64,000 nt of DNA from an uncultured Myxococcales bacterium (GTDB lineage Bacteria > Myxococcota_A > Bradymonadia > UBA7976 > UBA1532). The translations under genes and the position numbers were made by a program. The stretch spans positions 9,918-73,917 of the forward strand of contig CAINDO010000548.1 in the NCBI GenBank assembly GCA_903847385.1. Direction: 5' to 3'. The notes under the pieces were generated by a model. The model was not told where the DNA came from, did no database searches, and saw nothing but the letters and a program-made list of their open reading frames with translations. Positions within the stretch are counted from its first letter, which is position 1. Each line of letters starts with the position of its first letter. Positions 1-64,000 of this stretch are shown here, piece after piece.

Positions 1-1472
1 TGACCCTGCAGCACCACGTTGACCAGGTCCGACAGGTACTCGCGCAGGTAGACCTTGCCCGCGAAGATCGGGGCGACCTCTTCGCCCGGGGGGAGCGGGC
101 CGGGGAAGACCTGCGTCTCGCCGAGCACGTTCTTCGTCTTGCGGAAGTAGGTGATGCTGCCCTTGAAGATCGAGCGGTCGTCCGTCTTGTAGTACGCCGG
201 CTGCTGGACACCCGCGGAGAGCCCGGGCACGAAGCGCAGGTCCGGGAACGTGTAGTCCACGCCCACGGCGCCGAAGATCTCGGGCGAGGTCTCGACCGCG
301 TCGCTCAGCGTCCCGTAGGGGTAGGCGCCCGGCGTGTCCTGAACGATGAACGCCAGGTTCCGCGCCACGACATCCAGGCTGAACGTCCACCGGCCGCTCT
401 GCACGGCCGCGTTGAGGTCGCCGGCGAAGCCATGCTCGCGCCGGGCGTTGCCCAGGCGGACGTCGCCCTCGGTGGCCTCGAGGTTCTGGCTCGTCCAGGT
501 GCCCTCGGTCGAGATCAGGTAGCCGAAGTGTTTCGGGCGCCAGTCGCGCGTCTTCAGGTCGCCGCCGACGTTGCGCAGCAGCTTGGTGTCCACGGGGACC
601 TTGGGGTCCATGCCGTCGTGCCAGGTGACCTGGGCGCTCACGCCCGTCTGCCGCAGCCAGGTGCCCTGGATGTCGCCGCGCTCCGTCGGGATGGTGCCCT
701 TGTCGAAGTAGCCGCTGCCGACCTCGAGCAGGAGCTTGGGCATCACGTGCACGCCCACACCGCCGAGGACACCGTAGATGGTCTCGCTCTCGTCCTTGTG
801 GGGGTCCGTTTCGGTGAGCGTGAACCGCTGCGTGCGGGCCATCTTGGCGCCGCCGAACGCGTACCAGTCCTGCGCCTTGTAGCCGACCATCATGCCGGGC
901 ACGTAGTTGGCCAGAAGGAAGCTGCCGCGGCCGCCCCAGGTGAGCTCCCAGGAGTACCCCAGGCGCAGGCGGTCCGAGTCGGCGGGGAAGAAGACCAGGC
1001 TCAGCCGCGAGGCCTTGCTCTTCGGATCGGCGGGATCGGGGACCTCGGCGCCGTCGAAGTGCACGGCCAGGTAGCTGCCGTCGTCCTTCAGGCCGCCGTA
1101 AGTCTTGCGGTTGCCCGTGGCCAGGTACTGCTCGGTGTCCCGCGTCATGCGGTTGGCGTCCCACTGGAGCACCAGCGCCGCCTCGGGCACCACCCGCGCG
1201 AAGTAGCCGCTGAACTCCTTGTAGAGCACCAGCTCGCCGCGTGTCTCCTCGCCCGTGTTCCGCGTGTTGTAGTTCTCGAAGAACAGGTTGTTGCCGGTGC
1301 GTGGACGAAAGTCCATGCGGGGGCTCGACGGCGAGGTCTCGCCGGCGCCGGCGAGCACGTTGTCGTCGCCGGCGACGAACGTGATCGTCGTGTCCATGAA
1401 GTCGCCGGCCAGGGCCGGACCCGCGGGCAGCGCCGCGAGCAGGCCGAGCCAGGTGAGGCGCGGGGCGCGCAT
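1..1472 (-). CDS. Predicted outer-membrane beta-barrel protein, paralog of the 1472..3016 product; the 3' end runs off the window
   Basis: Absent from the ORF track because no stop lies in the window. The ATG at 1472-1470 shares one nt with the upstream stop (TGATG). Hand translation gives MRAPRLTWLGLLAALPAGPALA/GDFMDTTITFVAGDDNVLAGAGETSPSSP..., collinear with the neighbour's mature N-terminus (GDFVDTRLVFIAGDDDFSHDAGTTVPSSP). I read the frame as open with G/C third positions at nt 3-62 and 1290-1472. The middle was not hand-checked. Confidence 0.6.
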   Translation of the reverse strand, partial: MRAPRLTWLGLLAALPAGPALAGDFMDTTITFVAGDDNVLAGAGETSPSSPRMDFRPRTGNNLFFENYNTRNTGEETRGELVLYKEFSGYFARVVPEAALVLQWDANRMTRDTEQYLATGNRKTYGGLKDDGSYLAVHFDGAEVPDPADPKSKASRLSLVFFPADSDRLRLGYSWELTWGGRGSFLLANYVPGMMVGYKAQDWYAFGGAKMARTQRFTLTETDPHKDESETIYGVLGGVGVHVMPKLLLEVGSGYFDKGTIPTERGDIQGTWLRQTGVSAQVTWHDGMDPKVPVDTKLLRNVGGDLKTRDWRPKHFGYLISTEGTWTSQNLEATEGDVRLGNARREHGFAGDLNAAVQSGRWTFSLDVVARNLAFIVQDTPGAYPYGTLSDAVETSPEIFGAVGVDYTFPDLRFVPGLSAGVQQPAYYKTDDRSIFKGSITYFRKTKNVLGETQVFPGPLPPGEEVAPIFAGKVYLREYLSDLVNVVLQG

Positions 1473-3016
1473 CAGAATTCCGCCCGGGCCATCACCGAGG
1501 CCCCGAAGGTGAGCGAGTCACCGAACTCCCGCAGCGTGTTCACCTGCAGGCGGTCCTGCACGAGCTCGGCGCGGTTGTTGTCCTGCAGCACCGTGAAGGC
1601 GCCGGTCAGCCCGAAGCCCTTGGCGAGGTCGAACTGCAGCGACAGGCGCCCGCCCAGCGTGGGCAGGATGTCCGCGCCGTCGGGCAGGATGGCCGGGTAG
1701 GTCAGGCCCATGTCGTCGAACATGTCGGCGCGGCGGTAGACCACGGTGCGCCGACCCGTGAGGACCGAGGGCGCGTGGATGCCGGCCTGCGGCACCAGGT
1801 TCGAGGCGCCGGCGGGCTGCTGGAACCCGAGCTCCAGGCCCGGCGTCAGGTGCCAGTCGGCCAGGCGATACTGGACCGACGCCGTGGCGGTCAGCTCGCC
1901 GTTGGTCTCCAGGTCGTCGGGCAGCGCCTGGAAGCGGTGCACGGCGCCCGGGCCGTTGAAGTGGATGAAGGCCAGGTCGCGGAAGATGCCGGTCAGCCCC
2001 AGCCGAAGCATGCCGATCTGCGCCTGCCCGTAAGCCGCCCCGGCCAGGCCGACCTCGGCCTTGGTGCCGCCCACGCTGTCCGGATCCTCGAGGAGCTGCT
2101 CGAGCCGAGTGGCCTCGATGGCCGCCCGCCACGCCAGCGTCTCGGGGGTCGCCGTCCACTCGGTGTAGGGCACGGAGGGGTCCGAGGTGTAGATGCGCAG
2201 GTCGTTGCCCGGCGTGAAGGGCAGGCCGTCGATGAAGGCCAGCCGCGCCGAGGCGCCCCAGGAGTTCACGGGCTCGCCGCGCACGCTGCCGTTGGGGTTG
2301 GTGCCCTTCTCGAAGTGACCGACGCCGACGTCGCCGCGGAAGCCGTCGGCCTCGTAGCCGACGCGGGCGCCGCCGAAGAAGCCGAAGAAGGCCTCGAGCT
2401 GGCCCCTTCGGGTATCTTCCTCGTCCGTGTTGTAGGGCAGGCGGCTCGTCTTCATGCCGCCGTACACCCCGAACAAGGGCTGGTCGTAGGCCACCTTGGC
2501 GCCCGGCACCGGCGACGTGCCCGGGAACACGCCGTCCCCGCCCCAGGTGATGTCCCAGAGGTAACCGAGCCGGAGGCGGTCCGACCGGAAGGGCATCAGC
2601 AGCACGTCGATCTTGCCTTCGCCGATCGTGTTCGTGACGCGGATGTACGAGCCGTCGTCCTGCAGCGCGCGCGGATCGCCGTTGAGCAGGCGCGAGTGGT
2701 TGAGCTCGAGCACGATGCCCGCCGCGGTGGTCAGGCCGGGGAAGTACCCGTCCACGGCCTTGTAGAGCACCAGCGACGTGCGGCTCTCACGGCCCGTCTC
2801 CGAGCTGTCGAGCTGGTCGTAGAACTGGTCGTACCCCACGCGCGAACCGATGTCCGTCGTGGGGCTCGAGGGCACCGTCGTGCCCGCGTCGTGCGAGAAA
2901 TCGTCATCGCCGGCGATGAAGACGAGGCGGGTGTCCACGAAGTCACCGGCGTTCGCGCTGGCCGGGAGGGCGGGCAGGGCGGCGGCGGCCAGGGCAAGTC
3001 CGAGCGTGCGGTTCAA
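1472..3016 (-). CDS. Predicted outer-membrane beta-barrel protein (family not recognised)
   Basis: ORF 1472..3346 trimmed, because its first ~110 codons are Arg/Pro-rich read-through. The TTG at 3016 has GGGAG 7 nt upstream and overlaps the upstream stop as TTGA. It gives the signal peptide (M)NRTLGLALAAAALPALPASA. The product is Gly/aromatic-rich with an alternating hydrophobic pattern and ends ...VMARAEF; a terminal Phe is typical of BAM substrates. Confidence 0.7.
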   Translation of the reverse strand: MNRTLGLALAAAALPALPASANAGDFVDTRLVFIAGDDDFSHDAGTTVPSSPTTDIGSRVGYDQFYDQLDSSETGRESRTSLVLYKAVDGYFPGLTTAAGIVLELNHSRLLNGDPRALQDDGSYIRVTNTIGEGKIDVLLMPFRSDRLRLGYLWDITWGGDGVFPGTSPVPGAKVAYDQPLFGVYGGMKTSRLPYNTDEEDTRRGQLEAFFGFFGGARVGYEADGFRGDVGVGHFEKGTNPNGSVRGEPVNSWGASARLAFIDGLPFTPGNDLRIYTSDPSVPYTEWTATPETLAWRAAIEATRLEQLLEDPDSVGGTKAEVGLAGAAYGQAQIGMLRLGLTGIFRDLAFIHFNGPGAVHRFQALPDDLETNGELTATASVQYRLADWHLTPGLELGFQQPAGASNLVPQAGIHAPSVLTGRRTVVYRRADMFDDMGLTYPAILPDGADILPTLGGRLSLQFDLAKGFGLTGAFTVLQDNNRAELVQDRLQVNTLREFGDSLTFGASVMARAEF

Positions 3017-4650
3017 GGCGAGACTCCCGACACGAAATCTTCCGGAGAGCGGGGTTCGACCACCCAGATGGTCTGGATGCCGGCCCCCGGTTGGGTCTGG
3101 CGCAGATGGCCCACGATGCGGGCGACTTTCTCGCCGGCGTGTTTCTTCACGTCGTACCCGGACTTGCCGAGCGTATCGCGGGTGCTGATGTAGATCTTGG
3201 CGGCGCACTGGGCCGGGGGCAGGCCCGCGTCCGTATCGCCCGCGGCGGGCACGCCGGCGTCGGCGTCCCCCGGGGCGGCACCTGCGACGCAGTCGAGGCC
3301 GGCGGCGAACTGACCGTACTGTTCGAGCGAGAGCTCCGAAGTGCACAGCGGATCCTCGCCGCAGGCCTTGTCGCAGGCGTCCTCGCCGAGCGTGTCCGAG
3401 GCGCCGCGCTGGATGCTGCCGTCGCCGTTGAGGTCGCAGTCGGCGAAGCGGTCACCGATGGTCACGTTCTCGATGGCCACGAGCCCGTGCTCCCAGGCCT
3501 CCATGGCGAAGTTGTCGCGCTTGCAGTCGATCTTCTGCTCATTGCGCGGCACGTTGCGCGTGGCCTGGGAGGCCGCGGCGCAGTCCGTGGGGTCGTCGAG
3601 GCCGGCGATGGGCGTGTCGCCCGGGCCGCACACCCGATAGAAGTCGTCGGGCACGACGGCGGACATGCCGGTCACGTCGGCGGCGACGATCACGTGGGGT
3701 TCGGGCAGGGCCGCGACGCCCACACGCTCCGGCTGCGTGGGGTTGCAGGGCTTGATGGTCTGGCCCTCGACCACGTGCTGCGGGTCCTCGCGGCCGTTCT
3801 CGAAGCTCGGGAAGTTGAGCTGCGAGTTGGCGATGAACTCCGCGGCGTTGCCGGCGATGGTGCACAACCGGTCGCCGATGCGCACGCCGCCCGGGTTGGA
3901 GAACGTGAACAAGAACACGGAGTTGTAGCCGTCCGGCGGGCCGTCCAGGTCCGTGACGTACATGCCCGACTGGGTGGTGCCGGTCGTGATGAGCGTGCCG
4001 TTGCGGATCGTCACGTTCTGGCCGCCGAGGGGCGTGTCCGTCGTGCAGCGGGGGCTGTACTGCAGGTCGTGGATGCGCGGCTCGGCGAAGAACAGAGAGG
4101 GTGAGATGCCCGTCGCCAGCGTGGACTTGGCCGAGGCCGGGCCGCTCGCAATCTGGCAGTCGGGATCGGCGGCGTCCTTCAGTTTGTCGCCGTCGTCGTC
4201 CAGGCCGTTGTCGCACTCGGTCAGGACGTCCTCGCCGATGTCCTCGATCCAGATGTGCGTGTCGCCGTAGGCGAAGCGCACGTCCACCGTCAGGGGGCGG
4301 CTGGGATCCGTGGGGTTGACGGCCTGGCCGTCCTTGAACTGTACGCGGCGCTGGGTGGCGTCGATCTGACCGGGGCTGACGGACACGACGGCGATGCCGT
4401 TGTAGTCCTTCAGGCGCAGTCCGGCGGAGTCGACGGCCTCGATCTCCAGGGCGATGGTGGCGGGCACGGCGCTGGGGAAGGGCAGCGGCGCGTCGGTCTT
4501 TCCGACCTGGGTGCCGCTGGGGATCGTGACGCGGAAGGCACGCAGCGGCAGCCGATGCTCCACGTACGCCTGCTCGCCACAGCCGAGCGACAGGGCGCCG
4601 GCGAGCAGGGCCAGGGCCGCGCTCGCCCGATACTTCGGTGACGCGCGCAT
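3013..4650 (-). CDS. Lipoprotein with an Ig-like N-terminal part and an OB-fold-like module resembling the substrate-binding domain of ExeM/NucH-type extracellular nucleases; no catalytic domain recognised
   Basis: ORF 3013..6819 trimmed to the ATG at 4650, which shares 1 nt with the upstream stop. The lipobox is in MRASPKYRASAALALLAGALSLGC. The segment IHDLQYSP..GQNVTIRNGTLITTG..GMYVTDLDG..SVFLFTF..VRIGDRLCTIAGNAAEFIANSQLNF matches the OB-type pattern by eye. Confidence 0.7.
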   Translation of the reverse strand: MRASPKYRASAALALLAGALSLGCGEQAYVEHRLPLRAFRVTIPSGTQVGKTDAPLPFPSAVPATIALEIEAVDSAGLRLKDYNGIAVVSVSPGQIDATQRRVQFKDGQAVNPTDPSRPLTVDVRFAYGDTHIWIEDIGEDVLTECDNGLDDDGDKLKDAADPDCQIASGPASAKSTLATGISPSLFFAEPRIHDLQYSPRCTTDTPLGGQNVTIRNGTLITTGTTQSGMYVTDLDGPPDGYNSVFLFTFSNPGGVRIGDRLCTIAGNAAEFIANSQLNFPSFENGREDPQHVVEGQTIKPCNPTQPERVGVAALPEPHVIVAADVTGMSAVVPDDFYRVCGPGDTPIAGLDDPTDCAAASQATRNVPRNEQKIDCKRDNFAMEAWEHGLVAIENVTIGDRFADCDLNGDGSIQRGASDTLGEDACDKACGEDPLCTSELSLEQYGQFAAGLDCVAGAAPGDADAGVPAAGDTDAGLPPAQCAAKIYISTRDTLGKSGYDVKKHAGEKVARIVGHLRQTQPGAGIQTIWVVEPRSPEDFVSGVSP

Positions 4651-7310
4651 CAGTTCGACACCTCGTCGTCGTCGGCCAGGAGCGCGTCCTGGTCGCAGGG
4701 ATCGGCAAAAGCCTGGGCCGCGCAGAGGTCGTTGGCGGCCTCGGGGGGCAGGCTGCACTTGGTCGTGGCGGAGTCCCACGTGCCCCCGAAGCGGCGGCAG
4801 GCCTCCTGCAGCGAGTCGTAGGCCTCGCCGTCGTTCGCGTCGGCGGGGCGGGGGAACGTGCACACGCGGGCCGTGGCGTCGTACTGGCCGCCGAGCTGAC
4901 TGCAAGCCATCGTCAGCTCGTCCGGCGTGACGCCCTCGATGCTGCAGTGGCCGCCCTGGGTATCGGCCACGTAGCGCCCGCCGAAGGCCCGGCACGAGGT
5001 GCCGAAGTCGTCGAAGAGCACGGCCTCCATGCGGTCGTCGGACTTGCCGACCACACAAGAGAGGTCGCGGCACTCGGCGTCCGCCTGAAGGAACGCCTGC
5101 ATCTTGCACTCGCAGAGGTCGCTCGGTGCGGGCAGCCCGAGGCGCGTGAGCGACGCCTTGGTCCACGACCAGGCCTGCGAGAGCGTGACCTTGAAGGTGC
5201 CGGCGGCCTCGACGACCTTGGGCACCAGGTAACACTCGTCGTGGACCTCGGTGCCGGCGGGCAGCGCCGCGGCCTGGGCGTTGATCAGTCGGCAGTAGGG
5301 CGCGAGCGCCTGGTAGACCAGGTAGGGCACGCCGCCGGCGGCGTCCATCGCGGGGGCCTCGGCCTTCTCGAACGCCGCGCACAGGATCCGCGGGTCCTGC
5401 TCGCCGCGGCCCTCGCAGAAGTTCGCGTGGTAGACCGACACGTCGTTGTAGCAGTTGGGCAGCGACTCGCAGTCGGCGGCGTCGATGTGGGCGAGCGAGC
5501 CCCGGTCGAGCTGCGTCTGTACGCGCTCGACGCACTCGGCGTCGCCCTCGCACTCCGTGATGCAGGCCTCCTGGCAGGTCGGATAGCTCTGGAAACGGTC
5601 GCTGACGGCCTCGCGAATGCTGATGTCGGTCGGCTCGCGGGCGTTGTTGAACTTCAGCACGCGGAAGCCGGAGCCGCCGCGCGAGATGTAGTCGTTGACC
5701 GCCACCTGGTAGATGCTGAGCGGGTCGATGGGCTGGCGGCTCTTCTTGTCGCAGTCCGTGAGCTCGCCCCCGGCGGCGAGGCAGGCGTCGTAGGTGACCT
5801 GGTCGCGCAGCGAGACCTCGCTGGCGAAGCTGCACTCCGGCGCGGTCTCGATGCAGTTGAGCTTCAGGTGGATGCGGTCGGAGAACTGCGCCTGGGGCTG
5901 GCAGCCGCGGCCGGAGCTGCGCCGCGCCACGAAGGACATGAGCTCGCAGATCTCGCTGCCGCTCAGGTACATCTTGGTCACGAAGTTGTCGAAGGGGAAC
6001 ACGTTGAACATCTGATCCTGGGTGATCGGACCCCGGATGATGTCCGTGCGGATGCCCAGCGTGTTCGTGAGCGCGAAGTCGGCCTGCACGCCGCGCCGGT
6101 CGGCCATGGACTCGGCGGCGATGTTGCCGAGCTCGGAGTTGGCCTTCTCGCGGCCGAAACGCGGGATCATCTTGGGCGCGTAAGCGATGAGGCGCGTCAG
6201 GTCGAACTGTCGGTTGAGCTCGAGGATGTAGGGCTCGAGGAACCGGATCGTGTCCGGATCCTCGGGGATCCCGGCGTCGATGGGGAAAAGGTTGTAGCGG
6301 TGGCTGGTGATCTCCCAGCCGAAGTACGGGTCGCCAGAGTCCTCGGCCACGATGTCGAGCCGCCCGAGGTACTTCATGAAGGCGCCGCTGTGCGTGAGCA
6401 CCACGGGCCGGCCCGCTTTGTCGTAGCGCACCTGCGGCGGGTCGAGCACCACGTGCAGGTGGCCGCCGAACACGAAGTCCAGGCCGACGGTGGCCTCGAT
6501 GACCTGATAGTCCTCGACCCGGCCCTCGTGGCCGTCGAGGCCCATGTGGCTGGTGATGCCGACCAGGTCGACGATCCCGGCGAGCTCGTCGATGTAGAAC
6601 TGGGCCGTCTGGATCTCGTCCAGCGGGGTGAAGCCCAGGTTGTTGTTGCCCTCGCCCGAGCTGTTGAGCGAGCTCAGGTTGGCCATGCCGATGATGCCGA
6701 TCTTCAGGCCGCCGGCGGTCATGATGGCGTAGGGCTTGGTGATGCGCGCCATGTCTTCGGCGCCCTTCACGTCCCGGTCCCACATGTAGTTCGCGGCCAG
6801 CACGGGGAACGTGGCCCACTTGGTGTACTGGCGGGCCAGGTTGTCCAGGCCCTTGTCGAACTCGTGGTTGCCGATCACGACGGCGTCCGCGCCGAGGCGG
6901 GACATGAACCGCGTCTCGGTCTCACCGCTGAAGGCGTTGAAGATGGGCGCGCCCTGGAAGCAGTCGCCGCTGTCCACCCAGAGCACGTTGGGGCTGCGCT
7001 CGCGCTCGCGTTTGATCAACGTGGCGATGCGGGCGGCGCCGCCGATCTGCACCAGGGGCGTCTTGGCCGCGAGGATCGGGGAGTCCGGCGCATAGTGCTC
7101 GATGAGCCGCTTGTCCGTCGCCGCGAGCTGCAGGTCGTAGGGCAGCAGGCGCGAGTGGAAGTCGGAGGTGTGCAGGAAGGTCACCTGCACCGGCTGGTCC
7201 GAGTTCGGGCGGGGCATGCCTTCCTTCGCCTGGAAACCTTCGCACCCGGAGAGGGCGGCGGCCAGGCACAGGGCGGCGAGGGGGGCGAGGCGGGGGGCTC
7301 GAAGGTCCAT
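4650..7310 (-). CDS. Bifunctional metallophosphatase/5'-nucleotidase lipoprotein (UshA-like) with a Cys-rich C-terminal extension
   Basis: ORF 4650..7412 trimmed to the ATG at 7310, giving MDLRAPRLAPLAALCLAAALSGC (lipobox). Metallophosphatase motifs HTSDFH, DSGDCFQG, GNHEFD and GGHLH are present, followed by a 5'-nucleotidase C-terminal region (LGNIAAESM..FALTNTLGIR). An extra ~300 aa with many Cys follows. Confidence 0.9.
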   Translation of the reverse strand: MDLRAPRLAPLAALCLAAALSGCEGFQAKEGMPRPNSDQPVQVTFLHTSDFHSRLLPYDLQLAATDKRLIEHYAPDSPILAAKTPLVQIGGAARIATLIKRERERSPNVLWVDSGDCFQGAPIFNAFSGETETRFMSRLGADAVVIGNHEFDKGLDNLARQYTKWATFPVLAANYMWDRDVKGAEDMARITKPYAIMTAGGLKIGIIGMANLSSLNSSGEGNNNLGFTPLDEIQTAQFYIDELAGIVDLVGITSHMGLDGHEGRVEDYQVIEATVGLDFVFGGHLHVVLDPPQVRYDKAGRPVVLTHSGAFMKYLGRLDIVAEDSGDPYFGWEITSHRYNLFPIDAGIPEDPDTIRFLEPYILELNRQFDLTRLIAYAPKMIPRFGREKANSELGNIAAESMADRRGVQADFALTNTLGIRTDIIRGPITQDQMFNVFPFDNFVTKMYLSGSEICELMSFVARRSSGRGCQPQAQFSDRIHLKLNCIETAPECSFASEVSLRDQVTYDACLAAGGELTDCDKKSRQPIDPLSIYQVAVNDYISRGGSGFRVLKFNNAREPTDISIREAVSDRFQSYPTCQEACITECEGDAECVERVQTQLDRGSLAHIDAADCESLPNCYNDVSVYHANFCEGRGEQDPRILCAAFEKAEAPAMDAAGGVPYLVYQALAPYCRLINAQAAALPAGTEVHDECYLVPKVVEAAGTFKVTLSQAWSWTKASLTRLGLPAPSDLCECKMQAFLQADAECRDLSCVVGKSDDRMEAVLFDDFGTSCRAFGGRYVADTQGGHCSIEGVTPDELTMACSQLGGQYDATARVCTFPRPADANDGEAYDSLQEACRRFGGTWDSATTKCSLPPEAANDLCAAQAFADPCDQDALLADDDEVSN

Positions 7311-7416
7311 CACGGGCAGCACCTGCGTGGGCGAAAGCGCGCGGAGCATACGGATGGAGCCCCCGTTTGCAAGCGCAGAATGGCGCCACGCGCCGCGGGT
7401 CGCGCGGGGCATCGCC

Positions 7417-8331
7417 TCAGGGGGCGGCGGGTCCCCTCGGGAGCGACACGGTCACGCGCGTGCCGGCGTCCGGGGCCGACCGGACCCACATCCGCCCCCC
7501 GAAAATCCGCGTGACGGCGTAGGCCTTCGTCAGCCCGAAACCGCCACCGGTCTGCTCCCGCCGTGCCACGTTCGAGGCGCGGCGGCCAAACTCGACCATG
7601 TCGGCGATCTCGGCCTCCGGGATGCCCCGGCCCTGGTCCGTCACCTCGACGAGGATCGCCGCCGGCGTCTCGCGAAGGACGACCCGGATCTCGTCCGGCG
7701 GGGCGGTGTACTTGCGCGCGTTCGAGGCGAGATCCCGGACGACGTCCTGCAAAACCGAGGGCATGTTCAGGCCCACGCCGTCGGACGTCTGGAAGTCGAA
7801 GCTCATCACATAGGCGTCCGGCGAGGCGTCGCGGGCGTCGTACACCACGCGGTAGCGACCCAGACTGTTGCGGGCGATGGCATCGAACACATCGCGGAGA
7901 TTGCCGGCCAGCCGCGAGGTCTCGAAATACTCCCAGCGCAGCGGGTCGTCGGCCCGCTCGATGAGCTCGATGGCGCGGACCTCGACGATGTTGAAGATGG
8001 ACTCGACGTTGTCGAGCCGACGGCGCCACTCGGCCTTGCGCGCATCCGGGATGCGCGGCTCGCAGGCCTCGAGCGCCGCCACGACCTCGGCCCGAATCTC
8101 CCGCACGCGGGTGAGACGCAGAATGGTCTCGGAGCGATCGGCCAGGCCGTCGCGCAGCGTCTGCAGCGTGTGCGCGATGGGGGCCACGGACTGGAGATCA
8201 CCGCTCGCGGCGCCGATCTGCGCGACCTGGTTCAACAACACGGTCAGCACGTTGTAGACCGAGTGCATGTCCAGCAGGCGGCTCTGCCGGTCGTCCAGGG
8301 CCAGGGGCCGCGTGATCTCGATCTCCGTCAC
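7417..8331 (-). CDS. Soluble sensor histidine kinase
   Basis: GTG start at 8331, 11 nt after the response-regulator stop. HATPase_c motifs are the N-box SNARKYT, G1 DQGRGIP and G2 GGGFGL. A candidate H-box is IAHTLQTLRDGL. No TM segment is seen. Confidence 0.85.
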   Translation of the reverse strand: MTEIEITRPLALDDRQSRLLDMHSVYNVLTVLLNQVAQIGAASGDLQSVAPIAHTLQTLRDGLADRSETILRLTRVREIRAEVVAALEACEPRIPDARKAEWRRRLDNVESIFNIVEVRAIELIERADDPLRWEYFETSRLAGNLRDVFDAIARNSLGRYRVVYDARDASPDAYVMSFDFQTSDGVGLNMPSVLQDVVRDLASNARKYTAPPDEIRVVLRETPAAILVEVTDQGRGIPEAEIADMVEFGRRASNVARREQTGGGFGLTKAYAVTRIFGGRMWVRSAPDAGTRVTVSLPRGPAAP

Positions 8332-8342
8332 GGGGTCGGGCC

Positions 8343-9032
8343 TCAGGTCGCCAACTGGTCCACCAGGAAGGCGCGCAGGCGCTCCCGGGCGTCACCGTTG
8401 AACGTCTCGAACACCAGCCGATGCTGGCCGCCACCGACGGCGCCGGCCATGCGGGCGCCGACGCGCAGCGGGGCGGTCTCGCCGGGGATGAGGAACTCGA
8501 GGTCGAGCGGCGTACCCTGCCGGAGCGGGGCGTCGAGCTGCACCAGGGCGCCGGCGTCGCCGACGTTGAGCGTGCGACATTGCGTCAGCGCAGTCCCGCC
8601 GAGGGACAGCGCGACCTCCAGGCGCAGCGGCACGCGCAGGCCCCGCACGGCCTCTTGCTGCATGAAACCCTTGAGCACCGCGCCGAGGGCGACCACCTGC
8701 TCGAAGGTGAAGGGCTTGCTGAGCATCGCCGTCGCGCCCAGGCCGAAGGCGCGCTCCCGCGTCGGTGTGGGATCCTCGCCGGTGATGAGCGCGATGGGCA
8801 CACGACTGTTCAGCACCGAGGCCCGTGTCTGCTCGATGACCGAGAACCCATCGAGATCGGGCATCTCGATGTCGAGCAGCGCGCCGTGGATGCGATTCGT
8901 CGCGATGCAGGCGGCGGCCAGGACCGGGTCGGTGAACGTCAGCAGCCCGTCCGGGAACATGGGTTCCAGCAGCAGGCGCAGCAAATCGACGACCTCTTCC
9001 TGGTCGTCGAGGACCAGAAGCTTCAATCCCAT
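8343..9032 (-). CDS. Response regulator: receiver domain fused to a PilZ-like domain
   Basis: ORF 8343..9095 trimmed to the ATG at 9032 (MGLKLLVLDD). Receiver features are the DD pair, LLDIEMPDLDG and SKPF. The C-terminal half has the PilZ-like motifs RVPLR and NVGDAG, where the Ser of D/NxSxxG is replaced by Gly. Confidence 0.85.
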   Translation of the reverse strand: MGLKLLVLDDQEEVVDLLRLLLEPMFPDGLLTFTDPVLAAACIATNRIHGALLDIEMPDLDGFSVIEQTRASVLNSRVPIALITGEDPTPTRERAFGLGATAMLSKPFTFEQVVALGAVLKGFMQQEAVRGLRVPLRLEVALSLGGTALTQCRTLNVGDAGALVQLDAPLRQGTPLDLEFLIPGETAPLRVGARMAGAVGGGQHRLVFETFNGDARERLRAFLVDQLAT

Positions 9033-9211
9033 GGGCACCCTCGCCAAGCGTGACCGCGCAGGACCATTCGTAGCCTGCGGACGACGCCCGGGCAAACGAA
9101 AACACAGGGTGATCTACAGAAGAACTGGAGTGATATCCGGGAAGGACTGGAGGGCGATCGGCGGGTTCCCGGAGGGCGGGCGGCGGGGCGCGGGGAGAAT
9201 CGCAGCGCGGC

Positions 9212-10957
9212 TCAGCGGCCGAGCGTGAGGGCCCAGCTCTTCAGCGTGCCGGTGTCCTGAGCGGCGGAGTCGACGACGGACAGTGTCCAGTCGCCCTTGG
9301 CGTCCACGCCGGTGAAGCCGCCGAGGTCGAAGCTCGCCTCGATGTTCTTCTGGCTGTCGCCCTCGTTGGCCCACACGGTGGCCGACTTGCGGCCCTTCTT
9401 GAGGACGACCTTCAGGTCGCCGACGTAGGTGTGTTCGACGTTCACATCGACCGTGACCGTCTTGACCGTGAAGGTGTCCGGCACGGTGATGACACTCTTG
9501 ATGCCGGCGGTCTTGTTGTCGGGGATCGCCACGGCGGTGGCGTTCTCGTAGTGACCCTCGACGGCCTCGCCGCCGCCGTCGTCGACCGGCGTCGTGCCAC
9601 CGCAGCGGGAGCCCGTGGGCGTGAAGCAGTTGTCGCGCACGCCGCTGGCGCCGAACGTCGAGTCACCGACGCCGCGGCGGACGGAGACCAGGATGTCGCG
9701 CCACGTCGTCTTGTAGCCGTTGCCCAGACCCTCGAAGATCTTGGCCATGGCCGGGCCGGCGAACATCACGGCGTTGGCCGAGACCTCGATGACGCTGGAC
9801 ATGATGTCCACGTTCTCGAAGCCCTTCTTCCCATCGACGATGGGCTTCACGTAGTACTCGTAGCCCAGGCAGCCGCCGTACAGGAAGATCTGGTAGTCGC
9901 TGTTGTACTGGGGGCGGGCCCAGAAGTCGCTGGCGCCGAGCATGCTGTGACCGTCGTAGACCACGATCTCGTGCTCGCCGAGGGCCTTCTGGAAGTTGGC
10001 GAAGTGGGCGTAGTCGCCCAGGCCGCTGAAGTCGTTGGGGGAGTAGAGGTCGACCTCGACGTTCGTGGCCCCGATGCGCTTGGTGTAGCGCTTGCCGACG
10101 GGCGCGGTGGCGGCCTCGGCGAAGCCGCCCTCCTTGAGCCAGGAGCCCATGCGGCGGAAGGCGTACATGCCCGGATCGCTGTCGGTGATCGCGCCGTCGC
10201 CGATCTGACCGAAGATCACCACGGCCGTGACCTTGCCGTCGGCCGTGAGCTTGTCGTACTCGGGGTAGGTCGCCTGGGCGGCCTGGAAGGTCTTGCTGAC
10301 GGTGACCTTCATCTGCTGGGTGGCGACCTTGCAGTTCGGGTTCGAGGGCTCCCAGCGATACCAGTAGACCGACTGGGACAGGCCGATGTGGTCGTCGTCG
10401 TCTGCGCAGGTGTCGCCGGCGTCCGTCAGGATGCTGTAGGGCTTCAGGGGCACGGTGGCCTCGAAGACCTTGCCGAGCTGCGCGCCGCTGCTGGCGCTGT
10501 TGAGCAGCACCGCGTTCACGCCGCGGATGCGGAAGTGCGTGAGCTTGGCGGCGTCGAGGGCCTTGGCCTGCTCGGCTGTGACCCAGGTGCCGTCCACGAG
10601 CCACTCGACGCGGTTGCGGGAGGCCACGTGCTCGGCGAGCGACTCCATGTAGAAGTCGCCGTTCTTGCGCAGGTAGGTCACGGCGAACTGGCCGAGCTCG
10701 GCGGGGCCGCGGTCGCTGCGGAAGCCCGCGCCCTCGAGGTCCGCCTCGATGTCGACCTCGACCTCGACGCCGTCCGGGTTGGTGTACGCGGTGTCCTCTT
10801 TGCCCTGGCCGGCCGGGGCGGCCGTGAAGGGGTTGGCCTGGTCGACCGTGGGATCCGTGCCTTGGCCGGCGCTCGCCGAGTCGTCGGTGCCTTCGGCGCT
10901 GCAGCCGGTGGCGAGGGCGGCGGTCAGGGTCCAGCGGAACAGGGTCTCGAGCTTCAT
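9212..10957 (-). CDS. Lipoprotein with a C-terminal proprotein-convertase P-domain; the N-terminal domain may be clan CD cysteine-peptidase-like
   Basis: The ATG at 10957 gives MKLETLFRWTLTAALATGC (lipobox). The last ~110 aa (AIPDNKTAGIKSVITV..VNVEHTYVGDLKVVLK..GDWTLSVVDSAAQDTGTLKSWALTL) match the P-domain pattern. Upstream, EIVVYDGHS and QIFLYGGCLG are each preceded by a hydrophobic strand. Confidence 0.85.
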   Translation of the reverse strand: MKLETLFRWTLTAALATGCSAEGTDDSASAGQGTDPTVDQANPFTAAPAGQGKEDTAYTNPDGVEVEVDIEADLEGAGFRSDRGPAELGQFAVTYLRKNGDFYMESLAEHVASRNRVEWLVDGTWVTAEQAKALDAAKLTHFRIRGVNAVLLNSASSGAQLGKVFEATVPLKPYSILTDAGDTCADDDDHIGLSQSVYWYRWEPSNPNCKVATQQMKVTVSKTFQAAQATYPEYDKLTADGKVTAVVIFGQIGDGAITDSDPGMYAFRRMGSWLKEGGFAEAATAPVGKRYTKRIGATNVEVDLYSPNDFSGLGDYAHFANFQKALGEHEIVVYDGHSMLGASDFWARPQYNSDYQIFLYGGCLGYEYYVKPIVDGKKGFENVDIMSSVIEVSANAVMFAGPAMAKIFEGLGNGYKTTWRDILVSVRRGVGDSTFGASGVRDNCFTPTGSRCGGTTPVDDGGGEAVEGHYENATAVAIPDNKTAGIKSVITVPDTFTVKTVTVDVNVEHTYVGDLKVVLKKGRKSATVWANEGDSQKNIEASFDLGGFTGVDAKGDWTLSVVDSAAQDTGTLKSWALTLGR

Positions 10958-11109
10958 CGGTCACTCCGGTTGGCGTCGGGGGGGCTGGCGAGTCGACTGG
11001 CCAGCATCGCGTTTCGGGGAGACTCGCTGCATCGGGCGTGCCAGCGTGTTCGAGCCCCAGGTTCCGAGACGAAGACGAATCGCAGTGAATCCTGTATCTT
11101 GCGCGCGCG

Positions 11110-12963
11110 ATGAAGGACTTCATGGACCTCGCCCGCCGCGGCGGGCTGCTTTTCGACGGCGCCATGGGCAGCCTGCTCTACGAGCGGGGTGTCTTTTTGA
11201 CCAATTGTTTCGAGGCGGTGAACCTCAGCCAGCCCGAGCTGGTGCGGCAGATCCACCACGAGTACATGCAGGCCGGCGCCCGGGTGCTCACCACCAACAC
11301 CTTCGGGGCGAACGCGTTCCGGCTCGCGAAACACGGGCTCGTGGACAAGGCCGCGGAGATCAACCGCGCCGGCGTGCAGCTCGCGCTGGAGACCTCCGGC
11401 GGGGCGGCCTTCGTGGCCGGCAGCGTGGGGCCGACGGGCGTGAGCTTCGAGGCCCTGGCCGGGCCGCAGGGGCCCGAGGTCGAGGCCGCGCTCCGCGCCC
11501 ACATGGAGGTCCTGCTGGATGCCGGCGCGGACGTCCTCTGCCTGGAGACGTTCTACGTCCTGGCCGAGCTCGAGATGGCCGTGCGGCTCGCCAAGTCGCT
11601 GACGTCCAAGCCGGTCGTCGCGCTCTACACGTTCCAGCCGGACGGGCAGGGGCTCGGCGGCCTGACGCCGGAGCAGGTGGGGCGGCGCCTCGTCGAGGCC
11701 GGGGCGGACGTGATCGGCGCCAACTGCGGCGGCGGTCCGGATCTCCTCTACAAGGTCACCAGCCCGATGGTCGGGCTCGGCGCGCCCGTGCTGGCGCAGG
11801 CCAACGCCGGCCGCCCCGAGGTCATCGAGGGCCGCGCGATCTACGTCGCCAACCCCGAGTACTTCGGCGTGTTCGCCCGGCGCCTGCTCAAGGCGGGGGT
11901 GAAGGTCCTGGGCGGCTGCTGCGGCACCAACCCCGAGCACATCCGGCGCATGGCGGGCGCGGCGCGCATGTTCGCCGCGGACGACCGCCTCTCGCCCCGG
12001 ATCTCCGGCGGGTCCGAGGCCGCGGACGCGGTACGGCAGGTCGAAGCGCCACTCTCCGAGCGCGGCACGTTCGCCGCCCGCATCGCCCGCGGGGAGTTCG
12101 TCTCCAGCGTCGAGCTCAACCCGCCCGTCGGGTTCGACCTGAGCAAACGCATCGCCGCGGCGGAGGCGCTGCGCGACTTCGGTGTGACCACCATCAACAT
12201 CGCCGACGGCCCCCGCGCCAGCCTGCGCATGTCCAACCTGGCCATGGCCTCCGCGGTGGCCCAGGCGACCGGCCTCGAGCCGCTGCTCCACGTGTGCTGT
12301 CGCGACCGCAACTTCCTGGGCCTGCAGGCGCACGTGCTCGGCTGCCACGTGATGGGCATCCGCAACATGGTCATCATCACGGGCGACCCGCCCAAGATGG
12401 GCGACTACCCCAACGCCACGGCCGTCTACGACGTCGACAGCGTCGGGTTGCTCAACATCGTCACCGGCTACAACAACGGCGTGGATCCGGCGGGCAAGCC
12501 GATGCCCGAGGCCACGCGGTTCTTGAAGCTCACGGGCGCGGAGCCCGCCGCCATCGACTACGATCGCGAGCTGCGCCGCCTCGAGATGAAGCGGGACGCC
12601 GGCGCCGAGGTCGTCATGACCCAGCCGGTCTACGACCCGCGGGTCGCCGAGCGGTTCCTGGACGACACGAAGTCCCTCGGCCTGCCGATCCTGCTGGGCG
12701 TGATCCCCCTGGCGAGCTTCCGCAACGCCACCTTCATCCATAAGAACATCCCGGGCATGCAGATGCCGCAGTACGTGCTCGACCGCATGGAGCAGGCGGA
12801 CGCGCAGGGCCGCGGCCAAGAGGAGGGCATCGCCATCGCGCGCGAGGCCCTCGGCGCGTTCCGCGATCGCATCCAGGGCGCTTACATCATGCCGCCCTTC
12901 GACCGACACAAGGTGGCAATGGCCGTGCTCGACGGCTTCATCTCCACCCCGGGGGGCCCATGA
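11110..12963 (+). CDS. Bifunctional homocysteine S-methyltransferase / 5,10-methylenetetrahydrofolate reductase (YitJ-like fusion)
   Basis: 617-aa ORF. The N-terminal half has the Hcy-methyltransferase pattern (LFDGAMGSLL..TNTFGAN..GANCGGGP..LGGCCGT). The C-terminal half has the MTHFR pattern (SVELNPP..INIADGP..LHVCCRDRN..ITGDPP). Confidence 0.9.
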   Translation: MKDFMDLARRGGLLFDGAMGSLLYERGVFLTNCFEAVNLSQPELVRQIHHEYMQAGARVLTTNTFGANAFRLAKHGLVDKAAEINRAGVQLALETSGGAAFVAGSVGPTGVSFEALAGPQGPEVEAALRAHMEVLLDAGADVLCLETFYVLAELEMAVRLAKSLTSKPVVALYTFQPDGQGLGGLTPEQVGRRLVEAGADVIGANCGGGPDLLYKVTSPMVGLGAPVLAQANAGRPEVIEGRAIYVANPEYFGVFARRLLKAGVKVLGGCCGTNPEHIRRMAGAARMFAADDRLSPRISGGSEAADAVRQVEAPLSERGTFAARIARGEFVSSVELNPPVGFDLSKRIAAAEALRDFGVTTINIADGPRASLRMSNLAMASAVAQATGLEPLLHVCCRDRNFLGLQAHVLGCHVMGIRNMVIITGDPPKMGDYPNATAVYDVDSVGLLNIVTGYNNGVDPAGKPMPEATRFLKLTGAEPAAIDYDRELRRLEMKRDAGAEVVMTQPVYDPRVAERFLDDTKSLGLPILLGVIPLASFRNATFIHKNIPGMQMPQYVLDRMEQADAQGRGQEEGIAIAREALGAFRDRIQGAYIMPPFDRHKVAMAVLDGFISTPGGP

Positions 12964-14015
12964 CCGAACCGCGCGTGTTGCCGCTGATCTCCGTCGTCAC
13001 ACCGGCCTTCAACGAGGAGGCGCTGATCAGCGCCAACCTGGCGACGCTGTGTGCCCACCTGGACACGCTGAGCGGCCGCTACCGCTGGGAGCTGATCGTC
13101 GTGAACGACGGCTCGCGCGACCGCACGGGGCCCCTGGCGGACGCCTTCGCAGCGACGCGCGAGAACGTCCGCGTCGTCCACCACCCCGTGAACCTGAACC
13201 TGGGGCAGGGGATCCGCACTGGCTTCGCCCACGCCCGCGGTGAATACATCGTCGTGCTGGACATGGACCTGAGCTACGCGCCGGACCATGTGGAGCGCCT
13301 GGTGGATACTCTGGAAGCCACCAAGGCGGACATCGCCGTGGCCTCGCCGTACATGCCCGGCGGGCGCTGCACGGCCGTGCCGACGATGCGTCTCTTCTTG
13401 AGCAAACGCGCCAACCGGTTCCTGGCGTTCTTCTGTCACCACGTCGACCTGCACACCATCACCGGCATGGTGCGGGCCTACCGGCGGGACTTCGTGACGC
13501 GCCTGTCGCTGAAGTCCAACGACATCGAGATCAACACCGAGATCGTCTACAAGGCCATGCTCCTGCGGGGCCGCATCGTCGAGATCCCGGCGCACCTGGA
13601 CTGGAGCGGCATCGTCGACCGCATCGCGTCGCGGCCGTCGAGCTTCAAGATCGCCAAGGGCATCCTGACGTACGCCCTCTCGGGCTTCTACTTCCGGCCC
13701 TTCGTGTTCTTCTTCCTGCCGGGTCTGTTGGGGCTGCTGTTGAGCACCTACCTGGCGGGCTGGCTCGTGTATCACATCGCCACGGCCTACGCGGCCGTGC
13801 CCGCCGGCGCGTTCATCGACGACCAGCTCTCGAACGCCATCGGCAAGGTCTTCCACGATCGGCCGCACGCGTTCTTCACGTTCGGCATCGCGCTGCTGAC
13901 CTCGGTGCAGTTCCTGATGTTCGGCGGGCTGTCGTTCCAGCAGAAACGCTACTTCGAGGACCTCTTCTTCGTGTCCTCCGAGCGCCGGGCCGACCGCTTC
14001 CGCGACGCCGACTGA
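12960..14015 (+). CDS. Glycosyltransferase family 2 membrane protein (polyprenol-phosphate glycosyltransferase-like)
   Basis: The ATG at 12960 overlaps the upstream stop (ATGA). GT2 pattern: ISVVTPAFNEE, VVNDGSRD, VVLDMDL. Two C-terminal TM segments are present (FVFFFLPGLLGLLLSTYLAGWLV and FFTFGIALLTSVQFLMFGGL). Confidence 0.9.
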   Translation: MTEPRVLPLISVVTPAFNEEALISANLATLCAHLDTLSGRYRWELIVVNDGSRDRTGPLADAFAATRENVRVVHHPVNLNLGQGIRTGFAHARGEYIVVLDMDLSYAPDHVERLVDTLEATKADIAVASPYMPGGRCTAVPTMRLFLSKRANRFLAFFCHHVDLHTITGMVRAYRRDFVTRLSLKSNDIEINTEIVYKAMLLRGRIVEIPAHLDWSGIVDRIASRPSSFKIAKGILTYALSGFYFRPFVFFFLPGLLGLLLSTYLAGWLVYHIATAYAAVPAGAFIDDQLSNAIGKVFHDRPHAFFTFGIALLTSVQFLMFGGLSFQQKRYFEDLFFVSSERRADRFRDAD

Positions 14016-14016
14016 C

Positions 14017-16452
14017 TCAGAAACACTGCCCGCCGAAACACTGCTGGCCGGCGGGGCAGTCGAGCTGACGATCACCGGCGGGGCCGTTGTCCGTCTGCCC
14101 GTCGCAGTCGTCGTCCACGCTGTTGCAGATCTCGACGGGCACCGGGTCGCCCGCCGGCAGGGGGCAGCGGGGGCCGGGGACGTCGCGCACGCACACGCCC
14201 CAAACGCCGGAGGTGCCATTGCCCTGGAGCGTGTCGAACGCGCCGGCCCGGCACTGCGAGCCCTCGGGGCAGGGGTGGGCCATCGTGCCGTCGCAGGGCT
14301 TGAGGCAGCGGTCGGTGAACCGCTCCTCCTCGGCGCAGACGGTGCCCTCGACGCACTCGCTGGAGTTGTCGAAGAACTGGTTGCAGTCCTCGTAGAGGGG
14401 CAGGCGGCCGGCGCGCTGGGTGCACTTTCCGGCAAGGGACTCCCCGTCGCCGAGCGGGCCGACGCCCCACGGTCGGCAGTTGCCGTCCGGGCAGCCGGAC
14501 ACGGCCGCGGTCGGGTCGCACTCGCCCAGGCAGAGGCCGAGGCCGTCCAGGGGCACGACGCCCTCGACACAGGCCGAGCCGGCGGCGCAGGCGTCCGCGT
14601 GGGCGGCGTCACAGAGGGCGAGACACACCGTCTGGCCGAACTGCGAGTCCGGGTCCGGGTAGCCGCACAGGTTGGCGGCGTTGCAGTCGCCCCAGTAGGT
14701 CTGGTCGCTGGGCCGGCAGTCGTCGCCGGCGGCGCCGCGACCCGCCTGCACACCCGGGCGACAGATGCCGATGGCGCCGGCTTGCAGCACGTCCATCAGC
14801 TCGCACGCCACCAGCGCCCCGCAGCTCCGCGCGTCGTAGGGGTTGCAGGTGTCGAGACAGACCTGGATCTGCGCGCCGAAGTCGGCCGAGAGATCGGCGC
14901 AGGCGGCGCCGCCGGCGCAGGCGCCCTCCGCGTCGCACGGCGCGACGCAGGTGCCGTAGAGACACGCCAGGCCCGCCTGGCAGCCGTCCACGCCGGGCGG
15001 TGAGCAGGCGTCGCCCACGGCGCCCGCCCCGGCCGGGGTGCAGGCCGACGCCCGACCCAGGATGTCGCAGTACGCCTCGATGCCGCAGTCCTGCGCCGCC
15101 GTGGCCGGGGCGCAGTCGTCGTCGGGGAAGCAGAAGCCGTTGCAGTTGGCGAACTGCGGGTCGCAGGCCTCCGTGGGCACGCAGATCTCCGTCCGGGCGC
15201 AGCCGCTCTGGGCGGCGTTTGCGTTGCAGCGCTCCCGGCAGGTGCCCTGTCCGTTGGCCGTCCCGACGCAGGCGAGGCCGGCGTCGCAGAAGCTGCCCGG
15301 GCCGCAGCGGGAGCCGACGCTGCCGTCGCCGCCGCCGGCGTCGGGCACACACGCGCCGGCCTGACACACCTCGCCGATCGCGCAGTCGAAGTCCCCCAGG
15401 CACCCGCCGCCGCCGTCGGGCACGCAGACACCGAAGTCACAGATCTCGCCGAGGCCACAGTCGAAGTCGCCGATGCAGCCGCCGCCGCCGCCGCCGCAGT
15501 CGGCCACGTCCGTGCCCGGCGGGCAGAGGAACGGCTCGTCGCACTCGTTGTCGTTGGTGTAGGGGCAGCCGCCGCCGCCGCCGGGCAGGCACACGCCGAA
15601 GTCCGGGTCGCAGTATTCGTCCGGTGCACAGTCGGCATCGCCGAGACAGAATCCGCCGCCGCCGCCGCCCGCGGGGAGGCACACGCCGAAGTCGGGGTCG
15701 CAGAACTCGTCGGGCGCGCAGTCCGAGTCGTCGAAACACTGCCCGCCACCGCCCCCGCCGGGCACGCACACGCCGTTGTTGCAGATGTCCTCGAGGCCGC
15801 AGTCCGCGTCGACGACGCACTCGTCGCCTCCGCCGCCGCCGCCGTCGGCCATGCACTGGTGCGTGCCCAGGTTGCAGATCTCGCCCGGGGCGCAGTCCGC
15901 GCTGCGATCGCAGTCGCCGGGCCCCGCGTCCGGGTTGCACATGCCGGTCACCACGTCGCAGTACTCGCCGGCGGCACAGTCGGAGTCCATCCGGCAGGGG
16001 CCGGCCTCCGTCGGCACGCACTGACCCAGGCGGCAGTATTCGCCCTGCGGGCAGTCGGCGGCCTCCATGCACTCCGGGCCGTCGCCTCCGCGGCAGTCCT
16101 CGGGATCCGAGCCGGCGGGACAGTCGCCCCCGGCCGAGGGCTCGTCACACACGCCGTCGTCCCGGGTGGGGCAGGTGCCCTCGGGTTTGAACGCGTCCGG
16201 CGGCAGGCTGCCGTCCACGAACCGCAGCGCGTCCGACTCGATCGGTCCGGCGTCGCTCGAAGGATCCGGCGGGTTGATGATCGCGCCGCGATCGTCCGTC
16301 GGCAGGTCCAGGCCGATGTCGCGGCCGGGCGTGCTGCCCTCGCAGTTCACGCCGAGGCAGTCCTCCAGCGTTTTCGCGGTGTCGTCGCCGCAGGCGAACA
16401 TCGACAGACCACAGAGGCTCGCGACCAGCGTCGCGCGGATGGGCTTGCGCAT
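14017..16452 (-). CDS. Cys-rich repeat lipoprotein (about 811 aa), paralog of 22650..25169
   Basis: ORF 14017..17484 trimmed to the ATG at 16452, giving MRKPIRATLVASLCGLSMFAC (lipobox). It has about 10 repeats of C-x2-D-x-DC-x2-GE-x-C-x(4-6)-G-x-C separated by poly-Gly. A C-terminal ~350-aa Cys-rich module follows, and the protein ends with a MopE-like motif (ICNSVDDDCDGQTDNG). Confidence 0.8.
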   Translation of the reverse strand: MRKPIRATLVASLCGLSMFACGDDTAKTLEDCLGVNCEGSTPGRDIGLDLPTDDRGAIINPPDPSSDAGPIESDALRFVDGSLPPDAFKPEGTCPTRDDGVCDEPSAGGDCPAGSDPEDCRGGDGPECMEAADCPQGEYCRLGQCVPTEAGPCRMDSDCAAGEYCDVVTGMCNPDAGPGDCDRSADCAPGEICNLGTHQCMADGGGGGGDECVVDADCGLEDICNNGVCVPGGGGGGQCFDDSDCAPDEFCDPDFGVCLPAGGGGGGFCLGDADCAPDEYCDPDFGVCLPGGGGGCPYTNDNECDEPFLCPPGTDVADCGGGGGGCIGDFDCGLGEICDFGVCVPDGGGGCLGDFDCAIGEVCQAGACVPDAGGGDGSVGSRCGPGSFCDAGLACVGTANGQGTCRERCNANAAQSGCARTEICVPTEACDPQFANCNGFCFPDDDCAPATAAQDCGIEAYCDILGRASACTPAGAGAVGDACSPPGVDGCQAGLACLYGTCVAPCDAEGACAGGAACADLSADFGAQIQVCLDTCNPYDARSCGALVACELMDVLQAGAIGICRPGVQAGRGAAGDDCRPSDQTYWGDCNAANLCGYPDPDSQFGQTVCLALCDAAHADACAAGSACVEGVVPLDGLGLCLGECDPTAAVSGCPDGNCRPWGVGPLGDGESLAGKCTQRAGRLPLYEDCNQFFDNSSECVEGTVCAEEERFTDRCLKPCDGTMAHPCPEGSQCRAGAFDTLQGNGTSGVWGVCVRDVPGPRCPLPAGDPVPVEICNSVDDDCDGQTDNGPAGDRQLDCPAGQQCFGGQCF
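15586..15765 (-). repeat. Two tandem 90-nt (30-aa) units inside the Cys-rich lipoprotein gene
   Basis: aggcacacgccgaagtc... recurs exactly 90 nt apart (15587 and 15677). The units encode CLGDADCAPDEYCDPDFGVCLPGGGGG and CFDDSDCAPDEFCDPDFGVCLPAGGGGGG. Flanking (gcc)n runs encode poly-Gly. Confidence 0.8.
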
Positions 16453-16543
16453 TTCACTCTTCCGGCAAGATTCGAACGTGAGCGGACTGTAACAGACGCG
16501 CGTACTTCCGCCCAAGTGGGGCGACACCCGACTCAGGACGACG

Positions 16544-16572
16544 TTGCCCGTAGCGCGCGAGCATGCTATCTG
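16544..16572 (+). promoter_or_regulatory. Possible sigma-70-type promoter for the S1-homolog gene
   Basis: TTGCCC (16544-16549), a 17-nt spacer, then TATCTG (16567-16572). It lies about 38 nt upstream of the ATG at 16610. Found by eye only. Confidence 0.3.
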
Positions 16573-16609
16573 CCCGCGGCGATCCTTGGCGACCCATCCG
16601 GAGACACGC

Positions 16610-18340
16610 ATGTCCGAGACGAACGAGACCCCCCAGGCCCCGACCCCGAACGCCGCCGCCGCGGACCCGTTGCTGGACCGCAACGCGACCCTGGCCGAGC
16701 TGACCGCGCATTGGGAGAGCCTGGCGAGCAAGCCGGGCACCGTCGAGGCCGGCCGCGTGGTCGAGGTCGGCGAGTCCGAGCTCGTGGTCGAGGTCGCCGC
16801 CGGTCGCGGCCGCGTGGCCGTGTCCGAGCTGCGCGGCGCCCGGCCCGCCGTCGGTGAGACGCTCCGCGTGTTCATCGAGCAGGTCCTGGCGGACGGCCCG
16901 GTGCTCTCGCTCATCAAGGCCCGCGGCCTGGACCTGTACGATCGCCTCGAGGCCGCCGCCGATCGCGACGAGCCCGTCGAGGGCGTCGTGCTCGCCCGGG
17001 TGAAGGGCGGCCTCTCGGTGGACGTCGGCCTCAAGGCCTTCCTGCCCGACCGCCGCACGGACGCGCCCCTGGGCGAGGGCCAGAAGAACCGCTTCTGGGT
17101 GCGCGACTGGGACGAGCGCAAGGACACGTTCGTCCTCGCCCGCGAGCCGCGCTCGGCGCGGGACGTCCGTGAGGCCCGCAAGAACAAACCCCGCGAGGTC
17201 GACGCGACCGTCGAAGGCGAGGCCGGCGCCGAGAGCGTCGCGGCCGCGCCCGCGACGCCCGTCACGTTGCCCGCCGAGGGCGAGGTCTTGAAGGGCCGCG
17301 TGGCCCGCCTCGCCGACTTCGGCGCGTTCGTCGAGCTGCCCGGCGGCGCGACGGGCCTGCTGCACGTGAAGGACATGAGCTGGGGCCGCGTGCAGCACCC
17401 GGCGGACGTCGTCGCCATCGGGGACGAGGTCGAGGTCAAGGTCCTGAAGATCCAGAGCGCGGGCGAAGGCGGCAAGGGCGACAAGATCCAGCTCTCCCGC
17501 CGCGTGCTGCTCCCGGCGCCCTGGGCGACGGTGTCCGACCGCCTGCGCGTCGGTCAGAAGGTCTCCGGCCCGGTCATCAGCTTCGCGGACTACGGCGCCT
17601 TCGTCGAGGTCGAGCCCGGCGTCGAGGGCATGGTCCACGTCAGCGAGATCGGCTGGGGCAACCCCAAGCACCCCAGCGACGCCCTGTCGGTCGGCGAGCG
17701 CGTCGAGGCCGAGATCATCCACCTCGACCCCGAGAAGAAGCACCTCAAGCTCAGCATCAAGAAGCTCAAGGGCAGCCCCTTCGCGGCGCTGCGCGAGAAG
17801 TTCCCCGTCGGCACGCGCGTGCGCGGCGTGGTCAAGAACATCGCCAGCTTCGGCGTGTTCGTCACGCTGGACGCCGAGAACGGCTTCGAGGGCCTGGTCC
17901 ACAGCTCCGACCTGAGCTGGACGCCCGTGGGCAAGGTGGCCGAGCACTTCCCCGCGGGTCGCGAGGTCGAGGCGCTCGTCCTCGGCATCGACGAGGAGCG
18001 CGGCCGCTGCAGCCTGGGCATCAAGCAGCTCACGGCCGAGCCCGTGCGGCCCTCGCTGGACGCCTTCAGCGTCGGGCAGACGCTCGAGGGCAAGGTCATG
18101 CGCGTGAAGGACTTCGGCGCCTTCATCGAGCTCGCGCCCGGCATCGAGGGCCTCGCCCACGCCGGCGAGATGGGCCTCGCCGAGGGTCAGAAGCCTCGCG
18201 ACAAGGTCCAGGCCGGCCAGAAGGTCCGGGTCACCATCGCCAGCCTGGACGCCGAGGCGCGCCGCGTCGGCCTGGTGATCGACTTCCCGGAGGCCGCGCC
18301 GGCGGTCGAGGCGCCGGCCGAGCCGCCCGCCGAGGGCTGA
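16610..18340 (+). CDS. S1 RNA-binding domain protein (30S ribosomal protein S1 homolog)
   Basis: ORF 16544..18340 trimmed to the ATG at 16610, which has GGAG 6 nt upstream. The product has repeated S1 domains (GRVARLADFGAFVEL, GPVISFADYGAFVEV, GVVKNIASFGVFVTL, GKVMRVKDFGAFIEL). The N-terminal part is collinear with S1 domains 1-2 (VKGGLSVDVGLKAFLP). An insertion replaces the usual third domain, so it may be a paralog rather than the housekeeping rpsA. Confidence 0.8.
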   Translation: MSETNETPQAPTPNAAAADPLLDRNATLAELTAHWESLASKPGTVEAGRVVEVGESELVVEVAAGRGRVAVSELRGARPAVGETLRVFIEQVLADGPVLSLIKARGLDLYDRLEAAADRDEPVEGVVLARVKGGLSVDVGLKAFLPDRRTDAPLGEGQKNRFWVRDWDERKDTFVLAREPRSARDVREARKNKPREVDATVEGEAGAESVAAAPATPVTLPAEGEVLKGRVARLADFGAFVELPGGATGLLHVKDMSWGRVQHPADVVAIGDEVEVKVLKIQSAGEGGKGDKIQLSRRVLLPAPWATVSDRLRVGQKVSGPVISFADYGAFVEVEPGVEGMVHVSEIGWGNPKHPSDALSVGERVEAEIIHLDPEKKHLKLSIKKLKGSPFAALREKFPVGTRVRGVVKNIASFGVFVTLDAENGFEGLVHSSDLSWTPVGKVAEHFPAGREVEALVLGIDEERGRCSLGIKQLTAEPVRPSLDAFSVGQTLEGKVMRVKDFGAFIELAPGIEGLAHAGEMGLAEGQKPRDKVQAGQKVRVTIASLDAEARRVGLVIDFPEAAPAVEAPAEPPAEG

Positions 18341-18347
18341 GCCGCGG

Positions 18348-19424
18348 TCAGATCCGGATGGGCACGCGCCGGGCGCCGAAGTCGCCGGCCGGCCCGTCGA
18401 AGACGCCGGCGAGCCGGGCCCCGCAGCCGCGACAGTGGCCCGTGTCGTCCAGGTCGTAGGCGAGCATCCGGTAGGCATCGCGCACGATGACCGCCGCGCC
18501 GCACGCCGCGCAGTGCGTGGTGTCGCCCGCCACGTCCCGCACGTTGCCCGTGTAGACGTGTTTCAGGCCCACGCCGAGCGCCTGAGCGCGGGCGCGCCGC
18601 AGCGTCACGGGCGGCGTCGGCTCGCGGTCGTGCATCCGGAAGTCCGGGTGGAACGCCGTGAAGTGCAGCGGCACGGTGGGGCCGAGGTGCTCGAACACCC
18701 AGGCGCTCAGGGCCTCGACCTCGGCGGGCGAGTCGTTGAGCCCGGGGATGAGCAGGGTGGTGATCTCGGTCCAGACCTGCGTCTCGCGCACCAGGTACTC
18801 GAGCGTCTCGAGCACGGTGTCCAGGTCGCCGCCACACACATCGCGGTAGAAGGCCGGGGTGAACCCCTTGAGATCGATGTTGGCGGCGTCCATGCCGGCG
18901 AAGAATTCGCGGCGCGCCTCGGCCCGCACGTAGCCGGCGGACACGGCGACGGAGCGGACGCCCGCCTCGCGGCAGGCGGCGGCGACGTCCAGCGCGTACT
19001 CGGCGAAGATGACCGGGTCGTTGTAGGTGTAAGCCACGCTGCGAGCGCCGCTGCGCACGGCGGCGTCCGCGATGGCCTCGGGCGTGGCCACGGCCTGCAG
19101 GCGGTCCATCTCGCGCGACTTGGAGATGTCCCAGTTCTGGCAGAAGCGGCAGGTCAGGTTGCAGCCCGCGGTGCCGAACGACAGCACGCTCGACCCGGGG
19201 AGGAAGTGGTTGAGCGGCTTCTTTTCGATGGGGTCCAGGCAGAAGCCCGACGAGCGGCCCCAGGTGGTCAGGACCATCTCGCCGCCCTGATTCTGGCGCA
19301 CGAAACACAGCCCGCGCTGGCCGTCCGCGAGCCGGCAGTCGCGCGGGCAAAGGTCGCACTGGATGCGCGCGTCCGGCAGGGGATGCCAGAAGCGGCCGCG
19401 CGCGGGGTCCGGGACGGCGGTCAC
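18348..19424 (-). CDS. amrS: AmmeMemoRadiSam system radical SAM enzyme
   Basis: ORF 18348..19826 trimmed to the GTG at 19424, which overlaps the upstream stop (GTGA). The radical SAM motif CNLTCRFCQNW is present, and there is a C-terminal Cys cluster (HCAACG..HCRGCG). Confidence 0.9.
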   Translation of the reverse strand: MTAVPDPARGRFWHPLPDARIQCDLCPRDCRLADGQRGLCFVRQNQGGEMVLTTWGRSSGFCLDPIEKKPLNHFLPGSSVLSFGTAGCNLTCRFCQNWDISKSREMDRLQAVATPEAIADAAVRSGARSVAYTYNDPVIFAEYALDVAAACREAGVRSVAVSAGYVRAEARREFFAGMDAANIDLKGFTPAFYRDVCGGDLDTVLETLEYLVRETQVWTEITTLLIPGLNDSPAEVEALSAWVFEHLGPTVPLHFTAFHPDFRMHDREPTPPVTLRRARAQALGVGLKHVYTGNVRDVAGDTTHCAACGAAVIVRDAYRMLAYDLDDTGHCRGCGARLAGVFDGPAGDFGARRVPIRI

Positions 19425-20005
19425 GGAGCCCCGGGCGGCGGGTCGACGAAGGCCTGCACCGTGTAGCGGTCGATCTTCACGTCCGGCGCCCAGAAGTCCA
19501 CGCGCAGGCCCGCCTTGCGCTTCAGGTGGTTCAGGAAGTCCTCGGGCTCGGGGAGCTGCTCCCAGACCTGAGGCAGGAACGTGCCGCGGTGGCCGCCCCA
19601 CTCCAGGATCAGGCCGTCCACGCCGGGGCGCAGCGTCGAGAGCAGGTCCGCCTGCGTGTCGAAGTCCACGGGGGTCGGGGGCGACAGCACGGAGACCTCG
19701 ACCTCCAGCGCGCGCAGACCCGCCGCATCCAGCGACGGCGCGCGGGGATCCTCGAAGGCGGCGGCGAGCGCGTTGCGCTTCACGTCGTCCAGCAGCGGGC
19801 GCCAGGCCGTCAGCGACCCGATGCAACCGTGCAGGGCCTCGCCCCGATGGAGCGAGACGAAGGTGGCGCCGATGCGCTCCACGCCCGGCAGACGTGGCCG
19901 CTCGGCGGGCGTCGCGGCGCCGAGCGCCTCGGCGATGCAGGCGCGGGCGAATCGGGGCAGGCTGGCGCCGAGGGCGGCGTCCAGCGTCCAGGCGGGTTGA
20001 GTCAT
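19421..20005 (-). CDS. amrA: AmmeMemoRadiSam system protein A (AMMECR1 domain)
   Basis: ORF 19421..20350 trimmed to the ATG at 20005 (ATGA overlap). AMMECR1 pattern: GATFVSLHRGEALHGCIGS..LEVEVSVLSPP..GHRGTFLPQVW. Confidence 0.9.
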   Translation of the reverse strand: MTQPAWTLDAALGASLPRFARACIAEALGAATPAERPRLPGVERIGATFVSLHRGEALHGCIGSLTAWRPLLDDVKRNALAAAFEDPRAPSLDAAGLRALEVEVSVLSPPTPVDFDTQADLLSTLRPGVDGLILEWGGHRGTFLPQVWEQLPEPEDFLNHLKRKAGLRVDFWAPDVKIDRYTVQAFVDPPPGAP

Positions 20006-20820
20006 GGGGGCGAGGGCTCCGTCCAGAGTCCGAAGGCGCCGTACCCGACGACCTCGCGCCGGCTGCCGGCGGTGTCGCCGGAGTTGCGCAGGTCCAGGCA
20101 GGTCAGGGGCCAGCCGCGGCCGGCGATGTGGGTGAGCAGCCCGTTCAGGGCGGCCGCGCCACAGGCCTGTTCGCCCGAGAGCACCGGCGGCCCCTGGGCG
20201 ACGAGATGCGCCGCCGTGTCGGCGTCGAGCGCGCGGGCGTCGGCGTAGGGGTGGAAGTGAGAGAGGTCCGTGCTCACGAGCACCAGGGTCTCGGGGCCGC
20301 CCCACAGATGAGCGAGGGCATCGGCCACCTGCTCGGGCGGCGCCTCGCACACGAGCAGCGGGACCACGCCGGCCTCGGGCAGCAGCGTACGCAAGAACGG
20401 GAGCTGCACCTCGAGCGCGTGCTCGGGGCCGTGCGCCCGGCGGCCGTCGGCGCGCCCCGGCAGGTCCGCGAGCGCCGCCCGGTCGACCCGGACCGCGCCC
20501 AGGGGCGTCTCCAGGAAGTCGACCCCCGGCTCGGCGAGGCCTCTACACCACACGCGATGTGCCGGGCCGAGGAGCACCACGCGGGTGATGGGGGGCCCGG
20601 TCTCGAGCGTGCGGGCGAGGAGCGCGTAAGCCGTGGCCGCGATGGCGCCGGAGTATGCGTAGCCGGCGTGGGGCACGACGAGCGCCTTCGGCCGACCGCG
20701 GGCGAGGTCCGCCGCGTCGGGGCGCGCATCGGTCAGGAGCGCCCCGAGCTTCGAGCGCAGGGCGTCGGGCTCGGCGGGGTAGAAGAGCCCGGCGACCGCC
20801 ATGGGGCGAAGGTCGGTCAC
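20002..20820 (-). CDS. amrB: AmmeMemoRadiSam system protein B (Memo-like)
   Basis: 272-aa ORF with the Memo pattern AGLFYP, VVPHAGYAYSG, GPEHALEVQLPFL and STDLSHF. Confidence 0.9.
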   Translation of the reverse strand: MTDLRPMAVAGLFYPAEPDALRSKLGALLTDARPDAADLARGRPKALVVPHAGYAYSGAIAATAYALLARTLETGPPITRVVLLGPAHRVWCRGLAEPGVDFLETPLGAVRVDRAALADLPGRADGRRAHGPEHALEVQLPFLRTLLPEAGVVPLLVCEAPPEQVADALAHLWGGPETLVLVSTDLSHFHPYADARALDADTAAHLVAQGPPVLSGEQACGAAALNGLLTHIAGRGWPLTCLDLRNSGDTAGSRREVVGYGAFGLWTEPSPP

Positions 20821-20877
20821 GGCGCAACCATGGTCACGGACACCGCCGCCGCAAGGGGGGGGCGACGCATTGCGGCC

Positions 20878-22584
20878 TCACCAACGGCCGTTTCGCGTGA
20901 TGCGCCACCACAACCGCAACGCCAGGTAGCTGCCCGTCGCCCACGAGATGACCGTCATGCCTGGGGCGCCGAAGATCACGAAGCGCGCGTCGTGGCGGAC
21001 GAGCGTGCCCACCATGAGCAGGGTGCAGGCCAGCGCGCCCAGGATGGCGCGGTTGTTGCGCCGCTCCCTGGCGTCTTCGATCTGGTCGTGGCGCGGGTTG
21101 TCGACGCTGACGGCGATGCGGCCGTCCTCCATGTGCGAGAGGAACTCGTTGGCCTTGTTCGGCAGGGTGCGGCCGAGGCGGGCGAAGGACTGGAGCGCGT
21201 CCGCGGCGGACTTCATCACCCGCTCGGGGCTGTACCGCTGCGCGATGAGCTGCTCCACGTAGGGACGGCACTCGCCGATGAGGTCCAGGTCCGGCGTGAT
21301 GGTCTTGCCGATGCCCTCGACCGTCATGATGGCCTTGAAGAACATCGTGTAGTCGGGGGGGATGCGGACGTCGTGCCGGATGGCGCCCTCGACCAGGTCG
21401 CGCAACAGCGCCCCGAAGTCCACCTCGCCGAGCGTCTTGTGGGCGAAGTACTTCTCGCAGAGCTCGACGGTGTCGGCCTCCCACTGCCCGTAGTTCACGC
21501 GGCCCGTGTGCAGGCTGATGTCGTACAGGCCGCGCGCCACCCCGGCGTAGTCGTGGGTCACGATGGACAGGAGCAGGTCCGCCATCGCGTCCTTCATCAT
21601 GGGCGTCATGCGCCCGACGAGGCCGAAATCGATCAAGCCGATGCGGCCGTCCTCGAGGATGAAGATGTTCCCGGGGTGCAAGTCGCCGTGGAAGAAGCCG
21701 TCCTCGAAGACCATCTTGAAGAGCATGCGCACGCACTCGCGCGCGACGGCGGGCATGTCGTGGCCTGCCGGGCCCCCCGCCGTGATCTTGACCCCGATGA
21801 GGCGCTCCATGACCAGTACGCGGTCCGAGCAGTAGGCCCGGTAGAGCCGGGGGATGTGCACGGAAGGCCAGGACGAGAAGTTCCGGTCGAAGCGGTCGAG
21901 GTGGCTGGCCTCGTGGGTGAAGTCGAGCTCCCGCTTGATGGCCTTCTCGAACTCCCGCGCGATGGCCACGGGCTCGAAGGCCTTGATCTCGGGGATGGTC
22001 TCCTCGAGCTTGCGCGCGACGAAGTGCAGGATGTTCAGGTCGCTCTCGACCGTGTCGCGGATGCCCGGCCGCTGGATCTTGACGACGACCTCCTCGCCGG
22101 TCTCGAGGCGCGCCGTGTGCACCTGGGCGATGCTGGCGCAGGCGAGGGGCTTCTCGGTGAAGTCGGCGAAGATCTCGGCGATGGGGCGGCCGAGCGAGGC
22201 CTCGACGACCCCGCGGGCGACCTCCGAGGGGATGGGCTGCACCTGGTCCTGCAGTTTGGCGAACTCGAGGCAGAGCTCCTGCGGGATGAGGTCGGGGCGC
22301 GTCGACAGGATCTGGCCGAGCTTGACGAAGGTCGGGCCGAGCTCCTGCAGCGCCTCGGAGATGCGCAGGTAGACCGACTTCTTCTCCTGCTCGGGGTCCC
22401 GGCGCGAGACCACGAGGTTGATGAGAAAGCGGTCCTGAAGATCCCAGGCCTCGACGATGTGCCCGAGGCCGTGGCGGGCGAGCACGGCCACGATGCGCTC
22501 GAACCGGGCGAAGTCCTTGATGGCCGTCCGGGCGGCCCGGACGTTGGTGTACACGGCGCGGATCGTCGACATGACGCGGAGCAT
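20878..22584 (-). CDS. ABC1/AarF/UbiB family atypical kinase, C-terminally membrane anchored
   Basis: The ORF 20878..22590 starts at a TTG. The first ATGs are at 22584 and 22572. ABC1 pattern: GPTFVKLGQILSTRPDLIP, ASIAQVH, VVVKIQRPGI, FHGDLHPGNIF, IDFGLVG. A hydrophobic C-terminal segment is present. Confidence 0.9.
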   Translation of the reverse strand: MLRVMSTIRAVYTNVRAARTAIKDFARFERIVAVLARHGLGHIVEAWDLQDRFLINLVVSRRDPEQEKKSVYLRISEALQELGPTFVKLGQILSTRPDLIPQELCLEFAKLQDQVQPIPSEVARGVVEASLGRPIAEIFADFTEKPLACASIAQVHTARLETGEEVVVKIQRPGIRDTVESDLNILHFVARKLEETIPEIKAFEPVAIAREFEKAIKRELDFTHEASHLDRFDRNFSSWPSVHIPRLYRAYCSDRVLVMERLIGVKITAGGPAGHDMPAVARECVRMLFKMVFEDGFFHGDLHPGNIFILEDGRIGLIDFGLVGRMTPMMKDAMADLLLSIVTHDYAGVARGLYDISLHTGRVNYGQWEADTVELCEKYFAHKTLGEVDFGALLRDLVEGAIRHDVRIPPDYTMFFKAIMTVEGIGKTITPDLDLIGECRPYVEQLIAQRYSPERVMKSAADALQSFARLGRTLPNKANEFLSHMEDGRIAVSVDNPRHDQIEDARERRNNRAILGALACTLLMVGTLVRHDARFVIFGAPGMTVISWATGSYLALRLWWRITRNGRW

Positions 22585-22649
22585 ACCCAACCGCTTGAAT
22601 CCCGCATGTCGAATTGGCTAGGGTGCGCCGCTTTTCACGCGGAGGTCTC

Positions 22650-25169
22650 ATGAAGATCCAGCACCTGCTCTATTCGGTCGCGACGGTCTCCCTGCTCGCG
22701 TCGGCTTGTACCGACTCGACGTCCAGCGGTGGGGGCGATGCGGGCCCCGCCGGCCCCGGCAACATCCGCGACGCCATGCCGTCGCTGGGTGGCAACGAGG
22801 TCCCCCTGGGCGGCAACGGCTCGGGCGGCAACGGCTCGGGCGGCAACGGCACCGGCGGCAACGGCACCGGCGGCAACGGTTCGGGCGGCAATGGCTCCGG
22901 CGGGTTCGGCGGCAAGCCGGACGGCGGCGAGCCCGGCACGGGCGGTCAGGTCCAGGGCGGTGAGCCCGGCACCGGCGGTCAGGTCCAGGGCGGTGAGCCC
23001 GGCACCGGCGGTCAGGTCCAGGGCGGTGAGCCCGGCACGGGCGGCACGGGCGGTCAGGCCGGCAGCCCCTGCGACCAGGTGGTCTGCGACTTCGGCGAGA
23101 TCTGCGACGACCGGACCGGCCGCTGCGTGCCCAACGTGCAGGACCCCTGCGCGGACGTGGTCTGCGAAGCGAACGAGCACTGCGAAGAGGGCATCTGCAT
23201 CCCCGATCAGGTCGACCCCGGCCAGGGCATCGCCCACGGCTGCACCGGTCCGGAGGAGTGTCCCGAGGGCTTCTGCCTGGACGAGGTCGCCAACCCCGAC
23301 TTCCCGGGCGGCTTCTGCGTCGTCGAGTGCGGCTCCGACGCCGACTGCGGTGGCGGTCTTTGCGCGCAGGTCGACGTGGACTTCGCCCTGTGTCTGGCCG
23401 CCTGCGGGCGTCCCGAGGACTGTCGCGAAGGCTGGGCCTGCATCGACGACCCGGCCGCGCCGAGCGCCTACTGCGTGCCGGACTGCCGCGTGACGGGCTG
23501 CGGCCCGGGCGGCGTCTGCAACGAGCAGACGGGCGCATGTGACGGCGGCGCGGCGGGCTGTACCGTGGATGCGGACTGCGCCGCCGGCCAGCTCTGCGAC
23601 GCCGCCAACGGCCAGTGCGTCGACGTGGGCGGTGAGTGCCGCCGCAACGCGGACTGCTCGATCGGCGAGATCTGCAACGTCGGCACGGGCATCTGCGAGG
23701 CCGCCGGTTGCACCGTGGACATCGACTGCGCCCGCGACGAGTTCTGCAACCAGCGCACGGGCGTCTGCGAGCTCCTCGTCGAGTGCCAGGTCGACGGCGA
23801 CTGCGGCTTCGGCGAGATCTGCGACGCGGGCGTGTGCACGGCCGACCCCAACCTCTGCCAGGTGGACGCGGACTGCCCCGCCGGCGAGCTCTGCGACTTC
23901 GCCACGGGCCAGTGTGTCGCCGACGGCGGCTTCTGCAGCATCGACGCCGACTGCCCCGCCGGTGAGGTCTGCAACCCCCGCCTGGGCGTCTGCCAGGCCG
24001 AGAACCCGGCGGCCGCCGGCCGCTACGACCCCTGCAACGCGCCCGAGGACTGCGGCGTCGACCTCGTCTGTGTTCAGTTCGCCCCCGGCGAGAACTACTG
24101 CCTCGGCCTCTGCGACGCGTCTGCGGCCATCGACGGCTGCCTGCCCCGCGAGGGCTGCTACGCCCCCGACCAGGCGCTGCCCAACGAGGCGTTCTGCATC
24201 CCCGGCAACGACTGCGCGGCGGGCACGGCCACGGACACCTGCGGCGCGCCGGCCTCGTGTTTCTCCCTCGGTCACGCGACGCTCTGTGTTTCCCCGGGCA
24301 ACGCCGGCGTCGGCGAGCCCTGCGACCCCCTCGACCCCGCCGGTGAGAACTGCCAGGAGAACCTGGTCTGCGAGTTCGGCCTGTGCCGCGAGGCCTGCAA
24401 CGCCAACGGCACCTGCGACGCCGGGCAGTGCATCGACATCAGCGCCCAGGTGGACGACGTGCCCTACAGCTTCTGCGTGGCGACCTGCAACGTGTTCGAC
24501 CAGTCGGGCTGCGGCGCCGGCGAGGCCTGCGCGGTGTCCGGCGTCAACGCCGGCGCGGTGTTCGGCGAGTGCGTCGGCGTGCCGGGCGGCAACCTGGCGG
24601 GCGGCGACGCCTGCACCGAGGATCAGGCCACCTACTGGGGCGACTGCGAGGCCGGCTACCTATGCGGCGCGCTCTTCCAGGGCGACCCGACGAGCTGCAT
24701 CGGCTTCTGCGACGCGACGGACGCCAGCCTCTGTGGCGGGAACTCGGCCTGCCTCCCGGGCCTGTTCGACGCGCCTTACCAGGAGCTCGGCCTCTGCGTC
24801 GGCGATTGCGACGTCTTCGGCGGCGCGGGCTGCGCGCGTGGCACGACCTGCACCTTCAGCGGCCGCTTCGGCCTGACCTCCGGTGGCGTCGAGGGGGCGA
24901 TCGGCTTCTGCGCTCCGGGCAACGGGAGCCTCTCGGTCGGCGACGCCTGCGTGCCGGACCAGAACACCGGCGGCAGCGACTGCGAGGTCGGCAGCATCTG
25001 CATCGACGTCGACGGCAGCGGCGCGACGGTCTGCACGGCGGTCTGCGAGGACGCGGCCGGCAGCCCCAACACCTGCCCGGCCGGCCTGGTCTGTGCGACG
25101 GGTCTCGGCGCCGATCCCATCGGGCTCGGCGGCAGCGAGCGCATCGGTCTCTGCATCGCTGCTCCCTGA
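22650..25169 (+). CDS. Cys-rich repeat lipoprotein (about 839 aa) with a Gly-rich tether, paralog of 14017..16452
   Basis: ORF 22614..25169 trimmed to the ATG at 22650, which has GGAGG 4 nt upstream. This gives MKIQHLLYSVATVSLLASAC (lipobox). The same C-x2-D-x-DC-x2-GE-x-C repeats occur, and the C-terminal module is collinear with the paralog (GDACTEDQATYWGDCEAGYLCG versus GDDCRPSDQTYWGDCNAANLCG). Confidence 0.85.
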   Translation: MKIQHLLYSVATVSLLASACTDSTSSGGGDAGPAGPGNIRDAMPSLGGNEVPLGGNGSGGNGSGGNGTGGNGTGGNGSGGNGSGGFGGKPDGGEPGTGGQVQGGEPGTGGQVQGGEPGTGGQVQGGEPGTGGTGGQAGSPCDQVVCDFGEICDDRTGRCVPNVQDPCADVVCEANEHCEEGICIPDQVDPGQGIAHGCTGPEECPEGFCLDEVANPDFPGGFCVVECGSDADCGGGLCAQVDVDFALCLAACGRPEDCREGWACIDDPAAPSAYCVPDCRVTGCGPGGVCNEQTGACDGGAAGCTVDADCAAGQLCDAANGQCVDVGGECRRNADCSIGEICNVGTGICEAAGCTVDIDCARDEFCNQRTGVCELLVECQVDGDCGFGEICDAGVCTADPNLCQVDADCPAGELCDFATGQCVADGGFCSIDADCPAGEVCNPRLGVCQAENPAAAGRYDPCNAPEDCGVDLVCVQFAPGENYCLGLCDASAAIDGCLPREGCYAPDQALPNEAFCIPGNDCAAGTATDTCGAPASCFSLGHATLCVSPGNAGVGEPCDPLDPAGENCQENLVCEFGLCREACNANGTCDAGQCIDISAQVDDVPYSFCVATCNVFDQSGCGAGEACAVSGVNAGAVFGECVGVPGGNLAGGDACTEDQATYWGDCEAGYLCGALFQGDPTSCIGFCDATDASLCGGNSACLPGLFDAPYQELGLCVGDCDVFGGAGCARGTTCTFSGRFGLTSGGVEGAIGFCAPGNGSLSVGDACVPDQNTGGSDCEVGSICIDVDGSGATVCTAVCEDAAGSPNTCPAGLVCATGLGADPIGLGGSERIGLCIAAP
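22809..22898 (+). repeat. In-frame tandem repeat: six copies of a 15-nt unit (ggcggcaacggcwcs, encoding GGNGS/T)
   Basis: Units counted directly at 22809, 22824, 22839, 22854, 22869 and 22884. They differ only at wobble or neighbouring positions. Confidence 0.95.
22923..23045 (+). repeat. In-frame tandem repeat: about 3.7 copies of a 33-nt unit (encoding GGEPGTGGQVQ)
   Basis: Units start at 22923, 22956 and 22989, with a partial unit at 23022. Units 2 and 3 are identical. Confidence 0.95.
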
Positions 25170-26017
25170 TGGGCATGCCACCCCTCTTCTGGGGTCTCCT
25201 GGTCTCGCCGCTGTGGGGGGCCATGTTCTTCCTGTCCGGGACCCTCCTGGCCGCGCTCGGCGTGCCATGGGGGCACCTGGTCGAGGCGTTCGCCATGATC
25301 GCCGCGACGCTCATCGTCGGGCGCATCGACGCGCGCATGCGTCGCCCGGGCGTGCCGGAGGTCGGCGTGGGCCGGCCCGCGGCGGCGTGGGTCGTGGCCG
25401 CGCTCCTGGCCGGCATCGGCGCGGCCATCCTGGGCAGTGAGATCGACAACATCGTGCGGGACCGCGTGCCGCTGGTCACCGCGGCCGTGAGCCCCCAGGC
25501 GACGGCGCCGGGGCCGACGCTCTCGCCCGGTCCCGCCTGGACGATGGGTGTGTCGTACGGGTTGGTGGCGCCCGTGTGCCTGGCCTTTCTGGGGCTCGGC
25601 ATCACGATGCGGAATCTGTGGACGAGCATGCCGGGCTGGGCCGCCCTGACCATCGGCGCCCTGGCGACCGCGTGGTCGCGCCACGAGCACCCGGCCTACT
25701 GGCTGCCCTGGATGCTCGGGCCGATGATCGGTGGTTGGGCCTACGCCCGCACGCACTCCATCTGGCTCGCCGTGGCGGCGATGGTGCCCCAGCACGCGGT
25801 CGTCTGGCTGACCGTCCTGTCCGTCGCACCGGGCATTCCCGGCTTCGATACCCCGCCGGGGCACGTCGTCGAGTTCCAGCCCCTCTGGTTCGATGCCATC
25901 GGTGTGTTCTGTCTCGCCGGTGGCGTCTTCTGGATGATCGAGGCCTTCGGCGCCGGTGTGCCCGAGGGTGGGGGACTCCCGCCCCGCGCCCCGCGCCCCG
26001 GCCCCGGCCCGGACTGA
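25169..26017 (+). CDS. Polytopic membrane protein, function unknown
   Basis: This is the in-frame tail of ORF 24383..26017. The ATG at 25169 shares 1 nt with the upstream stop (TGATG). It gives MGMPPLFWGLLVSPLWGAMFFLSGTLLAALGV... with about 7 hydrophobic segments and a Pro/Gly-rich tail. Confidence 0.65.
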   Translation: MGMPPLFWGLLVSPLWGAMFFLSGTLLAALGVPWGHLVEAFAMIAATLIVGRIDARMRRPGVPEVGVGRPAAAWVVAALLAGIGAAILGSEIDNIVRDRVPLVTAAVSPQATAPGPTLSPGPAWTMGVSYGLVAPVCLAFLGLGITMRNLWTSMPGWAALTIGALATAWSRHEHPAYWLPWMLGPMIGGWAYARTHSIWLAVAAMVPQHAVVWLTVLSVAPGIPGFDTPPGHVVEFQPLWFDAIGVFCLAGGVFWMIEAFGAGVPEGGGLPPRAPRPGPGPD

Positions 26018-26024
26018 GCGCGCC

Positions 26025-27599
26025 GTGAGCCGACGCGGTCTGGGGTTCGCGGCGACGCTGTATGGGGTGAGCATCCTGCTCTCCCGCGTGATCGGGCTCG
26101 TCCGCGAGTCGGTCATCGGCCGCACGCTCGGCAACGGCGGCGAGGCGGACGTCTACTGGACGGCCTTCGTCATCCCGGACTTCCTGAACTACCTGCTGGC
26201 CGGCGGCGCGCTGTCCCTGGTGTTCATCCCGCTGTTCCACGGGCACCTGTCCCGGAACGACGAGGCGGCCGGCTGGCGGGCGTTCTCGCAGATCGCCAAT
26301 TTTCTCGGGCTTTTGCTCGGCGTGGCGACGCTCGCCCTGTGGTGGGCGGCGCCGCTCCTGGCGCCCCGCATCGCCCCGGGTATGGACGCCGCCCAGCACG
26401 CGCAACTGACCCACCTGGTCCGGATCATCCTGCCGGCCCAGATCTTCCACGTGCTCGGGGGGCTGCTCTCGGCGACGCTGCAGGCGCGGGAGCGGCACGT
26501 GATGCCTGCCCTGGCGCCGCTGCTGTACACCGGCGGCATCGTGGTGTTCGGCGTCCTGCTCGGGCCGTCGATGGGCGCCGAGGGGTTCGCCTGGGGTGTC
26601 CTCGCCGGGTCGTTCCTGGGGCCGTTCCTCATGCCGCTCATCGCCTGCGTGCAGGGCGGCTTGCGCTGGTCGCCCGTGCTCTCCTGGCGAGACGCCGACC
26701 TGCGTACCTACCTGTGGCGCTCGCTGCCGGTCATGCTCGGCGTCTCCGTGGTGGTGTTCGACGACTTCCTGTTGCGGTACTTCGGTTCGCTGGTCGAGCC
26801 GGGCACGATCTCGCGGCTGACCTATGCCAAGACGCTCATGCGCGTGCCGATGGGCGTCTTCGGCCTGGCCGCCGGCATGGCGACCTACCCCGTGCTCGCC
26901 CGCCTGTACGCAGAGGGGCGCCCCGCCGAGGCCCGTGAGACCCTGGTCCGAGCGCTCCGCACCACGCTGGTGCTGGCCATCGCGGCGCAGGCGGCCCTGA
27001 CCGTGTCGGCGCCCCAGATCGCCCTGGTCATCTGGGGTCAGGCGCGCTTCACGCCGGACCAGCTCGCCGAGATCGGCGCGCTCACGGGGTGGGTTTGTCT
27101 CGGGCTCTGGGCCTGGTCGACGCAGGGCCTCGTGTCACGCGGCTTCTACGCGCGCGGCGACACCTGGACACCGACGCTCATCGGCTCGGCCGTCACGATC
27201 GCTTTCGTGCCGCTGTACTGGTGGCTGGGCCGCGACTACGGCGGCGTCGGGCTGGCGGTGGCCTCGTCCGTGGCCATCTCGGCCAACGCCATCGCGCTCG
27301 CGTGGCGGGTGCATCGCGGCGCGCCGCCCGCGACGGGTCCCGGTCTGGTGGACGCCTGCCTGCGCCTTGGCCTCGCCGGGGCCGCTGGCGTGGCGGCGAC
27401 CTTCTGGCTGCCCGGGGCCCTGGCGGGGCCGCTCGACGCGCTGCCGCCGACGCTCCTGGCGCTGCTCACCGGCGGGCTCGCCGGCAGCCTGGCCATCGGG
27501 GTCACGCTGGCCGTGGCGCTCGCGCTCCGGGTGCCCGAGGTGCGGGTCCTGGGGGCGCGCGTGCTCGGTCGATTCCGCCGGCGGCGCGCCCACGCCTGA
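26025..27599 (+). CDS. murJ: Lipid II flippase MurJ (MviN family)
   Basis: ORF 25956..27599 trimmed to the GTG at 26025 (VSRRGLGFAATLYGVSILLSRVIGLVRESVIGRTLG). Typical MurJ N-terminus, DVYWTAFVIPDFL, and many TM segments. Confidence 0.85.
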   Translation: MSRRGLGFAATLYGVSILLSRVIGLVRESVIGRTLGNGGEADVYWTAFVIPDFLNYLLAGGALSLVFIPLFHGHLSRNDEAAGWRAFSQIANFLGLLLGVATLALWWAAPLLAPRIAPGMDAAQHAQLTHLVRIILPAQIFHVLGGLLSATLQARERHVMPALAPLLYTGGIVVFGVLLGPSMGAEGFAWGVLAGSFLGPFLMPLIACVQGGLRWSPVLSWRDADLRTYLWRSLPVMLGVSVVVFDDFLLRYFGSLVEPGTISRLTYAKTLMRVPMGVFGLAAGMATYPVLARLYAEGRPAEARETLVRALRTTLVLAIAAQAALTVSAPQIALVIWGQARFTPDQLAEIGALTGWVCLGLWAWSTQGLVSRGFYARGDTWTPTLIGSAVTIAFVPLYWWLGRDYGGVGLAVASSVAISANAIALAWRVHRGAPPATGPGLVDACLRLGLAGAAGVAATFWLPGALAGPLDALPPTLLALLTGGLAGSLAIGVTLAVALALRVPEVRVLGARVLGRFRRRRAHA

Positions 27600-27604
27600 G
27601 GCGC

Positions 27605-29941
27605 TCAGCGGGCGCAGCGCACGCCGTGATCCCGGTCGTTCACGCCGATCTCGATGCGGCGTGCCGCGCGGACGTCCCGCCAACTGTCGTCCGTCGAGTT
27701 CCCGCCGCGGGCCGTCCGACGGTCGCAGTTGGGCGTATCGGCGACGGGATCCACGTCGGGCCCGTCTCCATAGAACGACTCGTCGTAGCAGTCGAAGGTG
27801 ACCTCCGAGACGTTTCCGGCCAGGTCCTGCACGCCGTAGACCGAGTTGCCCGCGGGGTCGGTCGCGGGCACGGGCGCGGTGCGGCCCTCGTCGCAGGCCA
27901 GCATCCAGGCGTGCTCGCAGTCCGGCGCCGGAGCGGCGCCCCATGGGTAGGACAGCGCGTCGTCGTCGCCCACGCAGTCGGCGCTGCCGTGGGTCTCGCA
28001 CCCGCCCCGGGCGGCCTTCTCCCACTCGGCCTCCGTGGGCAGGCGCTTGCCCATCTGGATGCAGTAGTTGTTGCCCTCGCTCCAGGACAGGCAGTTGATC
28101 GGGTGGTCGTCGCGGCCCGGAGTGCCCCAGTTGCAGCCGTCGCCGTCGGACGGCTCCGGGCACCGGCCGGAGTTCACGCAGGCGCGGTACTGGGCCACGG
28201 TGACCTCGTGCCGGTCGATCTCGTAGTCCGCCAGCGTGATGCGCCGCACCGGGCGCTCGGCGGCCGGCTGATTGTCCGAGGTCGCGCCGCGGTAGAACGG
28301 GCCCGCCGCGACGCGCACCATCGGCGCGGCGTCCACCAGGGTGTCCGGGCCGGTGATCCGCAGGGTGAAATCGCCGGCGTCGTCACCGCCCCAGCCGTCC
28401 ACCACGATGTAGACGAGCTCGCCGATGCCCAACCGGGCGGAGAGGATGCTGGTGTGGTCGTTGCCTCCGACGTCGTCGTGGCAGGCGAACTCGGCGTCGG
28501 CGTCCAGGCAGTTGTGTCGCAGCGACAGCATGGTGTCGAAGGCCGTGTCCGTGGTCCGGAACGTGTACACGCCCGCCGCGACGGGCACGAAGATGTACAC
28601 GGCCTCGGGGCCCGTGGCCTGCCCGCACCCGGCGCCCAGCGTGCTGTCCCCGGCGGTGCGCCCGACGACGGCCCCGACCGAGGCGACTTGCGGCCGGTTG
28701 CAGGCCGAGTCGGCGGCGGCGTTGGCCTGGACCTCGAGGGTGAAGTCGCCGCGATTCCCCGTGCCCTCGACGAGCACGAAGACCTCCTGGCCCTCGAGCA
28801 TGGCCATGGTCCGCGTCTCGTTCACCCCGCAGGAGACCTCGGCGGATGCCGGGTCGCAGAGGTTGCGCAGCGCGAGGCTGAAGTCGTTGGCGTGCTGCGT
28901 GACGCGGAACGCGTACACCCCGGCGCTCGGCGCCTGGAAGCGCGCGACGGCCTCGCCGCGATCGGCGGCGTTGCAGCTCGACAAGAACGTGTTGGTGTCG
29001 CCGAGGCTGCCGGCGGTCTGACCGACGGCGAGCTCCAGGGGCGACGCGCACAGCGCCGGAGACTCCATGCAGGGCCCGTAGTTCCCGAAGCGGCCCTGGA
29101 TGCAGGTCCGCGAGCGCATGCCCGCGCGGCCGCACGCCTCGCTCTGGGTCGCCCCGTCGACGCAGTCGTCCGGGTCGTCGCAGCGACCGAAGTCGCCCCA
29201 CTGCCCGCGGTCGCAGGTGCGCACCTGGGCGCCGCGGCCGTTGAGCCCGCAGGCCCGCATGTCCGTCGACCGGTCCACGCAGGTGTCCGGATCGACGCAG
29301 TCCTCGAAGGGGCCGAAGTGGCCGTCCACGCAAGTGTGGGCCTGCTCGCCGCGGCCGTTGAGCCCGCAACGCGCCGTCTCCCGGGTGCCGTCCTCGCAGG
29401 TCCGGTCGGGGTCATCGCAGGGGCCGAAGTCGCTCCACTGCCCGTGGACGCAGATCCGCTCGGCCGTCCCGCGACCCTGCAGCCCGCAGGCCTCGGTCTC
29501 GGCCGCGTCGTCGACGCAGACGTCCGGATCGGCGCACGCTCCGAACTCGCCCCAGACGCCGTCGCGGCAGGTGCGCTCGGTTCGGCCGCGGGCGTTGAGT
29601 CCGCAGTCCTCGGGCTCGGTGGCGCCATCGACACACGTGGGGCCGGCGTCCGGCCCGGGCCCGGGGCCGGCGTCCGCGACGGGCATCACGCCGCCGCCCA
29701 TGGGATCGCCGCCGGTCGGTGTCCCGCCCGTCGAAGCGCCCCCCGAGGCGCCGCCCGCCGCCGTCCCACCGGACACCGTGCCGCCCGTGGCGCCGCCGCC
29801 CGCGTCCGCCCCCCCGACGACTTCGGCGTCCGACGATTTGCCGCTCTGCGTGAGCGAAAGGTCGGGGTTGACGCCGGTGCAGGCGGACGTGCTGCCGAGG
29901 AGAAGGGCGGCGAGGGACCAGCGGAGCCCACGAGGCGTCAT
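27605..29941 (-). CDS. Lipoprotein: Gly-rich tether, five Cys-rich ~40-aa repeats, two PPC-like beta domains and a C-terminal FGE-sulfatase (SUMF1) domain
   Basis: ORF 27605..30007 trimmed to the ATG at 29941, which overlaps the prfC stop (ATGA). This gives MTPRGLRWSLAALLLGSTSAC (lipobox). FGE pattern: HEVTVAQYRACV, INCLSWSEGNNYC, RLPTEAEWEKAARGG, ARGGNS. Confidence 0.85.
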   Translation of the reverse strand: MTPRGLRWSLAALLLGSTSACTGVNPDLSLTQSGKSSDAEVVGGADAGGGATGGTVSGGTAAGGASGGASTGGTPTGGDPMGGGVMPVADAGPGPGPDAGPTCVDGATEPEDCGLNARGRTERTCRDGVWGEFGACADPDVCVDDAAETEACGLQGRGTAERICVHGQWSDFGPCDDPDRTCEDGTRETARCGLNGRGEQAHTCVDGHFGPFEDCVDPDTCVDRSTDMRACGLNGRGAQVRTCDRGQWGDFGRCDDPDDCVDGATQSEACGRAGMRSRTCIQGRFGNYGPCMESPALCASPLELAVGQTAGSLGDTNTFLSSCNAADRGEAVARFQAPSAGVYAFRVTQHANDFSLALRNLCDPASAEVSCGVNETRTMAMLEGQEVFVLVEGTGNRGDFTLEVQANAAADSACNRPQVASVGAVVGRTAGDSTLGAGCGQATGPEAVYIFVPVAAGVYTFRTTDTAFDTMLSLRHNCLDADAEFACHDDVGGNDHTSILSARLGIGELVYIVVDGWGGDDAGDFTLRITGPDTLVDAAPMVRVAAGPFYRGATSDNQPAAERPVRRITLADYEIDRHEVTVAQYRACVNSGRCPEPSDGDGCNWGTPGRDDHPINCLSWSEGNNYCIQMGKRLPTEAEWEKAARGGCETHGSADCVGDDDALSYPWGAAPAPDCEHAWMLACDEGRTAPVPATDPAGNSVYGVQDLAGNVSEVTFDCYDESFYGDGPDVDPVADTPNCDRRTARGGNSTDDSWRDVRAARRIEIGVNDRDHGVRCAR
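29069..29635 (-). repeat. Five tandem protein-level repeats C-x-D-x(6-7)-CG-x2-GRG-x3-R-x-C-x2-G-x-[WF]-G-x-F-G-x-C
   Basis: They span residues 103-291 of the 27605..29941 product. Examples are TCVDGATEPEDCGLNARGRTERTCRDGVWGEFGAC and TCVDRSTDMRACGLNGRGAQVRTCDRGQWGDFGRC. Confidence 0.85.
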
Positions 29942-31518
29942 TGAATCTCCATCGTCTTCAGGAACCGGATCTTGGGGTTCTGACTGGCGGCGTAGTTCAT
30001 GGCCCACTCGGTGTTGGCGATGAACGTGACGTTGTCCGCGAGGTCGCGATAGATGCGGTCGCGGTTGGTCTTCACGAACTTGTCCAGGGCCTCGGCGTCG
30101 TCGGAGAAGAGCCAGCGCGCCGCCTGGTAGGGCACCTGCTCGAAGATGGCCCGCACGTTGTATTCGCTGGCCAGGCGCGACTGGATCACGTCGAACTGCA
30201 GGCTGCCCAGGGCGCCCAGGATGTAGTCCTGGCCGTCCATGGGGCGGAAGAGCTGGGCGGCGCCCTCCTCCGCGAGCTGCTCCAGTCCCTTGACCAGGGA
30301 CTTGGACTTCAGGGGATCCAGCAGCCGCGCGCGCCGGAAGAGCTCGGGCGCGAACGATTGGATGCCGGTGAACTTGAGGTCCTCGCCCTCGGTGAAGGTG
30401 TCGCCGACCCGGATGGAGCCATGGTTGTGGATGCCGATGATGTCACCGGGGAACGCCTGCTCGGTCACCGTCCGGTCGCGGGCCAGGAAAGTGGTGGCGT
30501 TGTTGACGGCCATGTCGCGCCCCGTCCGCACGTGTTTCAGCTTCATCCCGCGGTTGTATTCACCGGAGACGATGCGAATAAAAGCCATGCGGTCGCGGTG
30601 CGACGGGTCCAGGTTCGCCTGAATCTTGAACACGAAGCCCGTGAAGGTGGGCTCCTCCGGTTCGACGTACCGCGTGGCCGTCGCGCGCACTTGCGGCGCC
30701 GGGGCGAACTGCACGAAGCAGTCGAGCAGCTCCTTCACGCCGAAGTTGTTGATGGCGCTGCCGAAGAACACCGGCGTCTGCTTGCCGCGACGATAGGCCT
30801 CGGGGTCGAAGGGCGGCGAGGCCCCCTCGAGCAGCTCGAGCTCGTTGCGCAGGCGTGCGGCGGCGTCCGGGCCGATCCAGTCCTCGAGCGCCGGGTCCTC
30901 GGGGGCGATGGCCACGACGTCGTTCTTCCGGCCCTTCGTGGCGTCCTGATAGAACACGACGGCGCGGTGGATGAGATCGTAGACGCCCTGGAAGTCCTTG
31001 CCCATGCCGATGGGCCAGGTCATCGGCGCGGTCTGGATGCCCAGCTGCTTCTCGATGGTGTCGAGCAGCTCGAAGGGGTCCATGGACTCGCGGTCGTACT
31101 TGTTGCAGTAAGTCATCACGGGCGTGTCGCGCATGCGGCACACCTCCATGAGGGCCAGGGTGCGCGCCTCGACGCCCTTCGCGGAGTCGAGCACCATCAG
31201 CGCGCTGTCGACGGCCGTGAGCACCCGGTAGGTGTCTTCGGAGAAGTCCTCGTGACCCGGTGTGTCGAGCAGGTTCACGGCGCAGCCCTGGTGCTCGAAG
31301 CTCATCACCGCCGTGCTCACGGAGATGCCGCGCTGCTTCTCGATCTCGATGAAGTCCGAGGCCGCATGGCGCCCCGCACGCCGGGCACGCACGGCGCCGG
31401 CCATCTGAATGGCTCCGCCGAAGAGCAGCAGCTTCTCCGTGATCGTGGTCTTGCCGGCGTCCGGGTGGCTGATGATGGCGAAGGTTCGCCGGCGGGCGAT
31501 TTCCTGGGTGTGTGACAT
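29938..31518 (-). CDS. prfC: Peptide chain release factor 3
   Basis: 526-aa ORF. The GTPase motifs AIISHPDAGKTT, DTPGHEDF and NKYD are present, and the sequence is RF3-typical throughout (e.g. WPIGMGKDFQGVYDL). Confidence 0.95.
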   Translation of the reverse strand: MSHTQEIARRRTFAIISHPDAGKTTITEKLLLFGGAIQMAGAVRARRAGRHAASDFIEIEKQRGISVSTAVMSFEHQGCAVNLLDTPGHEDFSEDTYRVLTAVDSALMVLDSAKGVEARTLALMEVCRMRDTPVMTYCNKYDRESMDPFELLDTIEKQLGIQTAPMTWPIGMGKDFQGVYDLIHRAVVFYQDATKGRKNDVVAIAPEDPALEDWIGPDAAARLRNELELLEGASPPFDPEAYRRGKQTPVFFGSAINNFGVKELLDCFVQFAPAPQVRATATRYVEPEEPTFTGFVFKIQANLDPSHRDRMAFIRIVSGEYNRGMKLKHVRTGRDMAVNNATTFLARDRTVTEQAFPGDIIGIHNHGSIRVGDTFTEGEDLKFTGIQSFAPELFRRARLLDPLKSKSLVKGLEQLAEEGAAQLFRPMDGQDYILGALGSLQFDVIQSRLASEYNVRAIFEQVPYQAARWLFSDDAEALDKFVKTNRDRIYRDLADNVTFIANTEWAMNYAASQNPKIRFLKTMEIQ

Positions 31519-31583
31519 GGCCGCGCGAGATACCGGTCGCGCGGGCGTTTTTCAAGGGTGGCCGCCCGATCCGGGGCCCAGCG

Positions 31584-32909
31584 TCACAGATCGTGGCGAA
31601 AAGAGATGCTGAAGCTGTGGATGCGCCCGCCCGCACGGTAGTCGCCCACGGGATCGCGGGCGCCGAGCGTCTTCTCCACGTCGAGCGTTTGCATCAGCGT
31701 CGCCTGATAGGCCACGTCCAGGTGGATCTGGTTCTCGCGGATCTCCAGGGGGTCGTGGAAGCTCACACCGGCGCCGACGGACAGCAGGTGGGCAGCGGCG
31801 TCGATGTAGTTGAACGCCTCCGTCGGCACGGGCGCAGGACTCGGCCGCCAGCTGTAGCCGGCGCGCACGACCAGGTTCTCCGAGGGCCGCTGCTCCAGTC
31901 CCAGGCGGGCCGTGAGGGTGTCGACGAAGCCGAGGTCCACGTGGGCGCCGTTCGTGACGTCGAGGCGCTCGCCGAGGCCCACGCCCTCGATGAGCTCGCC
32001 GCCGACGTCGATCTCGAAGCGGGGCGAGGGGTCCGGCGCCAGGGACCACATCGCATAGCTCAGCTCACCGCTGACGAGCAGGTCGAGCGCGGCGAAGTGC
32101 CAGGCGCCGCCCAGGTTCAGCACGTGCGGGCTGTAGAGCACCGTGCCGCCGATGTTCAGGTCCAGGTCGACCAATTCGGCGATGAACAGACGCGTCGGCA
32201 GTTGATACTCCAACGCCAGCGCGCCGCGCCACGAGGCGCCGAGCCGCAGGGACTCCGTCGGGTGCGAGAACACACCCAGCGTCGGCGCCGCCACCGGGGT
32301 GACCTCGACGTTGACGCTCCGCTGAGCGACCGTCCGATTGGCCAGGTCGATGTGCAGGTCGATCGCGCCGTCGAGCCCGGCCAGGACCTGCACGCCGGCA
32401 CCCAGGCTCAGCCAGGGCCCGAACTCGAACGCGCCGGCGGCCAGAATGTCGTATTTGTCCGGTAGGTTCTGGTACAGATAGAACTGCGGCACCTGGGAGT
32501 CGATGCCCTCGGCGCGCAGCAGGTTCAGCGTGGGCAGGTAGGCCGTCACGCCGACGGCGACGCGGTTCTCGATGAGCCCGCCCAGGGGAAACAGCACGCC
32601 GAGGTTGAACCCGGAGAAGGCCGGCGGGCGCTCGTCGGGCACCGTCGACCGACTCGATTCGCGGTCGATGAACAGATGGGGGAACGTGGCGATGAACCCC
32701 GCGCCGACGCTGGTCTGTTTCTTCTGCGTCATCGCCGCGGGGTTGTAGAACGCGGCCGTGTAGTCATCGGCGACGGCGGTTTGCGCGTTGCCCATGGCCG
32801 TGCCGCGCGGGTTCAGCCCGTAGATGTCCAGGACGCTGGCGGACGCGGGGGCTGCGCCGAGGAGCGCCACCGCTGCGGCCGACCGGAGACTCAGGGCGCG
32901 GGGCGTCAC
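31584..32909 (-). CDS. Outer-membrane transport protein, FadL/OMPP1/Toluene_X-like
   Basis: ORF 31584..34010 trimmed to the GTG at 32909, which overlaps the upstream stop (GTGA). This gives (M)TPRALSLRSAAAVALLGAAPASA. Other features are the start GTAMGNAQTAVADDYTAAFYNPA, a beta-strand pattern throughout, and the ending ...FSISFRHDL. Confidence 0.7.
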   Translation of the reverse strand: MTPRALSLRSAAAVALLGAAPASASVLDIYGLNPRGTAMGNAQTAVADDYTAAFYNPAAMTQKKQTSVGAGFIATFPHLFIDRESSRSTVPDERPPAFSGFNLGVLFPLGGLIENRVAVGVTAYLPTLNLLRAEGIDSQVPQFYLYQNLPDKYDILAAGAFEFGPWLSLGAGVQVLAGLDGAIDLHIDLANRTVAQRSVNVEVTPVAAPTLGVFSHPTESLRLGASWRGALALEYQLPTRLFIAELVDLDLNIGGTVLYSPHVLNLGGAWHFAALDLLVSGELSYAMWSLAPDPSPRFEIDVGGELIEGVGLGERLDVTNGAHVDLGFVDTLTARLGLEQRPSENLVVRAGYSWRPSPAPVPTEAFNYIDAAAHLLSVGAGVSFHDPLEIRENQIHLDVAYQATLMQTLDVEKTLGARDPVGDYRAGGRIHSFSISFRHDL

Positions 32910-34090
32910 AGGTCGCCCCCCGGCGTCGTCGGCGGGCAGCTCGAGAGCAGGGCGTCCACCAGGCGCAGGGCCTCGTTCCACGCGCCCACATCCAGCAACA
33001 GCCGCAGCTCCGGCAACACTTCGGCCGCGACGACCGGGTCGAGCACGGTCGTGAGCAGGCGGGTCACGGCCTGTCGCACGTCCGGGTCGGCGCCGAGCGT
33101 GCGCACCACGCCCACCAGCGGCGCGAGCCGGTCCGTGAGCGCCCGGTCGGCCAGGAGCCCGAGCGCGGCGTCCAGCGTGTCCGGGCGTTGCAGAAACACA
33201 TCGTAGGCGAGATACACGAACACCGGCGGCGCGACACGGGGCGTGCTCTGCGAGGTCGCGTCGGGGCAGGCGGGCAGCCCGTACAGGTCGCAGCACAGCA
33301 GGTCGCGCACCGGCGGAAACACCGTCCCCATGGGCGAGAGCAGCGCGATGGCGCCCTCGACGACGGTCGAGGCCGGCGGCTCGGAAAGGAGGTCCGTCAG
33401 ACCGCCGACGGTGTCCACCAGGCTGCGGATGCTCTGGCCCGGGTCCGCCCCCGGCCGAATCAGCGCCGCCTGCAGATTGCACAGGAACGTTGCCAGGTGC
33501 TCGCGGTTCAACGCGCCGGCCTCGCTCAGCAGGGCGCGGATCTCCGGCTGTGCCAGCGTCGCGCGCAGCGGCTCGGCCAGCGCCAGGACCTCCGGGCCGC
33601 TCAGCACGGCGTCCAGCGTGGCGTACAGCGGCCCCGCGGCGCAGTGCTGCACCAGGGCGCTCAGCTCGCCGAGCAGGGCGGCGTCCACGCCCCCGCCGGG
33701 GCCGTTCGTGGCCGCGTAGTCCAGAAGTCCGGACAGCAGCTCCAGGGCGGGCGCCAGGCGTTCGCTCGCCAGCAGGTCCAGCAGCGCGCCGAGCTGGTCT
33801 CCGGGCAGCGCGCGCACCACCCGCAGGGCAGCGTCCAGGACGGCCGTGAGCTGCGACTGATCGAGCGTCTCGCCGAGCAGGCGTCGAACGGCGGGCAGCC
33901 GGCCCTCCCGCAGGAGCGCCGTCAGCCGGGGCGCGAGGTCGTCCACGCCGGGGCACGGGCGGCCGATGTCCGCAGGCGTCGGCGCCGCGGCGTCCTCGTC
34001 TGCGCCGCAACCGGCCAGCAACGCACCGAGCGCGAACACACCCCGAATCAGGGGAGGGGCCCGGCGAGGCCCCGGCGCTCGGTCAGTCAC
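32906..34090 (-). CDS. Leu/Ala-rich helical lipoprotein, function unknown, no heme motif
   Basis: The GTG at 34090 overlaps the upstream gene by 8 nt. The lipobox is in RGVFALGALLAGC. There is no CXXCH motif, and the composition suggests an all-alpha repeat fold. Confidence 0.65.
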   Translation of the reverse strand: MTDRAPGPRRAPPLIRGVFALGALLAGCGADEDAAAPTPADIGRPCPGVDDLAPRLTALLREGRLPAVRRLLGETLDQSQLTAVLDAALRVVRALPGDQLGALLDLLASERLAPALELLSGLLDYAATNGPGGGVDAALLGELSALVQHCAAGPLYATLDAVLSGPEVLALAEPLRATLAQPEIRALLSEAGALNREHLATFLCNLQAALIRPGADPGQSIRSLVDTVGGLTDLLSEPPASTVVEGAIALLSPMGTVFPPVRDLLCCDLYGLPACPDATSQSTPRVAPPVFVYLAYDVFLQRPDTLDAALGLLADRALTDRLAPLVGVVRTLGADPDVRQAVTRLLTTVLDPVVAAEVLPELRLLLDVGAWNEALRLVDALLSSCPPTTPGGDL

Positions 34091-35330
34091 ACTCGGCGGC
34101 CAGCGCGGCCATGTCGGTGTGGCACTTGCGGCAGGCGCGGTCGTTGACCTTCAAAATGCGGCCGCAGACCCGCTCGAACCCGCCGGGGTGCGGGCTGGTG
34201 GAAGACGAGCCACCCCGGGCGAGCGTGGCGTGACAGCGCAGGCAGTCGTTCTCCTCGTGGCAGCCCACGCACTGGCGCAGGTTGCGCCGCGCCTCGTACA
34301 TGTGATGGTCCGGCGAGGTGACGTCCCCCTTGAACGTGGCCGAGTGGAAGTTCGCCAGGCCGCCCGCGTTGGCGGCGTCCCGGAAGCCGAGGCCCGTGTT
34401 CACGGCCGCCGTCACGCCGCTGCGCAGGTGGCAGTCGCGGCAGAAGGTCTGCAGGCGGTGGCACTTGCTGCACTGCGGATCGTCGCGCCGCGCCTCGGGC
34501 GGATGCGTCAGGATGTAGTCCGCGGCGTGGATCGTCAGCGGCTTGACGTGCCCCGTGTGACACTTGCTGCACTCGGATTCGGTGTGGCAGTTCTTGCAGT
34601 AGGCCACGTCGGCCTTGGCCGCCGGGCCGTGGCTGCGGGCGAAGTCGCCGCGGTGGTCGTCGTTGCGGAACAGACCGCGCGGCGTGAGCTTGCCGCCGGG
34701 CAGGGCAGTGACGAGCACGCCGTCCGGCCGCGCCGTGTGGCACGTGGCGCACGTCGCCGGCGCGGTCTTGCCGTCGTGGCAGGCCAGGCAGTCGTCCATC
34801 ATCGGCATGTGTTCCAGCGTGGCCAGACCGGCCTGGGCCACGCCCTTGTGGCAGGCGTCGCAGGCCGCGCCGCGCGTCAGGTGGGCCTGATGGCTGAACA
34901 CGATGGACGCCGTGGGGATCTCCACCGCGGGCGGGTGGGGCGAGGCCTTGGCGGTCTCGTCCAGCGGCGTGTCCGGGGGGAACGTCGGCGAATAGCCCGG
35001 GTGGCACGTGGCGCAGGCCGCGGGCGGGCTGGCCTTCTCCGGCGACGCCTCGGTCACGTCGTGGCAGTCGAAGCAGGTGCGCTCGGGGGGCAGGTTGCGG
35101 TCCGAGGGCCGCGTGCTCTTGGCGACGTCGTGGCACTCGTCGCACTGCATCTTGGCCTTGCCCAGGTGGAGCGCATGATCGAAGGCGAGCGGGATCGTCT
35201 GGTCGCCGAAGATGGCGGCCAGGGGCCCACGTTGGGTGTGCTGGGCCGCGGCCGGCGCGGCCGTCAGGACCAGGGCGAGGCCGAGCAGCAGCCAGGAGAG
35301 GCCGGCGGGAACGGAGGCACGACGCATCAT
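34083..35330 (-). CDS. Periplasmic multiheme c-type cytochrome (13 CXXCH motifs)
   Basis: ORF 34083..35465 trimmed to the ATG at 35330, which shares 1 nt with the upstream stop. This gives the signal peptide MMRRASVPAGLSWLLLGLALVLTAAPAAA with no lipobox. CXXCH sites counted: CDECH, CFDCH, CATCH, CDACH, CLACH, CATCH, CKNCH, CSKCH, CSKCH, CRDCH, CVGCH, CLRCH, CRKCH. Confidence 0.9.
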   Translation of the reverse strand: MMRRASVPAGLSWLLLGLALVLTAAPAAAQHTQRGPLAAIFGDQTIPLAFDHALHLGKAKMQCDECHDVAKSTRPSDRNLPPERTCFDCHDVTEASPEKASPPAACATCHPGYSPTFPPDTPLDETAKASPHPPAVEIPTASIVFSHQAHLTRGAACDACHKGVAQAGLATLEHMPMMDDCLACHDGKTAPATCATCHTARPDGVLVTALPGGKLTPRGLFRNDDHRGDFARSHGPAAKADVAYCKNCHTESECSKCHTGHVKPLTIHAADYILTHPPEARRDDPQCSKCHRLQTFCRDCHLRSGVTAAVNTGLGFRDAANAGGLANFHSATFKGDVTSPDHHMYEARRNLRQCVGCHEENDCLRCHATLARGGSSSTSPHPGGFERVCGRILKVNDRACRKCHTDMAALAAECD

Positions 35331-36745
35331 CAAAGCCAGTCCTCCAGGCTCACCTGGGCGAAGATTCGACCACGAAACGGCGTGAACTTGCTGGCGTGGC
35401 CCTCGCCGAGCAGCTCGAGGTTCACGGACTCCGACGCCCGCCAGGAGGTCCCGACGACGGCCCACCCGGAGACGCCGCCCAGGTTGGCCTGCTGCTCGTC
35501 GTCGAAGTGGACCGCGCCGAGCCGACCGCTGAGCCGGAGCGGCTCGACGCCGGGCGTGAGGCCCACGGGCATGCGCCCGAAGACGTCGCCGTAGATGCGC
35601 TGCCCGCCGTAGCCCAGGCCGGCGCGGCCCTCGGCGCCCACGCTGGCGTCGTCCACCACGGCGCCGACCAGGCGCTCGGCCCGCAGGCCGGCGTCGTAGG
35701 CGCGTTTGCTCGTGTCGAAGCCGGTCGCGCCGTCGTGCAGGTCGCCGCCGGAGAACTGCCGCACGCCGCCGTCCAGCGAGAAGCGCCAGAGGTCGGGATC
35801 GAAGCGCAGCCGGCCGGTGAAGTCGTTGTAGGCCTCGATGGAGAACGCGTTCCAGATGCTGTCGGCGCTGAAGGTCGGGTTCTCCCGCCGCCAGGCGAGC
35901 TCGGTGCGCCAGGCGTCCAGGAAACTCCAGCCCAGTCCGGCGTGGACCGAGCCCATGCGTCGATAGATGACGTCGTAGCGGGCGCCGGTCGTGATCGAGA
36001 AGCCGGGGACCAGCGTCAACTCGAGGCCGCCGCCGGCCTCCTCGCGCTGCAGATGCGAGGTGTCTTCGAACTGGCGGCGATAGGCGCCCCGGAACGAGAC
36101 CCAGTCGGCCACGGCCGTCTCCAGGGCGCCGCCGACCAGGAAGGCCGGCACGTCCGGCAGCGTGGTGCCGTCCGGCGAGTAGATGTCCGGGCCCAGGTTC
36201 GACCAGCCGCTGCGCACCGCCAGACCGCCCGTGGTCTCGAGCACGACGAAGGGGACACGCACCCGGAGCGTGGCGCCGTCGACGGCGTCCAGGCCGACCT
36301 CGTCCACCAGCAGATGCCGGCCGACCCGTGCCTGCAGCTCGAAGTCGCGCGTGTTCACGAACCGGCCCTCGAAGTATGCGTAGTGCAGCTCGAAGGCGGC
36401 GCGGCGCGTATCGCCCAGCACCTGCTTCTGCGCGTCCCGCTCGGCGTCGGTGCGGCCGAAGTCGGCGCCGACGTCCAGATCGGCGACGAACCGGTAGCGG
36501 TCCGTCTCCGTGCCGTCGTCCTCGATGTCGAAGACCCCCAGTCGCAGGCGCGGGCGGACGTCCAGGCGCTCGACGGGCTCGGGTCGCGTGCCGCGCCAGC
36601 GGTCGGCGGTCAACTGCGTGTCGGCGCCGACGAAGTAGTCGGCGGCGAGGGGAGCGCCTGGCATCGCGAGCAGCGTCCAGCCCGCGAGGCGGGCGGCGCG
36701 GCGGAGGCGAAGGCGAGGGGCGACGGCCGATTCCGGGAGGTCCAT
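35330..36745 (-). CDS. Predicted outer-membrane beta-barrel protein (family not recognised)
   Basis: 471-aa ORF and first gene of the operon. The N-terminus RLRRAARLAGWTLLAMPGAPLAADY is signal-like. The product is Gly/Arg/Asp/aromatic-rich with an alternating strand pattern and ends ...RIFAQVSLEDWL. Confidence 0.6.
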   Translation of the reverse strand: MDLPESAVAPRLRLRRAARLAGWTLLAMPGAPLAADYFVGADTQLTADRWRGTRPEPVERLDVRPRLRLGVFDIEDDGTETDRYRFVADLDVGADFGRTDAERDAQKQVLGDTRRAAFELHYAYFEGRFVNTRDFELQARVGRHLLVDEVGLDAVDGATLRVRVPFVVLETTGGLAVRSGWSNLGPDIYSPDGTTLPDVPAFLVGGALETAVADWVSFRGAYRRQFEDTSHLQREEAGGGLELTLVPGFSITTGARYDVIYRRMGSVHAGLGWSFLDAWRTELAWRRENPTFSADSIWNAFSIEAYNDFTGRLRFDPDLWRFSLDGGVRQFSGGDLHDGATGFDTSKRAYDAGLRAERLVGAVVDDASVGAEGRAGLGYGGQRIYGDVFGRMPVGLTPGVEPLRLSGRLGAVHFDDEQQANLGGVSGWAVVGTSWRASESVNLELLGEGHASKFTPFRGRIFAQVSLEDWL

Positions 36746-36885
36746 GGCGGCGGAGTCTAACAGCGCCGCCGCCGCGGTACTACGCCGAGATGAACGCCTC
36801 GCTCCGCAAAAGGGTTCCGACTGTCTGCAAAAATTTCATACCCCCGGTGAGGGGGTGAGCCCCCGCGCGGCCCACTGCGGCGTAG

Positions 36886-36901
36886 TGGAACGTTTTTTGC
36901 T
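36886..36901 (+). promoter_or_regulatory. Sigma-54 (-24/-12) type promoter upstream of the minor-pilin operon
   Basis: TGGAACG-TTTT-TTGCT compared with the consensus TGGCACG-N4-TTGCW. The GG (36887-36888) and GC (36899-36900) are separated by exactly 10 nt. It lies about 50 nt upstream of the GTG at 36950, within a locally AT-richer stretch. Confidence 0.55.
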
Positions 36902-36949
36902 ACTGCGTCCTCGACCCGAACAGGCGACGAGCACGGAGAGGACAGGCCG

Positions 36950-37633
36950 GTGAACAAGAACGAACCGCACGCGACCCCGGCGAGCCCCCCCATCCCCCGC
37001 GGTCCGCGGGGCTTCACCCTCGTGGAGCTGCTCTTCGCCGTGACGCTCATCCTGGTGTTGAGCTTCCTGGCTTTCCCCTCGCTGAAGACCTTCAGCGCCC
37101 GGGACCACGACACCAGCATGGCGACCTTCGTCTCCCACGAGTTCAACCGGGTGAAGACGCAGGCGCAGATGCGCAACCGCCCGTACATCGTGCGTTTTCA
37201 GGACTTCAGCGGCCAGTCGCCGCGGGGCATCTTCGAGATCTACGAGAGCAACAACACGAGCTGCGTGGACGCCTTCACCGACCTGAACGCCAACGCGCGG
37301 CGTCTGGCGAGGTACGGCTTCGGCGCCACGCCCCTGGCGGGCCAGGCCGACTGGACGCAGCCGCCCGGCGGCACCGACAAGATCATCGGCCTCACCGGCT
37401 GGGTCGGTGTCGGCGGCAACCTCGCGCAGCCCGAGCGCGCTCAGCCCCTGGTGCTCTGCGTCCGCCCGGACGGCTCGGTCCACACGCTGGCCGCCGGGGT
37501 CAGCACCCCGCTCGCCGGGCGCATCGCGCTGCTCGTCCAGCGCTTCGGCGCCGGCCAGATCGTCACGCCCGAGGGCCCCGCGCGGGTCATCCGCTTCGAT
37601 TTCACCCAGCCCGCACGCCTGGAGTTGCTGTGA
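36950..37633 (+). CDS. GspH/FimT-family type IV minor pilin (prepilin-type N-terminal methylation domain)
   Basis: GTG start at 36950 with GGAG 11 nt upstream. The prepilin motif is PRGFTLVELLFAVTLILVL. Confidence 0.8.
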   Translation: MNKNEPHATPASPPIPRGPRGFTLVELLFAVTLILVLSFLAFPSLKTFSARDHDTSMATFVSHEFNRVKTQAQMRNRPYIVRFQDFSGQSPRGIFEIYESNNTSCVDAFTDLNANARRLARYGFGATPLAGQADWTQPPGGTDKIIGLTGWVGVGGNLAQPERAQPLVLCVRPDGSVHTLAAGVSTPLAGRIALLVQRFGAGQIVTPEGPARVIRFDFTQPARLELL

Positions 37634-38220
37634 TGGTCGCCCGACACGGAGTCACCGTGAATCCCCGAGCATCCCGCCGCCCGCGCGGCTTCAGCCTGGT
37701 CGAGGTCCTCGTGGCCGTGGTCGTGAGCGCCGTCGGCTTCGCGGCCGTCTTCGCGCTGCAGATCCGCACCATGCAGGGCAACATCTCGGCCCGAGAGCAG
37801 GCGGCGGCCATGGTCCTGGCCGAGTCGGGCCTGGAGACGCTCCGCACGGAGTCCTACCGGTGGCGCAGCGATGCGCTGCCCGTGGGCCTGCTCTCCGCGG
37901 CCCCACGCCAGTGGCACACGCTCACCGAGCAGCCCGTCGACCACACGGGCCTGCCGCTGAACAGCGCCGCGATCCCCGGCAGCGAGCTCAATCGCCAGCG
38001 CTTCTGCGTCCACTACTGGCTCGAGCCCCTGGACGGCACCTTCAGCCAGCTCCTGAACCTGCGCGTGCGCGTGGTGTGGCCGCGATCGACGAACGACGTC
38101 GGCGGTCTGGCGGCCATGTGCACCGAGATCGGCGCCGTCGCCTTCGTACCGCGCAACCCGGACAGCGTGCAGCGGTGGAACAGCATCACGCTGCCCGGCG
38201 CCCTCCGGATGCGGGAGTGA
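37630..38220 (+). CDS. pilV: Type IV pilus minor pilin, PilV-like
   Basis: The GTG at 37630 overlaps the upstream stop (GTGA). An alternative ATG is at 37633. The prepilin motif is PRGFSLVEVLVAVVV. Size and position after the fimT-like gene are also consistent. Confidence 0.75.
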   Translation: MMVARHGVTVNPRASRRPRGFSLVEVLVAVVVSAVGFAAVFALQIRTMQGNISAREQAAAMVLAESGLETLRTESYRWRSDALPVGLLSAAPRQWHTLTEQPVDHTGLPLNSAAIPGSELNRQRFCVHYWLEPLDGTFSQLLNLRVRVVWPRSTNDVGGLAAMCTEIGAVAFVPRNPDSVQRWNSITLPGALRMRE

Positions 38221-39404
38221 TGAACACCATGCGTCGCAATCGCGGTTTCACCCTCGTCGAGCTGCTGGTCGCGTCGGTCCTGTCCGGGGCCGTGCTGACC
38301 TCGATCTACTTCGTGTTCATCTCGAACTCGCGGCAGTACTACACGCAGGAGCAGGTCGTTCAGATGCAGGAGTCCATGCGCTTCGCGCTGGAGTACCTGA
38401 AGAACGACCTGCGCAACGCCGGGCAGATGGCCCTCGTCAACGGCACCGCCGTCGACACGGACCCCTTCTACTGCGGGCCCCGGAGCGACGATCTGCGCGC
38501 CGTGGACCTCATGAACAACACGGCGGGGGCAGATGCCCCGGCGATCCTCTCCAACCTGGGCAACGCGATCTCGCCGGACCGGATCTCGATCCTCTCCGAT
38601 GCTTCGGGCGGGACGATGCTCGGGGCGCGCTTCGACGGCGCCAACCTGAAGCTGCTCGCCCGGACGGAGCAGATCAGCGCGTCTTCGATGCGCATCGTGG
38701 AGAGCGCGCCCCGGTTCAACGCCCTGTTCCGCACGGGGTACTACCTGCGGATCATGGCGCCGACGGGGCACTTCGACCTCGTGCCCATCACCGGGGTCGC
38801 GTTCGCGGCCGGCGGCGAGTCGACGGTCACGCTGTCGAGGCCGCCGCTCTGCGTGGCCGCCGCCGCCGAGAGCCTGCGTGTGAACACCGTGCAGCGCGTG
38901 CGCTACCGGATCATCGCCGACCCGGCGGACGCGACGAAGACCAACCTGATCCGCGAGGTCATCGACGCGAGCAACCCCGCGCAGGTCGTCGCCGGCGGCA
39001 CGCTGACGGTCGCCGAGTTCGTGGTCAACCTCCAGGTCTGGGGCACCTACGATTCGCGCCTCGCCGCGCTGCCCAAGGACCCGGTCATCAATCCGGATCC
39101 GCGTCTGACGGACGACGTCGGCAACTGGACACCGGTCGTCGTGAACGAGTCGCTGGCGATGAACGTCCGGCCGCACCGCATCCGGGCCTTGAACGTGCTG
39201 CTCGCCACGCGCAGCAACCGCGAGGACGCCGACATGCACCTCGCGCCGGACATCGCGCGCAACGAGAATCAGCGCATCGCGGCGGACCGCACCTGGTTCG
39301 ACGTGGTGGCCGAGGCGGCGCCGCTCCCGCCGAACTTCGCCCGCGTCACCACGCTGCAGGCCCGCGTGGAGACCCCCAACCTGTTGACGGAGGGCGACCT
39401 GTGA
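38220..39404 (+). CDS. pilW: Type IV pilus minor pilin, PilW-like
   Basis: This is the in-frame tail of ORF 37407..39404. The ATG at 38220 shares 1 nt with the upstream stop. It gives MNTMRRNRGFTLVELLVASVLSGAVL, is about 394 aa long, and ranks third in the cluster. Confidence 0.75.
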   Translation: MNTMRRNRGFTLVELLVASVLSGAVLTSIYFVFISNSRQYYTQEQVVQMQESMRFALEYLKNDLRNAGQMALVNGTAVDTDPFYCGPRSDDLRAVDLMNNTAGADAPAILSNLGNAISPDRISILSDASGGTMLGARFDGANLKLLARTEQISASSMRIVESAPRFNALFRTGYYLRIMAPTGHFDLVPITGVAFAAGGESTVTLSRPPLCVAAAAESLRVNTVQRVRYRIIADPADATKTNLIREVIDASNPAQVVAGGTLTVAEFVVNLQVWGTYDSRLAALPKDPVINPDPRLTDDVGNWTPVVVNESLAMNVRPHRIRALNVLLATRSNREDADMHLAPDIARNENQRIAADRTWFDVVAEAAPLPPNFARVTTLQARVETPNLLTEGDL

Positions 39405-40084
39405 AGACCCGCCGCAAGAACGATCCGCGCGGCAGCGCGCTGATCCTCGCGATCCTGATCATGCTGGCCATGCTGGGCCTGGGCCTGATGGCCATGCGCA
39501 CTACGACCCACGCCATGGCCGCCACCGGCAACATCCGGTTGGCGCGTCAGGCGCGGCTCGTCGCCGAGACGGGCATCTACCACGTGGCGACCGTGATGAA
39601 CCGCGGCGGGCTGTCCTACCTGCAGCGGCGCGGCGACCTGCGGGCGCCCGGTGAGGTCGTCCGCATCCGCTTCAACAGTGATGGCACGGTGCAGTACTTC
39701 CGGGGCACGCAGACCGTCGCCGAGAACGTCGGCGCCGTCACCGGGACCACCGCGCCCGTGCCGGCGTTCCTCACGGCGGACGCCAACCGGCCCAGCGCGC
39801 TCGGGACCTTCGCCGACGGCGCCGGCCTGGTGCCCAGCTACTTCGTGGAGCTCGACGGCTTCTCGGTGCTCGACCCCGTCGGCGGGCCCACCTGCGACGG
39901 CAACCCGGCGCTCTGCCCGAAGGACTGCCTGGTCGAGTTCACGGCGACGGGCTTCCTGGCCCGCGTGCCGCTGCCGGGCGACGCCGTCTTCAACGATCGA
40001 AACGTGACCGACCAGTTCGCCCAGCAGACGATCAAGGCCGTGCTCCGCGTGCCCGTCTCCTCGGGTGATCTGTGCCAGAAATGA
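39401..40084 (+). CDS. pilX: PilX-like pilus assembly protein (PilX N-terminal hydrophobic domain)
   Basis: The GTG at 39401 overlaps the upstream stop (GTGA). RGSALILAILIMLAMLGLGLMAM lacks the G/F-E cleavage motif, as is typical for PilX_N. Confidence 0.7.
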   Translation: MKTRRKNDPRGSALILAILIMLAMLGLGLMAMRTTTHAMAATGNIRLARQARLVAETGIYHVATVMNRGGLSYLQRRGDLRAPGEVVRIRFNSDGTVQYFRGTQTVAENVGAVTGTTAPVPAFLTADANRPSALGTFADGAGLVPSYFVELDGFSVLDPVGGPTCDGNPALCPKDCLVEFTATGFLARVPLPGDAVFNDRNVTDQFAQQTIKAVLRVPVSSGDLCQK

Positions 40085-43000
40085 ACCGGGAAACGGGGGA
40101 AAAACGCATGAAGCGCACTCGTACCAGCCGCCGTCAGGGCACCTTGGCCGCGGCCGCCTGTGTCTTCTTCGGTCCGGCCGTCGGCCAGGCGATCGCCCAG
40201 AACGCGGGCGCACCGAAACCGGAGATCATGCTGCTGGTCGGCTCGTCCCGGACGATGGAGCGCTCCGTCGGCGCGTGCACGCCGGACGGTTGCACCCCGG
40301 CCGACGCCGCCTGCTACAACTGGGCGCAGGACCCCCGGCTGCAACCGCCGGCGAACCGCGTCCCGCCCCCGGACCCCACGTACACGCCGTCGCGCATGCA
40401 CCTGATCAAGCAGGCGCTGACCGGCGGGAGCGGTGGGCCCTTCCTCTGCGCGGTCGACCAGGAGTGCATCAAGGACAACGCGTCGGCGACGCCGAACGCG
40501 TGCTCCGTGGAGCTCAACGCCGGCGAGGACAACGACAACGACCTGTCCCACTATCACTATCGCCAGTGGTGCTGCGTCGCCGGCAATTGCGCCAACGCGG
40601 TGCCGTGCGGCGGCGACTCCGGCGACATGACGGTCAACGACTATGCGTTCGTGTCCGCGGATCCCGGCGCCAACATCCTGCCGTACTCCCCGGGGGCGAG
40701 CGCCGACGTCGACACCCAGGGTGTGGTCTATCAGCTTCGCGCGGACGTGAAGTTCGGCCTGATGACCTACGACGCCTCCGTCGACAAGTTCGAGGGCTGG
40801 CGCGGCGGATTCTCCTATCCCAACATCGGCTACGTCGAAGATGGCGTGCAGTTCTCGGTGGACCGTGCCGGGGCCGGGGCCAGCCTGACCGAGCCGACGA
40901 ACCTGCCCGCGACGGACGCCGCCGCGGCGACGCGCCTCATCCCGCCCGTGGCCGCGAGCCTGCTGGCCGGCACGTTCGACCGCATCCGCGCTTCGCAGGA
41001 CCCCACGCGCCCGAACCTGGGCATCAAGAACAGCCTGGCGCCCTTCGGCGGCCTGGTGGACAGCAACTTCGGGCTCGTGAACGACCCGCTCCGCACGGTG
41101 GGCGAGTCGGACGCCAACGTCGCGAACCACAACCTCTTCGTCGCCGAGCGCATCCGCAGCATCGTGCCCTCGGGCTCGGCGCCCGTCGCCGCCGCCCTGC
41201 ACGACGCCCTCGAGTACTACAAGCGGTCGGCGTCGGACCACGGCGATCCGGCGAACGCCTGCCGCGACCGCACGCTGGTGCTGATTGGGGACGAGGCGCC
41301 CACCCGTTACGTCGGCGGTTTCGTGGACAACTCGGCCGCCGTGCCCGTGGCCTGCGCCCGGGACGCCGACTGCAACGCCGTCGCTGGTGGCCGGTGCGAG
41401 GCCGCGAACCCGGTTCAGGACCCCACCAGCCGCGCCTCGAAGGCCGGACATGCGCTCTGCGTGTACCCGGACGGCTACCCGTATCGCAGCAGCGTCGACT
41501 ACGCCGGCGAGCTGTATCAGTCCGGCGTGCCCGTCTACGTGGTCGGTTTCGCGCCCACGAAGGAGGCCCAGAGGGCCTTCAAGGCCATCGCCGAGGCCGG
41601 CTCGCCGGGTCGCGGCCCCAACGGCAGCGGTGGCTACTTCCGCGCCGACGACGCCGACCAGCTCCGCGCGGCCATCACGAAGATCCGCAACTCGCAGGTC
41701 GCCGGCACGCGGTCGCACACGCGGCCCCTGGTGCTGTTTCCCCGCAAGGGCGATACGAACGCCGCCCCTTCGACCCGCCAGTGGCGCCTGAACGCCTGGT
41801 CCGAGGTGCCGGGCAGCGCGGATCCGTTCTGGTACGGCAAGCTCCAGCGCGCCGATCTGTCCTGCCCCGCCCCCGGGGCCGCCGGGGCGGAGTCCGCGGC
41901 GCGGGTCCTCGCCGGCACGACCGAGTTCCAGTCCGTCCTGAACGCGACGCCCAACGCGCCGCGCCGCGTGGTGGCCAGGGAGGGGGCCCAGATCTTCACG
42001 GCCTCCGGTGGCGCCGGCGCGAACATGTTCAACGCGGACGGCACCGTCGGCGCGGCTTACCCCGAGCCCACGGTCCGCTCCTTGACCTCGACGATTCGCC
42101 CGGGCGGTGCCGCCAACGACGCGGCCGACGAGGCCCTGCGCTTCGTCGGTCGGCAGATGAACGGCTTCTTCGGGGCGCGCGGCCTGCCCGACGGGGCCCG
42201 CCAGAACCCCGCGGCGCGCGTGCTCGGCTCCATCGTCAACTCGGAGCTCGTGGCCATCACCCCGCCGGCGCTCCCGCTGACGGCGGGCGCCTACGTGACC
42301 TTCGCGACCACCCACCGGGACCGCCCGACGATGATCGCGACCGGCGCCAACGACGGCATGGTCCACCTGTTCCGCGCGGACACCGGGGCCGAGGTCGTCA
42401 ACTTCGTCCCATTCTCGGCGTGGCCCGCGCTGCGCAACTCGGCGGCGACGCGCCTCGTCGACGGCCCCCTGGACGTGGGGGACGTCTCGTCCTGCCGCTC
42501 CTACGGCGCCGTGACGCCGACCTGCCCGGCCGGTCTCACCGAGCCGAGCCTGCGCACGATGCTCGTCGGCACCGTCGGCAAGAACGGGTCGGACATCTTC
42601 GGCATCGACGTGACCCACACGACGGCGCTGGCCAAGCAGGTCGTCACGGATCCCGTGAGCCTGCCGAACCTGTTCCAGGGCGGTCCGGCCAACTCGGCCC
42701 GCATCTGGGACATCACGCCGACCACGGGGGACATCGAGTACAAGGACCGCCTCGGCAAGGCCGTCTCCCGCCCGGCGCTGACCCACGTGCGCGACGGCGA
42801 CAAGGTGCGCGCCGCGGTCATCGTCGGCTGCGGCGACGACGACACTGGGCCGCTCACCAGCAATCTCGGCGGCGTCGGCCGCTGTGTGCTCGTGCTGGAC
42901 GCGATCACCGGCCAGAAGATCACGGTCCTCGACGGCAACGATCTGGAGACCAGCGCCGAGGGCAACTTCGACATGCCGGTCACGGGCTCGGCGGCCGTGT

Positions 43001-43983
43001 GGCCCCGCGGCGGCATCGCGCCGGCCGATCGCGCGTACATCGGCGACAAGATCGGCCGCATGTGGCGCATCGATCTGCGGGACAAGGACGTGACCAAGTG
43101 GAAGATGCGCCTGGTCTCGCCCCCGGTCGCCAACGCCGGCGAGTTCGCCTACAAGACGGGCCGCGAGGTCATCGGGCGCCCGGCGGTCTTCGCCCAGGAG
43201 AGCGGCAAGCTGGCCGTCCTGTACACCACGGGCGGTCCGGCCAACCTGGCGGGCAACCCGGCCCCCGCCGTGCCGCCGGCCTATGCGGTCAGCATCACGG
43301 ACGCCCTGACCACCAACGCGCAGGGCCAGCAGGTCTTCTCGGCGACGCGGAACTGGGTGTTCCCGATGGGCTTCGACGAGATCGGCACCGGTGAGGTCTC
43401 GGTGGTCGGAAGCATCGCGCTGTTCACCACGCAGCAGTCCGGCGTGCAGGTGTGTGCCTCGGCCACGGGCCGCCTCTACGGCGTGCACGCCACGGACCGC
43501 TACCGGGACGCCAACAACGCGCCGGCGACCTTCCGCCCGGCGCCGCCCGCGCAGGGCATGCCCGCCGATCCGCGCCAGCTCACCGTGAAGCCCATGCTGC
43601 CGAACCTGGCCGCGAACGCGCCGGGCAACGAGATCCTGGCCGTTCAGCTGCCCCCGGGCCGCATCGCCTACGGCGTGACGGTGGCGGACGTGCCCTCGTG
43701 CACGGACGGCGAGGGGACCTCCACCGAGGTCGTGATGAACCTGGCCGACGATGAGCGCGGCCGCCGCGGCGCGCCCCGCCCGACGGACATGTACATGGAG
43801 TCCGTGCAGAACGGGCAGGTCACCAAGCTCCGCTACGACAACAACATCTTCGCCAAGGCCCAGAAGACGGAGCTGAGCCTCTGCCTGAACTGCGGTCAGG
43901 ACGGCAAGGCGCGGGGCGGTCGGCAGAACAAGGCGCCCTTCGTCGCGTCCGTGTCGTACTGGGGTTCGACCTTCACGGAGTGA
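40081..43983 (+). CDS. pilY1: PilY1/PilC-family type IV pilus tip protein (about 1300 aa) with an N-terminal vWA-like region
   Basis: The ATG at 40081 overlaps the upstream stop (ATGA). An alternative ATG at 40108 starts MKRTRTSRRQGTLAAAACVFFGPAVGQAIA. PilY1 beta-propeller hallmarks are TGANDGMVHLFRADTGAEVVNFVP and YIGDKIGRMWRIDL. The vWA-like strand is EIMLLVGSSRTM. Confidence 0.85.
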   Translation: MNRETGEKRMKRTRTSRRQGTLAAAACVFFGPAVGQAIAQNAGAPKPEIMLLVGSSRTMERSVGACTPDGCTPADAACYNWAQDPRLQPPANRVPPPDPTYTPSRMHLIKQALTGGSGGPFLCAVDQECIKDNASATPNACSVELNAGEDNDNDLSHYHYRQWCCVAGNCANAVPCGGDSGDMTVNDYAFVSADPGANILPYSPGASADVDTQGVVYQLRADVKFGLMTYDASVDKFEGWRGGFSYPNIGYVEDGVQFSVDRAGAGASLTEPTNLPATDAAAATRLIPPVAASLLAGTFDRIRASQDPTRPNLGIKNSLAPFGGLVDSNFGLVNDPLRTVGESDANVANHNLFVAERIRSIVPSGSAPVAAALHDALEYYKRSASDHGDPANACRDRTLVLIGDEAPTRYVGGFVDNSAAVPVACARDADCNAVAGGRCEAANPVQDPTSRASKAGHALCVYPDGYPYRSSVDYAGELYQSGVPVYVVGFAPTKEAQRAFKAIAEAGSPGRGPNGSGGYFRADDADQLRAAITKIRNSQVAGTRSHTRPLVLFPRKGDTNAAPSTRQWRLNAWSEVPGSADPFWYGKLQRADLSCPAPGAAGAESAARVLAGTTEFQSVLNATPNAPRRVVAREGAQIFTASGGAGANMFNADGTVGAAYPEPTVRSLTSTIRPGGAANDAADEALRFVGRQMNGFFGARGLPDGARQNPAARVLGSIVNSELVAITPPALPLTAGAYVTFATTHRDRPTMIATGANDGMVHLFRADTGAEVVNFVPFSAWPALRNSAATRLVDGPLDVGDVSSCRSYGAVTPTCPAGLTEPSLRTMLVGTVGKNGSDIFGIDVTHTTALAKQVVTDPVSLPNLFQGGPANSARIWDITPTTGDIEYKDRLGKAVSRPALTHVRDGDKVRAAVIVGCGDDDTGPLTSNLGGVGRCVLVLDAITGQKITVLDGNDLETSAEGNFDMPVTGSAAVWPRGGIAPADRAYIGDKIGRMWRIDLRDKDVTKWKMRLVSPPVANAGEFAYKTGREVIGRPAVFAQESGKLAVLYTTGGPANLAGNPAPAVPPAYAVSITDALTTNAQGQQVFSATRNWVFPMGFDEIGTGEVSVVGSIALFTTQQSGVQVCASATGRLYGVHATDRYRDANNAPATFRPAPPAQGMPADPRQLTVKPMLPNLAANAPGNEILAVQLPPGRIAYGVTVADVPSCTDGEGTSTEVVMNLADDERGRRGAPRPTDMYMESVQNGQVTKLRYDNNIFAKAQKTELSLCLNCGQDGKARGGRQNKAPFVASVSYWGSTFTE

Positions 43984-43986
43984 GCC

Positions 43987-44502
43987 ATGCGGGCGACGGG
44001 TCTCCTCGCTCTCCTGGTCCCGTTCGGCCTTTTGGGCTGCTCGCGGGCCCCGGCGCCCGCCGGCGAGGTGCAACCGCCGGCGGCGGTGACTTCGGCGCCG
44101 GCGACCACCGCGCCGGTCGTGCCCGCGACCCCCCGCGATCCCGCTCGGCAGCTCGTCGCCGAGACGCTCTCGCTGCCCGTGCGCGGCGGGGTGGGGTACT
44201 GGGGCGTCACCCCGCCCGCCGACTGCTCGGCGCAGAGCGCCACGGACGCCGCGCTCCGGTTCCTCTGCACGGTGTCGCTCGAGGAGCTCGAGCGGTACTT
44301 CCGCTACTACTACCCGGTGCTGCGCCTCGTGGAGCGCCCGGGCGGCCTCACGGTCGGGGGCGCCCCGGAGCAGGCCACGGCGCACGTGGTCTCGCTGCCG
44401 GTGGGGGCGCACGGCGCGCAGCTCATCTTGAATCGCCCGCAGCGCGGCCCGCGGGACGAGATAGCCGAGACCCTCCTGAGCCGGCTCCTCGCCCGACCAT
44501 GA
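43987..44502 (+). CDS. Small lipoprotein, function unknown
   Basis: The ATG lies 3 nt after the pilY1 stop. It gives MRATGLLALLVPFGLLGC (lipobox), followed by a Pro/Ala-rich linker and a ~100-aa globular part. Confidence 0.6.
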   Translation: MRATGLLALLVPFGLLGCSRAPAPAGEVQPPAAVTSAPATTAPVVPATPRDPARQLVAETLSLPVRGGVGYWGVTPPADCSAQSATDAALRFLCTVSLEELERYFRYYYPVLRLVERPGGLTVGGAPEQATAHVVSLPVGAHGAQLILNRPQRGPRDEIAETLLSRLLARP

Positions 44503-44577
44503 TTGCTTTCGCGCGCGGTCACGGCGCGTGGTAACGTCCGCGGGTCCGTGCCGGTCCGCCACGCGAGAAGAAAGCGC

Positions 44578-45666
44578 ATGATCTCCATCCGTTCGTTTTC
44601 AGTCCTGCTCCTGCTCCTCGGCGCCCCGGAGCTCGCGTCCGCAGCGCCGGCCGCCAAACCCGTCGGGTCGGTGGTCGGAGTGGCGCTCATGCCCCTCGAG
44701 ACCACGCCGGAGGACGTCGCCGCCGGCCGCCAGATCCTGGCCGCCGTGCGAGACGCCCTCGACACCACCGCGGGCTTCGCCGAGAAGGGCCCCGTCGAGA
44801 TGGGCCTCGACGAGGCGCGGATGTCGTTCTCCTGCTTCGACGAGAAGCCGGGGTGCATGGCCCAGGTCGGCGCCCTCGTGGACGCCCGCTACCTGCTGTG
44901 GGGCAAACTCACGAAGGCCGGCAGCGCGCTGAAGATCGAGCTGCACTACGTGGATGTCGCCAAGGGCACCGCCCGCACCGAGACCTACACCGAGTCCGAG
45001 CCCGGCGCCGTGGATCGGCTCGGGCGGCTGGCCGCGGAGCTGGTCGTGGGGAAGCGCGTGCCGGTCATGGCGCCGCTCACCGTGCGCAGCCTGCCGGCGG
45101 GCGCCTCGGTGCTCATCGATGGCGCGCCGGTCGGCTCTACCCCCCTGGACATCACGCTGCCGCCGGGGGTCCACACCGTGGAACTCGAACTCAGGGGCAT
45201 GCAGTCCCGGCGCCGCACCATCGAGCTCATGTCCGGCGCGCCGGCCCCGCTCGTGGTGGACGAGCGCCTGCGCGAGGTCAACGCCGCACCGCTGGCCGCC
45301 GAGCAGGAGTCTCCGCCGGCCGAAGAGGGCGGTGGCGGGCGCCGCAGCACCAAGTTCTGGCTCGGTGTGGGCAGCGCCGGGGTCGCCGCCGCGGGCGTGG
45401 CCTCGGCGAGCATCTTCGGGCTCAAGGCGCTCGATCACAAAGACTGGGCGGAGAAACACGCCGAGTCCGCCACGGACGCCGAGTGGGCCGCCCGCAGCGA
45501 CGATCTGGCCAGCACGCGCCTGGCCTGCAACGTGAGCTGGGGCATCGCCGCGCTGGCCGCCGGCGCGAGCGCCTACTTCTTCCTCACGGACGACTCGGGC
45601 GAGACCCACGCGGGGGCTGCGATCGTGCCCGGTGGTGGGGCGGTGGGGGTGTCGGGGCGCTTCTGA
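44578..45666 (+). CDS. PEGA domain protein with a signal peptide and C-terminal TM segments
   Basis: ORF 44503..45666 trimmed to the ATG at 44578 (MISIRSFSVLLLLLGAPELASA). The canonical PEGA domain is LTVRSLPAGASVLIDGAPVGSTPLDITLPPGVHTVELEL. TM segments are FWLGVGSAGVAAAGVASASIFGL and VSWGIAALAAGASAYFFL. Confidence 0.75.
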   Translation: MISIRSFSVLLLLLGAPELASAAPAAKPVGSVVGVALMPLETTPEDVAAGRQILAAVRDALDTTAGFAEKGPVEMGLDEARMSFSCFDEKPGCMAQVGALVDARYLLWGKLTKAGSALKIELHYVDVAKGTARTETYTESEPGAVDRLGRLAAELVVGKRVPVMAPLTVRSLPAGASVLIDGAPVGSTPLDITLPPGVHTVELELRGMQSRRRTIELMSGAPAPLVVDERLREVNAAPLAAEQESPPAEEGGGGRRSTKFWLGVGSAGVAAAGVASASIFGLKALDHKDWAEKHAESATDAEWAARSDDLASTRLACNVSWGIAALAAGASAYFFLTDDSGETHAGAAIVPGGGAVGVSGRF

Positions 45667-45693
45667 AGATTTTTGTGCAACGCACAAAAATCT
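45667..45693. promoter_or_regulatory. Perfect 27-bp AT-rich palindrome (12+3+12), a candidate PhaR operator
   Basis: agatttttgtgc-aac-gcacaaaaatct, both arms verified base by base. The core is TGC-N3-GCA. It starts immediately after the PEGA-gene stop and abuts the -35 element of the downstream promoter. Confidence 0.45.
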
Positions 45694-45695
45694 GG

Positions 45696-45724
45696 TTGAC
45701 GCTCCATGGGGCCGTGCATATCTT
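45696..45724 (+). promoter_or_regulatory. Sigma-70-type promoter for the phasin-like gene
   Basis: TTGACG (45696-45701), a 17-nt spacer, then TATCTT (45719-45724). It lies about 55 nt upstream of the ATG at 45779, which has GGGAGA 6 nt upstream. Confidence 0.4.
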
Positions 45725-45728
45725 CCAA

Positions 45729-45744
45729 TTGTGCAGCGCAACAA
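45729..45744. promoter_or_regulatory. Second, imperfect copy of the operator-like motif
   Basis: ttgtgc-agc-gcaaca, again with a TGC-N3-GCA core. With flanks it matches the first site at 15 of 21 positions. It lies just downstream of the putative -10 element. Confidence 0.35.
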
Positions 45745-45778
45745 AACAACTCAACCGCACGCTGCCGGGAGAAATCAC

Positions 45779-46030
45779 ATGACCCCCAATTTCCTCAACG
45801 AGACCCGTAACTTCTTCGAGACCGAGATGGCGTTCTGGAAGGCTCAGGCCACCGAGCTGAGCGAGAAGAACGTCGCGCAGACGGAGTCCTTCGTGAAGGA
45901 GGCCCGCGAGCGCCTCCAGAGCGCCGCCGACGCCCAGTCCAACCTGGTCGTCTCGCTCTGGAAGCACAACATGGACGCCCTCGAGCGCGGCGCGAAGCTC
46001 GCCACGTCGGCCTTCAGCCTCCCGGTCTGA
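45779..46030 (+). CDS. Small amphipathic helical protein, a candidate phasin
   Basis: This is the in-frame tail of ORF 45632..46030, 83 aa long (MTPNFLNETRNFFETEMAFWKAQATELSEK...). It has a good SD and leads the phaE-phaC-phaR gene set. No family motif was recognised. Confidence 0.5.
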   Translation: MTPNFLNETRNFFETEMAFWKAQATELSEKNVAQTESFVKEARERLQSAADAQSNLVVSLWKHNMDALERGAKLATSAFSLPV

Positions 46031-46103
46031 GGCGATTCGTCGCTTCGTCACGACTCGTCTCGTCTCCGAAATCCCGCATACCCGATACCGAAAGCGAAGA
46101 GCG

Positions 46104-46541
46104 ATGAGCACGCGCATCGATAGCAATGGTCTCAAGAACGCCTGGACGGAGTGGATGGCCGGCCTCGGCAACCTCACCCAGGGCCCGGCGGGGCAGGTCT
46201 ACAAGGAGTGGGAGGCATGGTTCGGCGCCCAGTTCGAGAAGCTGGCAAAGAACGAGACCTTCCTCGGCCAGACGGCCAAGAGCATGGAGAACAGCTTCCT
46301 GCTCAAGAGCCAGTTCGACCGCATGATGGAGACCTCGGCGCGGGCGATGCGCATGCCGACGGCCGGTGACATCGAGTCGGTGCACAAGCGCCTCGACGAG
46401 ATGGAGCGCCGGCTCGACGCGGTGCTCGCCAAGCTCGAGAAGCAGGCCGCCAAGGCCGACGCCGGTGAGACCGGTGAGGGGACGAAGGCCGCCAAGGCCC
46501 CCCGGCGGGCGCCGGCCAAGGCCGAGTCGGGCGAAGGGTGA
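46104..46541 (+). CDS. phaE: PhaE-like PHA synthase subunit, unusually short (145 aa)
   Basis: Its stop overlaps the phaC start. The segment MRMPTAGDIESVHKRLDEMERRLDAVLAKLE resembles the conserved PhaE/PhaR-partner helix of class III/IV synthases. The tail is Lys/Ala-rich. Confidence 0.65.
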   Translation: MSTRIDSNGLKNAWTEWMAGLGNLTQGPAGQVYKEWEAWFGAQFEKLAKNETFLGQTAKSMENSFLLKSQFDRMMETSARAMRMPTAGDIESVHKRLDEMERRLDAVLAKLEKQAAKADAGETGEGTKAAKAPRRAPAKAESGEG

Positions 46542-47605
46542 CCGTCATGGAGACCAGCTTCGAGCCGATCAAAGCCTTCGGTGAGGCCGTTCAAGAGGCC
46601 GCCCGGCGCATGGTGCCCATCGAGCTGCGCGGCCACGACGCCCCGGGCGGTCACACGCCCTACGATGTCGTCGCGACCCGCGGCCCCGTGCGCCTGCTGC
46701 ACTACGCGGCCCGCGGCGAGAAGCGCCACAAGACGCCGCTGCTCATCGCGTACTCGCTGATCAACCGCTACTACATCCTGGACTTCATGCCCGGGCGCAG
46801 CCTGATCGAGTACCTCACGGGGCAGGGTCACACCTGCTACGTGATCGACTGGGGTGTGCCCACGAACGCCGATCGCCACAAGACCTGGGGCGACTACACC
46901 ATCGGCTACCTGGGCATGTGCGTCCGGGAGATCAAGGCGCGCGAGAACGTCGACGCGGTGCACCTGTACGGGTACTGCATGGGCGGCACGATGGCCATGG
47001 CCTACGCCGCGCTGCGCCCCGAGGGCATCAAGTCGTTCACGGCCATGGCGGTCCCCGTGGATTTCCACGAGGGCGGCATGCTGGCGCAGTGGACGCAGCC
47101 CAAGTTCTTCAACGTCGACGCCCTGGTCGACGCCTACGGCAACGTGCCCACCTGGCTGATGGAGAGCGGCTTCCGCGTGATGGCGCCGCTCAACAACGTC
47201 ACCAAGTGGCGCGACCTGTGGGAGAACCGCGAGACGGACGGTTTCGTGGACACCTGGCGGCAGATGGAGCGCTGGTCGGCGGACAACGTCCCGTTCCCGG
47301 GCGAGGTCTACCGGCAGTACATCCGCGACTGCTACCAGAAGAACATCTTCGGCAAGAGCCAGATGATGGTGGACGGCGAGCGCGTGGACCTCAAGCGCAT
47401 CGACTGCCCCGTGCTCGTGGTCCTGGCCGAGAAGGACAACATCGTGCCGAAGAAGATGGCGATGGCCATCACGGACGCGGTGGGCTCCGACGACATCACC
47501 GTGCTGGAGTTCGCCAGCGGCCACATCGGGCTCTCCTCGAGCTCGAAGGGCCCCAAGGCGTTCTGGCCCAAGATTTCGCAGTGGCTGGCCGCGCACGATG
47601 ATTGA
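46538..47605 (+). CDS. phaC: Class III poly(R)-hydroxyalkanoate synthase subunit PhaC
   Basis: The GTG at 46538 overlaps the upstream stop (GTGA). An alternative ATG is at 46547. The ~355-aa size fits, with the lipase-box variant GYCMGG, YVIDWG and the C-terminal SGHIG. Confidence 0.9.
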   Translation: MTVMETSFEPIKAFGEAVQEAARRMVPIELRGHDAPGGHTPYDVVATRGPVRLLHYAARGEKRHKTPLLIAYSLINRYYILDFMPGRSLIEYLTGQGHTCYVIDWGVPTNADRHKTWGDYTIGYLGMCVREIKARENVDAVHLYGYCMGGTMAMAYAALRPEGIKSFTAMAVPVDFHEGGMLAQWTQPKFFNVDALVDAYGNVPTWLMESGFRVMAPLNNVTKWRDLWENRETDGFVDTWRQMERWSADNVPFPGEVYRQYIRDCYQKNIFGKSQMMVDGERVDLKRIDCPVLVVLAEKDNIVPKKMAMAITDAVGSDDITVLEFASGHIGLSSSSKGPKAFWPKISQWLAAHDD

Positions 47606-47662
47606 GGGCTGGTCAAAGCCCGCCCTCCGCGCTTAAAGAGTCCGTGCACCGCGGAGCCACCG

Positions 47663-48079
47663 ATGATCCTGATCAAGCGCTACCCCAATCGCCGCCTCTA
47701 CGACACGCAGGCCAGCCAGTACATCACCCTGGAGGACCTGTCCCGCCTGTTGGCGGACGGGCGCGAGGTGCAGATCGTCGACTCCAAGGACGGTGAGGAC
47801 CTCACGCGCCGCGTGCTCGTGCAGGTCCTCCTGCTCGACGACCAGGCGCACAAGCTCGACTGCCTGCCCGTGGACTTCCTGCGGACGCTCATCCGTCTGA
47901 AGGACCCGTCCATGATGAAGCTCTTCGAGCACTACGTCGGGACGACGCTCACGACGTTCACCATCGCCCAGCAGGCCATGCAGCAGAACCTCGAACTGCT
48001 GCAGAAGATGGCCCCCGCGCCCTCCGAGCTCATCGGCTCGATCATCAATCGTCTCCGTCCCAACGCCGAAAAGAGCTGA
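47663..48079 (+). CDS. phaR: PHA synthesis repressor PhaR
   Basis: The product starts MILIKRYPNRRLYDTQASQYITLEDL, the hallmark PhaR N-terminal DNA-binding motif. It is 138 aa long. Confidence 0.9.
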   Translation: MILIKRYPNRRLYDTQASQYITLEDLSRLLADGREVQIVDSKDGEDLTRRVLVQVLLLDDQAHKLDCLPVDFLRTLIRLKDPSMMKLFEHYVGTTLTTFTIAQQAMQQNLELLQKMAPAPSELIGSIINRLRPNAEKS

Positions 48080-48146
48080 TTCGTCGGCCCCCTGCGTTTT
48101 TCGTTCACGTCCGGCCGCAACCGGTCGATGACCGGTTCGCAGGACC

Positions 48147-49124
48147 ATGGCCAGCGAACTCTCCAGCATCGGTCGCAGCTCGGGCATCGCCGCGAATGCC
48201 GCGACGCCGCGCGCCCGCGACAGCCACCCGCTCCTGCGGGGCTGTTGCGGCCCCTGCGATTCGGTCTTCGCCTCCCTGCAGTCGGGGGGCGAGGCCGTCA
48301 AGGCCACGATCGCGCGCCCGGTGCAGGCCGGGGGGCGCGGCGCCGAGACGCGCACGGGCAACCACACGGACGACGAGGCGCGCTCCGGCGTGATCGTGCG
48401 CCTGAGCTCGAGCGGCAAGGTCGTGAAGGTGGACCCGGCCGCGGAGAAGGCCGGGAAAGCCGAGAAGGCCGAGAAGGCCGACGCGACCGGCAAGACGGAC
48501 GCCGAGCACAAGGCCACCGCCACGGGTGACGAAAAGCTCGAGGACCACGAGGTCCGCGAGGTCGAGCAGCTCGAGGACCGCGACCGCGAGGTGCGCGCCC
48601 ACGAGCAGGCGCACAAGGCCGCGGCCGGTCAGCACGGCGGCGCCGTCAGCCTGAGCTACAAGACCGGCCCCGACGGCAAACGCTACGCAGTCAGCGGCGA
48701 GGTGCCCGTGGACCTCTCGCCCATCAGCAACGATCCGTCTGCCACGGTGCGCAAGATGACGCAGATCCGACAGGCGGCGCTGGCCCCGGCGGACCCGTCG
48801 TCGGCGGACCGCGCGGCGGCCGCCCGGGCCATGTCGTTGCAGCAGAAGGCGCAGGCCGACCTGGCCGAGCTGCAGACGAAACGCATGGAACAGGCCGGCG
48901 GCCCCGTGAAGACGGACCAGCAGCTCCAGAAGGAGGCCGAGGCCGAGTCCAAGGGCCGCGGCGACGCGGTCGAGAAGAGCGCGCCCGGTGCGAAGACCTC
49001 GGCGTCCTCGGCTCCCCAAGCGGCCCAGACCGCGGCCAGGGCGCCGACGGCCCCGGAGCCGCCCAAGACGGACATCAGCAGCGCGGCCGCCGGTGGCCGG
49101 ACCTCGCTGAACTTCTACGCCTGA
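48147..49124 (+). CDS. SprA-related family protein (putative metalloprotease CJM1_0395-type motif)
   Basis: The motif EVEQLEDRDREVRAHEQAHKAAAGQHGG..SYKTGPDGKRYAVSGEVPVDL matches the SprA-related signature from memory. The rest of the protein is low complexity. Confidence 0.75.
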   Translation: MASELSSIGRSSGIAANAATPRARDSHPLLRGCCGPCDSVFASLQSGGEAVKATIARPVQAGGRGAETRTGNHTDDEARSGVIVRLSSSGKVVKVDPAAEKAGKAEKAEKADATGKTDAEHKATATGDEKLEDHEVREVEQLEDRDREVRAHEQAHKAAAGQHGGAVSLSYKTGPDGKRYAVSGEVPVDLSPISNDPSATVRKMTQIRQAALAPADPSSADRAAAARAMSLQQKAQADLAELQTKRMEQAGGPVKTDQQLQKEAEAESKGRGDAVEKSAPGAKTSASSAPQAAQTAARAPTAPEPPKTDISSAAAGGRTSLNFYA

Positions 49125-49145
49125 GCCCCGACCGGGACCCGAGCC

Positions 49146-52037
49146 TCACAGCGTCGCGGTCAGTGAAACGAACACGCTGCGGCCCGGCTGCGGGACGGTG
49201 TCCACGGGCGCGAGCTCTTCGCCGACGGGGTGGTCGACGGTCTGGTCCAGCACGTTGCGGAAGCCCAGGCCGTAGGTCAGGTGCGCGGCGGGCAGGTCGC
49301 CCGTGAGCGTGATGTCCCACAGGTACGCGGCGTCCGTGAAGTCGCCGGCCTCCGTGAGGCGGCGCGTCTCGAAGCGCATGCGGTTGGCCAGGGTGGCGCC
49401 GCTGCGGCCGATGGGCACCGCGTGTTTCAGCCCGACCAGGTGCTCCGGCGAGTTGGTGATGCCGGTCCGCTTCGAGAGATCGAAGTCGCCCAGGCGCGTG
49501 CGCTGCCAGGTGTAGGTCGCGGCGAACATGCCGCCGGCCTGCCACGCGCGGCGGAGCTCGAGCTCGCCCCCGAGCGTCTGCGCCTTCTCGCCCAGGTTCT
49601 GGTACTGGAGCACCGGCTCGGCGAACCCGCCGGCGCCCGTCTCCTCGAGGGAGATCAGGTTGGCGATCTGGTTGAAGAACACGTCGCCGGTGATGGCCCA
49701 GTCCTCCGTCAGGTGGTGGGTGTACTCGGCCTCGAGCGTCCGCACCGTCTCGGGCTCCAGGCCGACCGGCCGGATCTGCGTCTGCCCGTCCGCATACCGA
49801 AGCTCATAGGGGCTCGGCGCGCGGAACGCCTGGCCGGCGATGAGCTTGAGCACGCTCGCGTCCGTCGGCCGGATGATCGTCGCGAGTCGGGGGCTGATGG
49901 CGTCGTCGTCGAGCGACGAGAAGTGGTCGAAGCGGGCGCCGAAGGAGAACGAGAGGCGGCTCAGCGGCGCGTATTCGGCGACGCCGTAGCCGGAGTAGAT
50001 GCGGGTCGCGGCCTCTTCGTTCACGGCCTCGCCGGCCGCGCTCTTGCTCAGCAGTTCGGCCTTGACGGCCACGCGGGCCTCACCGCCGACCGTGAGGGTG
50101 ATGGGGTCCGCCAGGCGCGCGCGGAGTCGGACCTCGGCGTCGCCCCAGAGGCCGTTCCACGTGTCGCGCTGCACGTCCGTGGTGGGATCGGCGTAGGGGT
50201 AGGCGCCGGCGAAGCGGTACAGGTCCAGGGAGACGCGCGTCGAGAGCTGGAGCGCCTCCGTGAGCTTGGGGTCGAACCGAACCTCGGCGAAGCCGCGCGT
50301 GTCGTTGCTCTCGGCCTTCGGGTCGCCGGGGATCGTGCCATACGCGCCCGTGGGGATGCGCTTCTCGCGGTCGTTGAGGCTGACCTGGAGCGTCACGGCC
50401 CGCCACCACGCCCGCCCCATGACCGTCATGGACTGCAACGTGTCCGCGCCGCGGACCACGCCGTCCGGCGCGGTGGTGCTGCCGACATGGGCTGGCAGAT
50501 AGAGGTCCGAGCCATCGCCGCGCGCGCCCGCCGCCGAGAGCCAGAAGCCGGCGTCCGGCGAGAACGCGTGCCCGCCGCCCAGGCGCAGGCGCCCGACACC
50601 GTCCCCCGTCGCCGCCACGCCTGCATGGGGGGAGGGCACGGCGTCCGGGCCGTGGGTGACCACGTTGACCACGCCGAAGAACGCGTTGCTGCCGTACAGG
50701 GCCGAGCCGGGGCCGCGCACGACCTCGATGCGCTCGACGTCGCCGAGGTCCGTCAGGAAGTCCTGGCCCACGTAAGACGAGCCGAGCTGATCGTCGTTCA
50801 TGGGGTGCCCGTCCAGCAGGACGAGCACGCGGTTGCCGTAGTCCCCCGGGCGACTGAAGCCCCGGAAGCCGAGCGCCTGATAGGTGTGGTCGTCCGTCTG
50901 GAACACACCGCGGGTGCCGGACAGCGCCTCGTACAGCGTCTCGTCGCCGAACGCCCTCAGCTCCGTGCCGGGGATCAGCGTGACGCTCGCGGGCGCGTCG
51001 TCCAGGGACTCCGCGGTCCGCGACGCGGCGGTGACCTGCCAGACCGGGCGCAGCGAGGCGTTGATGCTCGCGCGGGCGTCCGCCGTCAGGTCGATGACCT
51101 GCTCGACGGGGCGGGTACCGGCCCGGGAGACCCGCACGGTGTGCCGACCGACGGGCACGTCCGCCAGGACGGCCGGGGCGAACCCCGCGGCCTGTCCGTC
51201 GATCTCGATGAGCGCGCCGACCTCGTCGGCGTCCACGACCACGGTGCCCGTGATCATCGCCAGGTCGGCCTGGACGCGGCTGCGGTGGCGCGCCTCGACG
51301 TTGACCGGAAGCTGCAGGTTGCGCCGCCCGGGCGCGGAGATGTGCAGCGTGTGCGCGCCCGGCGGCACCTCGATCTCGCCGGGCAGGTGGCCGACGACGG
51401 GTGCGTCTGCGGCGTCGATGCGGATCTCCGCGCCGGCGGGTTCGCCCGCGACGTCGAGCACACCGACCACCCGGGTGAGCTTCAGCCGCGCCACCGCGCG
51501 CTGACCGATCTCGGCGGCCATGGGCTCCGAGGTCTCGACCTCGTGGCCGGGCATCTCGACGATCACGATGTGCTCGCCGGGTGTGACGGCCAGCGTGGAC
51601 GGCGTCACACCCCGCGCACCCAGGTCGCGACGGTCGACGAAGATGGTCGCGCCGGGGGGCGTCGAGTCGATGTCCAGCAGGGCCAGCCGCGGCTCGAGGC
51701 GCTTGAGCGCGGCCTCGGCCTCTTGGCGTTCCGCGGTGCCGCGCTCGGTCACCAGGAAGTCGGCGTAGTGTCGGTAGGCGTCCGCGAAGCGGTTGAGCTG
51801 CTCGTAACACCGCGCGATGTTGAAGACGACGTTGCGGTTGGCCACCAGTCGGTTCGACGCGAGCAGGTGCTCGAGCGCGCCGCGGAAGTCACCGGTACGA
51901 TAACGCTCGACGCCCAGCTCGAACTGCAGATCGGCCTCGGCGGCCAGATCGACCTGAACCCCCGGAGCCTGCGCGAGCACGGCGGGGGCGGGGAGCAAGA
52001 GCGCGGCCAGAAACAGGGGAGCTCCGGCGCGGATCAC
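49146..52037 (-). CDS. TonB-dependent receptor with a ~330-aa N-terminal extension (TPR-like helices plus three PEGA-like modules)
   Basis: GTG start at 52037 with GAGG 6 nt upstream, 3 nt after the kinase stop. The signal peptide is MIRAGAPLFLAALLLPAPAVLA. PEGA-like modules are TPPGATIFVDRRDLGARGVTPSTLAVTPGEH, EPAGAEIRIDAAD..PPGAHTLHI and GALIEIDGQAAGFAP..VGRHTVRV. The plug contains IEVVRGPGSALYGSNAFFGVVNVVT, and a long barrel follows. Confidence 0.9.
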   Translation of the reverse strand: MIRAGAPLFLAALLLPAPAVLAQAPGVQVDLAAEADLQFELGVERYRTGDFRGALEHLLASNRLVANRNVVFNIARCYEQLNRFADAYRHYADFLVTERGTAERQEAEAALKRLEPRLALLDIDSTPPGATIFVDRRDLGARGVTPSTLAVTPGEHIVIVEMPGHEVETSEPMAAEIGQRAVARLKLTRVVGVLDVAGEPAGAEIRIDAADAPVVGHLPGEIEVPPGAHTLHISAPGRRNLQLPVNVEARHRSRVQADLAMITGTVVVDADEVGALIEIDGQAAGFAPAVLADVPVGRHTVRVSRAGTRPVEQVIDLTADARASINASLRPVWQVTAASRTAESLDDAPASVTLIPGTELRAFGDETLYEALSGTRGVFQTDDHTYQALGFRGFSRPGDYGNRVLVLLDGHPMNDDQLGSSYVGQDFLTDLGDVERIEVVRGPGSALYGSNAFFGVVNVVTHGPDAVPSPHAGVAATGDGVGRLRLGGGHAFSPDAGFWLSAAGARGDGSDLYLPAHVGSTTAPDGVVRGADTLQSMTVMGRAWWRAVTLQVSLNDREKRIPTGAYGTIPGDPKAESNDTRGFAEVRFDPKLTEALQLSTRVSLDLYRFAGAYPYADPTTDVQRDTWNGLWGDAEVRLRARLADPITLTVGGEARVAVKAELLSKSAAGEAVNEEAATRIYSGYGVAEYAPLSRLSFSFGARFDHFSSLDDDAISPRLATIIRPTDASVLKLIAGQAFRAPSPYELRYADGQTQIRPVGLEPETVRTLEAEYTHHLTEDWAITGDVFFNQIANLISLEETGAGGFAEPVLQYQNLGEKAQTLGGELELRRAWQAGGMFAATYTWQRTRLGDFDLSKRTGITNSPEHLVGLKHAVPIGRSGATLANRMRFETRRLTEAGDFTDAAYLWDITLTGDLPAAHLTYGLGFRNVLDQTVDHPVGEELAPVDTVPQPGRSVFVSLTATL

Positions 52038-52040
52038 GGA

Positions 52041-53654
52041 TCACCTCGTGGTGCGAATGTCGAGTGGCTTGCCCGCGGGGGACGCGGGGCGCTTGGGGGG
52101 GGCGGCCTTGACGCCGTTGCGGAGGAGCGTGCGCTGGAGCACCGTGCCCGCGGGGACCGGTCCGAGCTCGATGCTCTGGGACTGGTAGCCCTCTTTCCGC
52201 AACACGATGAGGCGCGGCTGGCGCGTCAGCGCGACCGGGTCGATGGCCAGCGTCATGGGGGTGACGCCGAGCACGCGGTTGTTCTCGACCACCTCGACGG
52301 CGTCCGGCGTGGTGACGATGACCGCGCTGGCCGAGGGCGTGACGATGTTCGGCTGGGTCGGGGGCGCCCGGGGCGGCTCCGTCGGAGCGACGGCCGCCGC
52401 CTTGGGCTGCGGGGCGGCCGGGGCGGGCGCCGCGACCTCTCGCCGGAGGACGAGCGCGAGGAGGACCGCGATCGTGACCAGCATGCTGACGAAGCTGATG
52501 AGGCGCCACCGCTCGCGCTCGGCGCCCCCGGATGGGGCCGGCGGCACGGGCGGGTGGGTGAAGCTGCCCGTGCCCTGTGCCTGTGTCTGCCAGTTGACGG
52601 GCGTGCTGCCGGTGTTCGTGCTGCTCGAGGGGAACGAGGCGCTGCCGGGGAACGAGGGCTCGCTGACGAGGGCCGGCGACAGCGTCGCGACGTTGCGCGC
52701 GCCGGGGCCGGCGTCCAGGCCGAGATCGCGGATGAGCTGGTCGATGACCGCGATGAGCTCCTCGGAGCTCTGGATGCGGTTGCGGGGGTCTTTCTCCAGG
52801 CAGCGGCGGGCGATGGCCTCGACCTGGACGGCGACATCGACCCCCGTGCGCGACTTGATCGTCGGCACCGGGTCGTTGAGGTGGGCCATCATCGTCGAGA
52901 CGGACTTCTCACCAGCGAAGGGCGGCTTGCCGGCCAGCATCTCGTACAGCAGAACCCCGACGGAGTAGATGTCGGAGCGCGTGTCGACGTCCGTGTGGCG
53001 GATGACCTCGGGCGACATGTAGCGCGGGGAACCGAGGAACCGACCGCCCTGTGTCAGGTCGCCGAAGTCGTCCCGCATGACCTTGACGATGCCGAAGTCG
53101 AGCACCTTGACCGACTCGCCCTCGTCGGAGGCGACGAGCATCACATTCGAGGGTTTGAGGTCCCGGTGGACGACCCCCTGACGGTGCGCCTCGCGCAGGG
53201 AGCGGGCGATCTCCCGGGTCACGCGCAGCGCGCGCGCGGCGGGGAAGTGGCCGTAGTCCTTCAGCGCCTGCCGGAGCGTGCGACCGTCGATGTACTCCAT
53301 GACCATGAAGTACGTCTCCTCGGGGGTGTCCTCGAGGCGGCCGTAGTCGTAGACCTTCACTGTGTTCGGGTGCGTGAGGCGCGCGCAGGTGGACGCCTCG
53401 AGCAGGAACCGTTTCTGGAACTCGGGGTCCTGGTCGCTCTGCACGTAGCGGGCGTCGAGGACCTTCAGCGCGACGCTGCGGCCGAGGGGCTCCTGCTCGG
53501 CCAGGTAGATGCGGCCCATGCCACCGCGCGCGATGAGGCGGTGGACCCGGTACTTGCCGGAGACCAGCATGCCCAGCAGGACATCCCGCGAGGGGTCCGG
53601 TGCCGGGGCCGGCGGGGCCTCGTCGCTCTCGCCGTCGTGGGAGTGGGCGCTCAT
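52041..53654 (-). CDS. Hanks-type Ser/Thr protein kinase with one TM segment and a periplasmic PEGA-like C-terminal domain
   Basis: ORF 52041..53696 starts at a GTG. I prefer the ATG at 53654, but neither has a clear SD. Kinase motifs are GGMGRIY, VALK, HRDLKPSNVM, DFG and SPE. The TM segment is WRLISFVSMLVTIAVLLALVL. The tail is VIVTTPDAVEVVENNRVLGVTPMTLAI..LRKEGYQSQSIEL. Confidence 0.9.
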   Translation of the reverse strand: MSAHSHDGESDEAPPAPAPDPSRDVLLGMLVSGKYRVHRLIARGGMGRIYLAEQEPLGRSVALKVLDARYVQSDQDPEFQKRFLLEASTCARLTHPNTVKVYDYGRLEDTPEETYFMVMEYIDGRTLRQALKDYGHFPAARALRVTREIARSLREAHRQGVVHRDLKPSNVMLVASDEGESVKVLDFGIVKVMRDDFGDLTQGGRFLGSPRYMSPEVIRHTDVDTRSDIYSVGVLLYEMLAGKPPFAGEKSVSTMMAHLNDPVPTIKSRTGVDVAVQVEAIARRCLEKDPRNRIQSSEELIAVIDQLIRDLGLDAGPGARNVATLSPALVSEPSFPGSASFPSSSTNTGSTPVNWQTQAQGTGSFTHPPVPPAPSGGAERERWRLISFVSMLVTIAVLLALVLRREVAAPAPAAPQPKAAAVAPTEPPRAPPTQPNIVTPSASAVIVTTPDAVEVVENNRVLGVTPMTLAIDPVALTRQPRLIVLRKEGYQSQSIELGPVPAGTVLQRTLLRNGVKAAPPKRPASPAGKPLDIRTTR

Positions 53655-53714
53655 CGCACGGGGACGATGGCACGGCCCCGGGTTCTCGGCAAGCACCGTG
53701 GCCCCGAGAGCGCC

Positions 53715-54032
53715 TCAGCGGGCGGCGGATTCCTCGACCTGTGCCAGAAACACGGCCAGCCGGTCGTCGTCGCCGGGCTGCAGGCTCAGGAACTGCACGC
53801 CGAAGCCGACCTCGGGCAGGTGGTGCACGACGCGGCCGCGGGCGCGCAGGTGGTGCTGCGGGGCGTGCAGCGTCAGGTCGACCTCGGCGAAGAGCAGCCG
53901 CGGTGCCTGGCTGTACAGGAATACCCCGCCGAGGCTGACGTCGCGCGTGGTGAGGCGCACGGGCTCGTCGAGGCCCTCGACGGTGACGGTGAGGGCGCAG
54001 GGGATGCGGGGGTGAACGCGACGCTCGGGCAT
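53715..54032 (-). CDS. Stand-alone PilZ domain protein (canonical c-di-GMP-binding motifs)
   Basis: This is the tail of ORF 53715..54395. The ATG at 54032 has GGGAGG 4 nt upstream. The RxxxR motif (RVHPR) and DxSxxG motif (DVSLGG) are present. It is 105 aa long. Confidence 0.8.
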   Translation of the reverse strand: MPERRVHPRIPCALTVTVEGLDEPVRLTTRDVSLGGVFLYSQAPRLLFAEVDLTLHAPQHHLRARGRVVHHLPEVGFGVQFLSLQPGDDDRLAVFLAQVEESAAR

Positions 54033-54048
54033 GGGACCTCCCGGAGAC

Positions 54049-56682
<2,634 letters not shown>

Positions 56683-56771
56683 GGGTCGGAGTTTCGTCTT
56701 CCGCGGGCACCGGGTCAATCTCCCGGGCCGTGCCCCTCGCGCACGCCCGCATCTTCGGGCATGATCGGGCA

Positions 56772-58256
56772 ATGTCCGATGAGCGTTTCCCTCCACCTCG
56801 TAGTCGCCTGACCTGGTCCGAGCTGCCCGGCGTGACCGGCTCCGCGTCCGGCTCGGTCACCGCGGCGGACACCGAGTCCAATCCCGTCCTGGGGGTCGAA
56901 GACGCCCCGCCCGAGGGCGACGACGACGACGAACTCGACGAGACGACGCGCCACGAGCGGCCCGGCCTCCGCCGTGTGCGGACGGACGCGCCCACCACGC
57001 TGCGCCTGCAGAGCCGCTACCGCGAGTCCCGCCCCATCGGCAAGGGCGGCATGAGCACGGTCCATCGCGTGACGGACGCCGTCGTCGGCCGGCGCGTGGC
57101 CGTCAAGATGTTCAAGGTCGGCGGTCCGGTCTCCCGGGAAGACGAGGAACGCTTCATCGAGGAGGCCCGTATCACGGGCCAGCTCGAGCACCCGAACATC
57201 GTGCCCATCCACGATCTGTGCGTGGACGACACGGACCAGCCGCCGTACTTCACGATGAAGCTGGTGCAGGGCCGCACGCTCACCGAGATGATCCGCGAGC
57301 ACGCCCACGAGCCGCTCACGGTCGCGTTCCTCGAGCCGCTGCTCGAGGCGTTCCTGAGGGTATGCGACGCCATCGCCTACGCCCACACGCGCGGCGTGAT
57401 TCATCGCGACCTCAAGCCCGAGAACATCATGGTGGGCAGCCATGGTCAGGTCTACGTGATGGACTGGGGCGTGGCGCGCCTGATGCCGCGGGCGACGGAT
57501 CCGGACGAGAGCGTGCAGCTCCAGGGCACGGCCACGCGGGACGAGCGCGGCAGCATCATCGGCACGATGATCTACATGTCGCCGGAGCAGGCCATGGGCC
57601 TGACGGACGAGGTCGACGAGCGCACGGACGTCTTCGGCCTCGGCGCGATGCTCTATGCGATCCTGACGGCGCGTCCGCCCTACATGGGCCGGACGCACAT
57701 CGAGGTGCTGCGGCAGGCGCGCGAGGCTCAGATCCTCCCGCCGGACGTCGTGGCGCCGCACCGCACGCCGCCGCCGGAGCTGTGCCGCATCGTGATGCGG
57801 GCGCTCGCCCACATGCCCATCGACCGCTACCAGCGTGTCGAGGAACTCCGGGCGGACGTCGCCGCGTTCGTGCGGGGCGGGGGATGGTTCCCCACGCGCA
57901 CCTACGCCGCCGGCGAGGTCATCGTGCAGGAGGGTGATCCCGGCGAGGACGCCTTCATCATCGTCCAGGGGGAGTGCGAGGTCGTGAAGGCCGAGCGCGG
58001 CGTGTCCCGCGCCGTCAAGCGCCTCGGCCCCGGTGACGTCTTCGGCGAGGCCGGCGTGTTCAGCGCGCGGCCGCGAACGGCCAGCGTCGTGGCGCGCAGC
58101 CCCGTGATCGTCAAGCTGGTCACCCGGGCGGCCCTGCACCGCGAGCTCGAGGGCCGCGACTGGCTGCGGGCCTTCTTCGAGGCGCTCGCCGACCGCTTCG
58201 TCTCGCTGGACTCCGAACTGTCCCGCGTCCGCGCCGAGCGGCACGAGGACACCTGA
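56772..58256 (+). CDS. Ser/Thr protein kinase fused to a C-terminal cyclic-nucleotide-binding domain
   Basis: ORF 56730..58256 trimmed to the ATG at 56772. Kinase motifs are GKGGMSTV, VAVK, HRDLKPENIM, DWG and SPEQ. cNMP-binding pattern: GEVIVQEGDPGEDAFIIVQGECEV..LGPGDVFGEAGVFSARPRTASVVA. Confidence 0.9.
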   Translation: MSDERFPPPRSRLTWSELPGVTGSASGSVTAADTESNPVLGVEDAPPEGDDDDELDETTRHERPGLRRVRTDAPTTLRLQSRYRESRPIGKGGMSTVHRVTDAVVGRRVAVKMFKVGGPVSREDEERFIEEARITGQLEHPNIVPIHDLCVDDTDQPPYFTMKLVQGRTLTEMIREHAHEPLTVAFLEPLLEAFLRVCDAIAYAHTRGVIHRDLKPENIMVGSHGQVYVMDWGVARLMPRATDPDESVQLQGTATRDERGSIIGTMIYMSPEQAMGLTDEVDERTDVFGLGAMLYAILTARPPYMGRTHIEVLRQAREAQILPPDVVAPHRTPPPELCRIVMRALAHMPIDRYQRVEELRADVAAFVRGGGWFPTRTYAAGEVIVQEGDPGEDAFIIVQGECEVVKAERGVSRAVKRLGPGDVFGEAGVFSARPRTASVVARSPVIVKLVTRAALHRELEGRDWLRAFFEALADRFVSLDSELSRVRAERHEDT

Positions 58257-58297
58257 ACGCGCGCCCCGCGGGGCCGCCCTCGCAGAGAAAGGTCGAC

Positions 58298-58690
58298 GTG
58301 GAAGGCGACGAGCTCACGCACTTTCGCCGGGTCCTTCGGGAACGGCGCCAGGCGCTGCTGGATGAAGGCGACGTGCCCATCGAGCGCATCCGCAAGGATC
58401 CGTCCGAGGTGGGCGGTGACGAGGACGAGCAGCCGCTCACGGAGATGAGTCAGGCGCTCGCGTCGAGCCGCAACCGCGCGCGCGCCGCGGAGCTCAAGCA
58501 GGTCGAGGAGGCCATCTCGCGCCTCGAGGCCGATCCGGAGATGTTCGGCCTGTGCAGCACGTGCGAGGAGCCGATCGCGCGTCGGCGTCTCGAGGCCATG
58601 CCCCACGCCCGGATGTGCGTGGCGTGCCAGAGCGTGGTGGAGGACCCCGTGAAGCGGGGCCCGCGAAAGAAGCTGACCGACTTCGTCTGA
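58298..58690 (+). CDS. DksA/TraR-family C4 zinc-finger protein
   Basis: GTG start at 58298. A coiled-coil N-terminus is followed by the CSTCEEPI..RMCVACQ four-Cys finger. It is 130 aa long. Confidence 0.85.
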   Translation: MEGDELTHFRRVLRERRQALLDEGDVPIERIRKDPSEVGGDEDEQPLTEMSQALASSRNRARAAELKQVEEAISRLEADPEMFGLCSTCEEPIARRRLEAMPHARMCVACQSVVEDPVKRGPRKKLTDFV

Positions 58691-58699
58691 GCGCGGCGC

Positions 58700-60106
58700 T
58701 CAGCGAATCGCCATGCCCTCGAACGTGAGCGCGCGCTCCAGGACGATCGTGCCGCGGGCGCGCGGATCGTTCGTGTCGAACTCGCGGCTCTTCACGCGGG
58801 TGATGTCGACGTAGATGGTCCCGATGTTACCGGGGATCCAGCCCAGCACGGCGCCGGCGAAGTCGAAGCTGCCCGTGGCGTCGTCCGCCTCGCAGACGAT
58901 GTTCTGATTCCAGCCGTCCGCCCGGAGCTTGACGCGCAGCGTGTCGCCGTTGCCCGGCGTCCACGTGAGGGTGGTGCCGGCGCGGTCGAAGTTGCCGTTC
59001 AGATCGGGGCTCACGCCCGCGACGTCCAGCGGGGTGGCGATGTCGCGCTCGAAGCCGCCGACCCGCTGAGCGCCGGCGCCCGTGAAGGTCAGCAGCGTGT
59101 TCTCGTCCCAAAGATCGAAGAGGTCGAACGCGGCCGGCGTCGGCGTGTACTCGGCGGACCGATCGTCGAACGTGAACAGCAGATCCTGAAGGATCGTGCC
59201 GGCGACGACGATGTCACCACCGCTGACCGGATCGAAGAGGCCGGGGTTGCCGAAGTCCGCGGCGCCGTAGAGCGCGCAGGTGCCCGAGGTCTGGGCCGGC
59301 TCGGGATCCGTCGGCAGGGTGCGGTAGTCGCGGAAGTAGACCTGCAGATCGAGGAAGAGCGGGTCGGGGAAGGGGCTGTTGCGCAGGTTCTGGGCCTCGC
59401 GCATGAAGAACAGACCCTGGAGATCCGGCGCGGGGCCGACGGGCACGCCCGCGTCCGACTCGACCGGCGTGCCGCCGATGGGCCCGACGTTGCCGCCCTG
59501 GCCATGGTTGCCGCCGGCGGGGCCGACGTTGCCGCCCTGGGCGGAGCCGCCCTGGGCGAAGCCACCCTGGCCCTGGTTGCCGCCGGCGGGGCCGACGTTG
59601 CCGCCGGCGGGGCCGACGTTGCCGCCCTGACCGAAGCCGCCGTCGCCCGTCGCGCCGCCCTGGGGGATGACGGCGCCGCCGGTGTCACCACCGCCGCCGT
59701 TGCCGCCGACGGGCGTGCCGCCGGTGCCGCCGACGGGCGTGCCGCCGGTGCCGCCGGTGTTGCCGCCGAGGGGCTCGTCGCCGCCCTTGCCCTGGTGACC
59801 GGCCTCGCCGCCGCCGGTGCTGCCGCCGGAGTTGCCGCCCTGGGGCGTATCGCCGCCGTTGCCGTTGCCGCCGGTGCTGCCGCCGCTGCCGGTGCCGCCG
59901 GTGTTGCCACCGACGTTGCCGCCCAGAGGCGTGTCCCCGCCGGCGCCGCCGGTCGTGCCGCCCGGCGTGCCTTCGCCGCCGGTGCTCCCGCCGAAGCCGG
60001 TCCCGGCGTCGTCCGTGGGTTTGCTCGACCCGATCGAGTCGCCGCACGCCCACAGGCCCAGCGCAACCTGCGCCGCGATCAGTCCCTTGGTCATCCGCAT
60101 GGCCAT
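58700..60106 (-). CDS. Lipoprotein with a ~190-aa Gly-rich tether and a C-terminal ~240-aa domain of unknown function
   Basis: MAMRMTKGLIAAQVALGLWAC (lipobox). ATGs occur at 60106, 60100 and 60094. Gly-rich repeats (GGNVGPAGGN, GGTGGTPVGG) are followed by the globular part (LFFMREAQNLRNSPFPDPLF...). Confidence 0.75.
   Translation of the reverse strand: MAMRMTKGLIAAQVALGLWACGDSIGSSKPTDDAGTGFGGSTGGEGTPGGTTGGAGGDTPLGGNVGGNTGGTGSGGSTGGNGNGGDTPQGGNSGGSTGGGEAGHQGKGGDEPLGGNTGGTGGTPVGGTGGTPVGGNGGGGDTGGAVIPQGGATGDGGFGQGGNVGPAGGNVGPAGGNQGQGGFAQGGSAQGGNVGPAGGNHGQGGNVGPIGGTPVESDAGVPVGPAPDLQGLFFMREAQNLRNSPFPDPLFLDLQVYFRDYRTLPTDPEPAQTSGTCALYGAADFGNPGLFDPVSGGDIVVAGTILQDLLFTFDDRSAEYTPTPAAFDLFDLWDENTLLTFTGAGAQRVGGFERDIATPLDVAGVSPDLNGNFDRAGTTLTWTPGNGDTLRVKLRADGWNQNIVCEADDATGSFDFAGAVLGWIPGNIGTIYVDITRVKSREFDTNDPRARGTIVLERALTFEGMAIR
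59480..59630 (-). repeat. Imperfect in-frame tandem repeats encoding GGNVGPAGGN(Q/H)GQGG (coordinates approximate)
   Basis: gccggcggggccgacgttgcc occurs in direct tandem at 59583 and 59604 (21-nt period). A further copy lies near 59516. Confidence 0.7.
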
Positions 60107-60146
60107 GGCAGCTCCCTCCCCAGGTTCGGTCTCAGTCTCGCGCCGT

Positions 60147-61043
60147 TCAGGCGTCCAGTTCCGCGGCCTTGTCGCGCAGCATCTTCACGGCGTCCGTCAC
60201 CTTGACGCGGCGGTCGGCCGCGGAGGTCTTGGCCAGCTCGCGTCCCTGCCAGTGCAGCTCGATGAGCGGGCCGTTCTGGCGGGTGACGCCGAGGGCCTCG
60301 GCCACCTGGACGAATCGTTCCAGATCCACCTTGCTCAGATCCAGTCGACCGCCGAGCTGGTCGTGATTCATGGAGCCGGTGTCGAGGACGTCCAGCAGCT
60401 TGTTGATGCGCAGCGACGTGAAGAGCTCCTTCACGGGCGTGCGGTGTACGATGCGGGCGGGCGGGAGCTGCGTGACGGGCGACGAGTGGCTCGGCGGCGT
60501 GGGGGCCGCGCCGTCGGACGTGTCCTTGCCGGCGCGCTTGCGGGGCTCGCCCGTGGCCTTCTTCGTCGTGCCCTTGGCGGGCTTCTCGGCCTTCTCGCCG
60601 GCGGCTTTCTTGGCCGAGGGCGCGCGCGTGGACTTGCTGGCCTTCTCGCGCTCGGCGCGCTGGTCCGCCAGGATCTGCAGGTCCTCCATCGTGATGCCCG
60701 GCGTGGGCTCGACGTGGGACTGACCGGCGGCCTGCCCGGCGATCACCTGGCGGATCTTCTCGATGAAGGCCGGCGACAGGGCGAGGTTTCCCGCCTTCTC
60801 GACCAGGACGGCGCGCTTGATGAGGTCGCGCAGCAGCTGCGGGAAGCTCATCTCGTAGAACTTGGCCGCCCCACCGGTGAGGCTCGTGCCCGCCGCGTGG
60901 CGGACGCCTGCGGCGGGCCCCGGATGTTGCACCGCTGCGATCACCAGCAGGCGGTCGAAGGTCTGCGTGATGCCCACGCGGCGCCACAGTTGGTCGTTCA
61001 GCGTGGTGAGGATCTGCGGATCGATGCTGACCGGCTCGGTCAA
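60147..61043 (-). CDS. Hypothetical two-domain protein with a Lys/Ala/Pro-rich histone-H1-like linker
   Basis: The TTG at 61043 has AGGAG 7 nt upstream, and there is no upstream in-frame ATG. The linker is EKASKSTRAPSAKKAAGEKAEKPAKGTTKKATGEPRKRAGK. It separates two ~110-aa helical regions. Confidence 0.6.
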   Translation of the reverse strand: MTEPVSIDPQILTTLNDQLWRRVGITQTFDRLLVIAAVQHPGPAAGVRHAAGTSLTGGAAKFYEMSFPQLLRDLIKRAVLVEKAGNLALSPAFIEKIRQVIAGQAAGQSHVEPTPGITMEDLQILADQRAEREKASKSTRAPSAKKAAGEKAEKPAKGTTKKATGEPRKRAGKDTSDGAAPTPPSHSSPVTQLPPARIVHRTPVKELFTSLRINKLLDVLDTGSMNHDQLGGRLDLSKVDLERFVQVAEALGVTRQNGPLIELHWQGRELAKTSAADRRVKVTDAVKMLRDKAAELDA

Positions 61044-61162
61044 GGGAGTGCTCCTGGGACGACAGGCTGTGAAAGAACGGCGAAATTCTCACAGAGGTCC
61101 GGGGCAGACTCAATCATTTACGCCGGTTTCGGCGCATTGGTCCCAGGACCCCGCGGCGCGCC

Positions 61163-63775
61163 TCAGCCGGAGACGTCGCGACAGAGGCGGAATCCCACAT
61201 CCGGCGCCGTTCGATCCGACGGCATGACGTCGCGCACCCACAGGGGCCGCGCGCCGCCCGTCAGGTAAGAACCCCCCCGGACGACGAGGCGCGGGCTGCT
61301 GCCGGGCTCGAGTGTCGAGGTCCACTCGCGCACGCCGCCCGCCAGATCGTAGACGCCGTAGGGCGAGCAGTCGCCGGCCATCTGTCCGACCGGGGGCGGC
61401 CGGCCGGTGGCCCACGTCTCGGCCGTGGCGGCGAAGGTGGGCTCCCAGCGGTTGCCCCAGGGGAAGACCCGCCCCTCGGCGCCCCGGGCGGCCTTCTCCC
61501 ACTCTTCTTCCGTCGGCAGCCGGTAGGAGACGCGGTCGCGCTCGCTGAGCCACTGACAGAACGCGCTCGCGGCCAGGAACGTGATGCCGGTGATCGGCTC
61601 GTCCGGGTCGACGGGCCCGAACTCGGAGTCGTTGCCGGGGAGCTGGAAGTTGGCGTGGGTGTCGGGTCGCCAGGCGAGGCGGCGACCGTCCGCGGAGCGC
61701 GGCACGTAACCGGGCGCGGCGCTGGGGGAGCGGCGACCGGCGTCCCGCAGGAACTCGATGTACTGCCCGCAGGTCACGGGCAGCGCGGACATCAGGTAGT
61801 CGGGCAGCGCGTGCTCGGCGGCCGGCAGGAAGAAGCCGGCCTGGGTGCCGCAGCGGAACGTGCCCGCGGGGATGTGCACGAAACCCTGGGGAACGGAGCC
61901 GGCGGGGAGCAGCCGCAGCCGGACCCGGGTGCTCTGCCCGGCGGTGACCGCCAGGGACCCGATGAGCGTCTCGTGATCGGCCGCCTGGGCCGTGAGCCGG
62001 TAGATGCCGGCGGGCAGGGCCTCGATCCGGGCGGGGGAGACGCCGAGGTCCCGGGGCGTGGCCGGCACGAGGCGGCGGTTCTTCTCGAAGCAGCGCCACA
62101 GGCGGATGTGCGCGCCGCGGGGGTGGGTCTCCACCTGCAACGCGCCCGTGCCCTCGAGGATCGCCGTGTGCTGGCCGTCGTCGTATTCGCGCAGGAGCGC
62201 GCGGTAGAAGGCCGCGGTCGCTTCGTCCCCGCGCTCGGCGGCGCGCTCGTGGCGCAGCAGGAACTGTTCGCACAGGAGCGCTCGGGCCTCGCTGTGGTCC
62301 GAGTCCAGCGTCACCGCGCGGCTGAGGAGCGCGACGGACTCGGCGTTGGCCTCGGCGACCTCGATCTCGATGGCCCGCATGCGGGACTCGGCCTCCCAGA
62401 TGTCCTGCTTGCGCTCGGGGGGATCCTGGGGATCGACCTGGGCCCGGGCGGTGGCCAGGTTGTCGCGGACCAGCGCCATGTCCTCCATCAGGTTCTGCTG
62501 GCGGGCGATGGCGGCCACGCCGCGGCCGACGAGATCCTCGACGGAGACGGCCTGCTGGCCCTCGGGGCGCTCGAGCCACTTGGCGATGGCCTGGGCGAGC
62601 TCCCGCGCATCGGTGAAGCGCTGGCTCGGCTCGCGCGCCATGCAGCGCTGACAGATGGTGTCGAGCTCCGGCGGGATGTTCTGCTCCGGCGCCCGCACGC
62701 GCAGCGGCGGCAAAGGCTCTGCCAGGACCTTCTGCACGATCTCGCGGTTCGTCTTGCCGATGAACGGCGGCCGCAGCGTGAGCAGGTGGTACAGGATCGC
62801 GCCCAGGCCATAGACGTCCGTCCGCGCGTCCACCTGATCGATGAGGCCCATGGCCTGTTCGGGGGCCATGTAGGCCGGCGTGCCGATGATCTGGCCGTGG
62901 ACCGTGCGCCAGCGGTCGCTCGTGGAGCGCGTCGAGCGGGTGGCGTCGCTGACCACCTTGCACAGGCCCCAGTCGAGCAGCGCGACCTCGCCGAAGTCTC
63001 CCACCATCACGTTCGACGGCTTGAGATCGCGGTGCACGACGCCCCGGGTGTGGGCGAAGGCCACGGCGAGGCAGAGCTGGTGGAAGATGGTCAGAATGCG
63101 CATGCGGCCGAACTGCGCGACCTCGTCCGGATCGCCTCGGCGCAGGCTGCCGATGATGTCCTTGAGGCTGCGGCCCTCGATGCGCCGCATCACGAACGCG
63201 ACCTGGTCGTGCAGGCGGCCCAGCTCATAGACCGGCACGATGTTGGGGTGCTGCAGCTGCCCCGTGACCTGGGCCTCCTCGAGGAAACGCACGCGGTCGA
63301 GGTCGCGCGCGGTGGTCTTGCGCAGCACCTTGATGGCGACGGGCCGGCCCAGATGCAGGTCCCAGGCGCTCAGGATGCGACCCATGGCGCCGCGCGCGAT
63401 CTCGCCCTGCAGGTCGAAGCGGGTGGTGATGTCCAGCAGTCGCCCGATGAGCTCGTCCACCGTCGGCTCGTCCACGCGGGCGAGCTGCGAGATGCGGGGG
63501 ACGACCTCGTCGTTGATCGTCTGGTCCTCGGTGGCGGGCGCGTCGAGCTGCGCGTGCACCGGGCGGGGCGCGGCGACCGCGGCGGGCGTGGGGCGCGGCG
63601 CGGCGTCGGAGCCGAGCAGGCGCTCGACCTCGGCGGCGTCGAAACCGACCTCCAGCAGGGCGTCCTCGGGCGTCTTGCGGCCCTCGGAGACGGCCCGCCG
63701 CAGCTCCTCGAAGACGGCCGGCGGCAGGTGTACGCGGCTTCTCAGCCGTTCGAGCAGGGCGTCACGTTCCGTCAT
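61163..63775 (-). CDS. Ser/Thr protein kinase fused to a coiled-coil region, a PEGA-like module and a C-terminal FGE-sulfatase (SUMF1) domain; no TM segment
   Basis: 870-aa ORF. Kinase motifs are GAMGRIL, VAIK, HRDLKPSNVM, DWG and APEQ. The PEGA-like module is LQVETHPRGAHIRLW. FGE pattern: GITFLAASAFCQWL, RLPTEEEWEKAARG, VVRGGSY. Confidence 0.9.
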   Translation of the reverse strand: MTERDALLERLRSRVHLPPAVFEELRRAVSEGRKTPEDALLEVGFDAAEVERLLGSDAAPRPTPAAVAAPRPVHAQLDAPATEDQTINDEVVPRISQLARVDEPTVDELIGRLLDITTRFDLQGEIARGAMGRILSAWDLHLGRPVAIKVLRKTTARDLDRVRFLEEAQVTGQLQHPNIVPVYELGRLHDQVAFVMRRIEGRSLKDIIGSLRRGDPDEVAQFGRMRILTIFHQLCLAVAFAHTRGVVHRDLKPSNVMVGDFGEVALLDWGLCKVVSDATRSTRSTSDRWRTVHGQIIGTPAYMAPEQAMGLIDQVDARTDVYGLGAILYHLLTLRPPFIGKTNREIVQKVLAEPLPPLRVRAPEQNIPPELDTICQRCMAREPSQRFTDARELAQAIAKWLERPEGQQAVSVEDLVGRGVAAIARQQNLMEDMALVRDNLATARAQVDPQDPPERKQDIWEAESRMRAIEIEVAEANAESVALLSRAVTLDSDHSEARALLCEQFLLRHERAAERGDEATAAFYRALLREYDDGQHTAILEGTGALQVETHPRGAHIRLWRCFEKNRRLVPATPRDLGVSPARIEALPAGIYRLTAQAADHETLIGSLAVTAGQSTRVRLRLLPAGSVPQGFVHIPAGTFRCGTQAGFFLPAAEHALPDYLMSALPVTCGQYIEFLRDAGRRSPSAAPGYVPRSADGRRLAWRPDTHANFQLPGNDSEFGPVDPDEPITGITFLAASAFCQWLSERDRVSYRLPTEEEWEKAARGAEGRVFPWGNRWEPTFAATAETWATGRPPPVGQMAGDCSPYGVYDLAGGVREWTSTLEPGSSPRLVVRGGSYLTGGARPLWVRDVMPSDRTAPDVGFRLCRDVSG

Positions 63776-63804
63776 GCCGGCGAGAGTATGACAACCGGCG
63801 AAGG

Positions 63805-64000
63805 TTCAAAACTGGTTCGTCGCCTGCACGCGCGGGCTGTGCGGAAAGCGGCGGCGGAACTCGGCGCCGGCGGTGCGGGCGGCGGCGGCGTCCCCGGCGG
63901 CGTGCCAGGCGGCGCCGAGCTCGTAGGCGGCCTCCTCGGCGTGGATGCCCTCGGGCGAGGCGTCGAGGAGCGCCTGCCAGAGCGCGGCGGCCTCGCGCGG
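63805..64000 (-). CDS. 3' end of a gene whose start lies beyond the window (TPR-like tail)
   Basis: The frame ending at the TGA (63805-63807) reads ...ASPEGIHAEEAAYELGAAWHAAGDAAAARTAGAEFRRRFPHSPRVQATNQF. The frame becomes ambiguous in the last ~45 nt of the window. Confidence 0.35.

Follow-up and report, generated by a model that had tools for sequence, protein, structure and literature searches.

The known electron conduits of the outer membrane are recognized by one defining trait, a multiheme cytochrome partnered with an outer-membrane barrel (PMC6148476; PMC10553843). Four genes (g1 to g4) in a 64,000-nucleotide stretch of DNA from an uncultured Myxococcales bacterium, hereafter the window, raise the question of whether they encode such a conduit and, if so, which of them belong to it. 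A first-pass annotation had read all four as mimicking a porin-cytochrome conduit, in which g3 would be the surface component, devoid of heme, and g4 a hydrophobic channel added on. That reading stands for g1 and g2, a predicted large barrel and a dense heme wire that are strictly paired, and finds no support for the four genes as one conduit; on sequence evidence, the real unit appears to be smaller, namely the translationally coupled g1-g2 pair. We propose, with a probability of roughly 0.45, that g1 and g2 together form a conduit of two components that carries electrons through the outer membrane.

Table 1. The g1-g4 locus, its divergent spacer, and the adjoining pilus-tip operon (positions in the window).
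Feature	Position	Strand	Description
g4	31584-32909	minus	outer-membrane channel of the FadL/TodX/OMPP1 family, 441 aa; GTGA junction with g3
g3	32906-34090	minus	predicted clade-specific all-helical outer-membrane lipoprotein, 394 aa; lipobox Cys plus six further invariant Cys
g2	34083-35330	minus	Sec-exported 13-heme cytochrome c, 415 aa; c7-type domains of 3+3+4+3 hemes; translationally coupled to g1
g1	35330-36745	minus	predicted outer-membrane beta-barrel, about 22 strands, 471 aa; Sec-type signal peptide; unnamed family
Divergent spacer	36746-36949		204 nt, separating g1 from the first of the minor-pilin genes
AT-rich element TGAAATTTTTGCA	36826-36838		within the g1/pilin spacer; conserved in close relatives (spacer alignment)
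FimU-like minor pilin	36950-37633	plus	
PilV-like minor pilin	37630-38220	plus	
PilW-like minor pilin	38220-39404	plus	
PilX-like minor pilin	39401-40084	plus	
PilY1	40081-43983	plus	1300 aa; Pfam T4P_PilY1
Small lipoprotein gene	43987-44502	plus	between PilY1 and the PEGA-domain gene
PEGA-domain protein	44578-45666	plus	Pfam PEGA; completes the pilus-tip operon

The gene layout agreed with the earlier description. All four open reading frames are minus-strand genes with the positions given in Table 1, g1 and g2 meet at a TGATG (35328 to 35332) in which one base is common to the g1 stop and the g2 start, GTGA joins g3 to g4 (32906 to 32909), and the spacer up to the first pilin gene measures 204 nt. 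An 8-nt overlap between g2 and g3 is correct only if g3 starts at GTG 34090, which is the earliest possible start and the only one that puts positive charge in the n-region; related loci (numbered with the prefix L) do not keep this junction, it being a 35-nt gap in L001, a 155-nt gap in L003, and a 13-nt overlap in L005. GC3 was 0.90 to 0.92 for g1, g3, and the first pilin gene, the three open reading frames passing the GC3 filter; g2 and g4 were not in the filtered list, and their support comes from conserved orthologues. In light of these GC3 values and of the conservation of the g1-g4 block in many related genomes, the four-gene block is not a product of chance.

Motif counts and domain models identify g2 as a c7-type triheme-repeat cytochrome. 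Exactly 13 CXXCH motifs, the number first reported, fall within ∼385 mature residues; no CX3CH, CX4CH, or CXXCK occurs in the g2 sequence, and the N-terminus is signal-peptide-like without a lipobox, as had been proposed. Both domain HMMs scored above cut-off, Pfam Cytochrome_C7 (PF14522) at 64.8 against 24.8 (E 6e-18, in two stretches) and NCBIfam TIGR04257 nanowire_3heme at 45.3 bits against 40, and the spacing of the CXXCH motifs gives repeated triheme units in a 3+3+4+3 grouping. An alignment of 16 orthologues revealed 12 conserved heme motifs and 12 further conserved His, with no conserved Met, and heme ligation is probably bis-His. The remaining NCBIfam matches were partial ones to QrcA and TmcA, and the best PDB sequence matches were c7 cytochromes and the ActA subunits of alternative complex III that face the periplasm. 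The NCBIfam and PDB searches did not place g2 with NrfB/DmsE-type cytochromes that have their partners elsewhere, an outcome that the first-pass annotation had listed as fatal to its proposal. We also rejected g2 as an MtrA/DmsE/PioA decaheme, since no DmsE-type NCBIfam model matched and the hemes number 13 rather than ten. The sole CXXCH protein within the window, g2 appears to be a genuine heme wire.

The barrel nature of g1, a guess in the first-pass annotation, agrees with an AlphaFold2 model built with 18 homologues (pLDDT 75, pTM 0.66), in which 22 strands follow a signal-peptide helix and a plug domain is absent. The modeled lumen is not small, which goes against the objection, raised in advance, that it might not admit a heme protein. 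Several low-confidence loops (residues 179 to 196, 293 to 300, and 335 to 345) could occupy the lumen. The hallmark loop motif of the family, P-T-F-S-A-D-S-I-W-N-A-F (g1 residues 290 to 301), is retained in the distant members that were read. Searches of Pfam, NCBIfam, and PDB sequences gave no match for g1, and a Foldseek search returned generic large barrels only, the best being the FimD/PapC ushers (TMq ∼0.5), with Occ/OprD substrate-specific porins also among the matches. Membership in the MtrB/PioB family was rejected: Pfam and NCBIfam HMM searches gave no match of g1 to TIGR03509 or PF11854 at E ≤ 1, MtrB was absent from the PDB profile search and from the top 50 fold matches, and 33 distant g1-family members likewise had no MtrB/PioB match (Pfam E ≤ 0.01, NCBIfam E ≤ 1). 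Of the HMM families that had been singled out beforehand, multiheme cytochrome models of the c7 type matched g2 and PF03349 matched g4 (below), while TIGR03509 did not match g1. The g1 family is large, with 572 cluster representatives in a profile search at E ≤ 1e-3 (251 at E ≤ 1e-10), and the source labels of all 572 are Myxococcota or an older umbrella name.

The pairing of the two genes is strict. At every related locus checked that reaches the next gene, about 14 close and 6 distant, g1 is followed by g2, and the two are separated by a 1-nt gap or overlap by 1 or 4 nt in 12/12 gene-called contexts (the window, L001, L003, L005, L007, L008, L020 to L023, L028, and L029). In the six distant loci, the barrel is only 21 to 27% identical, and the cytochrome is a full-length orthologue at 33 to 39% identity; 13 CXXCH motifs were counted after five of these barrel homologues and 11 after the sixth (L028, cut by the contig end). 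Three sister modules (L021, L023, and L029) continue with a protein bearing an invariant C-x4-C-H, with a lipobox in the L021 copy. This protein is a candidate redox lipoprotein and would there complete the classical three-part conduit layout. The g1-g2 module is widespread among uncultured Myxococcota.

Conduit membership was judged by the three criteria of Otero et al. 2018 (PMC6148476), namely, a periplasmic multiheme cytochrome, a barrel encoded alongside it, and a surface cytochrome. The first is found in g2, with its 13 CXXCH motifs, signal peptide without lipobox, and conserved heme motifs and distal His; the second is probably found in g1, coupled to g2 and predicted to have 22 strands, where 18 to 21 transmembrane segments are predicted for the putative Geobacter conduit barrels (PMC6148476). 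The third is missing: no surface cytochrome gene is encoded at the locus, and g3 has neither CXXCH nor a variant of it, only six invariant Cys. In the conduit that we propose, g1 would sit in the outer membrane as a barrel of ∼22 strands and would sheathe part of g2, whose heme chain would lead from the periplasm to the cell surface or near it. We infer the insertion of g2 into g1, the crossing of electrons and its direction, and any role of g3, g4, or the pilus. Several points weigh on the other side. The MtrB barrel has 26 strands, and a g1 barrel of 22 would be narrower, which counts against a conduit, as do the lack of detectable MtrB/PioB homology in g1, the loops that could occupy its lumen, and the missing surface cytochrome. 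Free periplasmic 12-heme c7-repeat cytochromes of the GSU1996 type exist, and g2 therefore need not enter a barrel. Neither a quinol dehydrogenase of the inner membrane nor any other respiratory gene lies in the 64-kb window, and many Myxococcota are aerobic and are not known to require extracellular electron transfer.

If g2 stays in the periplasm, it could be a free electron store or carrier beside a substrate-specific porin, with no heme crossing the membrane. In this case, g1 would admit a soluble redox substrate, for example a chelated metal, an oxyanion, or some species of sulfur or selenium, and g2 or an enzyme fed by it would reduce or oxidize that substrate in the periplasm. TIGR04257, which the c7 repeats match, takes its name from multiheme proteins of the Geobacter periplasm, and both the ActA matches and the Occ/OprD fold matches fit this explanation, as does the Geobacter ExtI barrel, which is tied to selenite/tellurite reduction and not to a surface cytochrome (PMC6148476). 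We nevertheless consider it unlikely. A plugless 22-strand barrel would be far larger than substrate porins (16 to 18 strands), strict 1:1 coupling down to 21% barrel identity fits a physical complex better than a channel and a carrier, and no reductase or oxidase gene accompanies the g1-g2 pair in the distant modules examined.

The two downstream genes have a narrower distribution than the pair. The four genes do co-occur in relatives, as anticipated, but g3 and g4 are limited to the window's own clade and absent from the six distant modules; within the clade, they lie directly downstream of g1-g2 in 10 of the 12 loci reaching that far, and L011 and L013 keep g1-g2 and lack both. Their casting as conduit parts is not upheld by this distribution. 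The LLAGC lipobox of g3 was confirmed, its Cys being invariant in 11 orthologues (invariant Cys, lipobox included: 28, 46, 150, 266, 267, 275, and 385). The AlphaFold2 model of g3 is all-helical but poor (pLDDT 52), and Pfam, NCBIfam, PDB, and fold searches gave no match. The FadL/Toluene_X likeness noted for g4 was borne out by a full-length match to Pfam Toluene_X (PF03349; E 5.4e-12, 45.3 bits against a cut-off of 29.7), with residues 19 to 422 aligned to profile positions 7 to 400 of 421. Its N-terminus carries a PorV/FadL-type hatch signature, NCBIfam gave a partial match to AupA, and similarity to solved FadL structures is weak (E 0.45). With 53 to 76% identity across the clade, g4 is the most conserved of the four proteins; nothing connects it to redox chemistry, contrary to the suggestion of a hydrophobic redox substrate.

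These observations allow for two unrelated modules on one transcript, the g1-g2 redox pair and a g3-g4 system for lipoprotein-assisted uptake or export of hydrophobic compounds, AupA/AupB- or FadL-like and without a redox link. The absence of g3 and g4 wherever the pair occurs outside the clade, their joint loss in L011 and L013, and the FadL-family assignment of g4 speak for it, and FadL-type channels with an operon-encoded partner are known (AupA/AupB, PMC5989066). Against it, homologue searches never found g3 away from the g1-g2 block, and the g3-g4 position directly downstream is kept in most clade loci. We regard this separation as improbable, and it is compatible with a g1-g2 conduit. 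We propose that g3 and g4 are outer-membrane accessories gained in the window's clade.

The operon on the other side of the spacer is a type IVa pilus minor-pilin/PilY1 cluster, in which four pilin-like genes (Pfam N_methyl motif in three, PilX_N in the fourth) precede a T4P_PilY1 propeller, and its PilY1-lipoprotein-PEGA order is kept in relatives. No sigma-70-like site was found in the spacer. A single copy of the AT-rich element TGAAATTTTTGCA is present in the window, where 0.01 would be expected; it has a counterpart at the same place in L001, L002, L009, and L010, identical in sequence in all of these except L009. The first-pass annotation correctly described the pilus operon as a divergent neighbor and understated it, since it is the most consistently linked feature: the FimU-PilV-PilW-PilX-PilY1 cluster diverges from g1 in 14 of 15 clade loci, with barrel identity down to 34% (in L007, two genes are inserted between them), and again in the very distant L028 (g1 21%, pilins 23 to 35% identical).

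This linkage raises the possibility that the module is a type IVa pilus accessory, its cytochrome repurposed like TfcP of Myxococcus xanthus, a cytochrome c that serves PilY1 without electron transport (PMC8833165; PMC13190605). Here, g2, the barrel, and g3/g4 would stabilize the Cys-rich priming complex of PilY1 and minor pilins, help it mature, or sense redox on its behalf, and would not handle respiratory electrons. We find this very doubtful. Pilus genes are missing from the neighborhood of five of the six modules sampled outside the clade, and L018 keeps g1-g4 and has lost the pilins. Furthermore, prfC is an equally constant neighbor, so part of the pilin linkage is inherited synteny. A chaperone would need far less than 13 conserved hemes, probably bis-His ligated, and a barrel of its own. 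In TfcP itself, the heme is ligated by His/Cys, and the gene lies within a pilY1 operon (PMC8833165). Under the conduit reading, g1-g2 would share a divergent promoter region with the minor-pilin/PilY1 operon in the window's clade, which suggests that surface attachment is co-regulated with electron exchange at the surface.

Comparison with described systems sets the locus apart from each of them. Like FadL, TodX, and AupA, g4 has a full-length Toluene_X match and an N-terminal hatch, and AupA likewise has an operon-encoded partner (PMC5989066); the partner of g4 differs in being a Cys-rich, predicted helical lipoprotein without a family match, encoded upstream. TfcP, too, is a c-type cytochrome of Myxococcota with genetic linkage to a minor-pilin/PilY1 cluster (PMC8833165; PMC13190605), but it is soluble and its gene lies beside pilY1.1 in the pilus operon. 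We rejected g2 as a TfcP-type pilus cytochrome, TfcP being compared by description (PMC8833165), on the grounds of its 13 hemes, conserved His candidate distal ligands, divergent operon, and barrel partner. Geobacter ExtABCD, ExtEFG, and ExtHIJKL and the Omb/Oma/Omc systems similarly place periplasmic dodecaheme cytochromes beside barrels of 18 to 21 predicted transmembrane segments, in families that are mutually nonhomologous (PMC6148476). A heme-less lipoprotein in a conduit cluster, thought undescribed in the first-pass annotation, already exists there, since ExtHIJKL has the rhodanese ExtH instead of a surface cytochrome (PMC6148476). By contrast, g3 is not a rhodanese and no lipoprotein cytochrome is present here, the Ext/Omb proteins having been compared by description only.

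With the GSU1996-type nanowire dodecahemes, g2 shares the c7-type triheme domain, successive c7-like units, and probable bis-His ligation. Those cytochromes are free periplasmic proteins without a dedicated barrel partner, whereas g2 has 13 hemes and its gene always accompanies that of the g1 barrel. MtrA sits inside MtrB, and MtoAB and PioAB, pairs that lack a surface cytochrome, are thought to work alike. As in these systems, a barrel gene adjoins the gene for a Sec-exported multiheme cytochrome, no surface decaheme lipoprotein is needed, and the predicted barrel would in principle be large enough to sheathe a heme chain. The differences are a barrel-first gene order, ∼22 predicted strands versus 26, and the lack of sequence homology, g1 falling outside the MtrB/PioB models and g2 being a c7-repeat protein rather than an MtrA/DmsE-type decaheme. 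By analogy, g1-g2 is best read as a putative new family of porin-cytochrome conduits, nonhomologous to MtoAB and PioAB, that would work as they do.

Four minus-strand open reading frames lie in the window exactly where the first-pass annotation had placed them: a predicted outer-membrane barrel (g1), a 13-heme cytochrome (g2), a Cys-rich lipoprotein (g3), and a FadL-type barrel (g4). The TGATG junction of g1 with g2 and the GTGA junction of g3 with g4 are both genuine, g2 has exactly 13 CXXCH motifs and no variant motifs, the translation of g3 contains the lipobox LLAGC and no heme motif, and g4 has a full-length Pfam Toluene_X match above the gathering score. The reported 8-nt overlap of g2 and g3 holds if g3 starts at the GTG at 34090, a reasonable choice, but relatives in the window's clade do not keep it (a 35-nt gap in locus L001, a 155-nt gap in L003, and a 13-nt overlap in L005). 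G+C content is ∼71% in the window, and three genes of the block cleared the GC3 filter, with values of 0.90 to 0.92: g1, g3, and the first pilin gene. Across a spacer that does measure 204 nt, a divergent operon encodes, by Pfam, three N_methyl minor pilins, a PilX_N protein, PilY1, a small lipoprotein, and a PEGA protein. On the other side, prfC lies on the same strand as g4 and could be co-transcribed with the block or attenuated after it. A perfect G+C-rich hairpin, CCGCGCGA...TCGCGCGG, was seen in the 65 nt that separate the stop codon of g4 from the start codon of prfC.

Positions of the gene block and of other features in the window and in related loci
Feature	Sequence	Position	Strand	Length
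g1	window	35330-36745	minus	471 aa
g2	window	34083-35330	minus	415 aa
g3	window	32906-34090	minus	394 aa
g4	window	31584-32909	minus	441 aa
TGATG junction	window	35328-35332		
GTGA junction	window	32906-32909		
AT-rich spacer element	window	36826-36838		
G+C-rich hairpin	window	31521-31544		
FGE-sulfatase-domain protein	window	27605-30007	minus	800 aa
Last pilus-operon gene (PEGA)	window	44578-45666	plus	
Probable PHA synthase genes	window	45897-47605	plus	
TonB-dependent receptor	window	49146-52040	minus	
Neighbors of the block: MurJ, FGE-sulfatase protein, prfC, PHA synthase genes, Ser/Thr kinases, TonB-dependent receptor	window			
Gene in place of g3-g4	L011	7110-8190	opposite	
Region downstream of the pair	L021	13270-14879		
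Region downstream of the pair	L023	13180-14486		
Region downstream of the pair	L029	10979-12288		
Pair and divergent pilus genes	L028	1-10423		

Several features around the block were recorded in passing. The TonB-dependent receptor has two PEGA domains ahead of its plug, a PEGA domain occurs again in the last gene of the pilus operon, and a PEGA-containing Ser/Thr kinase/FGE-sulfatase fusion lies near the block of clade locus L018. The FGE-sulfatase-domain protein of the window begins with an N-terminal run of Cys-rich repeats, and the several long antisense open reading frames over its gene are high-G+C artifacts. The pilus operon is followed immediately by probable PHA synthase genes, recognized from a PhaC match and a weak PhaE-like match below threshold; more distant relatives have a PilZ protein and an 840- to 868-aa protein at that position, which places a synteny break on that side of the operon.

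A word-indexed search found only 18 close relatives of g1, and scanning one genome per species yielded 11 g1 loci in uncultured Myxococcota MAGs, labeled Myxococcota, Myxococcales, Bradymonadia, or Nannocystaceae and in one case plain "bacterium." About 15 distinct loci of the window's clade share the layout PEGA - lipoprotein - PilY1 - PilX - PilW - PilV - FimU <> g1 - g2 - g3 - g4 - prfC, which is kept with g1 identity down to 34%. L011 and L013 retain the pilins and g1-g2 and lack g3-g4; L018 retains g1 to g4 and has lost the pilins and PilY1, with the PEGA gene now abutting g1; and in L007 two inserted genes separate the pilins from g1. Between g2 and prfC, L011 carries an opposite-strand gene whose product, judged by eye, is like HupE/UreJ-type membrane proteins. 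Because prfC is adjacent in almost all clade loci, part of this conservation is plain inherited synteny.

With a profile search that used no word index, the g1 family extended to 572 representatives of 50%-identity clusters at an E value of ≤1e-3 (251 at ≤1e-10). Their source names are all Myxococcota, Polyangiaceae, or the older "Deltaproteobacteria" label, sample names that give a source refer to lakes and activated sludge, and cluster look-up returned only "hypothetical protein." The distant members that we read all keep the loop P-x-F-D-x-D-S-I-[WF]-N-x-F, and none has a Pfam or NCBIfam family. Genomic context was sampled for six distant loci (L020 to L023, L028, and L029). In every one, a barrel 21 to 27% identical to g1 is followed by a full-length g2 orthologue (33 to 39% identity), the two genes overlapping by 4 nt or lying 1 nt apart. 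The orthologues have exactly 13 CXXCH motifs each, except for the L028 copy, which shows 11 up to the end of its contig; g3 and g4 are absent from all six. Since the pair is kept in these loci without g3 or g4, we conclude that the conserved unit is the two-gene g1-g2 pair. The four genes co-occur within the window's clade, L011 and L013 excepted, but not in the six distant loci, where the pair recurs without g3-g4.

An AlphaFold2 model of g1 (18 homologues; pLDDT 75, pTM 0.66) comprises a signal-peptide helix followed by 22 β-strands, with no plug domain, which backs the original call of a barrel. Foldseek searches of the PDB returned generic large barrels only, the best being the FimD/PapC ushers (TMq ∼0.5), which are 24-strand barrels; MtrB, the barrel of MtrCAB, was absent from the top 50 matches. 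The family profile matched no PDB sequence, and g1 matched nothing in Pfam or NCBIfam. Assignment to a named family was rejected, these searches having given generic barrels at most; paralogy of g1 with g4, or with an extra 482-aa gene of L007, was rejected as well. The most conserved element of g1 is the loop motif PTFSADSIWNAF (residues 290 to 301), which the model renders with low confidence.

The cytochrome g2 matches Pfam Cytochrome_C7 and the NCBIfam c7-type triheme domain TIGR04257, the latter above cut-off. An NrfB/DmsE-type identity, raised earlier as an alternative, found no DmsE/MtrA-type or NrfB-type match in NCBIfam. An alignment of 16 orthologues shows conservation of 12 heme motifs (the second is the one that 12-heme versions lack), 12 further His residues, and one extra Cys pair, but of no Met. 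These His residues are enough for bis-His ligation of nearly all hemes, and such ligation is probable. Motif spacing reads as four c7-like units of 3+3+4+3 hemes, and among solved sequences ActA subunits of alternative complex III and c7 cytochromes come closest, with a resemblance limited to the motifs. A GSU1996-like chain of four c7-type units is ∼12 nm long, which suffices to cross the outer membrane and reach some way through the periplasm.

By analogy, we consider it most likely, at a probability of roughly 0.45, that g1-g2 work like the two-component porin-cytochrome conduits MtoAB and PioAB, as an electron conduit across the outer membrane. The heme chain of g2 would be partly sheathed by the g1 barrel and would reach the cell surface. 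The reading is drawn from the signature by which outer-membrane conduits are recognized: a large barrel and a dense multiheme protein, here probably bis-His ligated, that are strictly inherited and translated together. Geobacter conduit barrels, predicted with 18 to 21 transmembrane segments, stand beside periplasmic dodecaheme cytochromes in clusters that share no mutual homology (PMC6148476), and sulfate-reducing syntrophs have porin and cytochrome pairs of varying composition (PMC10553843). We found no literature on a Myxococcota porin-cytochrome module or a "tridecaheme." The weak points of the conduit reading are that the predicted 22-strand barrel is smaller than MtrB, which has 26 strands; that the low-confidence loops of g1 could occupy its lumen; and that no other cytochrome or respiratory gene lies within the 64-kb window. 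Its main rival, a free periplasmic cytochrome (g2) beside a substrate porin (g1), strikes us as rather unlikely.

Three distant modules without pilins (L021, L023, and L029) continue after the pair with a conserved 84-aa protein lacking a signal peptide and then with a 300- to 437-aa protein containing an invariant C-x4-C-H followed by GLDLT...MP.IDPGNP.NSYLLYK. The motif after C-x4-C-H is planctomycete-cytochrome-like, the L021 copy carries a lipobox, and the protein has no Pfam match; judged from its sequence, it is possibly an atypical monoheme lipoprotein. If the site binds heme, these loci have the classical three-part conduit layout, and in this way their downstream proteins support the reading of the pair as a conduit.

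The first-pass annotation had suggested that all four genes make up an undescribed conduit variant with a heme-less lipoprotein. Barrel and multiheme cytochrome do stand as a conduit-like pair, but g3-g4 are extras that only the window's clade has, and the variant already has a precedent in ExtHIJKL, which has a heme-less lipoprotein in place of a surface cytochrome (PMC6148476). Beyond the invariant lipobox Cys, g3 has six further invariant Cys residues. Its AlphaFold2 model (9 sequences) is all-helical but poor (pLDDT 52), fold (best E value, 0.9) and profile searches of the PDB returned nothing, and it matched nothing in Pfam or NCBIfam. No g3 was found away from the block among the 8 close relatives from a homologue search and the 4 loci from a metagenome scan, the latter all within the block. 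The g4 product is unremarkable for the FadL family, which it matches over its full length, and none of the other three proteins is as conserved (53 to 76% identity across the clade). We predict that both are clade-specific outer-membrane accessories. They may be a transport pair in their own right, a FadL-type channel with its partner protein as in AupA/AupB (PMC5989066), a reading compatible with a conduit role for g1-g2.

In the divergent spacer between g1 and fimU, the AT-rich element TGAAATTTTTGCA occurs once in the window, against 0.01 expected. It is found at the same place in L001, L002, L009, and L010, with identical sequence in L001, L002, and L010, and not in the spacers of more distant relatives; conserved among close relatives only, it may be a regulator site. 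The conserved spacer sequence TGAAAnTTTTGCA, kept among close relatives only, does not on our reading fit the spacing of a sigma-54 site.

Pilus genes are absent near five of the six distant modules. At the sixth, L028 (64.6% G+C), the barrel/cytochrome pair is divergent to three N_methyl pilins, a PilX_N protein, and a 1629-aa PilY1-like protein, with g1 21% and the pilins 23 to 35% identical to those of the window. L028 is the family member farthest from the window in a neighbor-joining distance tree, which is unreliable at these distances; its nearest neighbor there, P0109, is on a 1.6-kb contig whose 31-codon upstream fragment is not a pilin N-terminus. Inherited synteny alone could account for the pilus linkage, which is no more constant than that of prfC, but the recurrence in L028 argues against pure inheritance. 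The 67 myxobacterial genomes of one survey average two PilY1 genes each (PMC13190605). With so few minor-pilin clusters in a genome, the pair is unlikely to have landed divergently beside one a second time by chance. An ancient adjacency that two deep lineages retained and two separate origins are the alternatives, and each points to some functional or regulatory coupling, although one sampled case is thin evidence. The linkage of the module to a type IVa pilus minor-pilin/PilY1 cluster is recurrent and unexplained.

The g1-g2 genes are best redescribed as a new, unannotated family of barrel and 13-heme cytochrome pairs, so far seen only in Myxococcota, with the Geobacter Ext/Omb barrels compared by description only. 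The outer-membrane electron conduits described to date are those of a few Proteobacteria and Desulfobacterota, and genome surveys detect them mainly through homology to Mtr, Pio, or Geobacter proteins. Such surveys would miss this family, whose barrel has no Pfam or NCBIfam model, is partnered with a 13-heme cytochrome in every locus examined, and spans hundreds of sequence clusters in uncultured Myxococcota. Myxococcota are a large phylum, mostly aerobic or predatory, and to our knowledge not known for extracellular electron transfer. If the pair is a conduit, extracellular electron transfer, or metal or humic redox cycling, would extend to this phylum, and a compact two-gene system would be available for heterologous wiring. 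The conduit reading is plausible and useful without being startling; coupling to the pilus would be startling.

We found no literature linking PilY1 or minor pilins mechanistically to a conduit. TfcP, the Myxococcus xanthus pilus cytochrome, enhances the binding of calcium by PilY1.1, probably without carrying electrons itself, and offers a myxobacterial precedent for a cytochrome serving PilY1 (PMC8833165). A similar pilus-accessory role for the module would fit its pilin adjacency but is at odds with the many pilus-free modules and the heme load, and we hold it to be very improbable. Functional coupling of the barrel/13-heme module to the type IVa pilus tip complex is an unlikely, speculative proposal that could take two forms. 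As an "attach-and-wire" unit, the minor-pilin/PilY1 set would attach the cell to a redox partner, either insoluble or cellular (such as a mineral, an electrode-like surface, or prey), and the conduit, switched on from the shared divergent promoter, would exchange electrons at the docking contact; alternatively, the redox state of the conduit would gate pilus priming. The module's place beside a pilus-tip cluster in two very distant lineages makes cooperation of pili and conduits, long debated, testable in a new setting. TfcP is soluble, has His/Cys heme ligation, and is encoded inside a pilus operon, whereas g2 is a wire of 13 hemes, probably with bis-His ligation, and has a barrel partner of its own. 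An attach-and-wire unit, if real, would be a cytochrome-pilus link unlike both TfcP and the pilus/nanowire story of Geobacter.

Follow-up and report, generated by a model that had tools for sequence, protein, structure and literature searches.

A conserved kinase-receptor gene pair in Polyangia and Bradymonadales suggests a kinase-coupled TonB transducer

TonB-dependent transducers of the FecA-FecR-FecI type have been described in terms of an STN domain and an anti-sigma factor (PMC7782687). What the SusC N-terminal extension (NTE) does is unknown, according to the same source. In a survey of 34,893 TonB-dependent transporters (TBDTs), N-termini fell into four domain types, CarboxypepD_reg, CarbopepD_reg_2, STN, and AMIN (PMC6434023); these include neither PEGA nor TPR, both of which are present in the receptor considered here. 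Among systems with Hanks-type kinases, outer-membrane TagQ binds periplasmic TagR upstream of PpkA in TagQRST-PpkA (PMC7817224), and for the Hanks kinase of type VI secretion, control through RtkS-PpkA has also been reported (PMC6082577). We found no published description of a kinase-coupled TonB transducer.

The locus studied here lies in a 64,000-nt stretch of DNA (the window) from an uncultured Myxococcales bacterium. On its minus strand, the genes of a helical-repeat protein, a PilZ protein, a Hanks kinase, and a TonB-dependent receptor follow one another in this order. We propose, with a probability of about 0.6, that the last two make up a conserved trans-envelope signalling module: a kinase-coupled TonB transducer, with the C-terminal peptide of the kinase held by the TPR tip of the receptor. 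Coupling of kinase and receptor is well supported by the data presented below; what we infer is their physical contact, the TPR-peptide interface, the direction in which the signal flows, and TonB dependence. The pair points to an undescribed route by which an outer-membrane signal may reach a kinase in the cell. The features of the locus are as follows (coordinates in the window):

54049..56796, minus strand: gene of a helical-repeat protein of up to 915 aa (weak TPR_19 match)
53715..54032, minus strand: PilZ gene, 105 aa (Pfam, 5.8e-15), with RRVHPR and DVSLGG
52041..53654, minus strand: gene of a Hanks-type Ser/Thr kinase, 537 aa, with ATG at 53654 and stop at 52041-52043 (Pfam Pkinase, 2.9e-49)
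52764..53552, minus strand: cytoplasmic kinase catalytic domain (Pfam, residues 49-311 of the GTG form; catalytic motifs)
52446..52502, minus strand: single transmembrane helix, residues 385-403 (hydropathy maximum 2.87; AlphaFold2 helix)
52128..52331, minus strand: degenerate PEGA-like beta-sandwich of the periplasmic tail, residues 442-509 (AlphaFold2 pLDDT 95-98; hhalign; Foldseek)
52044..52127, minus strand: Pro-rich linker and C-terminal LDIRTTR-COOH, motif at 52044-52064 (ortholog C-termini; AlphaFold2)
52035..52050, minus strand: junction with GAGG Shine-Dalgarno in the kinase gene, TGA stop, 3 nt, and receptor GTG (sequence read)
49146..52037, minus strand: TonB-dependent receptor gene, 963 aa, GTG start, stop 49146-49148 (ORF list; Pfam)
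51972..52037, minus strand: receptor signal peptide, residues 1-22, ending in AVLAQ ahead of AP (read from the translation)
51687..51947, minus strand: TPR-like tip of five helices, residues 31-117, about 2.5 TPR repeats (AlphaFold2, Foldseek, phmmer)
51057..51683, minus strand: PEGA beta-sandwich modules, three in tandem, at residues 119-186, 192-258, and 263-327 (Pfam, AlphaFold2 strands, Foldseek)
51018..51038, minus strand: candidate TonB box QVTAASR, residues 334-340, between the third PEGA module and the plug (family consensus QEVTAASR)
50670..51005, minus strand: Plug domain, residues 345-456 (Pfam PF07715, 2.1e-20)
49149..50630, minus strand: beta-barrel, about residues 470-963 (Pfam PF00593, 8.4e-29 over residues 569-929)

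The kinase and receptor genes have a common reading frame. The kinase stop (52043-52041) is separated by a 3-nt spacer from the receptor GTG (52037), and GAGG lies 6 nt ahead of this GTG, inside the kinase gene (minus-strand letters ACG AGG TGA tcc GTG ATC). The two upstream intergenic gaps measure 16 and 60 nt. The junction and the gaps are thus as described in the sequence-only reading of this DNA that our analysis followed up. Kinase-receptor gaps of orthologs range from −4 to +345 nt and are 10 nt or less in about 26 of 65 cases.

That reading had placed ~330 aa with TPR-like helices and three PEGA modules before the receptor plug; the section is about 340 aa long, and its content is confirmed. 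The Pfam search returned three PEGA stretches (9e-27), Plug, TonB_dep_Rec_b-barrel, and a weak TPR match at residues 72-91; the STN domain PF07660 was not matched, and none of the NCBIfam TBDT subfamilies reached its cut-off. The receptor has 1884 homologs at E<1e-10, the best 120 of which all carry PEGA and Plug and nearly all a barrel match. A hydrophobic N-terminus is found throughout the family, and signal peptide cleavage is predicted between AVLAQ and AP. The AlphaFold2 model of the extension is confident (pLDDT 96.3, pTM 0.81) and has four domains. The helices of the TPR tip span residues 31-47, 51-64, 68-80, 84-97, and 101-117; phmmer matches this part to consensus TPR proteins. It is the most conserved section of the extension (mean column entropy of 1.53), with N67, N69, V70, N73, E79, A87, R89, and Y91 invariant in the family alignment. 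The three PEGA modules are predicted to form a stalk; its Foldseek match is a stalk of tandem Ig-like domains in 6fwv (E 2.6e-13). In the candidate TonB box, V335, A337, A338, S339, and R340 are nearly invariant, and TBDT models start aligning here (position 14 of NF053590 at residue 334, position 7 of TIGR01785 at residue 337). Judged by its sequence, QVTAASR is likely to function as the TonB box.

The longest kinase ORF begins at GTG 53696; the 537-aa form agrees with the database protein P0121 and its homologs. The catalytic motifs VALK, HRDLKPSN, DFG, and SPE are intact, and the tail after the transmembrane segment is 134 aa long. A kinase domain, one transmembrane helix, and a tail of 77-221 aa are common to all 62 full-length partner kinases. 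The Pkinase domains of all partner kinases are 30-61% identical to that of the window kinase, and H-R-D-L-K-P, D-F-G, and P-E are among the nearly invariant columns of the alignment. Pfam finds no PEGA match in the window kinase tail even at E<=10, but hhalign of the ortholog tail profile against receptor PEGA modules 1, 2, and 3 gives probabilities of 98.0, 96.9, and 96.7%, the AlphaFold2 model supports the fold, and many orthologs carry a precomputed PF08308 match. The label "PEGA-like" is therefore right, and the module is degenerate here. By Foldseek, it resembles transthyretin-like and SusC NTE domains. The plan of the kinase proposed earlier, a Hanks domain, one transmembrane segment, and a PEGA-like extracytoplasmic tail, is thus borne out by Pfam, hydropathy, hhalign, and AlphaFold2. 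Elsewhere in the window, the PEGA module read at 44578..45666 was recovered by Pfam in 44503..45666 (7e-12); the one read in the kinase at 61163..63775 did not reach the cut-off (E 0.0015; 18.8 bits, with 20.8 required). The clear extra domain of the latter kinase is FGE-sulfatase.

To follow the pair beyond the window, we used 81 distinct related loci from Polyangia and Bradymonadales (Sandaracinaceae, Polyangiaceae, Sorangium, Minicystis, and Bradymonadales). Receptor identity across the loci is 37-75%, and hence they are not near-identical copies of one genome. A kinase gene lies directly upstream on the same strand in 73 loci and nearby in another orientation in 5; 3 loci have none. Since the adjacency is repeated in 73 of 81 related loci, it is not due to chance. 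The co-occurrence check called for in the sequence-only reading strongly supports a functional trans-envelope pair, which is kept in 78 of 81 loci, down to a receptor identity of 37-40%. No other gene is conserved around the pair across the loci. The receptor gene is missing from syntenic close relatives (L084-L086); their kinase retains the catalytic domain, the transmembrane helix, and the PEGA module and no longer has the linker or the D-I part of the C-terminal motif. This co-loss of receptor and motif represents a single evolutionary event. Survival of the kinase without the receptor in these loci means that it must have a further role or input that does not depend on the receptor.

The universal feature of the kinase tail, missed by the first reading, is the C-terminal peptide D-I-R-x-x-R-COOH. 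Adjacent kinases end in [ILVMF]xxxR in 61 of 62 cases; of 65 partner kinases, 64 have a terminal Arg and 64 have Ile or Leu at position −5. The same ending is present in 106 of the best 120 kinase homologs in the protein database. The strict D-I-R-x-x-R motif occurs in 49 of 2877 six-frame ORFs of the loci, all 49 being partner kinases, and in 1 of 144 ORFs of the window, namely, the kinase. Among other kinases of the same loci, the loose pattern was seen in 1 of 13, which we judged a chance match. Because the motif is kept at stop-to-start gaps of 84-345 nt and with the kinase on the other strand, it reflects a protein-level constraint, not a ribosome-binding-site effect. AlphaFold2 predicts no secondary structure at the kinase C-terminus, after the folded module, as is typical of a short linear motif.

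Several observations bear on whether the receptor could hold this peptide. Foldseek superposed the TPR tip on 1elw (Hop TPR1 with an Hsc70 peptide; rmsd of 1.6 Å over 83 columns) and also matched it to 4cgu (Tah1 with MEEVD), 5lyn (Sgt2 with an Ssa1 peptide), 2vyi, and 9f8w. Of these, 1elw, 4cgu, and 5lyn are 3-TPR domains that bind C-terminal peptides; such matches are generic, as any short TPR resembles the consensus TPR, and Asn at TPR position 6 is itself a consensus residue. Arg76 of the receptor, at position 9 of helix A in the second TPR, is taken to be on the groove side. Of 836 columns, its own ranks first in association with acidity of kinase position −6 (64/3 versus 9/12; Fisher 4.6e-7), with p values that ignore shared ancestry and with several barrel columns reaching about 2e-6 in the same scan. 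The Arg76 column is also first for Ile at kinase position −5. Arg76 was lost in about 7 lineages, 6 of which have a non-canonical motif, and five lineages lost acidic −6 yet kept Arg76. The TPR did not stand out in a plain mutual-information scan. The topology fits bridging, both the kinase tail and the receptor extension being periplasmic. In an extended form, even the shortest PEGA-less tails (77-110 Pro/Ala-rich residues) could reach across the periplasm.

Upstream of the pair, the canonical PilZ gene noted earlier is confirmed by its Pfam match and motifs; the large helical-repeat protein is also encoded there, with TPR matches that are weak only. Neither has a match in a tblastn search of 82 loci. 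No PilZ gene is called between the helical gene and the kinase on the contig of the closest relative (P0002, 74%), while it is kept on contigs P0003, P0124, and P0125; syntenic helical proteins of 887-994 aa occur in close relatives. Conservation of PilZ and the helical protein is thus limited to the closest relatives, and PilZ belongs to the local operon and not to the conserved module.

In the mechanism that we propose, the receptor is a TonB-dependent outer-membrane transporter with a rigid periplasmic stalk of three PEGA modules and a 2.5-repeat TPR tip ahead of the TonB box. The kinase is an inner-membrane protein with one transmembrane helix, whose periplasmic tail consists of an optional PEGA module, a Pro-rich spacer, and the invariant D-I-R-x-x-R-COOH end. 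By holding this end, the TPR tip would connect the two proteins across the periplasm. When substrate binds and TonB drives movement of the plug and the TonB box, the position or occupancy of the stalk would change, switching the cytoplasmic kinase and leading to phosphorylation of its targets. The kinase would thus fill the place of the FecR-type anti-sigma factor in classical cell-surface signalling.

The two proteins might instead share a pathway without contact, the kinase tail sensing the imported substrate, a periplasmic product, or an envelope component (peptidoglycan, TonB/ExbD), with the receptor merely supplying the ligand and co-regulation keeping the genes together. Conservation of a gene pair indicates a functional link, not contact, and persistence of the kinase with its PEGA module where the receptor is lost implies some input of its own. 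We consider this possible but doubtful, because it leaves unexplained the high conservation of a 320-aa receptor extension in the periplasm whose fold is of a peptide-binding type, the invariance of a terminal hexapeptide and not of a folded sensor domain in the tail, the decay of linker and motif upon receptor loss, and the association of Arg76 with position −6. It is also unlikely that the kinase tail serves to anchor or position the receptor or to gate TonB access to the TonB box, so that information or force would pass from the inner membrane to the receptor, or the connection would be purely structural, like Tol-Pal-type bridges. The plan of the tail is like that of TonB, the stalk resembles the rigid tandem Ig-like stalks of surface proteins (6fwv), and the extension directly precedes the TonB box. 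A purely structural tether needs no intact catalytic domain, yet Pkinase is recognisable in all partners, with catalytic columns nearly invariant; furthermore, we know of no case of a Hanks kinase domain driving an outer-membrane protein.

The sequence-only reading had likened the pair to FecA-FecR and suggested that a PEGA-PEGA contact relays the receptor state and meets c-di-GMP signalling through PilZ. Its idea of a functional trans-envelope pair is strongly supported; the relay and the PilZ link are not supported, and we regard that mechanism as very improbable. PEGA-type beta-sandwiches do occur in both partners in the window, the kinase module is kept in 43 of 62 orthologous tails, and here, as in some close relatives, the operon includes PilZ. 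However, the kinase module is absent from 19 of 62 tails, including all Sorangium, while the pairing stays and the three receptor modules are equally conserved with or without it. Since about a third of orthologs lack the module, a PEGA-PEGA contact cannot be the general mechanism, and none of the 82 distant loci has PilZ. Myxobacterial genomes code for kinases by the hundreds, and an ordinary Oar- or SusC-like receptor with a partner-less extension could come to lie beside one by chance or local synteny. The receptor PEGA modules do overlap weakly with CarboxypepD_reg PF13620 (32.6 bits against a cut-off of 32.3), and PopC secretion does not require the Oar NTE, for which no partner is known (PMC6434023). 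This reading can hardly be correct: it is already contradicted by the conservation data, the kinase being kept in 78 of 81 loci across two orders, and it does not account for a kinase subfamily defined by a C-terminal motif found in no other ORF of the loci or for a TPR tip with three modules, unlike a single NTE.

A kinase-coupled TonB transducer would be close to FecA-FecR-FecI. Both have an extra periplasmic domain N-terminal to the TonB box of an outer-membrane receptor. In both, the tightly linked adjacent gene codes for an inner-membrane protein that crosses the membrane once, its signalling domain lying in the cytoplasm and its C-terminal part in the periplasm. The FecA-type extension is an STN domain of about 80 aa, whereas here it is TPR plus three PEGA modules of about 310 aa; the partner is a Hanks Ser/Thr kinase instead of an anti-sigma factor, and its conserved element is a terminal hexapeptide instead of the folded C-terminal domain of FecR. 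Output would be phosphorylation and not sigma-factor release, and there is no ECF sigma gene among the called genes adjoining the pair in loci whose gene tables were read. TagQRST-PpkA and RtkS-PpkA similarly have an inner-membrane Hanks kinase with a periplasmic domain that receives input from outer-membrane or periplasmic proteins, and one beta-sandwich of the receptor extension weakly matches RtkS-PpkA complex chain 9k1u_D (Foldseek, E 1.7e-3). Those systems lie in a type VI secretion locus with Fha and PppA, none of which are seen here, and lack a TPR tip and a C-terminal DIRxxR peptide; the outer-membrane component of TagQRST-PpkA is a lipoprotein and not a TonB-dependent transporter.

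Oar and SusC NTEs share with our receptor a transthyretin-like or Ig-like beta-sandwich ahead of the TonB box, and the kinase-tail module matches 9hfj and 6ytc of the SusC type by fold. A single such domain is present in NTE receptors, which lack TPR and for which no partner is known. Our receptor has three modules and a TPR tip, and its partner gene is conserved. As with the TPRs of Hop, Tah1, and SGT (EEVD of Hsp70/Hsp90) and of PEX5 (PTS1), the proposed ligand is a partner's very C-terminal end, borne on a flexible linker. Our case differs in having no more than 2.5 repeats, in being set in the bacterial periplasm, and in its motif, which is basic (..R..R-COOH) and not acidic. Last, the kinase tail is built like TonB: an N-terminal transmembrane anchor is followed by a Pro-rich spacer that spans the periplasm and, at the C-terminus, by an element that would dock on a TonB-dependent receptor. 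In place of the TonB C-terminal domain, which is absent from the tail, the docking element would be a six-residue peptide, and on the cytoplasmic side, where TonB has a short stub bound to ExbBD, there is a kinase.

The region is ~71% G+C, and its ORF list places four tightly packed genes on the minus strand. These genes, the convergent neighbor and a short motif at the kinase C terminus that was not remarked on in the sequence-only reading are located as follows.

Gene cluster, kinase motif and convergent neighbor (coordinates, strand, feature)
54049..56796, minus strand: helical-repeat protein gene, up to 915 aa
53715..54032, minus strand: PilZ protein gene, 105 aa (Pfam PilZ, 5.8e-15)
52041..53654 from ATG, minus strand: Ser/Thr kinase gene, 537 aa (the longest ORF begins at GTG 53696)
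52044-52064, minus strand: motif LDIRTTR at the kinase C terminus (D-I-R-x-x-R-COOH)
49146..52037, minus strand: TonB-dependent receptor gene, 963 aa
48147..49124, plus strand: SprA-related gene, convergent with the receptor gene, its end 21 nt from the receptor stop

At the kinase/receptor junction (ACG AGG TGA tcc GTG), 3 nt separate the kinase stop from the start of the receptor gene, and GAGG is located 6 nt ahead of the receptor GTG; the remaining gaps in the four-gene cluster are 16 and 60 nt. Since the SprA-related gene is convergent and ends 21 nt from the receptor stop, the receptor gene is the last one of the unit. Scans of the window detected no Rfam families, riboswitches, or promoter-like or terminator-like sites. 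The arrangement described in the sequence-only reading, a Hanks kinase directly followed by a TonB-dependent receptor with three PEGA modules, was confirmed both by reading the junction and by Pfam matches to Pkinase, PEGA (three times), Plug and the TonB barrel. The PilZ protein carries both the RxxxR and the DxSxxG motifs.

Polyhydroxyalkanoate-related genes at 46104-47605 on the plus strand (a PHA_synth_III_E-like ORF and a PhaC-like hydrolase) are, like the SprA-related gene, convergent with the receptor gene, and this layout is syntenic in relatives. At 40072-45666, also on the plus strand, a PilY1-like protein (1303 aa; T4P_PilY1, 8e-10), a 184-aa ORF and a secreted PEGA protein (44503..45666) are encoded in a row, and the trio is syntenic in relatives such as L083. 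The secreted protein was ruled out as a component of the system: it has only a PEGA module in common with the receptor and no TPR. Divergent from the helical-repeat gene is a second Hanks kinase (56730-58256, plus strand), whose C terminus bears a cyclic-nucleotide-binding domain; the arrangement, beside a zf-dskA_traR gene, is kept in the close relatives L083, L085 and L086. The third kinase (61163-63775, minus strand; 870 aa) has a C-terminal FGE-sulfatase (formylglycine-generating-enzyme-like) domain and no DIRxxR ending; the PEGA module ascribed to it earlier corresponds to a PEGA-like stretch between its two domains that is present but scores below threshold.

To our knowledge, most Gram-negative Hanks kinases have no known inputs, and a conserved receptor-kinase pair would join the TonB-receptor and Hanks-kinase fields. 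Database searches returned 1884 receptor homologs at E<1e-10; the best 120 listed all have PEGA and Plug matches, and nearly all have a barrel match. With each GTDB species represented by a single genome, a scan found at least 575 relatives and returned 80 loci; with two loci looked up directly and one duplicate pair merged, 81 distinct loci were available. They come from Sandaracinaceae, Polyangiaceae, Sorangium (including So ce56), Minicystis rosea, Byssovorax and Bradymonadales. Kinase placement in these 81 loci was scored by tblastn and ORF tracing. In 65 loci, a kinase ORF on the same strand precedes the receptor gene, with −4 to +345 nt between them, and a frameshifted kinase copy occupies the equivalent position in one. 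In 7 more, the C-terminal end of a kinase is found directly upstream on a contig too short to show the kinase domain, while in 5 the kinase is nearby but divergent, convergent or separated from the receptor by one gene. Only three loci (L033, L034 and L075) have no kinase nearby. Co-occurrence of the two genes, proposed earlier as a check, thus holds in 78 of 81 related loci.

None of the other window genes is conserved across the loci; the only matches were generic ones to kinase domains, the gene at 56730..58256 being another kinase. The PilZ and helical-repeat proteins were found only in the nearest relatives: no PilZ homolog is present in any of the 82 loci, and no PilZ gene is called on the contig of P0002, the closest relative (74%). 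The suggested link to PilZ is therefore not borne out as a general feature. Overall, there is good support for a conserved and specific module of two genes, both of whose products extend into the periplasm.

The collection of loci also contains irregular cases. Apparent kinase-receptor fusions recovered by a TPR-only search (P0242, P0264, P0275 and P0371), which join a kinase part to the receptor signal peptide and TPR, come from error-prone assemblies and were rejected as frameshifted read-through gene calls; L002/L011 show a comparable frameshift within the kinase. Four loci that carry the module were deposited as Klebsiella pneumoniae (L006), Enterobacteriaceae (L008), Acidimicrobiaceae (L009) and Klebsiella sp. 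(L013), and these taxonomy labels of metagenome-assembled genomes (MAGs) are probably wrong. Two MAGs have two receptor copies each. In STL-MYX9 (L038 and L044), each copy has its own kinase, and the kinase motifs differ (EDIRSHR and LPIAIQR); in SMAG_U10783 (L045 and L075), the L075 copy is the one without a kinase nearby. Both genomes would be useful cases for the study of pairing specificity. The pair is present in the cultivable Sandaracinus amylolyticus, Sorangium cellulosum So ce56 and Minicystis rosea. In the complete genome of cultivated S. amylolyticus (CP070225.1, 10551428-10574382), it consists of a 520-aa kinase ending in FAIKTRR, a 22-nt gap and a 984-aa receptor, which makes this strain an entry point for experiments.

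The receptor has the plug-in-barrel composition of TonB-dependent transporters, with Pfam matches to Plug (2.1e-20, residues 345-456) and TonB_dep_Rec_b-barrel (8.4e-29, residues 569-929). No named NCBIfam subfamily of these transporters reaches its cut-off (the top one, TOL_0244, scores 95 bits versus 645). PEGA is matched in three stretches of the N-terminal extension (9e-27); PF13620 reaches 32.6 bits versus a cut-off of 32.3, with no independent stretch and beneath stronger PEGA matches. The extension (residues 23-333) is followed by the near-invariant sequence QEVTAASR (residues 334-340), located after the third β-sandwich at the point where models of the transporter family start aligning; from its sequence and position, it is taken to be a candidate TonB box. 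An AlphaFold2 model built from residues 23-340 and 115 homologs (pLDDT 96.3, pTM 0.81) contains helices at 31-47, 51-64, 68-80, 84-97 and 101-117, followed by three β-sandwiches. In Foldseek searches, the β-sandwiches resemble the stalk of tandem Ig-like modules in a surface adhesin from a Gram-positive bacterium (6fwv, E 2.6e-13), and the helices match consensus TPR as well as TPR domains in which three repeats bind a C-terminal peptide (1elw, 4cgu, 5lyn, 2vyi and 9f8w); 3kd7 was a further fold match. The tip matches the TPR consensus in both fold and sequence but has only 2.5 repeats versus three in carboxylate-clamp domains. Phmmer aligns its helices in register with consensus TPR, such that N69 falls on TPR position 2, N73 on 6 and R76 on 9 within a helix A. 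No other section of the extension is as conserved as this tip, which, being farthest from the barrel, is presumably nearest the inner membrane.

The kinase matches PF00069 (Pkinase, 2.9e-49), and VALK, HRDLKPSN, DFG and SPE can be read in its sequence, which identifies it as Hanks-type. It does not belong to the PASTA kinases (PknB/Stk1): Pfam found no PASTA repeats in it, and the alignment to the PASTA kinase model NF033483 (308.6 bits versus a cut-off of 450) is limited to the kinase and juxtamembrane residues 28-402. A single transmembrane (TM) helix (residues 385-403) is followed by a 134-aa periplasmic tail. In the AlphaFold2 model of this part, the helix leads into a 35-residue unstructured stretch, a β-sandwich (442-509, pLDDT 95-98) and 28 terminal residues without secondary structure. 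Pfam PEGA (PF08308) has no match in the tail of the window kinase; many of its orthologs do carry one, and the profile of ortholog tails aligns with the receptor PEGA modules at an hhalign probability of 96.7-98.0%. The fold of the tail matches transthyretin-like domains and structures of the N-terminal extension (NTE) of SusC.

The 62 full-length partner kinases are all built alike, with a kinase domain followed by a single TM helix and a tail that ranges from 77 to 221 aa. The sequence-only reading had proposed that kinase and receptor touch through their PEGA modules. However, the tail module, present in 43 of the 62, is absent from 19, including all those of Sorangium, where the tail is solely Pro/Ala-rich, and a PEGA-PEGA contact is therefore not borne out as a general feature. 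Conservation of the receptor PEGA modules also shows no dependence on the presence of PEGA in the kinase when scored with a crude PEGA regular expression that misclassifies the degenerate module of the window kinase itself.

What the partner kinases share is their C-terminal end, D-[IL]-[RK]-x-x-R-COOH. The final residue is Arg, and position −5 Ile or Leu, in 64 of 65 partner kinases each, and the same ending is found in 106 of the best 120 kinase homologs in the protein database. Six-frame translation of the loci gives 2877 ORFs of ≥150 aa, and the 49 that carry the strict motif are all partner kinases; among the 144 ORFs of the window, it occurs in the kinase alone. Other kinases of the loci, as well as the two other kinases of the window, lack it. 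The possibility that the motif is a by-product of the receptor ribosome-binding site was ruled out, as it persists at gaps of up to 345 nt and in kinases encoded on the opposite strand, so the constraint acts on the protein. A sorting signal of the PEP-CTERM/MYXO-CTERM type was likewise ruled out, since no TM segment follows the motif.

Relatives without the receptor gene allow a comparison. P0124 and P0125, the closest relatives of the kinase after the immediate ones (66-67% identity), share the synteny of the window and lack the receptor gene; their kinase stop is 22-45 nt from the SprA-related gene, at the place of the receptor stop in the window. Catalytic domain, TM helix and PEGA module are all retained in these kinases, which end in ...QRTLLRGGRKTR; they lack ~17 residues of the linker and the motif's D-I. 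Among the syntenic relatives, the JGI metagenome contigs L084, L085 and L086 keep the helical-PilZ-kinase order without the receptor gene; their kinases end in ...RG[GP]RKTR, and the Pro-rich linker and D-I are gone. Although this represents one evolutionary event only, loss of the receptor is accompanied by decay of both linker and motif.

Every receptor column was tested for association with properties of the kinase motif, with positions counted from the kinase C terminus. For an acidic residue at −6, the top rank among 836 columns went to column 76 (Arg, at TPR position 9; 64/3 versus 9/12; Fisher 4.6e-7), which also came first for Ile at −5. A tree of the plug and barrel alone places losses of Arg76 in ~7 lineages, 6 of which have non-canonical motifs (RLREHR, QIKLKR, [SM][IL]KxxR, GLRMER, DLMMER and DIPDER). 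Since barrel columns reach p ~2e-6 through clade structure and five lineages lost the acidic −6 residue while keeping Arg76, this covariation is only suggestive of a peptide site on the TPR. A plain mutual-information scan, run between the last eight positions of the kinase and all 963 receptor columns, was uninformative, being swamped by high-entropy barrel columns.

Of the sequence-only interpretation, the conserved kinase-receptor pair (78/81) thus stands, while the PEGA-PEGA contact and the PilZ link are not general. We estimate the probability that kinase and receptor are directly coupled at about 0.6. Such a kinase-coupled TonB transducer would work by the TPR-tipped stalk of the receptor holding the C-terminal peptide of the kinase; for the TPR-peptide interface in particular, the chances appear slightly short of even. 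More tentative still is the proposal of a new class of trans-envelope signalling, widespread in Polyangia and Bradymonadales, which on present evidence we regard as possible yet rather doubtful. Here, a rigid PEGA stalk would span the periplasm, its TPR tip would clamp the free D-I-R-x-x-R peptide of the inner-membrane Hanks kinase, and TonB-driven movement of the plug and TonB box on substrate uptake would be converted directly into cytoplasmic Ser/Thr phosphorylation, as a kinase-coupled counterpart of FecA-FecR made of wholly different parts. If true, a family of myxobacterial kinases would gain a defined extracellular input, and TonB-dependent uptake a second, non-transcriptional output. 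The system is tractable, with two genes, a six-residue motif, a ~90-residue TPR tip and a natural receptor-less variant for comparison. A literature search whose coverage lay outside subscription journals found no description of a Hanks-kinase-coupled TonB receptor, or of a TonB-dependent receptor, PEGA domain and kinase together.

As far as we know, TonB-dependent receptors are known to signal inward only via STN domains to anti-sigma factors. The pair resembles FecA-FecR in having a periplasmic extension ahead of the candidate TonB box and, as its conserved partner, an inner-membrane protein with a single TM pass. It differs from FecA/FpvA-type systems in the extension, which consists of TPR and three PEGA modules and has no STN domain (PF07660 was not found in the receptor, even at E≤10 on the isolated extension), and in the conserved neighbor, which is a Hanks kinase rather than an anti-sigma/ECF sigma pair; no sigma or anti-sigma Pfam families were found among the called genes beside the pair in the gene tables read. 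TagQRST/RtkS-PpkA is the only pathway known to us that connects the outer membrane with a Hanks kinase, and the gene tables read around the pair contain no Fha, PppA or TagQRST Pfam families. The TagQRST-PpkA route uses a lipoprotein and is part of type VI secretion (PMC7817224). Oar and SusC receptors have an NTE of one module and no known partner (PMC6434023; PMC7782687). The module described here suggests a testable function for N-terminal extensions of several modules in TonB-dependent transporters, which have no assigned role even in the well-studied SusC and Oar, and it differs from these receptors in having three modules and a TPR rather than a single NTE.
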